64,000 nt of DNA from Anthoceros angustus (lineage: Eukaryota; Plantae; Anthocerotophyta), in NCBI GenBank assembly GCA_010909165.1, contig VJWM01000203.1, positions 124,001 through 188,000 of the forward strand, read 5' to 3'. The notes beneath the pieces are model-generated. The model was not told the DNA's origin, did no database searches, and saw only the letters and a list, made by a program, of their open reading frames with translations. The position numbers and the translations under genes are program-made. Each line of letters starts with the position of its first letter. The first letter of the stretch is position 1. Shown piece after piece: positions 1 through 64,000 of the stretch.

Positions 1-39
1 GGCATCTTCTTCTCCAGTTCTACTTCCCCATCGCATTGC

Positions 40-640
40 GTGACAGGTGGAAAGGTCCGGAGTACAATGCTTTCGTGTCCCGAGAGCTCCATCTATTGGT
101 GGATATGCCAAAAGGCCATCAATCCCGCTGAAATACCAGCAATGCGTGCAAAGGTTGTGAACACTGTGGTTGCCTTGGAGCGCTATTACCCTTCAATGTT
201 GTGGAACCCTATGCAACACTTGGTCTTGCATCTGATCGATGAAGTCACCACCCACGGCACAGTTCATGCCCGGTGGATGTATCCCATCGAGCGTCACATG
301 CATGTCTTGAAGCAATCCATTCAACAGAGAGCCCAACCTGAAGGCTCCATTGCAACAGGCTACCTAGCTATGGAAAGTATGTTTCACGCAGGGGACTACC
401 TCGCTGCTAGAAACCCTTCGGAAGCCCATTTATTTGAACACACCTCGATAGAGCGGAGTGCTGAGCGGTCGATTGGGAAAGAAAAGGCAAGGACATTGAC
501 TGCATTGGAGGAAAAGCAGCTGCACTGGCATTTCTTGTTGCACTCGAAAACCGTTGAGAGAATCCACGTGGAGTTTGATGCCGAGCATTCCAATCGGGCA
601 TCATTGTTAAATCTAACTACCCCAACAAGGCCGGTAAGCT
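40..640 (+). mobile_element. CACTA/En-Spm transposase (TnpD) fragment, DUF4218-like region
   Basis: Translation LERYYP...MQHLVLHL...GTVHARWMYPIERHMHVLK...PEGSIATGY matches the conserved C-terminal part of plant CACTA transposases; truncated by the window start. Confidence 0.85.
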
Positions 641-649
641 CTCATGAGC

Positions 650-783
650 AGTTTGTGTTAAGTGCGCAATGTCATCATGGTACCCTAATTTGTATCAAGG
701 CCAAAATCAATGGCAGAAAGTGCAGGCTCTTGATTGATTTCGGGACAACTGCTAATTTCTTATCCGAAACTTGCATTAGGTAG
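650..783 (+). mobile_element. Retropepsin-like aspartic protease fragment (Ty3/gypsy) fused to the CACTA remnant
   Basis: IKAKINGRKCRLLIDFGTTANFLS resembles the retroviral protease LxDSGA motif, here degenerate. Confidence 0.55.
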
Positions 784-2272
784 TTTGAAGTTGCTATGCA
801 TCTCGACAAACAGCCCTCTGGAGGGCTTTCTTTTTTGGAGAGCGAGGAAAAAGCCATGGACAAGGGAGCAAGAGCACGCAGATGAATGCGTGTTCTCATC
901 CGCCCTGCGACTTTAATGGCGGGAGGGAACCTGTACATTGTTGGGCTTCCGATGAGCGATCATCCAGTCGCTTCTCATAATCGGCTGGATTCGAGCCACA
1001 ACAGCGGGAGGCGCCCTCCAAAGAAGGGCGCATTTTTTAGGAGGGTGCCCTTTTCTCCCGAAAAAGGCCTTTTCTGGAGGGCCTTTTTTTTGAGCGAGGA
1101 TTAAGCCACAGACTGGAGAGTAAGAGCGTGCAGATCAATGCGTGTTCTCATCGGCCTTGCCACTTTTATGGCAGGAGGGTGGCGAGAGAGTGGCATGAGG
1201 GGGGAAGTGACTGGAACCTGTATATTGGTGGGCCGAATGTGCCGCGTCCCTAGACAAGGTGGCGCTATTATGTAGTTAGGAGGTGGAAAAACAAGTGCTG
1301 TGAGAAGGAAGCTTAGGCTAAGGTTTGATGGCTATCTAAAGGATTGTAGACCATGTGGCAGAACTGGTAGGCGACTACAGGCAAGTGCTATGAACATGGA
1401 TAGTCGATGATACACAAATTGGTACACATTCAGAGGCTCTGCGTATTGCAAACAAGGTCAAAATATCAATTGTATTTATTAGATAGATACATAGTGTGGA
1501 AGACCACATGTACACTAACCCCTCTCTGAAGTGTCGGGATGAACGATTTTTTTTGTTTGGAGTGTGTTTGTTTGGCAAAGTGCCTTGAGAATCGCCGGGG
1601 TAAGGTCTTTTGTACGGGAATGGTCCTTGGCCCTTGGTGATAATAATTTTCTTTTTTTTCGGACCTTAGTTCTCGACCCCGGATACGTAAGTCGGAAATA
1701 GAGTCCTTGGGTTTTGGTAGTTGTAGAAATAAGAAAGTGTCTATATATGTTAGGTGCCTACATCCGCGCCAGCAGCTCAAGAGGGAGGTGGCCGCCCACC
1801 ACGGTGGTCAAGAACGGACGATGCACTGTGGGAGTTTACAACCCTAGTGGCGAGCGGGCCGCTACCGGAGCAATCGAGACGGACACACCCGGCCGCGCAG
1901 GTCGAGGCGGGCGTGAGGCGGAGCTGACAAGCTAGGCGCGCATGCAACCGCGCTGGGCCGAGTCTGCTCATTGCAGTAGGAGGCGCTACCGCCCAACGGC
2001 GGTGGCGGCGGAGGAAGGAAACCAAAGCTCATGGCGCGAAGGAGGAAAAAGAGGCGCTGAGGAAAGAGCGCCAGCGCAAAGGGGAGTGGAGGAGACGTGC
2101 AAGGGTGGTGTTCCCTTTTCTCACCAGGCAGTGGGTCGGGTTCTTTTTTTCTGAGAACCAAGGAGAAAGGGAGATGGCGCCGAGTCAATCAAATTTACTC
2201 ATGCAAAGGCCCAACATGGACCACTGGAAGGTGAGAGCTGGCAGCCTGGTGTAGGAGCTGGGTCTGGAATTT

Positions 2273-3007
2273 ATGGAGAAGAAATGGTGTTACGACAGCC
2301 CAGCATTGGTGCAAGAGTGTGCCCGGCAATTGAGGACTAGGTCGCAAGAGGGCGACGCGAGAAAGAGGCCGCAAAACTGGGATTTGGGGCTCTTTCGAGC
2401 AGTGTATGGGCGAGAAGCATCAGAGGATGGAAGCTTGGTAATTGACCCCCAGAGAAAGAAGACCCTGAGAGCTGCAGCGGCCGCGCTCATGAAGCCTGGA
2501 GAAGTGAGGGTGAACAATGGATGGGTGACTCGCCAACTCGTGTCTGCGCAGCTGGTGGGATTGGCCAAGTGGATTTTGTGTTTCCTACAGAACAGGAAGT
2601 TGGATCATATGGCAGACCACTTCCTGGTCTTTCTTCATGAGGTGGTTAAGGGTACACAAATCGATTGGGGGCGGATGATCTTTGAAAGAGCCTGTGAGGA
2701 GAAGGCGAATTTGCTCTCCCCTTCTCCTCGGCCCTCCTTGATTTCACCTTTTCTAATTCATGTGTTCGCGCATTCCGAGTGTCTAATGGAGTTGAAGTCA
2801 GGTCCGCCTTCATAGCCGGAAACCGCCGTGAACCTGGTAGAGGAAGAGGAGTGTAAGGAGGATTCCGGGGGGAATTCGAGCAGTTGGGAGTGCGCCTCCC
2901 TAGAAGATTCGGATGAAGGTGGGGAGGTTTCCAAGGGTAAGAAGCGGAGGGCGGCGACGGCTGAACGGGGGTCGGCGAAGAAGGGAAGGACAACCGCAGC
3001 AGAAAAG
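2273..3007 (+). pseudogene. Retrotransposon-associated accessory ORF of unknown function, interrupted by the Copia insertion; the frame resumes at 8083-8137
   Basis: ORF 2273-2815 (W-x-YDS-x-A-x-V-x-E-x-AR; IDWG; ISPFLIH) is followed by an acidic/basic tail. The frame ...TAAEK|EPTATPRVTRSKSAAGG* is restored when the Copia and one TSD copy are removed. Homologous to 62237-62640. Confidence 0.5.
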
Positions 3008-3266
3008 TGAAGGATCGTGGGGCAGCCATGCTGGTGGAAAGAGGAGAGGAGAGGAGGAGGCAAGAGTAGCTCTCTCACGTTGAGATGAGGCTTGGAGGGT
3101 ATTTATACCCTCCAATAGGGCTCCCTAGGAAGCTCCACAAGAAGCTCCTAGGAAGGAGCACAAGAAGCTTCATAGTGATTAGCTTGCTAAACTAATGATA
3201 CTTAATCGACACCTAACTTAGACTAAGTGTATTAGTCTAAGTACATTGGGCTTTAATACCCTTACA
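3008..3266 (-). repeat. 3' LTR of Copia element
   Basis: Direct repeat of 7820-8077 with a few mismatches and indels; adjacent to the PPT. Confidence 0.93.
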
Positions 3267-6200
3267 ACCTCCCACTTAAAGGCCAATTTACCTTCGTGGA
3301 GAATGGACTATCTCATGCCCATCGTGTCCGAGCTTGTGCAAATTGCTCGTAGAGTCCCTTGGTAAGAATATCTAGGTTCGGTGTGAACCTTGACAAGTTG
3401 TACCCTCTTGTCGTCCAACACCTCTCGAATGAAGTGATACTTCACATCCACATGTTTAGTCTTCGCATGAAACATCGGATTCTTTGCCAATTGGATAGCA
3501 CTGCTATCACAATGCAACACCGGCACTCAACCTTGATCCCCAAGTCTCCCACTAAACGAGCAAGCCATATGGCTTCCTTGCAAGCCTCGATTCTTTGCAA
3601 CATACTCGGCCTCTGTGGTAGATAGCGTAATGCACGATCGCAAACGAGATCGCCATGAGGCGCCCCTCCAAAGGCACGTGAAGACATAACGATGTGGACC
3701 TCCTTTTGTCCATATCCTCGCATAATCGCATCTGTGTACCCAACCACACATGCATCTTCACTACCAAAACATATGCACAAAGCTTTTGTACCATTCAGAT
3801 ACCTCATAACTCCTTTTACTGCCTCCCAATGCTTCTTGCCAGGGTTTGACATAAACCTGCTAACCACTCCCACTGCAAAGGCAATGTCAGGACGTGTAGC
3901 AATCATTGCATACATCAAACTCCCTACAGCTGATGAGTATGGGACCTTCTCCATTTCAGCTTTGTCCTCCTCAGAGCTTGGGCAATCCGCGCTTGAAAGT
4001 TTCACATATGGAGGCAATGGAGTACCCAATGGCTTCCCCTTCTCCATGTTGAAACGTTGAAGCACCCTGTTAATGTATTCCGTCTGAGACAAATAAAGCA
4101 GACGCTTATGTCTGTTCCGACGAATACGCATGCCAAGTATATGGCTCGCCTCTCCCAAGTCTGTCATTTCAAAGTGAGCATTCAACTTTGACTTCAACGC
4201 TGAAATCTCATCAAGATCGCTCCAAAGAATTAGCATATCATCCACATAGAGGATCAAAATGAGCAAGCTTTGATCCTTAGCTTGCTTCGTATAGAGGCAA
4301 TGATCCTCATCGCTACGTTTGTAGCCTTGAGAAAGCATAAATGAGTGGAACTTGTGATACCACTCTCTTGGTGCCTGTTTCAATCCATAAGGGCTCTTCC
4401 TCAACTTGCACACCAGATGCTCTTTGCCCTTCTCAACAAAACCTTCTGGTTGCTGCATGTAGACGTCCTCTTGAAGGTCACCATGCAAGAATGCCGTCTT
4501 GACATCCATCCGCATAAGTTCCATATCATCCCCGCAACCAAAGCAAGAACACATCGCAAAGTTGTCATTTTGACTCGGTGAGAAAATCTCATCAAAGTCA
4601 ATGCACAGTTGTTGCTTGAAACCCTTAGCAACCAATCGGCCTTGTACTTTGGTTTGCCATCAAGCGGTATGACCTTCATCTTGTACACCCATTTGCACCA
4701 GTGCCTTCTTATCCTTAGGCAACGAACCAACTCCCAAGTTTGGTTCTTATGCGCAATTCATTTCGATCGCATGGCCTTCTCCCACTTGTCTTTGTTACTC
4801 TTGAGCCTCTTTGTAAGAAGAGGGTTCCCCACAATCTGTCGGCATAACATAATCCAGATGGATCATACCGCCGAGGTCGTAATCCCCTCGACCCACGGCA
4901 CGTGCACCTCTATAGGAGCTTGTTCGACTCTTGGTTCATCTACGGTGGAGGAATGTGCTCTGCACATTACCACGTATCAACCCGCCCATGATGATCATGT
5001 CCATCTTCTTGGAAGATCACCCTTCGCACCTCCACGGTTGGAGTAGGCTTTGTGCATCTTGTTCTCATTGAAGAACACGTCGTTAGTACGAACAACCTTT
5101 CTAGCCTCGGATCCCACAAACGGTATCCCATCTCACGGAATCACCATAGCCAAGAAAAATACATTTCTTGGACTTAGGTGCCAACTTGTCCCGAAACTCT
5201 TTTGGAACATGGCGATGCCTCACAAACACTCGCAGATGCTTGTAGGATGGTTTCTTTCCGGACCATAGCTCCTCTGGAACTGCTCATCATGACCTTATTA
5301 GGAGATCTTAATAAGATGAACTGAGACATCGCCCAAAACCCATTAGGCAATCCGAGTTTGACAACAAACTACGCATCCTCTCACGAATGGTTCTGCTTCA
5401 TCCGCTCAGCCACACCATTTTGTGGAGGAGTATACGGCGCAGTCAATTCTCTTTTGATTCCCTTGGAATCACAGAATGACTGGAAAGCTTTCGAAACATA
5501 CTCGCCACCATTATCTGTCCTTAGACACTTCAATCGGTGGCCAGACTGATTCTCTACAAGGGTGACAAATTTCTGAAACACCGTCAGAACTTCATCCTTT
5601 TTCCTCAAAGGATAAACCCACACCTTGCGTGAGAAATCATCTATGAAAGTGACAAAATAGGAGGCACCGCCTAATGATGCAGTAGGCATAGGTCCACATA
5701 CATCACTGTGAACCAACTCAAGAGGTTTACTTCTACTTTTACCTCGTGTTCGATGTGATGATTTTGTCTGCTTCCCATATAAACAAAGTGCTCACACATC
5801 GAGAGATCGAGAAGTTAAGAACAGGATATAACCGTAACGAGATAAAACCTTCATTCCCTTCTCGAGACATATGTCCTAACCGCAATGCCACAAGGAAACA
5901 TTTGGTCGCTGTCACACGATCACATGATCTTTGATGTTTACAAGTGAGTACAAAGTGCCACACTTGATCCACGAGCTAACACAAGAGAACCTTTGGAGAT
6001 CTTCCAAGAGTGATCCCCAAACCAAGAAGTGGTAACCAAAGATCATCCAACCGTCCCGCGCTAATCATGCTCTTTGTCAACTTCGAACATGCCTAACGCC
6101 CTTCAAAGATGAATGAAGATCCGTTGTCAAACTTGAGTTGCACATCACCTACGCCTGCGATCTGGCATGCATAGTTATTTCCAAGCCTAACGCATCCTTT

Positions 6201-7258
6201 CCTTGTAGCATCATACGTGTTAAACCACTCTCTATGCGGAGTAACATGGAAAGATGCACCGAGTCAATTATCCAATTGCGTAATAAATGACTATCCACGG
6301 TGTTAATTGCAGATTCAAGTAAGAAGAGATAAGGACATCTCCGTCCTCAACGAGTTTAACTCTTCCAACTCGATGACGAAGTCGCCTTCTTGTCGCCCCG
6401 CTTCTTCTCTTTTCCTTGGTCCTTTTGAACTTCTCGCACTCTCTTTTGAAGTGACCCTTTTGTGACAATAGTGACACTCCACATTCTTGTTACGACTACG
6501 AGATTTGCTACGAGAGAAGCTTCTGTCCGGTTGCTTCCCCTTCGCAGTGGACCTCCCTCTCACTATGAGGGCACTGGAACCTTTGGAAGGTTCCATGTTT
6601 TCTGTTCACCTCCTCGCCAATGTGCTACCTTCTACATTTACAATGGTAAGACCACTAGCAAAGTGCACTACTCTGAGCGAAAAGGTGTCCCAACTCTCGT
6701 AATGTGACCAGAAACATAGCTCTCACTAACTGGGAACGTGATACCTTGAGATGAGAGGCTGAAAATGGTATTGAAATCATTCGGATGATCGGACATCCTC
6801 GTCCCTTCCTTCATCTTCAAGTCCACCACCGTTTCAACCAATACACCGAGAAGCCGCACTTTGCTTCTCATACAGTCACCGCCACAGTAACTCGTGGTCT
6901 TATCTTTCACATTGAAGTACACTGCTTTTGACAATGTTAGCATGATAGTAGATCTAGCAAGCTCATCCAGTCCCGCCACTCATCACGTGTCATACTATCC
7001 GGTTTGACGCCTAACAACTTTATGGGCTTGATGCTTTTTACGCACTAGAACATTATACACTTGTTCTTTCGAGCGGAAGTTAGTACCATCTAACTTCTCG
7101 ATATTGAACATGACGCTTTCGATGATGAAGACATCATGACTCAAAAATCGATACAGATAAAACACTCGACTCGCCTTGTCAGAAAAGTCAAAGAAGAAAA
7201 CAGTCACCGTGCGGTCCGTGTATTTTGCCGTTGACTATTCCACGAATATTTCGCGCCA

Positions 7259-7721
7259 CCGCCGCGCCGCGCCGCGCCGCGCCGCGCCGCGCGCCGCGCC
7301 GCGCCGCGCCGCGCCGCGCCGCGCCGCGCCGCGCCGCGCCCCGCCGCCGCGCGCCGCGCCGCGCGGCCGCGCCGCGCGGCCGCGCCGCGCGGCCGCGCCG
7401 CGCCGCGCCGCGCGGCCGCGCCGCGCGGCCGCGCCGCGCGGCCGCGCCGCGCCGCGCCGCGCCGCGCGGCCGCGCCGCGCGCCGCGCCGCGCCGCGCCGC
7501 GCGGCCGCGCCGCGCCGCGCCGCGCCGCGCCGCGCCGCGCGCCGCGCCGCGCGGCCGCGCCGCGCCGCGCCGCGCCGCGCCGCGCGGCCGCGCCGCGCCG
7601 CGCCGCGCCGCGCCGCGCCGCGCCGCGCGGCCGCGCGGCCGCGCCGCGCGGCCGCGCGCCGCGCCGCGCCGCGCGGCCGCGCCGCGCCCCGCCGCCGCGC
7701 GCCGCGCCGCGCGCCGCCGCG
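7259..7721. repeat. (GCCGC)n-based microsatellite, 100% G+C, in the Copia 5' leader
   Basis: No A or T between 7259 and 7721; GCCGC units interspersed with GCGGCC variants. Confidence 0.9.
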
Positions 7722-7819
7722 ATCTGGATCACCTGCAATTCCACGAGCGCCGCGGCGCCGCGCTCGCGGCTAGAAAATTCTAGCATCACAACACAACCAA
7801 ACCATGGCTCGATACCGGT

Positions 7820-8077
7820 TGAAGGATCGTGGGGCGCCATCTTTGGTGGAAAGAGGAGAGGAGAGGAGGAGGCAAGAGTAGCTCTCTCACATTGAGATGA
7901 GGCTTGGAGGTATTTATACCTCCAATAGGGCTCCTAGGAAGCTCCACAAGAAGCTCCTAGGAAGGAGCACAAGAAGCTTCCTAGTGATTAGCTTCAGCTA
8001 AACTAATGATACTTAACCGACACCTAACTTAGACTAAGTGTATTAGTCTAAGTACATTGGGCTTTAATACCCTTACA
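7820..8077 (-). repeat. 5' LTR of Copia element
   Basis: Direct repeat of 3008-3266; adjacent to the PBS-like sequence. Confidence 0.93.
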
Positions 8078-8124
8078 AAAAGGAACCCACAGCTACACCT
8101 AGGGTCACCAGGTCGAAATCGGCA

Positions 8125-10245
8125 GCAGGAGGGTAGATGCATGGTTTGGTGCTCACTTTGGTGCGTAACGGTTGAAACAACCTTCTTTTGTCCTCTTATA
8201 TTGAATATAATTTTATATAATTGATTTCGTTTCCAAACGGTCTGGTATTTTTATAGATGATAGTATTCTTATGTATGTATCTGAGGTTAAAATATGAAAT
8301 TAGATTAGGGAAAAAGACCTTGAAAAAATGCCTTAGTCCGGATGCTAAGACGGCAATGTCCTCGACACTTGTCCATTGTGCCATGTTATTTTCTGACCGG
8401 GGAGCGAAGGAACCGGGGAGCGAAGGAGGGAAAATGGTCCGTACTTTTCTGGCGCCCCACCCACCGCCCGGTGCACTTGTTAATTTTATGGGTGACATCA
8501 AGCATCTCGGTTTCATCAAGTACTTCAAACACGGTGAGCGTATGCGAGCATGTAACTGATGATCTTGATGGCGCCTAGTGGGTGCTTCATTGAAGCCACA
8601 AACAAGTTGGCTCGATGGAGGTAGGCATCTACACGCAACAATCCGCCAATAGATGCACGCGGCTCTGGAATAGCCATTTGTTGCGATTGCAGGCGTGGCC
8701 GATGGGTGGGTGAAATCGAACCATGTAGGCGGGTCCAAGCTAGATGTTTAGGGTTTGGTCTCACGCGGCGCGCATGGTTGCTGCAGCCATGTGAAGACAT
8801 CGTTGTCAGGAAAGGTCGTCAAGATCGGGCTTGGTGACTCTCTAGCGGCAGACACGCATTTTCGGCCCCTCAAAGAGGTATGGCACGTTCACGAGAAGCG
8901 AGGCGAGCAGCAGCGTGGCCGCGAGCTGCGAGGCACGAGCGACGGTTGTAGTGGCGAGCAAGTCCTGGAAGGGCGGATGCAGTGTGATAGAAGTGGGGCT
9001 ATCAAGAAAGCGTGGGGGCGGGAGGCGGAGGGGGATGCGGTTGGAGGCAGGCGAGGATCAAGCAAGGCTTGGGGATGTTGACCACTGTCTCACGGACCTC
9101 AACACAACGAGTCAAGAAGTGGAGAGGTGCAGTGGGCCGAATCGGCGGGGCGTGGAATGCTCACTTCGTGTGAAGCAGGAGGGTAGATGCATGGTTTGGT
9201 GCTCACTTTGTGCGTGGTTGAAACAACCTTCTTTTGTCCTCTTATATTGAATATAATTTTATATAATTGATTTCGTTTCCAAACGGTCAGTATTTTTATA
9301 GATGATAGTATTCTTATGTATGTATCCGAGGTTAAAATATGAAATTAGATTAGGGAAAAAAAGACCTTGAAAAAATGCCTTAGTCCGGATGCTAAGACGG
9401 CAATGTCCTCGACACTTGTCCATTGTGCCATGTTATTTTCTGAACCGGGGAGCGAAGGAACCGGGGAGCGAAGGAGGAAAATGTACCTTTGCCCCACCAC
9501 CAGACGCACCGCTTGGTGCACTTGTTAATTTTATGGGTGACATCAAGCATCTCGGTTTCATCAAGTACTTCAAACACGGTGGAAACCGTGTATGCAGCAT
9601 AACTGTGGTGATCTTGATGGCGCCTAGTGGGTGCAATTCATTCGAAGCCACAAACAAGTTGGCTCAGTGGAGGTAGGCATTTACACGCAACAATCCGCCA
9701 ATAGATGCACGCGGGCTCAGCGGAACAGCCATTTGTTGCGATTGCCTGTAGGCCGCGCGCGATGGGTGGGTGAAATCTGAACCATGTAGAACTGGGTCCA
9801 AGCTAGATGTTTAGGGTTTGGTCTCACGCGGGCGCGCATGGTTGCGCAGCCATGTGAAGACATCGTTGTCGAAAGGTCGTCAAGATCGGGCTTGGTGACT
9901 CTCTAGCGGGCGGACACGCATTTTGGCCCCTCAAAGAGGTATGGCACGTTCACGGGAAGCCGAGGCGAGCATGGGGTGAGCAAGCGTCGCCAGGCTGGCG
10001 AGCTGAGGTAGTGGCGAGCAAGTCCTGGAAGGGCGGATGCAGTGTGATAGAAGTGGGGCTATCAAGAAAGCGTGGGAGGCGGGGGGATGCGGTTGGAGGC
10101 AGGCGAGGATCAAGCAAGGCTTGGGGATGTTGACCCTGTCTCACGGACCTCAACACAACGAGTCAAGAAGTGGAGGCGGTGCCACAGGGGGCCTTGAGCG
10201 AATCGACAGGGAGCGTGGAATGCTCACTTCGTGTGAAACAGAGGG
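8125..10245. repeat. Two-copy tandem duplication, unit ~1.05 kb
   Basis: GCAGGAGGGTAGATGCATGGTTTGGTGCTCACTTTG starts at ~8125 and again at ~9176; the sequences stay colinear to ...CTTCGTGTGAA at ~9172 and ~10235. Confidence 0.9.
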
Positions 10246-10439
10246 TGGCTCGGGAAATTGGTCAACATTTCTTGCGTCTCACTTCCAGATACACCTCTGC
10301 GAGCAAACAAGACATCTTGGCGCTCTTTGGCGGTACTTTGTTGAAAGAGTATCGGGCAAAGGCTGCGAGAAGGATAGCGAGGTGATGATCATGCGAACTT
10401 GAAGGTTGCATGCTCAAGTTTGAAGGACGTGCAATTTGG

Positions 10440-13350
10440 AGACCATTTGCGGGCACGGAACACGCTCTTCAACATGATTCTCTAAAGATATCAAAGGGAG
10501 CCACCTTGTTTCCTCGTTGTCTCGCCAAATAGGAGTCAGTAGGAGGCAGCTGTATCGAGCCTTGGGTTCTCAGCAAGGAGATGTGCATGGTGAAATATCT
10601 CACTGGTGTGGTGCAGGTAGGAAGACACGGAGTGACACAGTGCCAGGGTATGTGAAAGACGTAATTGTTCAGTTTTGGGAACTCGCCTCCAGACCATCAT
10701 CAAACACCAAGGACACAAAGCGGTTCAGAACTGCTCCAAAGGCGTTCATCACACATATCACTCATTTCCTTGATATGTCTCAGGTTTGTCTCAGGTGATA
10801 TGTCTGATTCTATTCTGATTTTGCTATCACCTGATATCACTTTTTCCCTCAGTTTGCAAGGCCGTGTTAAGGTGCCAGAATCGATGTTCAGCATGTTGTT
10901 CCACAATGCTCTTGGGGGTGCATGTTGGGCATGATTTGCGTTAATGCATCTCAAGTTTTGGTTCCTTCGCTCCCTGTGCTTCAGCCTGCCATTCAGTACT
11001 TTTTGCTGCACCCTTTGGTCACCCTCGACTCTGTGGCCTCTTGGCATCCAGCCTCCCAAGACACAAGGTCACGGTGTGGGCAGGGACATGTGCAATGACA
11101 GGTGCCCACTACGTGTGGACACTTGCTTGGTCCTGCATGGTGTCATGGTCACCTCAAATGTAACATGGTGACTACACGCAATTTATGTGACTCTATGGTC
11201 TTGTTGTAATCACATGGCCACGGATCACGTGCATATTCGGCGGTGCTACTTGTCCCGATGGTCATGCACGTGGGTGGCCAGCCCGCTCGTCCGAGTGGGG
11301 CTTGGGGTCATGTCCTTGGGATACGTGGGTAGTGGGTCACTTTCCCTATGACCCACTGCCCACTCGGGGCTGAATACATTCAGCAAGCCTGACACAAGTC
11401 GTTGTGGTGTCTGCAGACAGAGTTCTATCTCCGCTTTTGTCAGGAGCACCCGGACGTCCATCTTGGGCAAAGGACATTTGAGAAGTTGAAGCCTTTTTAC
11501 GTGAAGAGTTTGCAGGAACGTAATCTTTGCTGTTGTAGATATCACGTAGAGATGGCATTTTTAAAGGATGCTTTGAATGGCCTGCGTGGTTCAGTTTCCA
11601 AGATTCACTCCTGTGGCCATTGCCTTTGTTCCTGCATGGTATGTGCCCCTATCGGAGCCACACCAAGCCTTCCATGTAATCTGCCTCCACTGCAATCGGT
11701 GAGGGAGCTATGTGAGCGTTGTTGTGTCCAAAGGGACCAGATGAAGCTGGCATGCCCTTGCATGCTGCAGGGGCTTGGATGGGATTCCCAAGCTTTTGTT
11801 ACATCCATCGAGACCTCAGAGATTCAACCACAAGCTGTTCTAAAGTGGCGTTGTTTCCGATGCAGTGGTTGGTCGAGACGCAGATGGGAATGATAAGAAA
11901 GCGTATCAAGCTTGTGTTCATGGAAACACACCCTCGAGTTTGTGTTTCACTTCAAGGTAAAGCTCAAGGAGTTTGTGTTTCACTTCAAGGTAAAGCTCAA
12001 GGAGTTTGTGCTGCATGATTTTGTGCAACGGTGGCAAGGGATAGAGTTCAGGCAGTGCTTGGAATGGTTTCCACAAGACGTAGTTGTTTCTGTCATGGAC
12101 TTCTCCCAGAACTATGCATTTGGTGTCTAGAATGAGATACAGTCTATGCACTGGCAAAATGATCAGGTATCAATCTTCGTGTTGGTGTTCTACCGCCGGA
12201 ATAGCTCTGTGGATGCAGATGATCCTGCTGCATCCATCGAGAAATACTACCATTTTTACATTAGTGATGATCTTGTTCATGACACGTTGTTTGTGCAACA
12301 TTGCTTGCTCCAGCACTGGCAATGGATGCAGGATGCGAGTTTCCCACCGGGAACATTGCCGGGCTTGATAACAAGCCGCCCAAGGCATGCCGCCCAAGCT
12401 ATTTCATTGCTCGCTACCCAAGCCTCACGGATGGGTGTAACATGCTCCGTCATACTTTGGGAGTGGCCATGGGAAGGGGAGCACGATGGTGCGGTGCGAT
12501 CTTGAAGCGATCGCTACGGGCGTGAGTCATCTCCGGCAAAGGCGCTTAATGTGCTGATGTTGTGGAGTACTTGTCCGCAACCATATCGGGCGGGCAAGTT
12601 CATATGCCTCTGGGCAGCATGGGCATGTGTTTTGGTTAATTGGTAAACATGAGGTAAACAGGAGGGCCAAGCATGGTTGTGATCCTATTCCTGGTTCCAA
12701 GACAATGCACAGCCTCTACGGCTGTAGCATGGCTGACCCAACGCATGCTGTTGATGCGGCGCCTGGCATGCTTTTGTGTTGACTGCTTAGAGCAACCATT
12801 CAAACTGTGAAACAGTTCCACACTCTGGCTGTTGGACGCCTGTGAGGATCAAACCTCATGCCCAGAGCATTGGTCCCCGCGTAACTCGAGGAACAGCCAA
12901 TCACGCAGCAACATTGTTGGAGGATGCGGTCCTCCTTCCCCCTCCTGCTAATCTCGGTGAAAATGACATCGAGTCTGACGCTGTTGATGTGTTAGACATG
13001 GCAGATGTCCTCGAAGTCGGGGACAACTTCCTTGTACTTGGCGACCATGAAGATGAAGGTCAGAGCTTTTACCTACTTCGCTGTACTCAGCCTAAGCACA
13101 CATTGCTTCACGATTGCTGTTGCCCATGGTCTAATGTCACTTACAAAGCAGGGGATTACGTAGTGCGTGGTCCAGACACACTGCAAGAGGACCTCGCTTC
13201 TGGCAGGTAATGTAATGGATATGGACAACGCATTCTCCAGCCCATATTGTTCGGACATGCAAGTTTGAAATGGAGATGCATGGACAAGATGGTGATGACC
13301 TTTGTTTGTGCTCACAAAGAGGCCTTACAGGTAGTGAAAGGTGTTGTGCA
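10440..13350 (+). mobile_element. Degenerate DDE-type DNA transposase (DFxxNY...QSxHW...SDDxxHD...HGKGxxDG type), with introns, stops and frameshifts; superfamily uncertain, possibly Sola-like
   Basis: Fragments GQRTFEKLKPFYVK...CCCRYHVE, VMDFSQNYAFGV*NEIQSMHWQ, ISDDLVHDTLFVQHC and a frameshifted GSGHGKG(E)HDGA(G)AILKR. Confidence 0.7.
11936..12010 (+). repeat. 33-bp in-frame tandem duplication (2.3 copies) within the transposase
   Basis: GAGTTTGTGTTTCACTTCAAGGTAAAGCTCAAG x2 plus a partial copy; translates EFVFHFKVKLK twice. Confidence 0.9.
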
Positions 13351-13639
13351 AGAAAGTGTACAAGATGCTTCCGTCATGGGCCCTTGAATGTCACTTGAAT
13401 ACTTGTCACTGAAAGACCCAAGGATGATATGATAAATCCACTGGCTTGAAATCCATTGTGGAGCACATGAGTCGTGCAGAATTCTGTCTCCTCTGGAATT
13501 GTTCGTCTATGTCTCGATTGATATCGCTGCATATGCTTGAAACCGGCGGCTAGTGTGATGTGGAACATGACCAAACACGGCAGCCATGTCTGCATCCTGT
13601 GACCCATACATCGATACTTCCACGCGTCCCCATGAGATA

Positions 13640-13677
13640 CCTCCTTCACCCGCGTTCCTGAACGCGGGTGAAGGAGG
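13640..13677. repeat. Perfect 17-bp inverted repeat with 4-nt loop
   Basis: CCTCCTTCACCCGCGTT-CCTG-AACGCGGGTGAAGGAGG. Confidence 0.9.
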
Positions 13678-14420
13678 AGAAAATAAAAGGGAAACGACAA
13701 GTTGTTCCCCTCTCAGGTGCAGGGGAGGAGTCGTTGCCGCTAGGAGAGATTGGAGTGGGTGAGGAAGTAGTGGCAAACCAACCCCTAGAAGAAGAGGGGT
13801 TAGTTTCGATAGCCAAGTCCGCGACGGAGCTCCGGAACATTTTTGGCGACATTTCACTGACCCGACCGGCTGAAGTGGAGACAGGTGACACCGCCCGCGT
13901 GCGAGAATTGTTGTGGAGGGGAATGGGCACGGGGGCAGCCCAATTCGGGAATCTACAGGCCCTGACTTCGGCCATGGCTCAGACGCAGGCGGATCTCCTC
14001 GACCAGGCAGCCATGGCTCTCACCTGGCTGAGTGTGCAGGGCCAACAGGAAAAGTTGCTCAAGGAAAAGTTGGAGAGCCTAGAAGGCGAGAACAAGGTGG
14101 CAGAGGAGCGCAGACGGGAATGCGAGGCGGCCCTATGTAAGGCACAGGAGCAGCTAAGGGCCATGTCCACCCAACAGGAGGCCTTAGTAAATCAGGTCAA
14201 GGGGGCGCATGCTACAATTGAGGAGCTTCAAGATGAGGTCTCGCGAGCCGGAGCAAGTGGAAACAATGGCGCCTCTGGAGAAATTCAAGAAGTCATGGAG
14301 AGATACAAGCGAGAGAGATGAAGCTAGGGCGAGTCAAGAGGCGGCCAAACCGAAGAAGAGGCGAGCCACGACAGCAGAGTCAAGCCACCACCGTGGGGGA
14401 AGCCACCACCACGGTGGCTA
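13668..14420 (+). pseudogene. Coiled-coil accessory ORF remnant, probably retrotransposon-derived
   Basis: Heptad-rich 217-aa frame opening at a GTG; the downstream KKRRATTAE resembles KKRRAATAE at ~2940. Confidence 0.4.
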
Positions 14421-16125
14421 AACCGGCCACCGTCGCGGAAGAAGGAACCGAGGTGGGGGAAGTCACCAATGTGAGGCTGGGGGATCGACCCGGATTCCGG
14501 AAGGCAGCCGGCTCAGGATTGTCTACGGGAGGAGAGGGAGGGGGCAGAAACTACTGGCTCACATCTTGACCGCCACGGGCGTTTACCAGTGGTTCTTCCG
14601 AACGGGAGCTGGGGCCTATCCCCCCCAAGTGGTGATTAAGGAAATGGCGGGAGGCGAGGCGGGCGGAGCACTGCGGTGGCTTTCCAGTGATGAGGAGGCG
14701 GAATAACAGCATAGGGCCTCTGACGCCGACGCCCACGGGAAGACGCGAAGAAACCGCAGGCAGCGACAGGGAGGTGGAGGTTTTGGGGGAGAATCGCTCG
14801 GATCGAGGCGGGCGGGAGGCGAGGCGAGGGGACCCCTATCGGTCAGCAGGCTAGCGGCAATCACCAGACGTACCGATTTTAGAGGAGCGCGATATCGCAG
14901 GCCAAGGGTTTCTTTTTCGGGTTAGAGGATAGGATGTTTGAGGATCCGCAGAGCTATAGTTACCAGGAACGGTAGGAGCGCCCGTGGTAGTGGGCCATAT
15001 TCTATAGACACTGGTGGGGAGTGAGCTGTGGAGATCCGCAGCTGGATGTATAAGAGACCATTTTTGCGTCTCTTTTAACAGACAATTTCAGGTGTGAGCT
15101 TCCGTGTGTTGTAGCTATGCGTGAGGTTGGTTAGAGACGTCTGACTAGCATCAAACTCGTTTGATGCACTGCCTTCTCGTCACAAGAAGGCCGGGAAGAT
15201 CCCTGGATGGTCGAGAGCGGAGTGGCCAAGCTCCACGTCTGGAAGCGGTGGAAGGTAACTGGCGCACGTCGGGGAAGAGGTAGGAATTGCCGCGGAGGGC
15301 TGGGACGGAACTGCCGGAAGGCGAATCGCCTAAGCACTGACCAGTATTTTCTTCCTGTTCTTCCTTCCCAAACTGCCGCCTACAGGCGTGTTTTATTCCA
15401 AGAGGGAAGAGGGGGTCTGTGTGGCCCGAGAGGGGGTCTGTGTGGCCCGAGAGGGGGTCTGTGTGGCCCAAAGAGAGGGGAGTTGAGTGTGTGTGGTGAG
15501 GGATTGTGTGTGCGTGCGGGGAAAATCCGGGAACAAGTGAGAAGGGTGGAAGCGAGTGGCGGAATCGCGGGGAACTAGCGACGGGGAAGGCGCGATTCGA
15601 GGTCAGAGTGCATAACTCCCGGAAGGATCCGATCGCGGTTAACCCTGGAAGCGAGGTAAGGGTGCATGTAGGTGTGGGTAGAGAAGCCGGTGATAAATAG
15701 TTACCCGCGACACGAGGGCGCACTATGGGTGGAGCCCGCCACAATGGTTGAACCAGCCACTACAGTGGTTGAACCAGCCACTACAGTGGATGAGTCTTCC
15801 ACGGTGGTGGGTTTGGGCATGGTAGCTGGATACGGAGAGGTAGTGATCGATCGTGGTAGGGCTAGAGTCTGTAGTTTTAGAACATCTTGACACAAAACCA
15901 TTCCCTTGGGATCGAATCTTAGGACTATAACGACATAGAGGGTAAATGTGGCCTCTTTGCATCTTCGGATGCAAAACCCCGTTCCACACATAGATACATA
16001 GATCAATTGTATTTATTACGAGGGCAAAGTCAGCATATGAGTGTAATGGTGTAATATTGTGAATGTTTATGATTTACAAGTGTGGATATGTGGGCAATGA
16101 GGTCTCTTCCCAAGGGATGGAATGT

Positions 16126-16188
16126 GAAGAAGAAGAAGAAGAAGAATTTTATTTAAGTCCACTAAGGACGGATTTTCGTCATGGGACT
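16126..16188 (-). mobile_element. Putative LINE/SINE 3' tail: stem-loop followed by (TTC)n
   Basis: A ~45-bp motif plus a (GAA)n run, closely similar to 46825-46887. Confidence 0.45.
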
Positions 16189-16369
16189 TGGTACTTAACA
16201 ACTTGTACCATGGTATGCCTAAGCTACTTGCACCAAGGGCATCCATTCCCTTTAGGCACCCCATCTAAGTACCGATCCAAGCGCATGATGCTTAATAATC
16301 ACGTTCTTATAAATGTGTGTCCATGTGGCTACGTTGAGGCGGGGCGCTTGCCGGAGGCAATGTGCACAT

Positions 16370-16990
16370 ATTTGTAGAGGATTTCTTTATTAAGAGGAGA
16401 AGATGATGTGGGAGAGACCATCCAGCATAGGACATCAAAGGGAGACTCCCCATATCTGCACATATAGTAACAAGCCTTGCATGAGAAGCATGCAGCCCTG
16501 GATCTAGTTAGTAAGTTGTAAGTAGTGGTGGTAAGACTTAGCTTAGGACTTAAGAAAGAAAGTCTGCTTTAAGCAGTTACTTTGGAAATGTTGTAAGCCT
16601 CCCTATAAAAGGAGATGAGGCTAGCCCTAGAGAAGCATCTTGTGATCCTAGCATGGGGAGCTACACTCTTGAGGATAGGACTTTGGAGCCTAGAGGCCTT
16701 GGGAGCTTGGAGTGTGAGCATGTCTAGAAGGATCCTAACACTTGGGAGCTACACTCTTGTGAGGATAGGACTTTGGTGCCTAGAGGCCTTGGGAGCCTAG
16801 AGTGTGAGCGTGCTAGAGGAGAGCTGTTGAGGAGGAGATCGAGGGGATTGAGTTAAGCTCCTAGCTTAGGCAAAGATGGGGAGCTCTCTCTGATCTCTCA
16901 TGTATTCTTGTTGACTCTTGACTCTTGCTGGAATAAATAGCAGCGACAGATGTGCTGACTGCGAGTTGTCCCGTGGAAGGACGGCGGGCT
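16370..16990 (+). mobile_element. LTR-like segment with TATA box and an internal ~90-bp tandem repeat; boundaries approximate
   Basis: CCTATAAAAGG at ~16603; GCTACACTCTT(GT)GAGGATAGGACTTTGG.GCCTAGAGGCCTTGGGAGC occurs twice (16660-16800). Confidence 0.4.
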
Positions 16991-18141
16991 ACTTGGAGGC
17001 CTAGTGCTGGTGTATGGTGATGTTTTTGTCGCTAACTATGTGACTGCCCCACCTCGCTGAAAAGGGGGTGTTACTCATATGCTGAATATTCCTTTTGGCG
17101 TGCTGAATATTCCTTTTGGCGTGGGCTGATGATAATAACTGGAAACGACCATTTCTCTGGCCAATAGCCTGAAAAGTCCAGAACTGAAAAAACAAAACAA
17201 GGCTGGCGCCCTTCCGTGTCCATGTTTCCTTACCCTTGAGGACCCGTATGGGCGACTGTCATAACCTGAAGGACGACATATCTAACAAGCTTGCACCTGC
17301 TGCAAATGCCCTGGCTTTGAAAGCCAACTCCACTTAAGTATGTAGGCGATCAGACTTACCTTCCAGTTTGCAAGGTGCAAGACTGAGGCCAACATCCACA
17401 GTCTCCCGAACGCTGGCAGGTTCCAGGACACACACTTGACACAAGCAAGAGATGGGGGCTGGCTTTGGTGGACCAGAACGAGCTGTGATTGCTCATTTTG
17501 GACAAGGCTGCCAATCGGGGAATTGGTGTAGTGCATCAAATCTCACCGAACGAGGGTTGAAAGAGTCATGTAAGAGCATCCCCGCTCACGGGCTGCGCAG
17601 CGGCCTGCGTGATTCGACTCTGCCGTCTTCTGTAAAGGATTTTAAAAGCTCTAGATTGCATGATTTCGAAGGAGGTTTCGCGAATTTGGCACTCGTTACA
17701 GTGATTGGTGGAGAAGGACGGCCCCACGCTAACGGACTCTGCGGGCTGCAGCTCAGTGTGCTATCGGCTTGTGTGAAGGTTTGGGACGAGGTGATCCAGA
17801 CATGGGACCAACCCTGGGAGTGGTCTCTCATGACCAAATCACAAAGCCACGCACCGCTTGTGAGGACCGTGGTGTGTACATTTCTCTCAGCATGACGACC
17901 TTTTGCACAGGGGAGCATTTTTGACACCTTAAGACGTTATAGCGTACGTTTTGCCCGCAGCAAAAATGCACTGCCTGCAAACGTCAAAAGGAGGAGACAG
18001 CTTCGAGCAGAGAACCTCAGGTAGCTGCATTGCCGTGCTGCGGCTTGCTAGTACTGGATCTCCAGCTGCTGGGGCTGAAAGGTATGTCCTCCCTGCAGTC
18101 ATGTGGTAAAAGCAAGAAACGTTTGAGAGTCAAGCGTATAT

Positions 18142-20892
18142 ATGTTGGGATGTTTGGAATTGCACCAAGTCCCTACCCCAATGTCTGGACGACTAATACA
18201 GGTGCTTTGCAAGGAGGGCCGCCTGCATGAAGCATTGCTTGTTCTTTTTCACAAGGAGGAGCAGGGAAGTGTGCCTTCTATCCTTGTTTACAAGACGCTG
18301 CTGCGGGCTTGCACGAAGCAGAGGGCCCTTGCTGGGGCCAAGAGAGTGCACAGTCATTTGGCCAAACACGGATTCGAGTCCCACAGAGTACTGGGGAACC
18401 TTGTGGTGACTACTCTCATCCACTGTGGGGGCCTTGCGGACGGGCTCCAGTTGTTCTGGACACTTGTGCACAGAACCGCTTTCTGTTGGACAGCAGTCAT
18501 CTCCGGATACATCAGAGGCGGACAATTTCATGAGGCTCTCTCGTGCTATGAGCAGATGCGGAAGGAGGGTGTACAGCCTGACAGCTACACTTTTGTCAGG
18601 TTACTGAATGCTTGCAGCAAGGTAAGAGACCTGGAAACTGGGAAGCGGATGCATGCTGACGCTGTGGCCCACGGCCTTGCTTCGGATGTGGTCATAGGCA
18701 ACACATTGGTTCACATGTATGCAAAGTGCGGAGGCATCGACACTGCACAGCAGGTGTTCGATGGGTTATCTGAGCGGAGTGCAGTGTCTTGGAATGCGAT
18801 GCTTGCAGCATATGCTGGGAGGGAGCAAGGGGAGCTCGCCTTGGAGCTGTATGAGCAGATGCAAGAGGCGGGGGTGAAGCCAAATGCAGTGACCTTCGTG
18901 ACTGCAATACAAGCTTGTGAAACCATGGCGGAAAAGGAGATAAGGGCAGTTGTCCATGGACGATTTGTCAAAGTCCACGCCCTGCGCCATGGCAAAAAAA
19001 TGCATGCTGACGCTACATTGATGGGGTTCGAAGCTGACATATTTGTGGGTAGTACTTTGGTCAAGATGTATTCAAAATGTGGGAGCATCAAGGATGCAGA
19101 AGTCTCCTTCCAGAGGCTGTCTAAACGGGACTTGGTGTCTTGGAATGCCCTGATTGCAGCCTATGCAGAGCATGACCTGGGAGAAAAGGCGTTGCAGGTG
19201 TTTAAGCAGATGCAAGAAGAAGGGGTGGGGCCAGATGCACGGACCTTTGTCAGTGCTCTCCAAGCTTGTGGCAGCCTTGGAGAAGCTGAAGATTCTGCAT
19301 ATGTGGACGAGCAAGATGTGAAGGTGAAATCGCTGCATACTGGAAAGGGCATCCATGCTGGGGCTGCAGGAAGGGGCTTTGATTCGAACCTTTTCGTTGG
19401 AAACACATTGGTTAGCATGTACGCAAAGTGTGGAAGCATTGCCAATGCGCAACATGTGTTTGATGGATTGACCAGGCGTAGTGCAGTATCGTGGAATGCA
19501 TTGCTTGCAGGTTATGCTCAGCAAGAGCACGGGCAGAAAGCTTTGCACATCTATCAGCAAATGCAGGAAGAAGGCGTCAGGCCAAATGCACGGACCTTGG
19601 TGGGCACGCTCCAAGCCCGTGGCAGGCTCGCAGAAAAGGAGCAAAGTGTAGTAGTGGCTGGGCGAAATGTGAAATTGGAGTCACTGCGGAAGGGTAGGGA
19701 GATACATGCAGGAGCAATTAGATGGGGGTTGGAAGCAGACATGTTTGTCAGTAGCGGTTTAGTGGGAATGTATGCGAAGTGCGGTAGCATCAAGGATGCA
19801 GAAGAGGTGTTTGATAGGCTGTCCCAGCGCGATGTTGTTGCGTGGACCGCCATGATTGCAGCCTATGTGGAGCAAGAGCAAGGGGAGCAGGCTTTGCAAC
19901 TGTATGGCGAAATGAAAGTGCAAGGTGTAAAGGCACATGAGGCTACATTTGTTGCTGTGTTGGAAGCCTGTGGCACTACAGGAGCCTTGGGCATGTGCAA
20001 ACTCATCCACAGAGACATCGTGGAAGCTGAGCTGGACGAGTCCAGTATTTGCGTGGCGACCAGTCTGATTCATGCTTACGGCACATGTGGAAGCATGAGG
20101 GATGCTCAGTCTGTGTTCAACTCCCTAGCTCGGCCCAGTGTAGTGACGTGGAATGCGCTGATGGCTGGTTATGGTCATGTAGGAGATGGGTGTGCGATGA
20201 CACTGCGATGCTTTGAGGAGATGTGTAGCGCAGGCGTGAAACCAACAGGTCAAACATTTGTGGCACTTCTGTCTGCCTTCAGTCATGCGGGCATGGTGGA
20301 AACAGGATTGGGGTACTTCGAGAGCATGAGCAGAGATCACGGCATTTTGGCAGGGGTGGAGCATTATGCTTGTGTTATGGATCTCGTGGGTCGGGCAGGT
20401 CTGTTTGACAAGGCAGAAGAGCTACTGAGAGACATGCCCATGCAGCCTACTTTGCATGTGTGGTTGTGTTTGCTGAGTGCCTGCCGAAAGCATGGCAATT
20501 TGGCGCTTGCACAGCGCGCCTTCAGTCGGGCAGTGGAGTTGGAGCCAAAACATAGTGCAGCCTATCGGTTGATGTCGAACCTTTATGCTGATGCTGGCAT
20601 GCAGGAGCGTGCTGTGGAGGTGGAAAGGCTTAGGCAGATGGCCAGCGCGTGGAAGGAGCCTGGGCAAAGCTGGATAGAGTATGGGCAAAGGGTGCACACA
20701 TTTATTGTAGGAGATGGCAGGCATGAGCAGGAGAAGGCGCTGCACGGGTTGGTCAAAGATTTGACCGCTTGCGTGAATGAGTGCAATGCAAGCAAAAGTT
20801 TCAAGTTTCCCCTGGAGATCGAACATGAGGAGCCTCCAAAAGGCTTGTATTACAAGCATGGTATTCCAGGTTACAGCACAAGCAAACCTTGA
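18142..20892 (+). CDS. PLS-class PPR protein, E+ (PG box, no deaminase signature), with three insertion-bearing L motifs
   Basis: 916-aa uninterrupted ORF; repeated MYAKCGS/VSWNAM motifs, E1-E2, then WKEPGQSWIE...HTFIVGD; no HxE or CxxC. Confidence 0.92.
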   Translation: MLGCLELHQVPTPMSGRLIQVLCKEGRLHEALLVLFHKEEQGSVPSILVYKTLLRACTKQRALAGAKRVHSHLAKHGFESHRVLGNLVVTTLIHCGGLADGLQLFWTLVHRTAFCWTAVISGYIRGGQFHEALSCYEQMRKEGVQPDSYTFVRLLNACSKVRDLETGKRMHADAVAHGLASDVVIGNTLVHMYAKCGGIDTAQQVFDGLSERSAVSWNAMLAAYAGREQGELALELYEQMQEAGVKPNAVTFVTAIQACETMAEKEIRAVVHGRFVKVHALRHGKKMHADATLMGFEADIFVGSTLVKMYSKCGSIKDAEVSFQRLSKRDLVSWNALIAAYAEHDLGEKALQVFKQMQEEGVGPDARTFVSALQACGSLGEAEDSAYVDEQDVKVKSLHTGKGIHAGAAGRGFDSNLFVGNTLVSMYAKCGSIANAQHVFDGLTRRSAVSWNALLAGYAQQEHGQKALHIYQQMQEEGVRPNARTLVGTLQARGRLAEKEQSVVVAGRNVKLESLRKGREIHAGAIRWGLEADMFVSSGLVGMYAKCGSIKDAEEVFDRLSQRDVVAWTAMIAAYVEQEQGEQALQLYGEMKVQGVKAHEATFVAVLEACGTTGALGMCKLIHRDIVEAELDESSICVATSLIHAYGTCGSMRDAQSVFNSLARPSVVTWNALMAGYGHVGDGCAMTLRCFEEMCSAGVKPTGQTFVALLSAFSHAGMVETGLGYFESMSRDHGILAGVEHYACVMDLVGRAGLFDKAEELLRDMPMQPTLHVWLCLLSACRKHGNLALAQRAFSRAVELEPKHSAAYRLMSNLYADAGMQERAVEVERLRQMASAWKEPGQSWIEYGQRVHTFIVGDGRHEQEKALHGLVKDLTACVNECNASKSFKFPLEIEHEEPPKGLYYKHGIPGYSTSKP

Positions 20893-21299
20893 GACACAGC
20901 AGAACCATTGAACTGGTGAACAATTCAACAAGAAAGACATGAGCAATCAACCCATCCACCCAATCACAAGGTGAATCAAGAGGAGCAAACCAAGCATCTA
21001 CCGACCCACCCAACCAAGCACGTGAAGCAATGATATGGACACGTTTCTCCTTCTTTGCCGGATTGCAGTGAAAGCAGGTGGTCGACGCTCCACCTGCAGC
21101 ACGGGGCTGCTTGCTGTAAATTTCGTGCAGATGTTTCAGCTGGGATACTTGGTCACTGGCGCATGCTCTTGAACGTGGAGGACAAGGCAAGCAAGATGTG
21201 AAGAAGAAACTGGCAGGAGCCGGACGACATTAATCCGCCCGAAGGAGGAAGAGAGGAAAGGAATGGTGCAGCACTAGACTACGTCATGGCCCACTAAGA

Positions 21300-21899
21300 T
21301 CACTTGGGCCAGACACTGACTTTCTCCTTCTCCAACTTAATGAAGAGGGCGGCTGCGCTGAGCATGAAGTAAGCCTGCAAGAAGATGGTGGAGGAGTCAT
21401 GGAAGTTGATGAAGCTGGTGCCTGTGGCCAGTTCCACCAGCAGGACAGCCGCCAGCCCCAGAGCTGCAAACTTGCCGTTGAGCCGCTCCGAGTAGGAATT
21501 GAAGCCCAGCTGCACGGGCAGCCCGCTAGACACAGCTTCCCGCAGGGGAACCGCAGGCAAAAACAGCGAGGCTGCTTTGCCACCACCATCTCCTGATGCT
21601 ACTGCTGCTGCTGCTGCTGCTCCTCCTTCCTTCCTGGCTTTGCGAATCTCCGCCTTCTTGCCCGTCCCGCTCGTCACCTTGCGCTGCAGCTTGCTCAGCC
21701 GAGCCTCGAATTCATCGTCCGACTCCACCTGCGTCTCGGACGACTCGGAGCCAGAGACATCGCCACCGGAAGATTCCAGGGCCCGAGCTGCCACTTTGCG
21801 TCCAGACAATGCCCTGGGCTTGGAGCGAGCTCCCACAGAGATGCGGTTGCTGGGGAGCAGAGCCAAAGGCAGGGCTAGCCCTGCTGATGCTACTGCCAT
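21300..21899 (-). CDS. LHC-like stress-enhanced protein (SEP5-like), plastid transit peptide, intronless
   Basis: GFNSYSERLNGKFAALGL...VELATG matches the chlorophyll-binding helix motif ERxNGRxAxxG; conserved SGTGKKAEIRK and KEKVSVWP; Ala/Ser-rich N-terminus. Confidence 0.8.
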   Translation of the reverse strand: MAVASAGLALPLALLPSNRISVGARSKPRALSGRKVAARALESSGGDVSGSESSETQVESDDEFEARLSKLQRKVTSGTGKKAEIRKARKEGGAAAAAAVASGDGGGKAASLFLPAVPLREAVSSGLPVQLGFNSYSERLNGKFAALGLAAVLLVELATGTSFINFHDSSTIFLQAYFMLSAAALFIKLEKEKVSVWPK

Positions 21900-22149
21900 G
21901 GATCACTCCCAAGTTGGATATTTGTATGCGACACTGGTTTCCTCCTGTTTCGTCACAATGAGAGGCTCACGACTGAGCAATCCGAAGCACTCGGCTATAA
22001 CTTGAATGTGGGCGCCCCTTTTACAGCAGCACCGCAGAAGTGTAGGATACATATCATCTCTCCTTGTGTTTGTGTCTGTGTTTGTCTGGATACATAGACT
22101 GTCTTCCCGTATTTTTCACGATCCACTCAGACACAGGCATGCTTGCACA

Positions 22150-22260
22150 CCATTACAGGAATCAGCTGTGAGGCATGAACCTGATGGGGATTCCCAGTCC
22201 GTGTGGAGCTGCTGCTGCGTGTTGTGGGGAGCAGGGTGTGGCGATTCTGTGCAAGCAGGG
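22150..22260 (+). pseudogene. 5' stub of a PPR gene, paralog of the 23819 gene, with the start codon deleted
   Basis: GAGGCATGAACCTGATGGGGATTCCCAGTCC...TTCTGTGCAAGCAGGG...CTGGACAAGG aligns with 23841-23948. Confidence 0.75.
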
Positions 22261-22468
22261 TTGTGCTGGACAAGGGGGGTGGGTTTGTCACCAAGCAAGT
22301 GACCACATCCTGCCTAAGCTGCTCGTATGCACTCCCACTTGTAGTTGAAAATGGAGTAGGCGCTGAGCAAGCAGACATTCAGAAATCTCCTCCTACCTAT
22401 GTAAGTTGTCATGCAATGGATTTCGCAGTTCCTGAATTCAGCTACACTGTACGCCACCCTGTCTGTGG

Positions 22469-23454
22469 TCATTGCAGAAAGTAGCCGGACAGGAAAAGCG
22501 CAAAGAAGAATGCCAAGGTCCCGTAGATCAAGAGACTCTTCTGCCCGGATGTTAGTGAGTTGCCGCCTAGGCCGTAACTCTGGTTCTGTGCGAAGCCTGC
22601 CACCTCAATGCTCTTGCTCCTGAAGTAGCCCTGCGCAGCTCCGCATGTGGGGCACCGCCAGTCCTCTGGCAGATCCCTGAATGCCATCCCTGGTGCAATG
22701 GGGTAGTTCTTATCACCAAGAGCTTGGTCGTACACATAGCCGCAAGATGAGCATTCATATATCCCCGTGTTCAGCACAGCAAACCGCTCCTCCAGCCCTT
22801 TCACAGCCCAACAAAGCCCACACGAAACTCTCAGTGCATCCACAAGAAACTCTATCCATTGGTGGCGTTGGCATGTGTTCAGCAATCTGCTTGTACGCAC
22901 ACGGAGCAGGAGCAGGAGCAGGAGCAGACTGAATGAATTTGTACCTCTTCGAGGATCCAGCTTTTCGGAGCTTTGTGTGGAAGCAGAGGAGGCCTCATCC
23001 TTCTCCTCATTCTCCACATCCACAGGGCCCGCCTGGCAATGCACATCTTGTCTTTGCCTCTGCCTCCTCTTCCTGCTGCTGCTACTGCCCACCGAGCTCA
23101 AGAGAGGCACACCGGCGAGTGTCTGACCACCACATGTCACTTGATGCTCAGCATGGCAGCTGCAAACTGCGCTTGGGCAGGGAATGGCATGGCATGGCAC
23201 AAGTAGAGCAGTGTCTTTCTCACCTGGGGCAGTGCCCCGACTGTGACCGTGACGGGACGCAGCTTCGTGCATTCCCTGCTTCCAGTGCCGCAAGGCAGTA
23301 GAGCCCTGCCACACGCTCCACTCAAGCTGCCTGCCATGGCTCTCTCTCTGGTTTTGCCTGCGGTGCCCCTGGAGCGAGCTGCAACAGAGGAGCGGCTGCT
23401 GGGGAGCAGTGTCAAGGGCAGGGCTAGCGCTGCTGCTGCTGCGGCTGCTGCCAT
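22469..23454 (-). CDS. RBD1: Plastid rubredoxin with C-terminal TM helix (RBD1-like, PSII assembly); predicted exons 23454-23224, 23122-22945, 22797-22469
   Basis: FAVLNTGIYECSSCGYVYD...LPEDWRCPTCGA (two CxxC motifs)...AGFAQNQSYGLGGN...FLSGYFLQ. GT-AG junctions (CAG|GTGAGA, CAG|ACA, GAG|GTAC, AAG|GG) give a continuous 245-aa frame. Confidence 0.85.
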
Positions 23455-23818
23455 CGATCACTCCCAAGATGGCTATCGTTTTGCAACACTACACTTCTGC
23501 CCTCATGTTTCTGTCACAATGAGAGGCTTATTACGACGGGGGAATCTGTAGCACTTGGCTAGAAATTGAATCGGGCCATCCCTTTTACAGCAGCAGTGTG
23601 GTAGACAAGTCCAGGATACAAATAATCTCTCCCGTGTGTGATTGTGTTTGTCTACATAGACTGTCTGCCGTAATTGTAATGATCCAGACAGTCTCACGCA
23701 CAGGCACGCATGCACACCATCACAGGAATGAGCACGAGCAAGGACAGCGGAGCGGTACCCCGGGAAGGGCAAGGTCAAGGTCAAGGGCACGGGCAAGGGC
23801 ACTTTCCTCTGGCTTGGG

Positions 23819-26800
23819 ATGCAGGTCCTGGATCAGCTGGGAGGCATGAACCTGGCGGGGATTCCCAGCCCATGTGGAGTTGCTGCTGCTGCGTGTCCTG
23901 GGGAGCAGGATGTAGAGATTTTGTGCAAGCAGGGCTCGCTGGACAAGGCGGTGGCTGCTTTGCTCCGCTGCCACACCGTTCCTTTGGCGCATGTGTACAA
24001 GAACCTGCTGCACGCCTGCACCCACAACAAGACTTTGGCAGAGGCCAAGAGTGTGTGCCAGCACCTGCTACACCACGGGCTGCTGGATTCGGATGCGCAT
24101 CTGGGCAGCCTTGCAGTCACCACGTTGCTCAGCTGTGGAAGCCTTGCGGATGGCCTGCAGGTCTTCCGCACCTTGTCCCACAGAAGTGTGTTTGCTTGGA
24201 CGGCCATCATCTCCGGCTACTGCAATGCCGGCAATTCTCGTCAGGCTCTGGCATGCTATGACCAGATGCAGCAGGAAGGCGTGCAGCCGGATACCTACAC
24301 CTTGGTCACCCTGCTCAAGGCTTGCACCATGCTGCAGGATTTGCAGGAGGGTAGGAGAATCCATGCTCATGCTCGGGCACTGGGCTTGGCGTCGGATGTG
24401 TTTGTGGGCAGTTCCTTGGTTAGCATGTACGCCAAGTGTGGGAGTGTTGCGGATGCGCATCAGGTTTTTCATGCTTTGCCCTTCCGCAATGTGGTGTCGT
24501 GGAACGCCATGCTGGCAGCTTATGCCCAGCAGGAGCAAGGAGCAAAAGCTCTTGACATTTATCGACAGCTGCTGCAACAAGAGGGGATCAGGCCCGATGC
24601 ACGCACATTCGTCGCCGCCCTCCAAGCTTGTGGCAGCCTAGCCGAGGAGGAGCAGGATGCCATACTTGTGGATGGCTTACATGTGAAGGTGAGCTCTCTG
24701 CACAAGGGGAGACAAGTCCATGCCCAAGCCATGGAGGCTGGGTTCGGGACGGATGTCTATGTTGGCAACACCTTGGTCAGCATGTACTCGAAGTGCGGGA
24801 GCATCAGGGATGCACATCGGGTGTTTGAAGGCTTGTCCCACCCCAATGTGGTCTCGTGGTCCGCCATGATTGCAGCTCATGCTCAGCAGGACGAAGGTGA
24901 AAAGGCCTTGCGCCTCTTTTGGCAGATGCAAGAGCAAGGCTTCAGTCCAGTGGCTCGTACCTTCGTTAGTGCCCTCCAAGCATGTGGCAGCCTTGCGGAC
25001 CAGGAGGAAAGTGTTATTGTGGATGGGCAACTTCTGAGGGTGGACTCGCTGCGAAAGGCAAGGGAGCTACATGCTGGAGCGAACGAGAGCGGGTTTGCAT
25101 CCGATTTGTATGTACAGAACACTGTGGTCAGTGTGTATGCAAAGTGTGGGAGCATCATGGATGCCCAGCAGGTGTTCGATGAGCTGTCTAAACGCAATTT
25201 AGTGTCATGGAATGGGATGCTTGCAGCGTATGCACAGCAGGACCAAGGAGAAAACGCGTTGCAGCTCTTTTGGAGAATGGAAGAGGAAAGGATCCAGGCA
25301 GATCCACGCACCTTTGTCAGTGTCCTCCAAGCTTGTGGCAACCTTGCCGACAAGGAGGAAAGTGTATCCGTGGATGGGCAAAATGTGAAGGTGCGATCTT
25401 TGCAAAGGGGCAGGCATATACATGCTCGAGCATCCCAGAATGGTTGTGAATCTCACGTCTTCGTTCAGAACACTTTGGTCAGTATGTATGCAAAATGTGG
25501 GAACATTAGGGAAGCTCGGCACGTGTTTGAGGAGCTTCCTGACCCCAATGTAGTTTCCTGGAATGCCATGCTTGCAGCCTATGCTCAGCAGGGTGAAGGA
25601 GAAAACGCCTTGCAGATTTATGAGCAAATGCAAGAGGCAGGGTCAAACCAATGTCTCGGACTTTTGTAAGTGCTCTTCAGGCCTGTGGCAGCCTCGCAGG
25701 AGAGGAAGAATACACACTCGTGGATGGGTGGAATGTAAAGGTTCAGTCCCTTTGCAAGGGCAAGCAAGTACATGCCCGAGCTGTGATTGGTGGTTTTCTA
25801 TCTGATGCTTTTGTCGCTAATACGTTGGTAGGTATGTATGCAAAGTGCGGGAGCATACAGGACGCTGAGCAGGTGTTTGACGCCTTGACTCAGCGTGACG
25901 TCGTGTCATGGAATGCCATGATTGCAGCATATGCTCAGGAGGACCAGGGTCACAGGGCCCTGCAACTCTATTCCCAGATGCAAGCTGAGGTGTGACGTCA
26001 AACGAGGCCACATTTGTTGCTGTACTGGAGGCATGCAGCAGCACAGGAGCCTTGGAAGTGTGTGCAGAAATCCACCAATGCGTTATTGAGAATGGATGGG
26101 GCTCCAGCTTTTCTCTGGCAACCAGCCTGATCGATGCATATGGGAAATGTGGGAGCATGGTGGACGCACACTCCGTTTTCAGTCACTGGCTCGGCCTAAT
26201 GTGGTGTCCTGGACTGCACTATTAACTGGGTATGCACGGTTAGGAGATTGTGCCATGAGTATAAAATGCTACGAGGACATGTGCATGGCAGGTGTCAAAC
26301 CAGACCGGGTCACCTTTTGGCACTCCTGTCAGCATGCAGCCATGCTGGAATGGTGGACGAGGGATTATACTACTTCGACAGAATGTTCAGGGATCATGGC
26401 ATCTGTCCGGAGCTGGAGCATTATGCTTGCATGATCGATCTTGTCGGCCGTGCAGGACTCTTCAGCAAGGCAGAGGATTATCTTTCGCATATGCCAATGC
26501 CCCTAATCTGCCCGTGTGGTTGTGCTTGCTGGGTGCCTGCAGAACGCATGGCAACGTGTTACTCGGGGAGACGGCGTTCCATGGTGCCGCCAGCTTAGAT
26601 CCGAAGCACACAGCTGCGTATGTGCTCATGTCAACTATTTATGCTGAAGCAAGCATGCACGACCGCGCAAGGGGAGATAGATGATTTGAGACAAAGCGCA
26701 GGTGTTTGAAGGCTTGTCCCACCCCAATGTGGTCTCGTGGTCCGCCATGATTGCAGCTCATGCTCAGCAGGACGAAGGTGAAAAGGCCTTGCGCCTCTTT

Positions 26801-28762
26801 TGGCAGATGCAAGAGCAAGGCTTCAGTCCAGTGGCTCGTACCTTCGTTAGTGCCCTCCAAGCATGTGGCAGCCTTGCGGACCAGGAGGAAAGTGTTAGTG
26901 TGGATGGGCAACTTCTGAGGGTGGACTCGCTGCGAAAGGCAAGGGAGCTACATGCTGGAGCGAACGAGAGCGGGTTTGCATCCGATTTGTATGTACAGAA
27001 CACTGTGGTCAGTGTGTATGCAAAGTGTGGGAGCATCATGGATGCCCAGCAGGTGTTCGATGAGCTGTCTAAACGCAATTTAGTGTCATGGAATGGGATG
27101 CTTGCAGCGTATGCACAGCAGGACCAAGGAGAAAACGCGTTGCAGCTCTTTTGGAGAATGGAAGAGGAAAGGATCCAGGCAGATCCACGCACCTTTGTCA
27201 GTGTCCTCCAAGCTTGTGGCAACCTTGCCGACAAGGAGGAAAGTGTATCCGTGGATGGGCAAAATGTGAAGGTGCGATCTTTGCAAGGGCAGGCATATAC
27301 ATGCTCGAGCATCCCAGAATGGTTGTGAATCTCACGTCTTCGTTCAGAACACTTTGGTCAGTATGTATGCAAAATGTGGGAACATTAGGGAAGCTCGGCA
27401 CGTGTTTGAGGAGCTTCCTGACCCCAATGTAGTTTCCTGGAATGCCATGCTTGCAGCCTATGCTCAGCAGGGTGAAGGAGAAAACGCCTTGCAGATTTAT
27501 GAGCAAATGCAAGAGGCAGGGGTCAAACCAATGTCTCGGACTTTTGTAAGTGCTCTTCAGGCCTGTGGCAGCCTCGCAGGAGAGGAAGAATACACACTCG
27601 TGGATGGGTGGAATGTAAAGGTTCAGTCCCTTTGCAAGGGCAAGCAAGTACATGCCGAGCTGTGATTGGTGGTTTTCTATCTGATGCTTTTGTCGCTAAT
27701 ACGTTGGTAGGTATGTATGCAAAGTGCGGGAGCATACAGGACGCTGAGCAGGTGTTTGACGCCTTGACTCAGCGTGACGTCGTGTCATGGAATGCCATGA
27801 TTGCAGCATATGCTCAGGAGGACCAGGGTCACAGGGCCCTGCAACTCTATTCCCAGATGCAAGCTGAGGGTGTGACGTCAAACGAGGCCACATTTGTTGC
27901 TGTACTGGAGGCATGCAGCAGCACAGGAGCCTTGGAAGTGTGTGCAGAAATCCACCAATGCGTTATTGAGAATGGATGGGGCTCCAGCTTTTCTCTGGCA
28001 ACCAGCCTGATCGATGCATATGGGAAATGTGGGAGCATGGTGGACGCACACTCCGTTTTTCAGTCACTGGCTCGGCCTAATGTGGTGTCCTGGACTGCAC
28101 TATTAACTGGGTATGCACGGTTAGGAGATTGTGCCATGAGTATAAAATGCTACGAGGACATGTGCATGGCAGGTGTCAAACCAGACCGGGTCACCTTTTT
28201 GGCACTCCTGTCAGCATGCAGCCATGCTGGAATGGTGGACGAGGGATTATACTACTTCGACAGAATGTTCAGGGATCATGGCATCTGTCCGGAGCTGGAG
28301 CATTATGCTTGCATGATCGATCTTGTCGGCCGTGCAGGACTCTTCAGCAAGGCAGAGGATTATCTTTCGCATATGCCAATGCCCCCTAATCTGCCCGTGT
28401 GGTTGTGCTTGCTGGGTGCCTGCAGAACGCATGGCAACGTGTTACTCGGGGAGACGGCGTTCCATGGTGCCGCCAGCTTAGATCCGAAGCACACAGCTGC
28501 GTATGTGCTCATGTCAACTATTTATGCTGAAGCAAGCATGCACGACCGCGCAAGGGAGATAGATGATTTGAGACAAAGCGCAGGTGCCTGGAAAAAACCT
28601 GGCCAAAGCTCCATCGAGCTTGACCAGGTGCTGCACACATTTGTGGTTGGAGACCACCGTCATCCACAAGCAGTTGCGCTTCACAAACTGCTTGACACTG
28701 TGAGTTCAGAGCTCAAGGAGGCAGGTCACAATGATCCCATGAAATCCTCAAGATGCTGGTAG
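23819..28762 (+). CDS. PLS-class PPR, E+ (PG box), with four insertion-bearing L motifs; disrupted by an internal 1.88-kb tandem duplication and homopolymer frameshifts
   Basis: ORF pieces 23819-25669, 25651-25995, 26702-27328, 27354-27665 and 27608-28762 assemble into one PPR ending WKKPGQSSIE...HTFVVGDHRHP. Confidence 0.8.
24820..28582 (+). repeat. Tandem duplication 24820-26700 / 26701-28582 with GGTG junction microhomology
   Basis: By eye, the copies differ by one substitution (ATT/AGT at ~25016/26897) and by homopolymer indels only. Confidence 0.9.
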
Positions 28763-29079
28763 TGATGTCGCAGCATGCCAGTCTCTTCCAGGTACACTCT
28801 CCTGTCTGTTTAGATCTCCTGAAACTGCACTGTCGTGTGTCGAAAGTTGGGTGTGTTATGCATAGTCTACACTGGCTGGCATGGCACTATCATCGACATG
28901 TAGAACGTTTATCATCTAAGCTGGCAGTGAGTGAGCTCCCCGGCAGTTGTCATCTCCCATCATCATCTTGTTCTTCATTCATGCTAGACGCACCTCCCCA
29001 GTGGAGTAACAGAGGACACGTCCATCGCCACGGACAGTACAAAGTGTTCCACGCTGCCCAACTCCTGTCCAGGTGAGAA

Positions 29080-32079
29080 TCAAGGGCCATCTCCGCATGA
29101 GCAGAAGCCATTCACAAAATGGTGCACATGGTGTGCATCTCTGACAATAATCTCACGCTTCTCAATCCTGGACATAATCTTGGTGCCGCTGTGGCAGTCA
29201 CCGCACATGCGTAAATTCTTGGTGACGACCAAAGGTGAGCCATCGGGAGTATTAAGGAGTCCATACGCCAGTGCCAGCTTCTCAGCATGGCCACACAAGG
29301 CATCTTCCTTCTCTCTCTCTGAAACTGGCTTCAAGACCAACTCCGTGTGCGGCTCATGGCCTCCCTTCTGCTCGAACTGCAGGTTCACACTCTTGAGCTT
29401 GCCGGAAATGTCATTCCTTTCTTCCCCCACCACGAAAGAGTGCACTTTGCTCCTCACCTCAATCCAGGCCCTGGCAGGCTTTTTGCAAGCACCTGCAGAA
29501 ACTCTCAGGCGTTCTATCATATCCACATCACTCCACCTACCGGCATCCGCGTAGGTGTTGGCTAGGAGCATGTATGCAGCTGCATTCTGCGGTTCCAACT
29601 GAATGAGCTGATCAAAGCACCGCCTTCCACGTTCTACATCTCCGTGGCCCTTGCAGGCGGTCAGCAAAGATGTCCATCCCACGGCATCATGCTCCAACGG
29701 CATGGTTAGCAGAAACCTTTCTGCCTCATCCAGGCGGCCTGACCTGGCCATGAGGTCGACCATGCAATTGTAGTGATAAATGGTGGGTGCAAGGCCATAT
29801 TCTTCCACCATAATGTCGAAATACTGCCGTCCCTCCTGCACCATGCCTTGGTGACTGCATGCCACCAGCAGGCAGATGAAAGTGGTTTCATCAGGTTCAA
29901 CACCATGCCGTTGCATCTCTTTGAAACACTGCATTGCCAAGTGGCTGTGGTTATGCTGGCTGTACCCATTCAGCAGCGCATTCCACGTCACCACGTTCTT
30001 GGTTGGCAGTCTGTCAAACACCTTGCGAGCATCTTCCACACTCCCGCATTTTCCATACATGTCAACAAGGCTGCTACCAACAACGACGTCCAATTCCAGG
30101 CCTCGTTCCTGGATATCCAAGTGCAGCTGCTTCCCTTGATTCAAGGCCCCCACGCTAGCACATGCTTTCAGGAGGGAAACAAAGGTCACATTACTGGCGG
30201 CAGTCATTGCCTCCTGTTGCATACTTGCATAAAGCGACAGAGCTTCCTCACCAACCCCTTGCTGAGCATAGCCTGTGATCATGGCATTCCATGTCACGAC
30301 ATTTCGTATTGGCAACCTGTCAAACAGTCTCCGAGCATCCTCTAAACTCCCGCATTTGGCATACATGTCCACCAGGCTGTTGCCAATGAGCGTATCAGCT
30401 TCCAAACCCCTTTCTTGAATCTGGCCATGAAGCTCCTTGCCTGCTCGTAAATCTCTAACAATTGCACAAGACTTTAGCAAGCAAACAAACGTGACATTAT
30501 CAGCAAGAGTCGTACCCTCTTGCTGCATGCAGCCATATAGGGCCAGGGTTTCTCGACCGAGCCCATGCTGAGCATACCCTGCAATCATAGAATTCCAGCT
30601 GAGCAAGTCCCTCTTGGGCATGCGGTCAAATACCTTGCGAGCATCCCCTATGCTCCCACATTTGGCATACATGTCCACCAAGCAGTTGCTTACGGCCACA
30701 TCAGTCGCAAGTCCCCTTTGCTGGATTTGACGATGAAGCTCCTTGCCATCATGCAATGCTCCAACCGAGGCACATGCTTTCAGAAGGCAGACAAATGTGA
30801 CATCATTGGGCACCGCTGCTCCCTCCTGCTGCATACTTGCATAGAGGGTGAGGGCTTCTTGACCACGCCCATGTTGAGCATATCCTGCAATCATGGAAGT
30901 CCATGACACCACATCTTTTGTGGACAGACCATCAAACACCAGTCGTGCATCTTGTAAACTCCCACACTTTGCATACATGTCCAACAAGGCATTGCCGACG
31001 AAAATATTGGGCTGAACCCTACTCTCCAAAACAGCAGCATGCACCTGCTTGCCACATGCCAGATCTGCTGCAGCTCCACAGGCTTTAAGGACTGCCACGA
31101 ATACGTAGTTGTCTGCTTCTACCCTGGACAGGCGCATCTGTTCGTATAATCTGATAGCCTGGGTAGGTTGTCCATGTTCAGCATGTGCCAAAATGATGGA
31201 CGCCCACATGAAGCAGTCTGGTGCATCCAACTTGGTTAAGACCTGAACTGCTTCCTGCAACCTGCCTTGAGAAGCATACATGCGGATGATGTGATTGGCC
31301 AGAAATGTGTTGGACTCGTGACCACTCTTAAGAGCAAGGGCATGAGCACGCCTGCCAACAACCACATCTTTCTGTGCAATACACTTCTTGAGAACATGGT
31401 AAAAAGGTGCTGGAGGGACGTACGGCCTCTCCTGCACCAGAAGGTCCAAAGCCTCAACGGCCTCCCCCAGCTGCCCATGTTGGCACAGCCTCTCCCACGT
31501 TCTCACCTCCAAACTCCTGCATCCCCAGAACGGCTCAATCGAGTGATAATCCAACTCTAAAGACAGATGGAGGTGCAATAGCGGAGCACAGTTCGGACCT
31601 CTCACAGTCAGCTTTACGGTCCCATCCGACCTGGTCTGATTTTGTACACCCACCACCAGTCTGTGCTGCGGGCCCTAGCTCCCCATGTAGTTCCACCTCC
31701 TCCAGGTACCTCCCCTGCCATACAGAAGCAAACATTTGAGCGTCCCACCAACACCTGCTGCTGGCCTTTGCATAAATGGACTGCAAATTCACAACGTTGT
31801 CAAGCCTCCCAAATTTTTACCTTCTTGTCCCACCCCGTCTGGGAGTCTGTCAGATCCTTGTCCCACAATGCCTGGCTTGCAATCGGCTCCACTGCAAGCC
31901 AGCTAGAAATAAGATACCACGGAGAATCGGACGCCAGCCATGCGGGCACGCAACTACTCACCAGAGCCGAGAGCAGATGTTCGGCGTTGTTTTGCTCCTC
32001 GCAGTGATGACAGCTGTCTGGAACTGGAGGTGGTGTGAATCAGGCTGGCCGCACCCTTCTTCACTCGCCCTGCAAACAT
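29080..32079 (-). CDS. PLS-class PPR with DYW:KP domain (candidate U-to-C editing factor), C-terminus DGP; predicted leader exon 32079-31962 spliced to 31556
   Basis: KKPARAWIEV...LCGHAEKLALAYG...KNLRMCGDCH...HHFVNGFCSCGDGP. The ORF-track start at 31656 is a GTG. An upstream Arg/Ser-rich exon (MFAGRVKKGAASLIHTTSSSRQLSSLR...) ends at G|GTGAGT and joins in phase at CTTTAG|AG. Confidence 0.88.
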
Positions 32080-32142
32080 GATCTTTGGTCAGTTGGTGTC
32101 GGCTGTCGTTATTGCTTATAGCCTTCAGCTGTATTTGTAGCC

Positions 32143-32560
32143 ATGATCTCCTTTCTGGGCCGATCTACTAGAAGAGCTGGATGCAGTTGTCCTGAACCTA
32201 GGGGGGTGCCCAGGTGTGAAGGCATCTCAATCGTAAAAACCTGGAGCTAGGCAAAGAGAGGAAGACCATCTCGGACCTCTTGGTTCAGCATTCAGCGAGG
32301 ATGGAATGTTCCGTCAAGAGTCTGATTATATGCTATGCGTTGTGCTCACAGGCCGCATAGAACAGGAAGATTTGATTGTTGCAGTCTAGAGACAGGAGGA
32401 CACGGAGCAAGCGCTTTCTTATCCAACCCCCTCATCCGGCTGCACACTTCTCATGGGCTATGGGAGGAAGCAACGCAGGTGCTTATTAGCGAGCAAGCTA
32501 TGAGCTGCCACGGACGGACGGCTTCATGTGGGCTTCCATAATTCTGGCATATGGCCGGGC
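32143..32560 (+). pseudogene. Degenerate 5' stub paralogous to the DYW:KP gene at 39723
   Basis: ATGATCTCC...GTGTGAAGGCATCTCAATCGT...TTCAGCGAGG...TTCTTATCCAACC...CTTCTCATGG aligns with 39723-40110, with frameshifts and deletions. Confidence 0.8.
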
Positions 32561-32908
32561 ATCGACATCCCATGCAGGCAGGCTGTGATGAAACTAAAGC
32601 GCAGGGCACGAAAGATACACTGGTTCTCATCGGGCCAATGCACAGCAGTCAGCAGTGTAAGAGCCACAGACGAAATGGGGTAAATCGAGGAGGCATGGAA
32701 TGTCTTGAATTACAGCGGTCTGTAAAGTGAATGGTTCCACAGAGGGCTGCTGCTGGCTTCTCAGATGAATTAGCCACTTCGTGAATGCTTTCTCGCTATG
32801 CTGCAAGCTCAGTTGCTGCGGGAGATTCCACTTCCTTCCAGGTGGTGTGTGCTTGTTGTTGTTCTTGTGTAGAAACGCACTTCATGTCTCCTCACCTCCT
32901 CCTCCACG

Positions 32909-35275
32909 ATGCTCACATGTTGTCACTTGTTTGGTAGCAGGGACCAACTTGGCTGTGGGGATCATGCACATCAGGTTGAGATTTTGTGCAAAGCTGGAAA
33001 GATGACGGAGGCATTGGCTGTGCTGGTTTGTATGGAACAGCAGGGGAGTGTCCCTTCCGTGCACCTGTGTAAGAGCTTGTTGCAGGTGTGCTTGCAACAG
33101 AAGAAAGGCTTTGCCCAAGCCCAAGCCCGAACCCATGCCCAAGCCCAAGCCCAGGTCAGGTGCATACATGCTCTTCTGGCAAAGTACGGCTTGGATTGCA
33201 ACGCCTGCGTGGGAGAGCTTCTGGTTGCCGCACTTGTTGGCGCTGGGAGCTTTGCAGAGGGAGTCCAGTTGTTCCGGAGCTTGCCACAGCGAACCTCCTT
33301 CTCTTGGACAGCCCTTGTGTCAGGTTATAGCGACAGGGGCCAGTGTCGGGAGGCTCTTTCCTGTTTCCAGCACATGCAACAGGAAGGCGTGCAGCCCAAC
33401 AACTACACGTTTGTCAGCTTACTGAAAGCATGCAGCAGGGCCAAGGATCTGGAGCAAGGCAGGCACATTCACGCTGCGGTTGCAAGGTATGGATCTGAGT
33501 CAGATGCTTTTGTTGGCAGCAGTTTGGTAAGTATGTATGCCAGATGTGGCAGCATTGTGGATGCACAGCAAGTGTTTGATAGATTATCGGTGCGAACTTT
33601 GGTGACCTGGAATGCGATGCTCGCAGGGTACAATCATCAGGGGGATGCTGAAATGGCCTTGCAGATGTACTGGCAGATGCAGAGAGAAGGGGTCAGCCCA
33701 GATGCGCGGACGTTTGTGAGTGCCCTTCGAGCATGTGGGAATCTTGCTGCAAAGGAGGAAAGTACAGTTGTGGATGGGCGGGATGTGAAGCTGCTGTCAC
33801 TGCACACCGGGAAGGAACTGCATGCTGCAGCTGCTCCAATGGGTTTCCAAGCGGATGTGTTTGTGACTAGCATCTTGGTAAGCGTCTATGCGAAGTGTGG
33901 GAGTGTAATGGATGCACGACAGGTGTTCAATTCGAATGCGAAGCGCGATGTGGTGTCGTGGACTGCCATGCTGACAGCATTTTGTCAGCAGGGCCTAGGA
34001 AAAGAGGCCCTGCAGATCTATCGACAAATGAGGGGAGAGGGTTTGAGGCTGGATGTATGGGCCTTTGTCACAAGTCTCCAGGGTTGTGGCATGGTTGCAG
34101 ACAAGGAGAAAAGCGTCCTTGTGGATGGGAGGATAGTCAAGGTAGACTCACTGCGGCAGGGTAAGGAAGTACATGCGGAAGCTGTGAGAATGGGATTTGG
34201 ATCAGATGATTTTGTCAACAGTGCAGCAATATGTATGTATTCAAAGTGTGGGAGCATCAAGGATGCAGAGCGGGTGTTCCACTCTTTGTCCAAGCATGAT
34301 TTGGTGTCTTGGACTGCCATGATTTCGGCATATGCTCAGCAGGAGCAGGGAGAAAAAGCCTTGCAACTTTATGCCCAGTTGGAGGAAACGGGCATGACAC
34401 TGGATGAGGGCACGTTTGTGTCTATCTTGGAAGCATGCAGTCGCGCAGGGGCCTTGAGCACCTGTGTCCAGATCCATGGGAGGATACGAGAGAGTGGATT
34501 TGAGCAGAGTCTTTGTGTGGCAAACAGTCTCATTCATGCATACAGCGAGTGTGGGAGCATGCAGGATGCTCAGAACGTGTTTGACTCATTGCCCCAGCCT
34601 GATGTCATATCGTGGACGGCGCTAATTGCTGGTTACGCTCGCCAAGGAAGTTTTGAGTTGAGTGTGGAGTGCTACGAGAGAATGTGTTGGAAAGGAGTGA
34701 AACCAAACGGAGTCACATTCATCTCTTTGCTATTGGCATGTACTCATGCCGGCATGGTGGAGAAAGGACTGGAGTTGTTTGGAAACATGAGCAAGGAGAA
34801 TGACATTTCTGTGGAGCTCGAGCATTATGCTTGTGTCATCGATCTGGTCAGTCGTGCTGGGCTCTTCAGCATCACAGAAATTATGCTTTCGCAGATGCCC
34901 ATGGAACCTGATTTGACGCTGTGGTTGTGTTTGCTGGGTGCCTGTCAAAAACATGGTAACGTGCTGCTTGGGAAGCGTGCCTTCCATGGTGCTGTGGGAT
35001 TGGAGCCACAGCACTCTGCAGCATATGTGCTGATGGCAAACATCTATACGAATGCTGGATTCTGGGACTGTGCGCAGGAAGTAAATACTTTGAGACTGTG
35101 TGCAGGTGCATGGAAGAACCCTGGCCAGAGCTGGATCCAGCATGAACAACATGTGCACACATTCCTCGTGGGCGATCGCAGGCATGAACATGAGGCAATG
35201 GTTTATGCTTTGCTGGATCATTTAAGCACAGACCTGAAGCAGGTGGGGTACATTGGCCTCACAGATTCTGGATGA
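32909..35275 (+). CDS. PLS-class PPR, E+ (PG box), with two insertion-bearing L motifs
   Basis: 788-aa uninterrupted ORF ending WKNPGQSWIQ...HTFLVGDRRH...GYIGLTDSG, stopping before the HxE motif. Confidence 0.92.
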   Translation: MLTCCHLFGSRDQLGCGDHAHQVEILCKAGKMTEALAVLVCMEQQGSVPSVHLCKSLLQVCLQQKKGFAQAQARTHAQAQAQVRCIHALLAKYGLDCNACVGELLVAALVGAGSFAEGVQLFRSLPQRTSFSWTALVSGYSDRGQCREALSCFQHMQQEGVQPNNYTFVSLLKACSRAKDLEQGRHIHAAVARYGSESDAFVGSSLVSMYARCGSIVDAQQVFDRLSVRTLVTWNAMLAGYNHQGDAEMALQMYWQMQREGVSPDARTFVSALRACGNLAAKEESTVVDGRDVKLLSLHTGKELHAAAAPMGFQADVFVTSILVSVYAKCGSVMDARQVFNSNAKRDVVSWTAMLTAFCQQGLGKEALQIYRQMRGEGLRLDVWAFVTSLQGCGMVADKEKSVLVDGRIVKVDSLRQGKEVHAEAVRMGFGSDDFVNSAAICMYSKCGSIKDAERVFHSLSKHDLVSWTAMISAYAQQEQGEKALQLYAQLEETGMTLDEGTFVSILEACSRAGALSTCVQIHGRIRESGFEQSLCVANSLIHAYSECGSMQDAQNVFDSLPQPDVISWTALIAGYARQGSFELSVECYERMCWKGVKPNGVTFISLLLACTHAGMVEKGLELFGNMSKENDISVELEHYACVIDLVSRAGLFSITEIMLSQMPMEPDLTLWLCLLGACQKHGNVLLGKRAFHGAVGLEPQHSAAYVLMANIYTNAGFWDCAQEVNTLRLCAGAWKNPGQSWIQHEQHVHTFLVGDRRHEHEAMVYALLDHLSTDLKQVGYIGLTDSG

Positions 35276-35816
35276 TGAGGGGGAGCAAAGGAGACATGTT
35301 GGGAGCACCTAGTCATGTAGCTTCTGGCCTTGGGCAGGTTCTGGAACATGTGTGCTGAAACTTCCCCCCAATCTGAGATCAACTTCGTGCCGAACTTCAT
35401 ATCTGCTTCCTGGTTGCGTGGCCAGGCGAGCTAACGACAACAGAAAGCAATTTTGCTAACGGAGGAGATCGTCCGTCATCCTCTCTCGCAAGAAACGCTG
35501 TTGCCTTCAGAAACGGAGGTGGGTTATGTGCAGGTTCCTATTAGAAAACGCTTCTGCGTCGGAAAACGCTGCCAAAGCTTAACTTCGCATGAGCCCCGAT
35601 CTCGCTTGGCTAGGGCTGGAAAACAGATTTGTCCTCATCAATCTCTTTTTTCCCAGACATTCCTTCTCCACACATCATCGCGTAATATAAACGACCAACG
35701 CATATGCCAATCTCTTGAGCTTTACTCTCATCAAGGTTCTTCGGTTGTGCTGTGGTAAGTTCCCTTTGAAGAACTTGCACCCCTTTCGAAGGGCTGGTGG
35801 AGCCACATCTCGCCTA

Positions 35817-36393
35817 TCAAAATCGTCTGTCCGAATCCCTAAAGCTTCTAGAGACCTGCACGTCCAGTGAAAGCACAAACTTAAGCCTCTGAAAGGTGAA
35901 GGTGAGGTCTCAGGTCACGATTGCGAACACACTAACCTCTGCCCTGAAGCTTTCGGAGATCTTCTTCACTTGCTCGACCACTCCCGCTTTAGTTTCTTGG
36001 CCTGTCACAAGGCATCAGATTGGACATCGCGGTTAGCCACCGAGCTAGCCTATTACACATGGCCAGAAGACTCGATGGTTTTGCTACCTTCATAAAAGAT
36101 AACCCCCCTATGAAGCTAGCCTAACCTAACCTTTCAGTGCAAGCTCTTCAAGCTTCTTCGAGGACTGAACGGCAAACCGTTGAAATGAAGGACTGCACAT
36201 CCCAACAACCATTCAAATTAATCTCACTGTCACCCTTGAAAAGCATTCCTTCTGCAAAATACCCTTGCAGAAGGTAACCAGCGACAGATTTGCAGAATTT
36301 TTGCAGGAAGTCATACTTGTTAGCAAGCCGATCTACCAGCATCTCGTTCACCACATACTGCATGACCCTAGCGAGGAAACCTCTGCCAGACAT
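35817..36393 (-). CDS. Small conserved 80-aa protein (NCBP2-AS2-like family as I recall it); exons 36393-36317, 36192-36131, 36001-35937, 35855-35817
   Basis: Spliced product MSGRGFLARVMQYVVNEMLVDRLANNPSFQRFAVQSSKKLEELALKGQETKAGVVEQVKKISESFRAEVSRSFRDSDRRF; all three introns are GT-AG and phase-compatible. Confidence 0.75.
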
Positions 36394-37848
36394 CTTGCCG
36401 CTGCGTCAATTCCAAACTGCTGGGATGCACACAGAAAATGCTGCCCACAGTAAGGCCAGGAAACCGAGAAGATCGACCAAAGCCGAAGAGAAATCCAATC
36501 CATCCCCTCCACCCCTAGATTACAAGAGGATCCGGACCCAAACCCTGGAAACTGCGCGTGGATCCTGCGATGCTGCAGAGCCGCGCGGTATGCACGGCCC
36601 TGCCTGGGCGATATGGTTTACCGACTACAAATCAGCCACACGGCGAACCCTGTGAAATCCGACAAGCTTTTGGGGGCATTGACCGAGTGGAAACGTGGAA
36701 ACCGGATCACATACATACATATATAGTAATACAAGTGGGCGAAAAAGGTCTCGATTCACACAGAGTGTTGGGAAAATGAGACAAAGGCAGGAGCACGACC
36801 CGTGTGCGAGCTCCAAGGCTGTGCAGAAGAAGACGCAAGCAGCTGCTACCTGAAGAAGACAGAGGCGCAGCGACCATGTATCTGCATCGGCTTCGATTCC
36901 TCGGTAGCTGCAGGAGCGAATGGCTGTTGATTATGGTGGGAATCTCTGAGTCTCTTGATCAAGCTTGCTTGAGATCGGAAACCTGACATTGCGGCGGAAG
37001 GGACAAGCCAGAGGATCGCCGTGCGCACAGCTCAAAGAATTGGACTGTAACCCTACATGAGTATGGTGTGGGGGTAAAAATTGGCTCCTTCGCTGAAAGG
37101 CAAAAGATCTGCTTTCCAAGCCTTCATCACCAGAATCACCGTCGACCTTGTCGTCCTCATCCGATGAATGTCTTGCTGTGCGCTTGCTCGTGGTGGCGGC
37201 CGTTTTTTAGCCCATTTGGCCCTAAGTTTCTTCTCGAGGGGGCTCGGAGTTGCAACCTGTTTCTGCGGCAAATGCATGACTCCTAATCCGACCCCTAAGC
37301 CACCAGCGGCAGACATGCGTTAGATGCTGTTTCCCATTGTACAGCAGTCTTTACACCATTCCACTCACAAACCTGGGAGGCCGCGAAGCATGGATGCCGG
37401 CTGAGCCTCTTCCTCGGAGGCAGTGTCTGCACCCCCACTCGTGTTCTTCGTCCAGCGATCGCTTCCATTCCACCTGCCACTTTTTTATTGCTTCAATTCA
37501 AGGGCACAGCGGTCTCTACAGAACTAACCCACGAAATGCCCGAGGCAATTTCTAGAGATCTTTCTCCAAGAAACAGCTGGCCCTCCTTCAGCTAGAGTAA
37601 GGCGCGCTTGACCACCGCGGCGGCATCGCTTGCAGGGGAGCCGATTGCAAACAAGGGATCATCATCCGTGACGTTTTAGAGATGCCAGAGATCGCAGCAC
37701 TTCGTATATCTATACTTCGCCTCGCGGGTTGGTTTCTCCAATTTTTCGAGTACCTAGCTCCCGGAGTACAATCGGACGGGAGACAGGCTAGCCCTAAACT
37801 GCTTTCAATATTGCAGCGCTCATTTCTCATTTCGTGTGGATACTCACA

Positions 37849-38530
37849 CTAACGGACTGGGATCTTGATCCAGTCATTGGCGAAGGCGATTCCAAGAATA
37901 ATAAACGGGGACAGAAGTCCTAAAATCGCAATGTAGGGCAGGGGAGACGACATGGGTCCCTTGCCAGCCTTCTCATCTGCAGTCTGCCAATACCTGCGGC
38001 CGGGGAACCACGCAGACGTGAGTGGGATAGAGATTGAAGCAATGAAAGGGCAGGCAGAGAATGCTCGCTGAAAACTGCATCCCATCCTCCACCTGCGTAT
38101 GCTGAGGAACACAAAGGCATGTATGCTCCGGCCCTTGTAGATGGTAACGAGGCAGGCAGGCAGGCAACGCAGAGAGACAGGCACACGATGCTTGCTTACT
38201 GCTCCGGTTCTTCCTCCTTGCTGATGAACTTTTTCTTATCTTCCTTCCCGCTCCCACCACCCTCTCCACCTACGGGAGCAAGCCACACAACTTTACAGCA
38301 AAGGGATGTTGGAGAACGGCAAGCAACAAAACGAGTGTGATTCCATATTTCGTCGTACCGAAGAGGGCACGGGCCGGAGCTTGGCAGCTACTTCTCCTCC
38401 CAGCGGAGTGAATGGAGAAAAATTTAGCTTCTACTTGTCGGCCCGGCCGCAGACATGCCGCTACCGACGGTCGCAAGCAGTAGTTGCTGTGAACCAAGGA
38501 GCTCATGGCCATAGCAGACGCCGCCGCCAT
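37849..38530 (-). CDS. Small plastid-targeted single-TM protein of unknown function (128 aa); exons 38530-38359, 38269-38200, 37993-37849
   Basis: Ala/Ser-rich transit peptide, then KKKFISKEEEPEQYWQTADEKAGKGPMSSPLPYIAILGLLSPFIILGIAFANDWIKIPVR; GT-AG junctions are in phase; resembles a conserved land-plant uncharacterised protein. Confidence 0.75.
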
Positions 38531-38715
38531 GGCTCTATCCAACCACGTCCTGTCACAAGGAAGATATGTAGATAAAGAAGGGAGAGATCGAGGGTATGTG
38601 TTTGCCGCGAGCGTTTTGCTTCGAGCACGTCAGCTGAGGGAGATAATATATGTGCAATACGTAGAGTAGCCGGGCCTGGCCCAGCGGTGGCCGCCTGGCC
38701 AGTGGCCAGGCCAAC

Positions 38716-39657
38716 CTAAAGGCTTGCATACATTCGGATGATGTGATTGGCTAGAAGAGTTGTGTTTGCCTCGTGACCACTCTCAACAGCGAGAGCGTGA
38801 GGCTCATGAGCTCGCCTGCTGGACAACCGCATCTTCCTGTGCAAGATGCATCCTTCTCGAGAACGTGGAAAGAAGGTGTTGGAGGGGTGTAGGACCTGGC
38901 TGTCCAGGAATGCGCAACGGGAGAGCGCGGATTCTTCTTGAGAAGAATTATCACTGCTCATCAGCCGAAGGCAAAGGCCGATAATAGTCTGTCACTCTCA
39001 CCTTGCAATCACTCAGGCTGTCCTGCACCAGAGGGTCCAAGGTTCTCACCCCCGAACTCCTGCATCCCCTGAACGCTAATTTGAGCCATAATCGGACAAG
39101 AAAGCACCTCCATCAGACAGATGGAGGTGCAATTGTAAGCACTGTCCGGACCTCTCGCAGCAGCGTTGGGGTCCCATCCGACCTGGCCGGATGCTGTGCA
39201 GCCTCCACCAGTCTGTGCTGCAGAGTCCTAGCTCCCCATGGACTCGAGGTGCCTCCTCTGCCACACAGATTCAAGCAGTTGAGCGTCCCACCAACACCTG
39301 CTGCTGCTGGCCTTTGCATCAATGGCGACAACATAACGTTGCCAAGCCTCCAAAAACTATTACCTTGTTGTCCCACCACTTTGGGGAGTCTGTCAGATCC
39401 GGGCTGCCAAGACCTGTGTGAACACGGTGAAAGCATCTCAATCGTGAAGCTCTGGAGCAAGGCAAAGAGAGGAAGAGCATCTCGGACCTCTTGGTTCTGC
39501 ATTCAGCGAGGATGGTATGTTCCGTCAAGAGCCTGATCATATTCTATGTGTTGTGTGCTCGCAGGCTGCATCAAACAGGGACAGCTGTCTGGAACTGGAG
39601 CCTGGTCCAACAGCAGATGCGACACACCCACACCCTTCTTCACCGTTCTCGAAACAT
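38716..39657 (-). pseudogene. Degenerate 5' stub paralogous to the DYW:KP gene at 29080-32079
   Basis: 39040-39400 is colinear with 31495-31860. ORF 38716-38961 gives HALAVESGHEANTTLLANHIIRMYAS versus HALALKSGHESNTFLANHIIRMYAS. The leader exon homolog (ATG at 39657) is frameshifted. Confidence 0.8.
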
Positions 39658-39722
39658 GACCTGGAATTCAAAACTTCAAAATCGCTGCTGTCATATGCCT
39701 GCCGTCAGGAGCATTTGTGGCA

Positions 39723-42533
39723 ATGATCTCCTTGTTGAGCAGATCTGCTGCGAGGACAGCTGGACGCACTTGTCCTGAACCTGGCGGGTTGGCACGGTGT
39801 GAAGGCATCTCAATCGTTAAATCCTGGAACAGGCAAAGGGAGGAAGACGAGCATCTGGAGTCTATTATCACAGCCTTGGACAACTTGGTTCAGCGAGGGT
39901 GGTATGTTCCGTCAACAGTGTTATACATCATCCTTAAGGGCTGCATAGAAAAGGGCGATCTGGTGGTAGGAAGGAGGGTTCATGATCTTGCACAAACAGG
40001 TGGGCACGGGTCGAACGCCTTCTTATCCAACCACTTCATCCGCATGTACGCTTCTCATGGACTACTGGAGGAAGCAAGGCAGGTATTCAGCAGCCAAGCT
40101 GCACCGGACGCCTTCATGTGGGCTTCCATGATTCTGGCATATGCCGAGCATGGATATCCTGTGCAGGCTGTGAAACTGTACCGACAGGCGCAAGTACAGT
40201 CGAAGGTGATGCCCGACAGTCACCTATTTGTTGCGGCCCTGAAAGGATGTGCCTCTGCTGCGGACTTGACAGCTGGCAAGCAGATCCATGCCGACATTCT
40301 GACAAGCTCAGTGGAGCCCAATGTGTTTATGGGCAATGCCCTTGTGGACATGTATGCAAAGTGTGGGAGCTTGGAAGATGCTCGCAGAGTTTTTGACAAA
40401 TTGCCCTTGAAGGATGTGGTGACATGGAATGCCATGATCGGAGGGTACGCACAGCATGGGCTCGGTCATGAAGCCTTGGCACTTTGCACCAGTATGCAAT
40501 TGGAGGGCATCACTCAATCCAGTCGTGTTACCTTCGTATGCCTGTTGAGTGCTTGTGCCAGCATCGGTGCCTTGCACAGGGGAAAGGAGCTTCATTCGCA
40601 GATTCAGGAACAAGGACTGGAATCTGATATCGTGGTCGGGAACAGCCTGATAGACATGTATGCAAAGTGTGGGAGCCTAGAGGATGCTCGCACAGTGTTT
40701 GCCGGTTTGCGCAGCAAAGAAGTGAGGACGTGGAATGCTATGATTGCAGCATATGTGCAGCATGGGCTTGGGGAAGAGGCCCTCACTCTCTTCGAAGCCA
40801 TGCAACAGGAAGGCACCGCTAAAAAGAACGAAGTTACTTTCCTGTGCCTTCTAAAGGCTTGTGCTCTTGTTGGAGATTTATATCAAGGGAAGCGACTCCA
40901 TCGTGAGATTCAGGACAAGGGACTAGAGGCTAATGCCTCCATCGGCAGTAGCCTGGTGGACATGTATTCAAAATGCGGCAGCGTGGATGACGCTCACCAG
41001 GTGTTTGCTGCATTGCCTGTGAAAGATGTGGTGACCTGGAATGCAATGCTTGCAGGATACGTTCGTCATGGCCTTGATCAAAAAGGCCTCGCTTTGTATG
41101 CAAGCATGCAACAGGCAGGCATCACACGACCAGATGATGTCACACTTGTGTGCCTCCTGAAGGCATGTGCCAATGTCGGAGCATTAAATGAGGGCAAGAG
41201 GCTCCATTACCTGATTCGGGAGAGCAGAGTTGAATGTGATGTGGTAGTTGGCAGCAGTCTGATTGATATGTATGCAAAATGTGGGAGCATAGAGGAGGCT
41301 CGTGACGTGTTTGATAGACTGCCCTGCAAAGACGTAGTGACATGGACTGTTCTGATCACGGCATACACAGAGCAGGGGCACTGTCGAGAAGCTCTTACAC
41401 TGTATAGGAGAATGGAACAGGAGAGCATCATTCCAGCCAGTCCAACGTTATTTGTGTGCCTCCTCAAAGCATGTGCACGGATTGGAGCCATACATCAGGG
41501 GAAGAAGCTTCACTCCCGGATCCGAGAAAGGGGACTTGAGGCTGATATTGTGATTGCCAACAGTCTGGTGGACATGTACGCAAAGTGTGGGCGCCTCGAG
41601 GATGCTAGAGCAGTGCTTGATGGATTGCCCACAAGAGATGTTGTGACCTGGACTGCTTTGCTGAACGGCTACAGCCTGCACAGCAACAGCCAAATGGCCT
41701 TTCAGTGCTTCCGTGAAATGCAGCAGGACGGGGTGACACCTGATGCTGCTGCTTTCACTTCTCTTCTTGTGGCATGCAGTCACAGCGGTCTGGTGCAAGA
41801 AGGTAAGCAGTTGTTCAAGCTGATGGTGGAAGGGTACGGCATCACCCCCTCGGTTCATCACTTTACTTGCATGGTTGATCTGCTCGGCCGGTCAGGCTAC
41901 CTAGATGAGGCAGTAAACATGTTGCAGACCCTGCCATTTGAGCCTGGTGCTGTGGGATGGACTTCTCTTTTGAGTGCCTGCCAAAGCCATAACAATGTGG
42001 ACCTTGCAAACCGGTGTTTCGACCACCTTGTCAGACTGCAACCTCAGAACTCAGCCGCATATGTGATGCTAGCTAACATATATGCACATGCCGGTAGGTG
42101 GAAGGACGTAGATAGAATAGAAGGCTTAAGGAAGTCTGCAGGTGCATGTAAAGAGCCCGCAAGGGCCTGGATTGAGGTGAGCAATGCGGTTCACATGTTC
42201 TGCGTTGGAGAAGAAAGGGCCGACGTTTCCTACAGGCTCAGGAGCGTCAGGGTGCGGTTAGAGGAGGACAGCCATGTGCCGTGTGAAGGCACAGAGGAAG
42301 GCTATGGCGATACTCTGTGTGGACATGCCGAGAAACTGGCATTGGCCTATGGTCTCCTGAACACTCCAAATGGTACAACTTTGCTCGTCACAAAAAACCT
42401 CCGCATGTGCAATGACTGTCACAGTGGCACTAAGAGGCTGTCGAGGATCGAAAAACGAGAGATCATAGTACGAGATGTACACCGCGTTCATCACTTTGTG
42501 GACGGGTTTTGCTCATGCGGAGACCTACGTTGA
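39723..42533 (+). CDS. PLS-class PPR with DYW:KP-type domain (candidate U-to-C editing factor), C-terminus DLR
   Basis: First ATG at 39723 (39717 is GTG); Arg/Ser-rich N-terminus; KEPARAWIEV...LCGHAEKLA...CNDCH...HHFVDGFCSCGDLR. Confidence 0.9.
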   Translation: MISLLSRSAARTAGRTCPEPGGLARCEGISIVKSWNRQREEDEHLESIITALDNLVQRGWYVPSTVLYIILKGCIEKGDLVVGRRVHDLAQTGGHGSNAFLSNHFIRMYASHGLLEEARQVFSSQAAPDAFMWASMILAYAEHGYPVQAVKLYRQAQVQSKVMPDSHLFVAALKGCASAADLTAGKQIHADILTSSVEPNVFMGNALVDMYAKCGSLEDARRVFDKLPLKDVVTWNAMIGGYAQHGLGHEALALCTSMQLEGITQSSRVTFVCLLSACASIGALHRGKELHSQIQEQGLESDIVVGNSLIDMYAKCGSLEDARTVFAGLRSKEVRTWNAMIAAYVQHGLGEEALTLFEAMQQEGTAKKNEVTFLCLLKACALVGDLYQGKRLHREIQDKGLEANASIGSSLVDMYSKCGSVDDAHQVFAALPVKDVVTWNAMLAGYVRHGLDQKGLALYASMQQAGITRPDDVTLVCLLKACANVGALNEGKRLHYLIRESRVECDVVVGSSLIDMYAKCGSIEEARDVFDRLPCKDVVTWTVLITAYTEQGHCREALTLYRRMEQESIIPASPTLFVCLLKACARIGAIHQGKKLHSRIRERGLEADIVIANSLVDMYAKCGRLEDARAVLDGLPTRDVVTWTALLNGYSLHSNSQMAFQCFREMQQDGVTPDAAAFTSLLVACSHSGLVQEGKQLFKLMVEGYGITPSVHHFTCMVDLLGRSGYLDEAVNMLQTLPFEPGAVGWTSLLSACQSHNNVDLANRCFDHLVRLQPQNSAAYVMLANIYAHAGRWKDVDRIEGLRKSAGACKEPARAWIEVSNAVHMFCVGEERADVSYRLRSVRVRLEEDSHVPCEGTEEGYGDTLCGHAEKLALAYGLLNTPNGTTLLVTKNLRMCNDCHSGTKRLSRIEKREIIVRDVHRVHHFVDGFCSCGDLR

Positions 42534-42738
42534 TGGCAACCAAAGTAGTGTGCCATCCCATCTCCAGATGGCCTGGCATTGGCCGTCTGTATGGACATTC
42601 ATCAATGCAGAGTGGAAAAGTGGGAGCTTGCAGTCTCTTGGCAAGCGACAGGCGAAGGCAGGCACCAGCCAAACATTCTGGCAGACATCACATTGTAGGA
42701 AGGTGTGGATGTTGAATCCGTGAGGTCAGAGCTCGCCC

Positions 42739-45375
42739 ATGGCTGTCTGCGAGTCATGCAAAGGGCAAGAGGACGCGTTGAGAGGACAGTTTTCGTGGTC
42801 TCGGCAAAATGGCGGGTTGACAAGGGGTATTACAGGCAGAGCTCCCGCTCGCCTTGCGGACTCAGGGAAGCAAGCCTTGGCGCACAGGCAATCTTGGAGG
42901 TGCAATTCCTTCGCAACGAGAAAGCCAGCCCATCCCAGGGGGTGTGTAGAGGACCGTCGGCAGCAGAAGTTGTGGCGACAGTTTTTTCAAGACCCAACAC
43001 TTTGGTGGGATAATAGGGGAAGCAAGAAGAGCCTTCGAGCACCTGACTTCCGGCACCGGCAGTCCCAGGAGGTCCTCTGGTTGAACAACTTGCACAAGCC
43101 AGCTTGGGTGGATGCGCAGCTTGCTGCTCTGGATATTCTGGGTGTGGAACGGAGCCAGATACTAGAGCCTCCTAACGCTAGCAGGCCTGCAGGGGACGAT
43201 AGGGACGTGATTGCAGAAAGAGTGAGCAAGTTATGTAACGAGGGTCATCTTACAGAGGCTGTGGCGGCTTTGGAATCTCTGGTGGACACAGAAGACCCCT
43301 GTGTTCCCAAATCTCTCATTTACACAGTCCTGAAGAAATGTGCAGTGAGGAGGGATCTTGCGCTGGGTACCCGCGTGCAAGCTTGCACGGTGAAGATGGG
43401 GTACCAGTCAGATACGTTTCTGGGCTTCCACATCCTGCGTATGCACGCTTCTCATGGCAGGTTGCAAGAGGCGATGGATGTGTTTGACGAAGTGGCCAAA
43501 CCGGATGCCTTTACGTGGTCTGCCATAATCTCTGCCAATGTTAAACAGGGCCATGACAGGCAGGCCATGCAACTCTATCATCGGATGCGCAGGGCCGGTG
43601 TGACGCCAGATGGGCATGTGTTTGTGGCCGCCCTTCAGGCTTGTGCAAGGGCATTGGACTTGAAAACTGGGCAGCAGGTGCATGCTGATGTGTTAGCAAG
43701 TGGGATGGAGCCTGACTTGTTCGTTTGTAGTGGCTTGGTGGACATGTATGCAAAGTGTGGCAACTTGGAGGATGCCCTGGGCGTGTTTGACGGACTTAAA
43801 GAGAAGAATGTGGTAATATGGAATGCCATGATAGGGGGCTATTCCCAGAACGGCATGGGCCAGAAAGCCCTTTGCCTCTACACAGCTATGCAAGATGAGG
43901 GCATGGTTGCACCCGATTCTGTAACATTTGTGTGCCTCCTGCAGGCGTGTGCAAGTGTAGGTCCTCCAGCTTTAGACAAGGGGAAGCAGCTCCACGCCCA
44001 AATTAGAGAAGCAGGACATGAAGCTGAAGTTTTTGTGGCCAGCAGTTTGGTGAACATGTATGCAAAGTGTGGCAGCTTGGAGGATGCCCAGAGAGTGTTT
44101 GACACGCTCGGTCAGAAAGGCGTAGGGACATGGAACGCTTTAATGGCAGGGTATTCTCATCAGGGCATGGGCCAGGAAACTCTTGGTCTGTACGGTGCCA
44201 TGCAAGAAGAGGGCACGGCTGTACCAAACATTGTGACATTTGTGTGCCTCCTGCAGGCTTGTGCGAGTGTGGGCGCTGCGGCTTTGGAGAAGGGGAAGCA
44301 GCTACATACGCAGGTCAGAGAAGGCGGGCATGAAGCTGATGTGTTTGTAGCCAGTAGTTTGGTAAACATGTATGCAAAGTGTGGGAGCTTGGAAGACGCT
44401 CGGAGGCTGTTTGATGGCCTTGGTCAGAAAAACGTGGTGACGTGGACTGCAATGATAGCAGGCTATACCCAGCAGGGATTGGCGCAGGAAGCCCTTGCTC
44501 TCTACAATGCTATGCAACAAGAAGGCATCGCTGTGCCCGATTCTGTGACTTTTGTGTGCCTTTTACAGGCATGTGCGCATGTGGCAGCTTTGTACCTGGG
44601 TAGGCAGCTTCATGGGCAGATTGTAGAGCAAGGGCTTCAAGCTGATGTGAGTATAGCTGGCAGTTTGATTAACATGTATGGAAAGTGTGGGAGCATGGCA
44701 GATGCGCAGCGGGTGTTTGATACATCAGGCCGCAGGGACATTGTCGCCTGGACTTCACTCATTGCAGGCTACACCTCTCGAGGAGAGAGTGAAGTGGTGT
44801 TCGACTTGGTCCGGAGAATGAGAGAGGATGGGATACGGCCAGACGGCATCACCTTCCTGAGTGTGCTCACAGTATGCAGTCATGTGGGTCTAGTGAATGA
44901 AGGGTGGGAGTACTTCGAGGCTATGAGTAGACACTACGGTATCACTCCCACGGTGGACCACTACTCATGCATGGTGGATCTCCTGGGCCGTGCAGGACAA
45001 GTGGATGAGGCACTAGCTTTGGTAAGGTCGATGCCTTTGGTGCCTAACGCTGCAATTTGGCACACTCTGCTGGGAGCTTGCCGAAAGTGGAGCTACATGG
45101 AGGTGGGACGCCTGGCCTTCAGTGAAGCAGTGAAGCTCGACAAGAAAGACTCCACAGCATATGTGCTGATGTCCAACATATACATAGGTGCTCAGATGTG
45201 GGAGCTGGCACTGGAGATGCAGGCGAGAAGGAAGAGAATCCGAGCATGGAAGCAGCCGGGGCAGAGCTGGTGGACAGACGAGGATGGACTTGTGCATAGT
45301 TTTCTGGTTGGTGACGAGAAGCTAAACCTTACCGGGAGTCAAGCAAGCAGTTCAAGGCTCTGTAGCACACGTTAG
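42739..45375 (+). CDS. PLS-class PPR with N-terminal OSB-type PDF motif and truncated WW-type E+ C-terminus
   Basis: Residues ~78-131 read LWRQFFQDPTLWWDNRGSKKSLRAPDFRHRQSQEVLWLNNLHKPAWVDAQL; a PLS array follows; ends WKQPGQSWWTDEDGLVHSFLVGDE with no HxE. Confidence 0.9.
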   Translation: MAVCESCKGQEDALRGQFSWSRQNGGLTRGITGRAPARLADSGKQALAHRQSWRCNSFATRKPAHPRGCVEDRRQQKLWRQFFQDPTLWWDNRGSKKSLRAPDFRHRQSQEVLWLNNLHKPAWVDAQLAALDILGVERSQILEPPNASRPAGDDRDVIAERVSKLCNEGHLTEAVAALESLVDTEDPCVPKSLIYTVLKKCAVRRDLALGTRVQACTVKMGYQSDTFLGFHILRMHASHGRLQEAMDVFDEVAKPDAFTWSAIISANVKQGHDRQAMQLYHRMRRAGVTPDGHVFVAALQACARALDLKTGQQVHADVLASGMEPDLFVCSGLVDMYAKCGNLEDALGVFDGLKEKNVVIWNAMIGGYSQNGMGQKALCLYTAMQDEGMVAPDSVTFVCLLQACASVGPPALDKGKQLHAQIREAGHEAEVFVASSLVNMYAKCGSLEDAQRVFDTLGQKGVGTWNALMAGYSHQGMGQETLGLYGAMQEEGTAVPNIVTFVCLLQACASVGAAALEKGKQLHTQVREGGHEADVFVASSLVNMYAKCGSLEDARRLFDGLGQKNVVTWTAMIAGYTQQGLAQEALALYNAMQQEGIAVPDSVTFVCLLQACAHVAALYLGRQLHGQIVEQGLQADVSIAGSLINMYGKCGSMADAQRVFDTSGRRDIVAWTSLIAGYTSRGESEVVFDLVRRMREDGIRPDGITFLSVLTVCSHVGLVNEGWEYFEAMSRHYGITPTVDHYSCMVDLLGRAGQVDEALALVRSMPLVPNAAIWHTLLGACRKWSYMEVGRLAFSEAVKLDKKDSTAYVLMSNIYIGAQMWELALEMQARRKRIRAWKQPGQSWWTDEDGLVHSFLVGDEKLNLTGSQASSSRLCSTR

Positions 45376-45863
45376 TTTCCAAAATCGGAGACAGAAGAAA
45401 CGTGTGTGCCCAAGGATCCGCACTTCAACACTTGGCCAAGCATGGAGTTCATGAAGCTCACATTAAACACCACATGTGAAACAATCAGAATGCTTGTATG
45501 GTGGGGAGAGATGGGGAGGGTGCACCAAAGACTCCCATCCGAAGAAATGTTTGGGGCATGACATAGATCTTCACACAGAATAGAGCGGAGGCAGGACCTT
45601 CTCCACGAGGAAGTCTACCGTTGGACAATTTGTCAGGTGAGAACAGGAAGAGGTTTGTGACTGTTGATCTGCAAGCCATCCATCTGGCAAGCCATCCTAC
45701 ACTCAGTGTGAACACGGCCTTGTGAACAGTGGTACTTGCAGATAGTTCTTCTGGAATGAGCTTTTCGTTCGTGGGGGGAAGCGTAGAATCCCAAGAAATG
45801 TTCCTGGTGGGCTGTGTCGCCTGAGATCCGGGTGCAACATAGCGTACCGTGCCGGGTGTGATG

Positions 45864-46712
45864 CTAGGAGCGTAACTTCCACGCCATCCCCTCAAACATC
45901 TCGATCTGCTTGCTTCGGAGCTCTTCCTCGCCTGTGGAGCAATAGAGAGCAAACTGCTCACAGTTACGCCGGAACAGACTGTAGTCGCCGAAGCCATTCT
46001 GGAATGCGTCTTGAGCTCGTCGGAGGACTGTCTCTACATCTTCACAAGGTCCCATGTGGCAGGAGCCTGCGGCAAATCACATTTGCTCAGCGCCAGGGAT
46101 ATGTGAATGCAATGGCGTCCGAGAGGCAATTCTAATCTCACGTCACCTTTGCGGCTGCTTTGGTAATCATGTCTGGCTACGCCGTAGCGGTGATGGTGCA
46201 GGCTTCGCCTTTTGCTGAAGCAGTGAACGCAAGAACGTACGACACCGCTGTTGGGGTAGAGGTGGTTGTGGTGGACCTGGGCGCAGCTTGTGCCGTCCCG
46301 CCGTTTTCTACACGGCCTGCCACAGAACTCCTTGATGTCGCCCCGGAAATGGTACACCCAGAGGGTGCGCTCCGGGTCGGACTCGAAGCCACCAGCAATT
46401 CCTGCTACCACCAATAACATCACATGCCGCCGCTTCTCCATCATCTCCAAAATGTGAAATCACTTACTCAGAGTTTCTTTGAATCCTGATGGCCAGGGCC
46501 GGCACTCCAGTCCCAGCAGTGACCCATTGCAGTGTGGTGAACTCACCGTGGTGAGAGTACGTGTAGAGCCCACGGTAAGCGTAGATGTGAAGCCCCGGCG
46601 TGACATCCTGCGGATCGATGTAATGCGTGAGACCTTCAGAGTTGGTTAGCTTGCGCAATCCACTGATTTCCCCAGCTGCCAATCCGGCAGCATTCCTGTG
46701 TCCTAGCCACAT
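45864..46712 (-). CDS. LRAT/NC-domain (permuted NlpC/P60) protein; multi-exon, internal junctions not fully resolved
   Basis: PGLHIYAYRGLYTYSHHG (H box, followed by a G|GTGAGT donor), WVYHF, SCVHCF, YGV, and GFGDYSLFRRNCEQFALYCSTG (NC box with catalytic Cys). Confidence 0.8.
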
Positions 46713-46824
46713 GAGGCTCCCGGGCGAGAGGGAGACGGAGACGGAGACGGAGAGGGAGAGCCGATCCGGCGGCATTCATGTGTCGTAGCCACATTTAAGC
46801 TCACGGGCGAGAGGGAGAGGGAGA

Positions 46825-46887
46825 GAAGAAGAAGAAGAAGAAGAATTTTAATTGAAGTCCACCTAGACGGATTTCCGTCATGGGACT
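46825..46887 (-). mobile_element. Putative LINE/SINE 3' tail: stem-loop followed by (TTC)n
   Basis: AGTCC..GACGGA-TT-TCCGTC..GGACT hairpin next to a (GAA)n run; similar to 16126-16188. Confidence 0.45.
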
Positions 46888-47339
46888 GACAAGTCTGATT
46901 CCGCAAGGCCAGAGATGAGGTGAGATTGGAGTCATTCGGACTAAAAGAGGAAGTGGGAATTGCTTCACGTCCACTCAACGCGTAACTGGCCTTAGAGGGA
47001 GGCGACTCGGTCTTCGCTCAGATGCTATTTTATGCACAATACTATGCAATAGCCTGGTGCGGTATATGTGCGCACGCTATTGTCCTTCACACCTACACCT
47101 TGTGCACACGGCAACACATTTCTACATAAAAATGGGGCACAATGTAGGGGATCTTTTACGGGCGCTCTTCGCTATGGTGCATTTCATAGCGTTGTCCTAA
47201 TTGCCTCTATGGTGCATTTCAGAGCGTTATCCCTAATTGCCTCCACGATGAGAATGTTTGTATCCATTAGTGGCTGACGATTCCCATATCATAAGTGTAT
47301 CCGTTAGTGGCTCACGATTCCCATATCATAAGCTTAGTC

Positions 47340-48530
47340 TAGGGACACGGTTAAGGAGGCCTTTGAAATTTTCTCCTTGGAGCTCTCCCGGCTTGGCTTG
47401 AAGGTCAAAAACATTAAATGCAAGATCTAGTCTCCTTCCTGTGCTTCGCCTCCTCTTTAATATCCAGAGGGGGATATTGTTTCTGCATGGGGGCTTCGGG
47501 TTCTTGGTGTCCTGGTGGGGCCCCTGGCTTTCATATAAGAATACGTAGACGCGGCGCTGAGGCAGCATTTGGCGCACATCAAAGACTTGTCTCAGTCGGG
47601 TAACCCGTATGTGGTATTTGGGATCCTCTCTTTCTACTTTGTGCATCGGCCGGGGTACCTTCTACGTACAATTGCTCCTTCCACGGCTTTCTTATCCTAC
47701 TTGGGAGCCTTCGACACGCAGATTTTGCAAACTTTGGGCAACATCATTGGCCCGGGCACTTTCGACTGCACCGTTGGGGATCTGGCCAGACGGCAGGCTT
47801 CCCTGTCGCTTTTGGGGGCATCAATCTACTTGCCACGAGGTCTCTACACCAGCGGCTTTTTTAGGAAGCTGCTCCCATCCTAGCTTCCTGATTCTTAGTT
47901 TGAGACTCGCGCATTTTAGAGGCATTTGTCACGGGGGTTGAGGAGGAGGTATTTCCCCTGTAGGCGTCCGCAAGGGCGGCCGGGGGATCTCTATCCTCTG
48001 AGGCTAGGGCCGCCATGCCTCTTTTCTTCTCCCTCCCCGAGGTTGGGATGCGGGGGCTTCAAGAGTTGCTCCTGGAGAAGCATTATGGGCAGGCGCAGCT
48101 GGCCTTCTTCGAGATTCCTCCATTCCCAGGCCCATCCGTGCCTTCTCTTGCCTTTCGGGGAAGGCGGGTTCACCCGCTTGTCCGGTGTCCAGCGCGTTCG
48201 CATCGCACCAGCAACCTTTTCTACCACAATGTATTTTCGCTTGGGTCTGGTCCAACATTTGGCCTATTCTCTCTCTACTTGTAGCTGTGGGGCTTTCCTC
48301 GATGACCGTGGCCCATTCGCCCCGTCCCATTGGCGGACAGCGCGTTGATGCCATCCGGACGCATGTTCTCGTGAGCCAAGAAGGGCGGCTTTTTTTCCCC
48401 GCAGGGAGCGTCCCACCTTGCCTTGCTCAATGGTGTGTCTCTCAGGCGACCTTTCTTGACCCGAGACCAAGTGATTGGTTATCGTGGTTAACCCGACGGT
48501 GTCTGTGAGCATCGTTATCCTCAACCCCGA
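47340..48530 (+). mobile_element. Non-LTR retrotransposon fragment with RT C-terminus and Cys/His knuckle plus REL region (CRE-like)
   Basis: VLG(A)PL...HRPGYLLRTIAPS...LARRQASL (thumb region), followed by YFRLGL...CSCGAFLDDRG.H...R...RPSD. Confidence 0.6.
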
Positions 48531-51500
48531 AGTTAGGCGGCGGAAGGCTCGCGGTCAAGGTTCATAAGTACTCTCCTGCGTAACGGCACCTTTTATCCTC
48601 CTCATCGAGTCACCATGAGCCACATGGGTGGAACTTCTCGAAGTTCCTCAAGGCCAGTGCTAAGGCTTACCACGATCGTAGGAATGGGGTTGGTCTCCCC
48701 CTTTCTTGTATTATATCTTTCTTGAGCCGGGTGTCCATCGCCTGAGAGACATTAGCAAGCTTGACTACGGAAGCGAGCGGGGAGGCGGCTTCTTCGGCGG
48801 CGATGGTAGATAGGCCCTTTCTTATGGTAGGTAGGTTGCCAATGGAAGAAACATGAGCCTTCTTGTAGATGTCTAATTAAGAGAGGGGATAAAAGAAATT
48901 TCGTTGCAGGCATAGTGAGGAGTTCGCCCTCGCCGATTTCTGCAATAGATTTGAGAGCTACATGAAGGAGCCCTATGTGAGAGGAGAGTTTGCTTGCAGC
49001 TGCTTGTCAAGCAGAGGAAGAAGTCGAGGCAGTACCCCTATTCAGCATACATGGTCTTACAATAAGATTTGTTTCTTATGGTCTGCTGCTCATAACACCT
49101 ACGCACTGTTAGAGTTGTATGACAGTCTGCAGAATATTGAACTTGCCCCTTATGTTGTTGGCAAAGGATTGTCTAAATCAGTTTGACGTGATCGTAGTAA
49201 CCTCATACTTGGGCAGTAAATGGTCTTCTAAAATCTGTTAAGACCCCATAAACGAGCCGTCTTACTAATGTCATGGCTCAAGAAGCAATGGGCGGCAGAG
49301 GAGGGATGGAATCCTATGTTTACTTATGCAGATGGATTTGACTTTGACTATTGGTCAGCAGGATCTTATGGTGACACAGTTCAGCATGGTTGGATGCTCA
49401 CGATTGTGTCAATGTAGATGTGGGCTTTGGCAATAGTTTTTGATCTTATGTGAGAATTGTATGAAGTTGTAAGCTCAGAATGATAAGCAACCTGTTGTAG
49501 AAGGGTTGTGGTCCTTTTTTTTCCCTCAGCAATGTTGTTTACATTCAGGTTCTAATTAACCTCTAGGGCTATTTCAGCTGCAAATTTTGCTTACAATCAT
49601 GTTTTGATGAGCCACTGTTGCAATATCAGCCACAACGAATAATCCTTATTCGCAATTAGTTGTGATGACCCTCCGAGCTGCAAATTCCAAATTCCACCAT
49701 TAGAGTTATAAGTTTGGTTGAGAATCGATACTCTTGTGGACAAGAGACGAATGCTTTGACTCCCTTCGGGTCGATTAGTAGAGGGTTTTCATTTTTTTTG
49801 TCAGGATTTGTGTGAGAAATAAGGGATATGCGTGGATAATAAGGCTTATCCAGCCAAGCTGCGTAGGCGTGGCGGCAACTCCAATGTGGGCAAGGTCCAG
49901 AGGAGCTCAGGAGGACGGTCGTAGGCCACAGGGAAGGCAGGGTCCGGAGTAGCTCCGAAGGAGGTCCGGAGGGGGGGGCCCTAGGTGGTCCGACGGTGTG
50001 GGTCGTAATTTTGGAAGGGCGACACGTGAACGGTGGCATGGGGCCATCTGACATGCAGGGGGTCAGAACCCCATAATCGCTAGAAGCCGTTATAGGCAGG
50101 TAGTTACGACCCAAGGACATGCGCCAAGAAGGCGGCGGGTGTGCAGTTATTGTACAAGATGCACGAGTGGCGCATCGCAAACGAAAGACATCTTCCCGCA
50201 CGATAATTACGCCTACCGCATCAGAAGCCGAGAAGAAGAAAACTTCCAGACATGGCGTCTGGCGGTTCGCCTCACGCTTCAACACTCATGACTCCGGGTC
50301 TAAGGGCGCATTTATAGTTGCCCCGAGGCCGAGTCGCTCCGAAGCAAGACGGCCTAATGAGGCTTGAGCTGCTGGAAGCGCTTTGATCAAAGTTTAGTGC
50401 TTTACTAATTGATACAATTGATTACAAGAGGTGGGCTTTTATAGCCCGTGTATGAAGAGTTGTACCTCTTCAGTACAAGATACCAAAGGGTATGACCACG
50501 CTGGGTTGAGCTAAGCTAACCATAACCAATGCGGTAGGTACTTCTAACTCTCCCTCTCAGACTAGTTGGGCTATCTAAATCAAAGAACTAATAGTCATTT
50601 GCCGGTGGAGTATTCTCAGGGAGCTTCCATTACCCTCTTAGCGATTTTTGGTGCTGCCCTTGAAGAGGAGTCAAGCAAAATAGGCTCTACAAGATCCTCA
50701 TCATCACCTCAACAGCAACATGTGCTTTTTACCTCTCGAGGAAGAGGACGAGGTTGAGGTTTCAGACTTAATTTTGGGAGCAGAAGACCATACTCTGCAA
50801 CACCCAAAGAATGTCAACATCGAAAGCAAAGGAGCACCACGAGGGTTAAAGGTCCCCAATTGGTGTCGATCCCTGTGCATTATGAGAATGAATAGTGAAG
50901 AAAGTCAGCAGAGAGCCCAGCCCGCACTGTAGACAAATGTAGAATGGACCAGCCCCCAACAATACAAAGGCACCAAAGTAATTTTAGTGTCTATAGATCC
51001 CTAACAAAAGCAGATACTAACATGTGGTTTCTTGTTTCCGGCGCCACTAATCATATCTGTCACTCCAGGGAGATGTATTATACCTATCATCAATCAACAA
51101 CAAATCGCTCAGACATTAGGAGATGACAAATCCTATCCATTCAAGGGACCGTGAAACTGCTACTACCGAATCATGGACGACATCATGCTCAAGGGTGTCT
51201 TACATGTGCCAAGTATGACAAAAACTTTGTTGTCTGTGCATAAACTAACCTGTGATCATAGCTGCATTACTTTCACTCGCTTTCATGCCAGCTTTCACCT
51301 ATCTCACGTACCCATCACTTGTTCTAGCATGTGGTTACGCCTACCATGATTTGTATCACCTGCACATCACCATTGGTGTCAAGACCACAAACAAATAAAA
51401 TGTTGCGTATGCACATCCAAAGTACATCTTTCCTGTAAGTAATCAGTAGGTTATGTCGCCTAAATTAGCTTAGCCTATCTCCAGCGTATAATTCAACATT

Positions 51501-52387
51501 CGGATTTATACAAGGACAATCTTACCTTTAAACCCGATCCTTCACTTTTCTGCGAGAGCTGTCAAGTAGGCAAACTTACACAGAAACCATATAATGATCC
51601 TTCCCCTACACGTGAATCCTCCCTGCTAGAGGTCGTCCATTCAGACGTATGTGGTCCTATGTCAACCTATTCCTTTGGTGGGGCCATATATTTCCTCTCC
51701 TTCTTGGACGAATGGAGCCATTACTGTCATCTTTATTTCCTGAAAAGCAGACAGCAAGTTTTCACCAAGTTCCAGGAGTACACTGCAATGGCAGAAGCAC
51801 AAACATGCCATGTGATCAAGCGGTTTTGTAGTGATAATGCTAAGGAGTATCTCAGCGCAGAATTCACCGACTTCTGCAAACAGAAAGGCATTGTACATCA
51901 ATTAACTGTGCCTTACCATCCTCCTCAGAACCCTTATGCATAACGCTACAATCGTACATTACAAGAAAGGACCATAGCAACTTTGCAGCTAGCAGACTTA
52001 CGAGGTTATTGGGGCGCGTGGATGTCACATTACATTGCTAATCGGTCGCCTTTGAAGCCTCTCTATGATACAACCCCTTATCATTGGTCCAACAACAAAC
52101 CACGCAGTCATTTACGCATTTTGAGCCGTGGCTTATGCGTATGTGCCTTCGCAAGCGGCACAAGATGGATCATAGAGCTACAAAGCATATGTTCGTTGGA
52201 TATTCTGATACAATAAAGGGTTATAAATTATTCAACCCACTTACCCGGGAGCTCACCATAGCCAGAAGCGTAAGTTTCAATGAGGCTTTCATTTTGGAGT
52301 CCCATCTTCAATCCAGCAGTAGCCATGCTCCCTTATCCACTGCCTCAGTTTATGGACACACACCACCTGAACATTTCAATGACACAC

Positions 52388-55300
52388 CACTACTAGGAAA
52401 AGTGTACTTTTACTAATTGCAGTTTTACAACAGGGGTGCATTTTACCACGTCTGCCCATTTTACTACGTCAATTGAAGGCATTCAAGTCAAGTCTATATT
52501 ATTTTCAAGTATAGCCCCGAATTTACTAAACCTCATTCCCACTTTACTGTGGCTTGTTTTGCCAAAGGCGCAACATGACGTGGCAAAACAAAATGGATTT
52601 TACTACGGGCACTTGTTACTTACAATGAGCTTATGGATGTTACAACGATGGCATGTTTGTTTACTACGGGCCATCAATTTACTACAGGACTTTCTCCATT
52701 ACAACGGGTTCTATTACAACATGCCAATGGTATTTTACAACATCCCATAGTTTACTACACTCAGAGAGTTTACAACAAGACTTTACGACGAGTACTACAT
52801 AACAAAGACTAATTTAGAATGGGTTTTGATGATAAACCACGCCTTATTACCCTAAAAGAAAAATCGAGAGTAACCGCGTGGTACATCGCTTAAGGCTTGG
52901 GCTAGGCGACCAGAAACGAGAACAAAGGGGCTGAGGGACAAGCAAAAATCCTCCTCATCGATCATCTCCACATCGCTGAGCCTGTAGTAGACTTGAAAAA
53001 GTGTCTGTGCTTCAATCCAATCAAGGAAGCCACAACCTAGGTCCGGGCGCTCGGCTGTGGAGCCTCGAGAGGCAATAATTTCCATGAAGCATCGCCCCAT
53101 CTCCATTACCCGCCTCTTGAAATCCAAGGCCTCCAGAGATTGGGGCGCGTTGCCCGCATCCTCATCTGTGGGTGTCGCACGGAAGCCTCCGATTCGACCA
53201 CGCGCCTCCATGTCCGCGATAAATCTCAGGCACTCCGCCTGCCATCCGATTGCCGGGCCATTTCCTCCACATTGGGAAGCCGTTCTTCCTTGCCCTCGCG
53301 CCGCTTCGAAAGCCGCTTGTGAGAAGGAACCATGAAGCAAGTCAACGAAAATTCACCTTTGCGGCGAGGGATGGGCAAGGCGCTTCATGCAAATCTAGGA
53401 GGACAAAATAAGAAGGCTGGATTCGGGAAGACCAAACGCACCATGCAACCAAGCCGAGTCGAGTGTGCCAAACAAGCAATGCCTCCATTTATGCCCATCC
53501 GCCTAATGGATGCTCGCCACGCAGAAATCGAGTGGATTCAATGACGTGCATTCCATATGAAATGCCCGCTGCCTTTAGACAAGTGATGTAATCGAGAGCC
53601 GTGATGGTGCGAAATGGAGTGGTCAACAAGATTCGCTTTCACCAAACCATAAACCCTAGTTACATATCTCGCCATGGAGGCATATATAGTAAACCCAAGT
53701 CTCCTTGGCTTGTTAGGGGTTAGGTACACCATAACCCATGGGAAACATGAGTTGGTTACACCGCCCAAGGAAAACTTGAGTTAGGGTTTGGTTAAAATAT
53801 CCTTCGCTTGCGAATCATCGGAAGCCGCTTGCCGATAATGTGCGCAACCTTCCGGGGAATTGGGCTCGACGACGGGAGGATGGCGCGCGGGCCCCTATGG
53901 TGTCCAAGTGACCAATGGCGCATGCCATGTGCACCCAAATGCAACAGCGTTACATCGCCACATGGCCGCGGGCGCGGCTCGAGCTTGATCGATCGGCGTT
54001 CAACACGATTCGGTGAAAGTGCCCGCCGATCTTGCTCAAGTGGTCGACATGTGACACTTTAGGGTCGACCGAGTTTCCTTGGACTTTGAGTTCGTGAATC
54101 CATGGTTTGACGAACCATGGTTAACAAAACCCATCGAAAATTCAAATAACATTTCCTTGGGCGGAGCCGTGGATGGTGAAGTTGCCATGGGCACCAAGAT
54201 CCAAGGACACTCACGCCTCGGATTGGACTTAGGGTGAAAGAAATGAATTACATGGCCTATATATAGGCTCGCATGAAATGGGTTTCCTTGGCTCATGAAA
54301 ATTGCAAACTTTTCCTTGGACTTCAAAAGCAAATAATGACTCCTTGGGCTTCAAAGGTTTGGGGATGGTGAACTTGGGTACCAAAGGCCAAGGACCCTTA
54401 CGCCTATATATGGACCGTAAATAATGGATAATAAACCTGTGTAGTTTGAGTTGGTTTCCGCCATGTTACATCCCGAAATGAAACTTGTACTGCTCCCCGC
54501 CACCAGAGACGAAGTCCATGTGACTTTGTTCGCCCTTCTCTCCTTGTCCACTACCCTCCAGGGTTTCAAGCACACCGTGACAACCCTACTTTGAAATTCT
54601 TAACGCAGATCAGCGCCACTGGAGGACACATCAAGCGTGGTCTAAACCGCTAAGGTTGAGGTATGTTCTCCTTTTTTTCCGCCCAATCAGAAGTCGACCT
54701 TTCCAAAGCTCCGTGAATCACGCCTCCTTGTCAGATGCCTAAAACGACGAGGAAGATTCAATCGCGAGCGGAGCCCCGATTGAGACCCGGCGCCCGCAGC
54801 ATTATTAGTAGGAGATGCCGCCGTGGAGGCCACGGACGGGCGACTAGGCCGGACCCAACCGTCAATTCACGGAACTCGAAGGCGAATTGCTCTGCCACCG
54901 GAGAGCTAAGGGCAAGTGGCGGCAGTGAAAAGAGCTGTGGCAAAGTCTCGCTTGAAGATGCCGGGGAAAGGAGGAGGAGGACTTTGATTTGCCTCTCAAG
55001 GCTTCCGGACGCTGCAATGGAACAAGAGGGAGGGGTGGGCAAGTTAAGGGTAAGTTCCTCCATGGGTGGGAGGGTCGATGCGCCGGAGACAACGGCGTGA
55101 CGCCATCTACGCCGGGGTGAAGGACCAAAACGCGAGCCGCCTAGGGCATCCACCGCATGTTCGGAGAGGATGAAGACACTGACGAAGAGGCCGATTTCAA
55201 GGATGAGTGTGCGCCATATTTGAAGAACGGGCATGGGGCTCACACCATAAAATCATGGAGAGCGATCTGACTTGACGAGGAAGGCGCTACTGTGAAGGCA

Positions 55301-57652
55301 AAAGCGCGACCAAGATCGCCCCGGCCGTTGGGGACGCCTGCATCGCCTCCTATAGAAGGGGCTCGGATCGATGCACAAGCCGCAGATGGCAGAGGAGTGG
55401 TTGGGGACAATAATGCACGCGCCACAAGCAATACATCCAGAGTGCACCAAGGTCCTTCCGCCCAAACCCGCCATGAGCCATACATGCGACGTTGACGACG
55501 TTACCTTAGCAGTAACCATGATGCACTATTGGTAGAAGTTGAAGAGAACGACCAACCCGCAGGAGAACGTTAAGAAGCTTGAAGCTATCAACATGGTACC
55601 GACAGCCAAGACAACATCTGTGGTGGTCTAATTTTGTGAAGCATGTGAAGAGTGCAAGAAGGAGCAAACACTGACCCTCCTAAAGCTCAGAGGACACCCT
55701 TCCGATCAAATTGCTCATCTTCAACTAGTCGAGCAGACTTGGAGGGTGGCACAGTGAGCAAGTAAAAGTTGCTATACCGCCGAGGAGAAGAAGATCGCAT
55801 CTTCCTCATGATGCCGTGGATCGAGGAAGATGTCGATATCATTCCAATGGAATGTCGAGATTTGGACATAAAGTGCTAGGGGCCCAAGAGGAAAAGGGTG
55901 CACGATGTCCATCACGGCTTTGCTGCCCACATCCATCCTTCGTAAGCTGCCTTCAATGTTTTGATCGGCATTTTTAGTTTTGTAGCTCGAAATGCCTGCA
56001 AGATGAAATCAGCCCGAAATGTCGACAAGATGTAGGCTCAAATTTCGTGCCCCTCATGAAATTTTGAGGCCCGGAATTTCTTGCAAGATGAAATTCTGTG
56101 CCCGATTTCGTGCGAAGGGCATCGCTTTTATGCCATATTTGGAGGCTATGCACTAAACATCAGGCTGTGGTGCTACATCTTCGTGGATCCCTCCTTTTGC
56201 CCATGAAGGACAGAGTGCATTTTGCAACCCGCCTCTCGCAATCCTCTCATACATCCCTTTTGGAAGCAAATCAAGCGTGTGCTTCATGTTGAGACATGTA
56301 TCGTGCAGACTTTGAGTGGTCCATGGTCTTTGACAAGATTGTCTTGCAATTTGAACCCTAATCAAGTTTTGGAGGAACAATGTTAGGAAGGAAGCCGTTA
56401 TTTCGCAAGGACAAAAGCACCCCAAGTATGTCCCAAAGAGTGTGAAGCAAGAGTACTGGGAGGCCTTTTGAAAGAGGAGCAAGACAAGATGGATGGAGTT
56501 GAGCCAAGAAAAACCGCCATGAGGAGGAGCAAGGAGGTGGGAAGTAATAGCTATGTTTTGGATATGGGCGAAGGGGTTCTTGACGTTTAGAGGAAGTTTG
56601 CAGAGACCCAACCATGGATGAAATCAATGCTTGGCACCAATCATGGGGCTTGGCTTACAAAGTTGAAAGAGTTTTGGATGCCCTGAACTAGAACTTTGGG
56701 TCCGCAAGTGGACTCAAAGGCAAGGACAAGGCGATTAATGTGTGGACCTTGTTGAAGGATGCGGCTATTCCATCAAGGAGTGCGATGAGAAGGTCATGGA
56801 GGCCATCTTAAAGCGTAATGTCATAGATGACGGTGGATGGTGGGGCATTATCTTCCCGCAGTTGCAAGACAAGCGAGGATGCTTGAGCATGATTCTCGTT
56901 AGGTCGTTGTCCGGGACTATTGTGTCTATTTTGTGATAGCCTCAAGTTCCGTGAACTTAAACCGATTTAAGTTTGTGGTTTTCGGTGTGGCAAACCTTTG
57001 GGGCACGGTCTTTGAGTTGATGTCTGGGTGGAGAAAATTTTAGATGCCCTGTAGCATGTAGGGGCTGGAGTCTAATATATTGTAGGATGTAGGTGCAATC
57101 ACCGACCAAGACTTATAACCCACACACCCGCCTAGCACCCCTTCATTTTTACTACAGAGTGCACTTTACTACAAAGAATATAAACTGTTTTACTTTACTA
57201 CGCCTTTACTTCAGATTTTACTACGCCTTATTTTTGCAGCCTGTGTGTTTTACAACGGCCCGTTATAATTACAGCTGCGATTAACCTAACCATGGTTACA
57301 TAACTATGGTTTATAAACCATCGTTATTTAACTTCAGTTAATAAACTTGAGTTAATTCACATTGGTTACTTAACCATATTTTATTAACCATGATTACGCT
57401 TGTTGTAAATGTTGTAGATCACCGTAGTAATTGTTGTTGTAAAGTGAACTGTAGTTAAACCCTAACCCATGTACGGTCAACTCAGTACATCGTATGTATG
57501 TCACATACGCATAGATATAGCCATGGTATACGGTTTGAAGACATTACCACGAAATTAACGCTATGCGTTAACGCATTTTACTACAAGTGTTGTAATTTAG
57601 TAGTAATGTCCGTAGTAAATTCCGTAGTAAAGGACACGTTTTCCTAGTAGTG
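52388..57652. mobile_element. Non-autonomous CACTA DNA transposon, 5265 bp
   Basis: Termini CACTACTAGGAAAA...TTTTCCTAGTAGTG, a 3-bp TSD CAC on both sides, and dense subterminal TTTACTAC/GTAGTAAA repeats at both ends. Confidence 0.93.
52852..53340 (-). pseudogene. GRF-zinc-finger-like remnant inside the CACTA element
   Basis: GRCF...RP..GCGFLDWIE resembles the GRxF..C....CxFFxWxD consensus, degenerate. Confidence 0.4.
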
Positions 57653-58458
57653 CACACGCAGCCTTAGAACCTGACCCAGTTTTTCAGCACACAACCTATG
57701 ATTCTAATCCTGATTCAAATCAGAGCCGATTACCATCGGACATTTTACCTCAACAACGGATCCAAAGACTGACGAACAGATTTCAACATGAACCTGCTGA
57801 ACAGAACCTGTTGACCATGAGCTTGCACAGCAACCACATGAAGATATGCCTGCAGCAGATATGCCTGAACTACCAGCACATCATTTAGAAGCAGAGCTCG
57901 TACCTTTAGTAGATCAGATCCCATTGCGTAGGTCGCTCGAATCGCCTAGCGGATGGTTAGAGCCTCCTTACACCGGATGAGACGCTTATCTCACAATCGT
58001 CCTCTCGACAGTAAGTATAAGTCTAGCCCAGATGTCTAGACACATAGTCCTCACTGTCATGGAGCCTCCTGACACACCACTCACATACAAAGAGGCACTT
58101 AGTTCTCCACAAAGCTCAGAGTGGCAGAAGGATATAGATAGCGAATACCAGTCACTAGTTGACAACAAAACTTGGAAATTGGTCAAGTTACCAGCAGATA
58201 GAAAAGCCATCACTTCAAAGTGGGTTTTCAAGCTCAAGCTTAACCCTGATGGCTCAATGGCTCGTTATAAGGCCCGTCTGGTTGCTCGTGGCTATACCCA
58301 AGTCCAGGGCATAGATTACAACGAAACCTTCAGCCCTGTAGTTAAGCCCACGTCAATGAGAATTCTGTTATGCTTCGCTATACAACAAGGTCTTATAGTC
58401 CATCAGATGGACGTCAAGACTGCCTTCCTTAATGGCCCTCTAGATGAAATCATGTATA

Positions 58459-58745
58459 TGTATGGGCTACGGACTTCCCTTGGGGTTAGGAAATGAGCTG
58501 GGTTTTGTTTTTTTCGTAGGTCCGAGGTAGAAAATAAGGCGTAAAGGAAGGAATAGGTCCGGAATACTCCGGACTACACTCCGGAGTGGGTCCCTGTGGA
58601 CTGAGTACTCCAGGAGCAGCCCAGGAACAAGGCTAAACACCGCTTTCATAGCCAACTTATGTCCTTCGCACACGTTTGACTTGCTCTTCACTTCTTTTGT
58701 GAGCTTAAGAAGAGGGAGGAGGAGGAGGTCGGGTTGTTGCTCACA
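58459..58745. mobile_element. LTR-like segment (TG...CA) at the junction of two Copia remnants; no matching TSD
   Basis: RT coding stops abruptly at ...EIMY|TGTATGG; the Copia GAG-pre-integrase motif (WHARLGH) appears just after the segment. Confidence 0.4.
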
Positions 58746-58749
58746 GACA

Positions 58750-61700
58750 CATAGTCCATGACTTATGCAGCCTTGATTTAAAATCCATGCACCAGCAGAC
58801 GTCCATGTTGCACGCCCAAAGCCTGCTACTGGCATGCACGCTTAGGTCACGCCTAATCGTGACAAGCTTATTCAGATGTCCCACCAAACCCCGCTATCGA
58901 GAAACATGCCAAGATGTTTTAAAGACTTGCCTTTTGTGATGCTTGTGTCATAGCCAAACAAAAGGAAGTGCTGCCCAAAACACAGCACATCGAGCTTCAC
59001 AGGCCGGAGCTTTGGTGCATATACGGCAAGATACACATACCTTCTTTGGGAGGAGCCACATACTATTTTACACTTCACCGGTGATTTTAGTGATTCTTGG
59101 ACCTATCCTATGCCTCAAGACGAAACTTTTGAGCTTTTCCAAGTGGTCATGATTGTTCGAGACATGTGTTGTCTACTCAAGTGCTGATGACGGATAATGG
59201 CACCGAGTTTACTCATGGCCATTTCAATCGTTCTTCTTGATCAAGGATACTGCCATTGATTGTGCCTACACTCGACAACGGGGTTGCTGAGCGACGTAAC
59301 CAAACCCTGCTTGGTATGACACGCAGCATGTTAGAATGGTCTGGTCTCAGCAAAGCCTACTGGGCTAAAGGGGTGGTCACAGCAACTTATATTCTCAATC
59401 GTCTTACCCGTGCTGTGGACGGCATGACTCCTTATGAGGTTATTTGGCTAAAACCTAGCATCCTTCACCTTCGTGGTTTTTGGTTCTCCAGAGTATGTCT
59501 ATGTACTGCGAGAAGAGGAAGAAGTTATAATCGTACAAACCCACGATTTGTGGGCTATGGTGAAGAAGCTAAGGCATACAAGTTTTATGATCCAGTCACT
59601 AAGACAGCCGTGTTTGCAAGGAGTGTTACTTTCTTCGAGCTTACAAGTCCAGCCAAGCCATATTTCGATTCTGTATCACATACTCCAACCAACATCACTG
59701 TTCTAGATGCCCCAGACGATGAGGATCCGTCTGAGTTTCCACAAGATGATTTTTGGCGGCATGGTATGGCTATTACTGGTGCCTCCTCAGAACCTTTGCT
59801 ATGCGAATGCTGCCTCATTCGAGCTCCACCAAGACGACCAGCCTGACCGCGAGAGGATGCCTGCACCTACAGTAGCTGAACCTCTCCATCCTCGCAGATG
59901 ACTTACCCCATTTGGGTTCACTTGAACACCAGGAGGCTAAATTTCAACACCCAGATGCTTTCGGTGATGAAGATAATGCAAGAGATGCTGTACCTGAATT
60001 TGTCGTTGCAGATGACGATGATGAGCCACCTCCGGGTTGAGCGCCGGATATCCTACCCTGGTGAGACGCCACCCTGCTGGAAGGAGCCTCACTTTGCTGA
60101 TTTCAGCGCCCTAGGCGGTGTATCTCTCAAGCATGATCAACTCCGGCTGTTTTCCTTAAGCCCGAGCCCAGGACCTATACCGGGTTACCATCGGCGATAA
60201 GGCATATCGATACCATCCATTAAGGACGCAGTATGATTCCCTTATCAAAAATGGTACTGGAACTCATTCCATTGCTGCATCGCAGTTGTTACGCAAATGG
60301 ATATTTAAGCACAAACTTAATGAAAAAATCGCCAATGTACAAGTCTCGCTCTGCTGGGTTTCACCCAAGTTCCTGTGTCATTATATGACACTTTTGTCCC
60401 GTCGTTAAAACCCAATCTGTCAGGATGATTCTCGCCTTCGGCAATGACATGGGATCTCAGATGGACGCCATCATCGCTTTTTTATATATGGCGAGCTTGA
60501 AGAGGATATTTATATGCAACAGCCTGAGGGGTTTGTGGATCCCGAGCATCCTACGGGTCTCTGCTGCTTGAAGAAGACCATTTGCTTAAACTACCGCTCC
60601 ATGTGCTGGGACAAGATCGACCTTTAAATCTATCGGTTTTGCGTAATCCCGTGATGCCAACGGTATGTGTACTCCAAAGTGTCATCTTGTGATCTTGGCC
60701 TTTATAAGTTGATGACGCCATCCACGGCTTCCAAACAACCCGATGGAGTTACTTGCATGGGTTAAGGGCATGTTACACTGTGAATTGAAACATGAAGGAC
60801 ATTGGTCCTCTCACCTTTAATGGCTTGAGTTCATGTGTTTCAACTCCTGGAGGACCGAGACTCTTATGCTTCACTGAGTAAATATATTCGAGACCCTCAT
60901 CGCTTTCACTTGGATTCTTCAAGCCCGTGTCTACCCCGTGTTTCCGGGTCTCAAGCTCGCGATGATTGTCCTCAAGATGCGCCGAGCGCCAGCTATGTCT
61001 CGCCCTTATCGCCATGCCGGGTTGTTTGAACTATATCGCTTGTTGGACTCGACACATCCAAAGAGGCCGCCTTGGTTTCACAGCTTGATAATCTCGGCCA
61101 AAGCCCATTGAGCTACCGCGTATTTTGCGCTATCTCAAAGGCATAATGAATCACGGCTTATGCTTCAGGGGGCGAGACGACACCTATTGTCTCGTGGTTA
61201 TGCTGATGCCGATTGGCCACCAATCTCGATGCGCGACGGCATATCACCACCGCTCTTCTCTCATGCCGCTCATTGGAGCTCTAAGAAGCAAGCATCTGTA
61301 TCTCTGTCCTCTACCGAGGCCGAGTATAAAGCCTTAACCGAAGCTGCCAAAGAAGACATTTGGGAGCGTGCTTTTATGAAAGGGCTTGGATTTCCACAGC
61401 AAAAGCCAACCCTCATTCACTGCGATAATGTTTCCACAATCAACATGACAGCTAATCCCCGTTTCCATGCCCGAACTAAGCACATAGAGGTTCAGCACTA
61501 TTTTATTCGCCATCAAGTTGAGCAGAAGATGGTCCGACTTCAATATGTTCCCACAGATCTCAACACAGACTTGCACAAGTACCGCCAACAAGAACATTAT
61601 CAACCATCGAAGCCATGAGAGCCCCGCCGCCTTAATGTCTACAAATGAGCTACAGCAGATGCGGATGAAGCACCACAGTCCCATCCTAATCGCATTCTGG

Positions 61701-62230
61701 AGCTCAATGGTGACAGAGGTCACTTATCTCAGTGGCGGTGCGTGCTCACCGTCAAATTGCTAGCGCTTCTTCGCTCGGATGGCGCGAATTTCCGGAATAG
61801 AAGCGATCCACAAAGCGCATCCCGCGAGCGCCATCTGTCGGGCCAGAAATCGCCCATTTGTTCACAGTTGCGTGCGATCGGCACGCCTGCCTTTGTCTTC
61901 TCCGCCTGCTCCCTCACGCATCGATGGTGGAGAAACACCGCGATGACGGGAGCACAACGCCGTATTAATCGTGATCTGCCATAGCCGCTTACGCTGCACG
62001 CTAATATGCTCCGCTTAAGGCGTGTTAGGATACATGACCCTTTCGTTAGGGTTATGTATGTAATAAACGCATCACCGTTAGTTGCCTAGTAGGTAGGTTA
62101 TAGTGAAGAGACATGACTCTGGATATTCTCAGACAAACACCACGCGTTCAATTGATTATCTTTACTTTTGGCAATTCCGTGTGTGTTCATGTCTTAGCAC
62201 ACATGCCTTATGTAATTTTGACACTTCGAA
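58750..62230 (+). mobile_element. Second degenerate Ty1/Copia (pre-integrase to RNase H), followed by a probable 3' LTR from ~62023
   Basis: WHARLGH, NGVAERRNQTL, EEDIYMQQPEG, STEAEYKAL, RTKHIEVQHYFIR; a degenerate PPT then TGTTAG at 62023. Confidence 0.8.
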
Positions 62231-62236
62231 CCCTGG

Positions 62237-62640
62237 ATGGCGGAGGCAGAGGACCTGGTGGAGAAATGGCACCTCGACGTCTTTAAGGAGGTGTGGACAT
62301 TTGACAGCATCGCATTTGTCAGGGAATACGCCCGGAAGATGTTGGCAGCGGCCAACAAGGAGGTCCGATCCAAGAACCTCCGGGAGGATCCTAGGAGGTG
62401 GACCTTGAGGTCCTCGAGGCGCTTTCATAACCGCCAAAGATAAGAAATTGGGGCGAGTCCTGAGCCCTCAAGGCAAGAGGAAGATAAGCGGTAAAGGCTA
62501 ATGTTGGCCGGACGCAGCGAACAACCAACGCTGGCGGTCGACGGATGAGGAGAGCAGTGCCGTGGATCATTGTCCAGCGCTTCACCAAGCAGATCACCTT
62601 GGACAATTTATTGGTGTTCTCGCATGGCCGCAATGGGCAA
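62237..62640 (+). pseudogene. Retrotransposon accessory ORF remnant homologous to the 2273-2815 ORF
   Basis: EVWTFDSIAFVREYARK...PRRWTL versus KKWCYDSPALVQECARQ...PQNWDL. Confidence 0.5.
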
Positions 62641-63479
62641 GAGGGCCGACTGGGAGGATCATCTCGCCTAGCTTCACCCGAGGCTCACAAGCCGAGAGCG
62701 AGAAGCCACCTCCGTGACTATCCCATATCTCGATCCATGTGTGGGACACTGGCAACCTCCTCAAGGAGGGGAAGAGCGCGCCCGGAAGGGGTCAAGGCCC
62801 TACCGAAGCGGAGCTGCAAAGGCGCCAGGAGGAGGCCCACCCCCGAGACCTATCTCAGACCAAATCTGGTCCGGGAGAGGACGACTGAGGATTCCGACTC
62901 ATATCGTTCGAACTACCTCACCACCTAGGGAAGTGTGGAAGATATCCCCGCTCCTCCTGGCGCCCCCACCCGGCCAGCAGGCAAAGACAGAGGCGGCCCT
63001 GTATGAGTCACGCTCCGGGCCCGATGGCTCCGGCATCAAACAGCCACCACGATCACCAGGCCCCGAGGCCTGACTCGACCTCGGGGACCAAGAGGAAGAT
63101 GGTGCCACTACCAACGCAAAGCACCTGGACGGCTACTGGGCTCGCCAACGGAGGGCGGTGGAGGCGAGGAGGCGTGAGAAGGGCGGAAAGGGACGCCGCC
63201 CTAAGGACCGAGAGGCCAGCAGCACTCCCCACCCGGAGCCGGGTCCTGCCTCCGGGACCGAGAGGCAAGAGGGTGGGCCCCGAACCCCTCACCCTCCGAG
63301 CTCCTGTGGAGAAAGACGGCTAACAAGGAATTAGGCCAAACCCCAAGGCGAATGGACTCACAGAGAAAGCTAATGGATTGCTTTTGCGGATCCTCAACAA
63401 GTTGACCATCACACACTTACGATTGGGACCGAAGCTTCACTCAGGCGCTAGGGCGACAGCATAATGGGAGAAGGTGACC

Positions 63480-63880
63480 ACACAACAGATTCCCCCTACT
63501 ACCTCACCTATGGGCACTCACAGTCATGCCCATTGAGTTTGAAGTGCCAACGTTGAGAGTCCAGAGCATAAGAGGATGACGGTGGAGGAGAGCCATTGAG
63601 AGGCTCATAGGCTTTGTTCAGGTGAGAATAGGGAACAAGCCTTGGGCCCCACGTAACGCCCAAGAGAAGAGGAAGGAATGGCATGACCTAAGTTGCAAAA
63701 ACAAGAGTACGTTGTTCGGGACTTGGCGTTCTTTGTATGACAAGTACATGCACTTCGAAGTCGATCTTAGATGGATGGGTCCCTGCTGTGGTGCCGCAAG
63801 TTCGACAATGGATCCATACACGCAAAGAACTTGATGGACTGCTACAACCGGGGTCAATGGTTGGCGTGAAGAAGTATTAA
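63480..63880 (+). mobile_element. Ty3/gypsy integrase C-terminal remnant
   Basis: PYYLTYG..VMPIEFEVPTLRV, then LYD...LRWMGP...NG...VNG, typical of the integrase tail. Confidence 0.6.
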
Positions 63881-64000
63881 TAAGTTGGCGGGGCCAACAA
63901 ATGAGAAGGGAGTATGTGGTGACCACATGGGTACTCGAGACCCCCTCGAAAGGAGTGTTTTTGTTTTGTGTTTAAGTTGTGAGAATCGTGTGGAGTTGGA

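Follow-up and report, generated by a model that had tools for sequence, protein, structure and literature searches.

The PPR motif types (P, L, S, SS, E1 and E2) are the basis of target prediction, annotation tools and designer RNA editors, and within the PLS array it is the role of the L motif that is understood least. The canonical L1 motif of PLS-class PPR proteins is reportedly 35 aa long, as Lurin 2004 and Cheng 2016 are said to give it, and, in angiosperms, deaminases that act in trans are recruited via the C-terminal E/E+ region, not along the array. In papers of 2025–26, the L motif is defined as having 35–36 residues (PMC13324415, PMC12733224). When MORF9/RIP9 is bound to the designer (PLS)3 protein (5IWW), mass is added specifically to L, once per triplet, in an editing-factor array; MORF9 touches L helix b at K29, in its C-terminal half, and causes a rotation of ~6 degrees in the motif (PMC11094755), and MORF proteins are reported to be missing from seed-free plants (PMC8809517). 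Other related systems are the SS arrays of Selaginella, whose motif is a lineage-enriched variant concentrated among editing factors of seed-free plants (PMC8809517), the E+ subgroup, which is reported to be enriched in hornworts (PMC13386178), and a synthetic PPR-DYW protein solved with its target RNA (9KFX).

In the window, which is the whole stretch of 64,000 nucleotides of DNA analysed here, we found three PLS-class genes in which some of the L motifs carry a 16-residue insert. As with MORF9/RIP9, mass is added specifically to L, once per triplet, in editing-factor arrays; MORF9/RIP9, however, is a separate seed-plant protein, whereas the insert is covalent, lies at the a-b turn and occurs in plants reported to be without MORFs. 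As with the SS arrays, an editing-factor repeat variant concentrated in seed-free plants alters the array period, but the SS arrays omit the L motif and are built of shorter repeats (31 aa), whereas here L is enlarged and the P-L-S order is retained. The synthetic PPR-DYW protein is the best structural match to our two-triplet model (1.4 Å, 43% identity over 240 residues), although its L motifs have a short a-b turn and no counterpart of the 2 x 16 inserted residues.

Long L motifs in three PPR genes of the window

The original prediction that nine L motifs in three genes have 24–25 residues between AC and GK was confirmed by translations and a six-frame pattern scan, and its counts of three (18142 gene), four (23819 gene) and two (32909 gene) were matched, with three of the four in the 23819 gene lying within the ORF and the fourth just past a frameshift. 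Between AC, at the end of L helix a, and G[KR]xxH, at the start of helix b, the long copies have 24 residues (25 in one), compared with 8 from AC to GK/GR in the short L motifs of the same genes, 8 in the neighbouring DYW:KP genes 29080(-) and 39717, and 8–10 in gene 42739. Three further long copies, which the earlier analysis had not listed, were found at 26831, 27182 and 27531 in a near-identical tandem duplicate, and two of them are cut by frameshifts. The genes and long motifs are as follows.

18142..20892, + strand: 18142 gene, PLS-class PPR (translation; Pfam PPR and E_motif matches)
18883..19035, + strand: long L 1 of the 18142 gene (51 aa), insert ~18928-18975
19234..19386, + strand: long L 2 of the 18142 gene, insert ~19279-19326
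19585..19737, + strand: long L 3 of the 18142 gene, insert ~19630-19677
23819..28762, + strand: 23819 gene, PLS-class PPR with an E+ end, broken as assembled (frame-by-frame translation)
24596..24751, + strand: long L of the 23819 gene with a 25-residue loop (52 aa)
24950..25102, + strand: long L of the 23819 gene, insert ~24995-25042
25301..25453, + strand: long L of the 23819 gene, insert ~25346-25393
25651..25803, + strand: long L in another frame, just beyond the stop of the 23819 ORF
26831..26983, + strand: long L in the second tandem copy, the duplicate of 24950-25102 with one residue different
27182..27334, + strand: long L in the second tandem copy, disrupted by a frameshift at ~27290
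27531..27683, + strand: long L in the second tandem copy, disrupted by a frameshift at ~27655
32798..35275, + strand: 32909 gene, PLS-class PPR with an E+ end (translation; Pfam matches)
33701..33853, + strand: long L 1 of the 32909 gene, insert ~33746-33793 (AlphaFold2: H42-58, E62-64, E67-69, H71-87)
34052..34204, + strand: long L 2 of the 32909 gene, insert ~34097-34144 (AlphaFold2: H159-175, E179-181, E184-186, H188-206)

The L motifs run short, short, long, long, long, short in the 18142 gene (ssLLLs) and short, long, long, short in the 32909 gene. The 23819 gene contains an internal tandem duplicate of ~1880 bp (24820-26690 and 26700-28570), the two copies of which are near-identical, with 1-bp indels that shift the frame; its repeat families D5–D8 accordingly recur at 100% identity with a spacing of 1880–1883 nt. 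The start codon of the 32909 gene is probably the ATG at 32798, after the removal of a 99-nt 5' intron (32842-32940), which has GT..AG ends and is skipped by RNA-like contigs. An exact look-up of the window protein gave no existing record. Membership of the PLS class was indicated by tandem P-L-S triplets, by matches to Pfam PPR, PPR_1, PPR_2 and PPR_3 with E-values down to 1e-95, by a 351-nt repeat period and by the structural match to PLS arrays. E1/E2 motifs were identified by PF20431 (E_motif) in the 18142, 32909 and 27608 products, the last being the C-terminal ORF of the 23819 gene (27608-28762), and by PG boxes in the translations. The 18142 protein finishes with E1/E2, including a PG box, and a short E+ tail, and has no deaminase core; all three long-L genes terminate 20–60 residues past the PG box and, giving no PF14432 match, are without the DYW deaminase domain that carries the HxE and CxxC zinc ligands in PLS-DYW enzymes, whereas the neighbours 29080(-) and 39717 have the DYW deaminase domain.

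By length, the long L motifs of the window (51–52 residues) fall outside canonical L1 (35–36 aa) as the 2025–26 papers define it. By their placement between P1 and S1 and their flanking helix signatures (T-F-V-x-x-L-x-A-C in helix a and L-x-x-G-K-x-x-H in helix b), however, they belong with it, as indicated by a sequence alignment for the placement and by a profile whose columns 1–15 and 31–51 align with L motifs in 5IWW and 9KFX; the hydrophobic fifth and Asp last residues ("VD") are shared as well, and the predicted backbone superposes on solved L motifs. What distinguishes the 51-aa motif is the 16 residues after AC-x-x-L, predicted to form a helix extension and a beta-hairpin, a position 2 that is mostly Arg instead of Val/Phe/Tyr, and its restriction to one clade, where it forms internal blocks without interruption. 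The PLS period in the window is 351 nt or 117 aa, compared with the usual ~102 aa.

In pairwise comparisons of the eight distinct copies, the insert and the remainder of the motif had protein identities of 52% and 52% and nucleotide identities of 65% and 62%, respectively, and a profile of the 51-aa motif gave 929 matches at E<=0.001 among 1.84 billion representative proteins. Because the insert is conserved as protein to the same degree as the rest of the motif and the profile matches number only 929, its recurrence is beyond chance. In the PPR papers that were searched, there was no L motif longer than 36 aa and no insertion at the a-b turn; there is an appreciable, though clearly less than even, chance that the long L was mentioned earlier in Cheng 2016, Gutmann 2020 or Gerke 2020 or in the PPR database.

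The insert in transcripts and in predicted structures

RNA-like contigs from four runs and two species cover 33625-34263, including both inserts of the 32909 gene, without a gap, and they behave as RNA, since they skip the 99-nt GT..AG intron. In the counterpart of the 32909 gene in a relative, both inserts are in frame and the changes are conservative, and transcriptome ORFs of Pteridium include the long L motif. Between the two closest species, the insert has accumulated amino-acid changes to about the same extent as the remainder of the gene, and the constraint on it is therefore moderate.

The original prediction had placed a beta-hairpin between the two L helices, and this was borne out by high-confidence AlphaFold2 models, with a pLDDT of 96.2 for the window protein and 96.3 for Selaginella P0267 and identical helix-hairpin-helix elements, although the two are not fully independent, because both draw on much of one alignment. 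In the model, helix a is longer by ~5 residues, a two-stranded hairpin is closed by a D-G turn, and helix b starts earlier. A disordered linker was ruled out by the high predicted order in both models. VIA-align superposed the window model on 9kfx_A with a Z of 29.5 and an rmsd of 1.4 Å, aligning 240 of the 272 spanned residues and leaving 2 x 16 unmatched, and on the 5iww_D scaffold with a Z of 25.1. In the ESM Atlas, one cluster aligned over all 276 residues (TM 0.95), and six of the nine other rows aligned over 244. The insertion point was located by a profile search of PDB sequences, in which motif columns 1–15 and 31–51 matched and nothing matched between them. A Pfam scan of the 51-aa motif alone gave no family match, and an ESM Atlas feature search with it returned generic PPR clusters only. 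Taken together, these results show that the insert is translated and belongs to a distinct L type (51 instead of 35 aa), with the P-L-S solenoid otherwise unchanged in the predicted models.

The motif logo indicated that L15, A16, E19, V24, D25-G26 and K30 are the conserved residues of the insert, whereas its outward-facing positions are variable. An acidic run (E17, E19, E20) is conserved at the hairpin base; it might just as well serve to bind a basic partner. The fifth and last code residues are V/D in long and short L motifs alike. Position 2 is Arg in 48% of long L motifs, Tyr in 29% and Arg in 17% of short L1 motifs of the same proteins, and Val in 38% elsewhere. At the K29-equivalent columns 46–47, a basic residue is often retained.

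Architecture and range of the long-L subfamily

In ~205 proteins, zero to two short L motifs are followed by two to eight long ones and then by zero or one short, and the long block is never broken. In a FastTree tree of the C-terminal region, built from ~180 columns and a sample selected by likeness to a long-L query, one split with a support of 97 holds 194 of the 194 long-L and 9 of the 128 short-L proteins, and the long/short state changes 4 times on the tree, compared with ~97–101 times when labels are shuffled. These sequence relationships show the long L to mark one old PLS editing-factor-like subfamily, in which every internal L1 motif is long, with short ones as the first one or two and as the last. 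The subfamily is represented in Selaginella, Diphasiastrum, Adiantum, Pteridium and the hornwort-like genome of the window, and the long L was not found in seed plants, mosses or liverworts, with few proteins behind each absence.

About 90% of the sampled long-L proteins are without a deaminase, and most end at E1, E2 or E+; DYW is present in 6 of 127 new representatives and in 13 of the 203 tips of the clade. The insert had been noted here only in deaminase-less PG-box E+ genes, and this held within the window but not as a general rule, since long L motifs are combined with a full DYW domain in Selaginella XP_024526917 (P0142), Selaginella P0267 and Diphasiastrum KAJ7521184 (P0144). The tie to deaminase loss is therefore not strict, because some members keep an intact DYW. 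Gene 42739 of the window is deaminase-less and of the PG type, yet has short L motifs. P0267 is basal in its sub-branch, and the Diphasiastrum DYW group is sister to a large deaminase-less group; with DYW members at these positions of the tree, the hairpin seems to predate the loss of the deaminase.

Possible roles of the hairpin

Our account as a whole, which joins a distinct hairpin-bearing L type, the hallmark of one old PLS subfamily, to a structural role of the hairpins in the array, has somewhat better than an even prospect. Its weaker part is the action of the hairpins inside the RNA-binding array, which is tentative and less likely than not. The hairpins would form rigid knobs, one for every three repeats, along the a-b-turn edge of the solenoid, and the bigger interface between helix a and helix b would stiffen the L motif with no part in base readout; the stiffening of L is proposed to fix the array geometry. 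A structural role is consistent with the findings that the conserved insert residues would build and clamp the hairpin itself while the outward positions vary, that the code is V/D, no different from ordinary L1, and that position 2 shifts from Val/Phe/Tyr to Arg along with the insert. Position 2 is the base-stacking residue in the solved PLS-RNA structure, and its shift hints that the RNA contact may be altered at long L motifs.

It is unlikely that the insert is a tolerated extra that does nothing in its own right and that arose once, spread by triplet duplication within genes and was inherited as the family grew. A single origin agrees with the C-terminal tree, PPR arrays expand by triplet duplication, as the window illustrates with its 351-nt repeat families and its 1880-bp tandem copy, and the insert is no more constrained than the rest of the gene between close species. 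Nevertheless, the loop length is constant at 24 +/- 1 residues and the pattern L-A-E-x-E...V-D-G...K...S-L is kept in lycophytes, ferns and the hornwort-like genome, the long block is never interrupted, with short motifs confined to its ends, position 2 co-varies with the insert, and the predicted order is high.

That the hairpins are a partner-recruitment surface, on which the knobs would dock a free-standing DYW deaminase or a MORF/RIP-like helper, is quite improbable, although the prevalence of deaminase-less members, the acidic run at each hairpin base, the reported lack of MORF proteins in seed-free plants and the reported enrichment of the E+ subgroup in hornworts are in its favour. It is opposed by the members in Selaginella and Diphasiastrum with an intact DYW, by the apparent age of the hairpin relative to deaminase loss, by the variability of its outward-facing positions and by the arrival of angiosperm trans deaminases through the E/E+ region. 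The analogy with MORF binding drawn in the original prediction also proved weak on position, since the K29 contact and the insert at the a-b turn lie at opposite ends of helix b. A broader version of this analogy, which we regard as a long shot, is that the long L could be a built-in counterpart of seed-plant editosome helpers: hairpins might keep L motifs fixed in the RNA-binding-competent state into which MORF proteins bring them, or might line up as a periodic docking rail on which the many PLS proteins of hornworts, lycophytes and ferns that have no deaminase would recruit a free one. If either were true, it would mean a different assembly route for the organellar RNA-editing complex.

The probability that the mature protein lacks the additional 48 nt, as a micro-intron or through an artefact of annotation, is close to nil: the insert is 48–51 nt, a multiple of three, and the 32909 gene has other small introns (one of 99 nt and one of 140 nt, the splicing of which shifts the frame), but the inserts have no consistently placed GT..AG and the 18883 copy has no such pair at all, the spliced contigs of all four runs are gap-free over both inserts, fern ORFs from transcriptomes carry the motif, and the segment is conserved as protein and predicted to be folded, so that the 48-nt micro-intron named beforehand as a refutation is contradicted.

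The hairpin-bearing L type, as a structured, clade-defining variant in plants reported to be without MORF, offers a natural experiment on L function. Consensus designs that are filtered by length miss long-L proteins, as RECODE took only 35-aa L1 motifs, and the hairpin could be a new scaffold element for cofactor-independent editors. The internal block of 117-aa triplets provides a simple marker of an old, largely deaminase-less subfamily.

Long L motifs of the window and their translation

PLS-class PPR genes lie clustered in the window, and their reading frames are uninterrupted except in the 23819 gene, which is broken as assembled. The genes concerned, some of them named by the start of their ORF, are as follows.

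18142 gene: three long L copies
23819 gene: four long L copies, three in the ORF and one shortly after the stop in a different frame
32909 gene: two long L copies
29080-31656 (-): full-length DYW:KP-type gene, L loops of 8 residues only
39717-42533 (+): full-length DYW:KP-type gene, L loops of 8 residues only
42739-45375: gene with a PG box and without deaminase, L loops of 8-10 residues

An ordinary (short) L motif has 8 residues from the AC that closes helix a to the G-K/R-x-x-H that opens helix b. By translating the ORFs 18142, 23819 and 32909 and scanning six frames for the L-motif signature, we located nine L motifs in which this loop has 24 residues (25 in one of the nine), confirming the original count of nine such motifs in three genes. 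These long L motifs span 51 aa (52 in one copy), and their extra residues are referred to as the insert. Each of the three genes has Pfam matches to PPR repeats and to the E motif; the DYW deaminase was matched in none. The two DYW:KP-type genes have a KPARA/EPARA box and HAE...CxDCH, and their termini are GDGP and GDLR, not DYW. In the 23819 gene, 26700-28570 is a near-identical tandem copy (~1880 bp) of 24820-26690, composed of 100% identical blocks with single-base indels between them, and the frame is broken several times. The copy contributes three more long L motifs, two of them cut by frameshifts. It reflects an error of assembly or else a very recent duplication, and when intact the gene would extend to an E+ end at about 28762.

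The reading of the insert as a 48-nt micro-intron, raised at the outset, was rejected, because no GT..AG pair lies at a consistent place in the inserts (one copy has none at all), spliced contigs cross the inserts without a gap, a close relative keeps them in frame, and the long L motif is also present in ORFs of the Pteridium aquilinum transcriptome. These public contigs, placed on the 32909 gene, belong to the organism itself in run X1 and to the close relative in X7, X17 and X21; the RNA label of these runs is the index's guess, and the contigs show the presence of a form, not its abundance. Because those of all four runs skip 32842-32940 (99 nt, GT..AG ends), they behave as spliced RNA, and all four cover 33625-34263 gap-free, a stretch that includes the two long L motifs of this gene. 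The changes in the relative are conservative (N>S, S>I and L>V in the first long L; T>S, V>A and I>M in the second). With the 99-nt intron spliced out, the ATG at 32909 is lost, and translation probably starts at the ATG at 32798 (MLQAQLLREIPLPS...).

A 140-nt GT..AG segment in the same ORF (33487-33626) is also skipped in the same-organism contig, and in the relative the unspliced path over it appears as a separate 197-nt contig (33458-33654) of lower depth. Since 140 nt is not a multiple of three, its removal puts the ORF out of frame, and the protein ends ahead of the long L motifs. The segment looks like an exitron, and its spliced form may be non-productive.

Predicted structure of the insert

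The AlphaFold2 model obtained from alignment A1, which comprises 39 two-triplet segments, had a mean pLDDT of 96.2 and a pTM of 0.88, with all residues at or above 70. In this model, helix a of the long L is about five residues longer, extending through G-x-L-A-x-K, the insert forms two three-residue strands with a D-G turn between them, and helix b begins one residue after the conserved Lys. The same elements were predicted from alignment A3 for P0267, a Selaginella long-L protein with a full DYW domain (pLDDT 96.3), although A1 and A3 overlap and the two models are only partly independent. The strand-turn-strand prediction bears out the beta-hairpin suggested originally, and the disorder that was its alternative did not appear. 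Because all 276 residues aligned (TM 0.95), the ESM Atlas cluster 'At3g12770-like' provides independent support for the hairpin model; six of the nine other rows align 244 residues, which equals 276 minus 2 x 16.

The best solved-structure match was 9kfx_A (Z 29.5, rmsd 1.4 Å, 240 of 272 spanned residues aligned), a synthetic PPR-DYW bound to RNA, whose scaffold matches the modelled long-L segment. When the motif profile was compared with PDB sequences, only columns 1-15 and 31-51 matched L motifs and no counterpart of the insert was found. Therefore, the insertion point is fixed and the insert is absent from solved structures.

Conservation, range and phylogeny of the long L

The logo of 90 copies reads G-x-L-A-E-x-E-x-x-v-x-V-D-G-x-x-v-K-v-x-S-L-x-x-G-K, with E19 in 84, G26 in 71 and K30 in 71 of the copies (Arg in 11 more), and the insert positions between the conserved ones are variable. 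The conserved positions are those that would form the hairpin, by packing the helix, making the turn and possibly clamping the base with a Glu-Lys pair. With only two exceptions among ~205 proteins, 0-2 short L motifs are followed by 2-8 long and then 0-1 short ones; the long motifs thus form one unbroken internal block. Position 2, the base-stacking residue of L in a solved PLS-RNA complex (PMC13324415), is Arg in 48% of long L, Tyr (29%) or Arg (17%) in the short L1 of the same proteins, and Val (38%) or Phe (16%) in L of other proteins. The fifth and last code residues are 'VD' in long and short L alike.

The taxonomic survey proposed originally was run with a 51-column profile against 1.84 billion representative proteins, yielding 929 matches at E<=0.001, 413 at E<=1e-10 and 169 at E<=1e-30, the majority from Logan assemblies, with the far more numerous ordinary PLS proteins below threshold. 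Lycophyte and fern members were found, in Selaginella moellendorffii (e.g. XP_024539905, XP_024541853 and XP_024526917), Diphasiastrum complanatum (KAJ7521184), Adiantum capillus-veneris, A. nelumboides and Pteridium aquilinum. Among the retrieved proteins, a small sample, long L was seen in 0/20 from Ginkgo, 0/5 from Cryptomeria and 0/6 from moss and liverwort. The DYW:KP genes of the window fit a hornwort-like genome, as does the enrichment of the E+ subgroup reported for hornworts (PMC13386178).

On a tree of 322 proteins that uses the C-terminal P2-to-E2 region alone, a region free of long L motifs, the long/short state changes 4 times, compared with ~97-101 times under shuffled labels. 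One split (support 97) places 194/194 long-L and 9/128 short-L proteins on one side, and one of these nine is just the C-terminal part of the broken 23819 gene. Gene 42739 also groups inside the long-L clade by this region, beside proteins whose long L is of a divergent 'CLEQVR' type; the gene may have lost its insert secondarily, or the tree may be noisy at that point.

Taken together, the logo, architecture, position 2 and phylogeny agree in showing that the long L is a motif type and not a sporadic insertion. No description of a longer L motif was found in the literature searched, a scope that excludes Cheng 2016 and Gutmann 2020, the likeliest papers to mention one; it seems rather unlikely that specialists have already recorded it. 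In a comparison with published motif sets, the long L falls outside the 35-36 aa given for L motifs in papers of 2025-26.

Deaminase status and possible role

The HxE...CxxC deaminase signature was present in 6 of 127 newly retrieved long-L representatives and in 13 of 203 tips across the long-L clade. The large deaminase-less group with the window genes and the ferns has the Diphasiastrum group as its sister, and P0267 branches basally within its own sub-branch, as sister to a larger group. The original claim that the insert occurs only in deaminase-less genes holds within the window but not as a rule, because DYW-bearing long-L members are scattered over several sub-branches. The most parsimonious account has the long L originating in a DYW protein, with the deaminase lost afterwards and probably repeatedly.

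Each internal L of these proteins carries at its a-b turn a conserved protrusion, rigid in the models, with the scaffold unchanged and position 2 altered. A docking role for the hairpins, the main rival to a structural one, would agree with how few clade members have a deaminase and with the acidic run that is conserved; it is weakened by the DYW-bearing members and by the contact reported for MORF9 on the L motif, K29, which is at the opposite end of helix b from the insert (PMC11094755). The insert could conceivably be a neutral, inherited embellishment, yet its length is fixed, the long-L block is uninterrupted, and position 2 changes with it over a very long time span. In a PPR solenoid, the a-b turns lie along one edge of the ribbon, with helix a toward the RNA. 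A structural role seems the most likely of the three, since conservation falls on residues that look self-stabilising and variation on the exposed ones: hairpin knobs, one per three repeats along the a-b-turn edge, would stiffen the L hairpin and so fix the geometry of the array.
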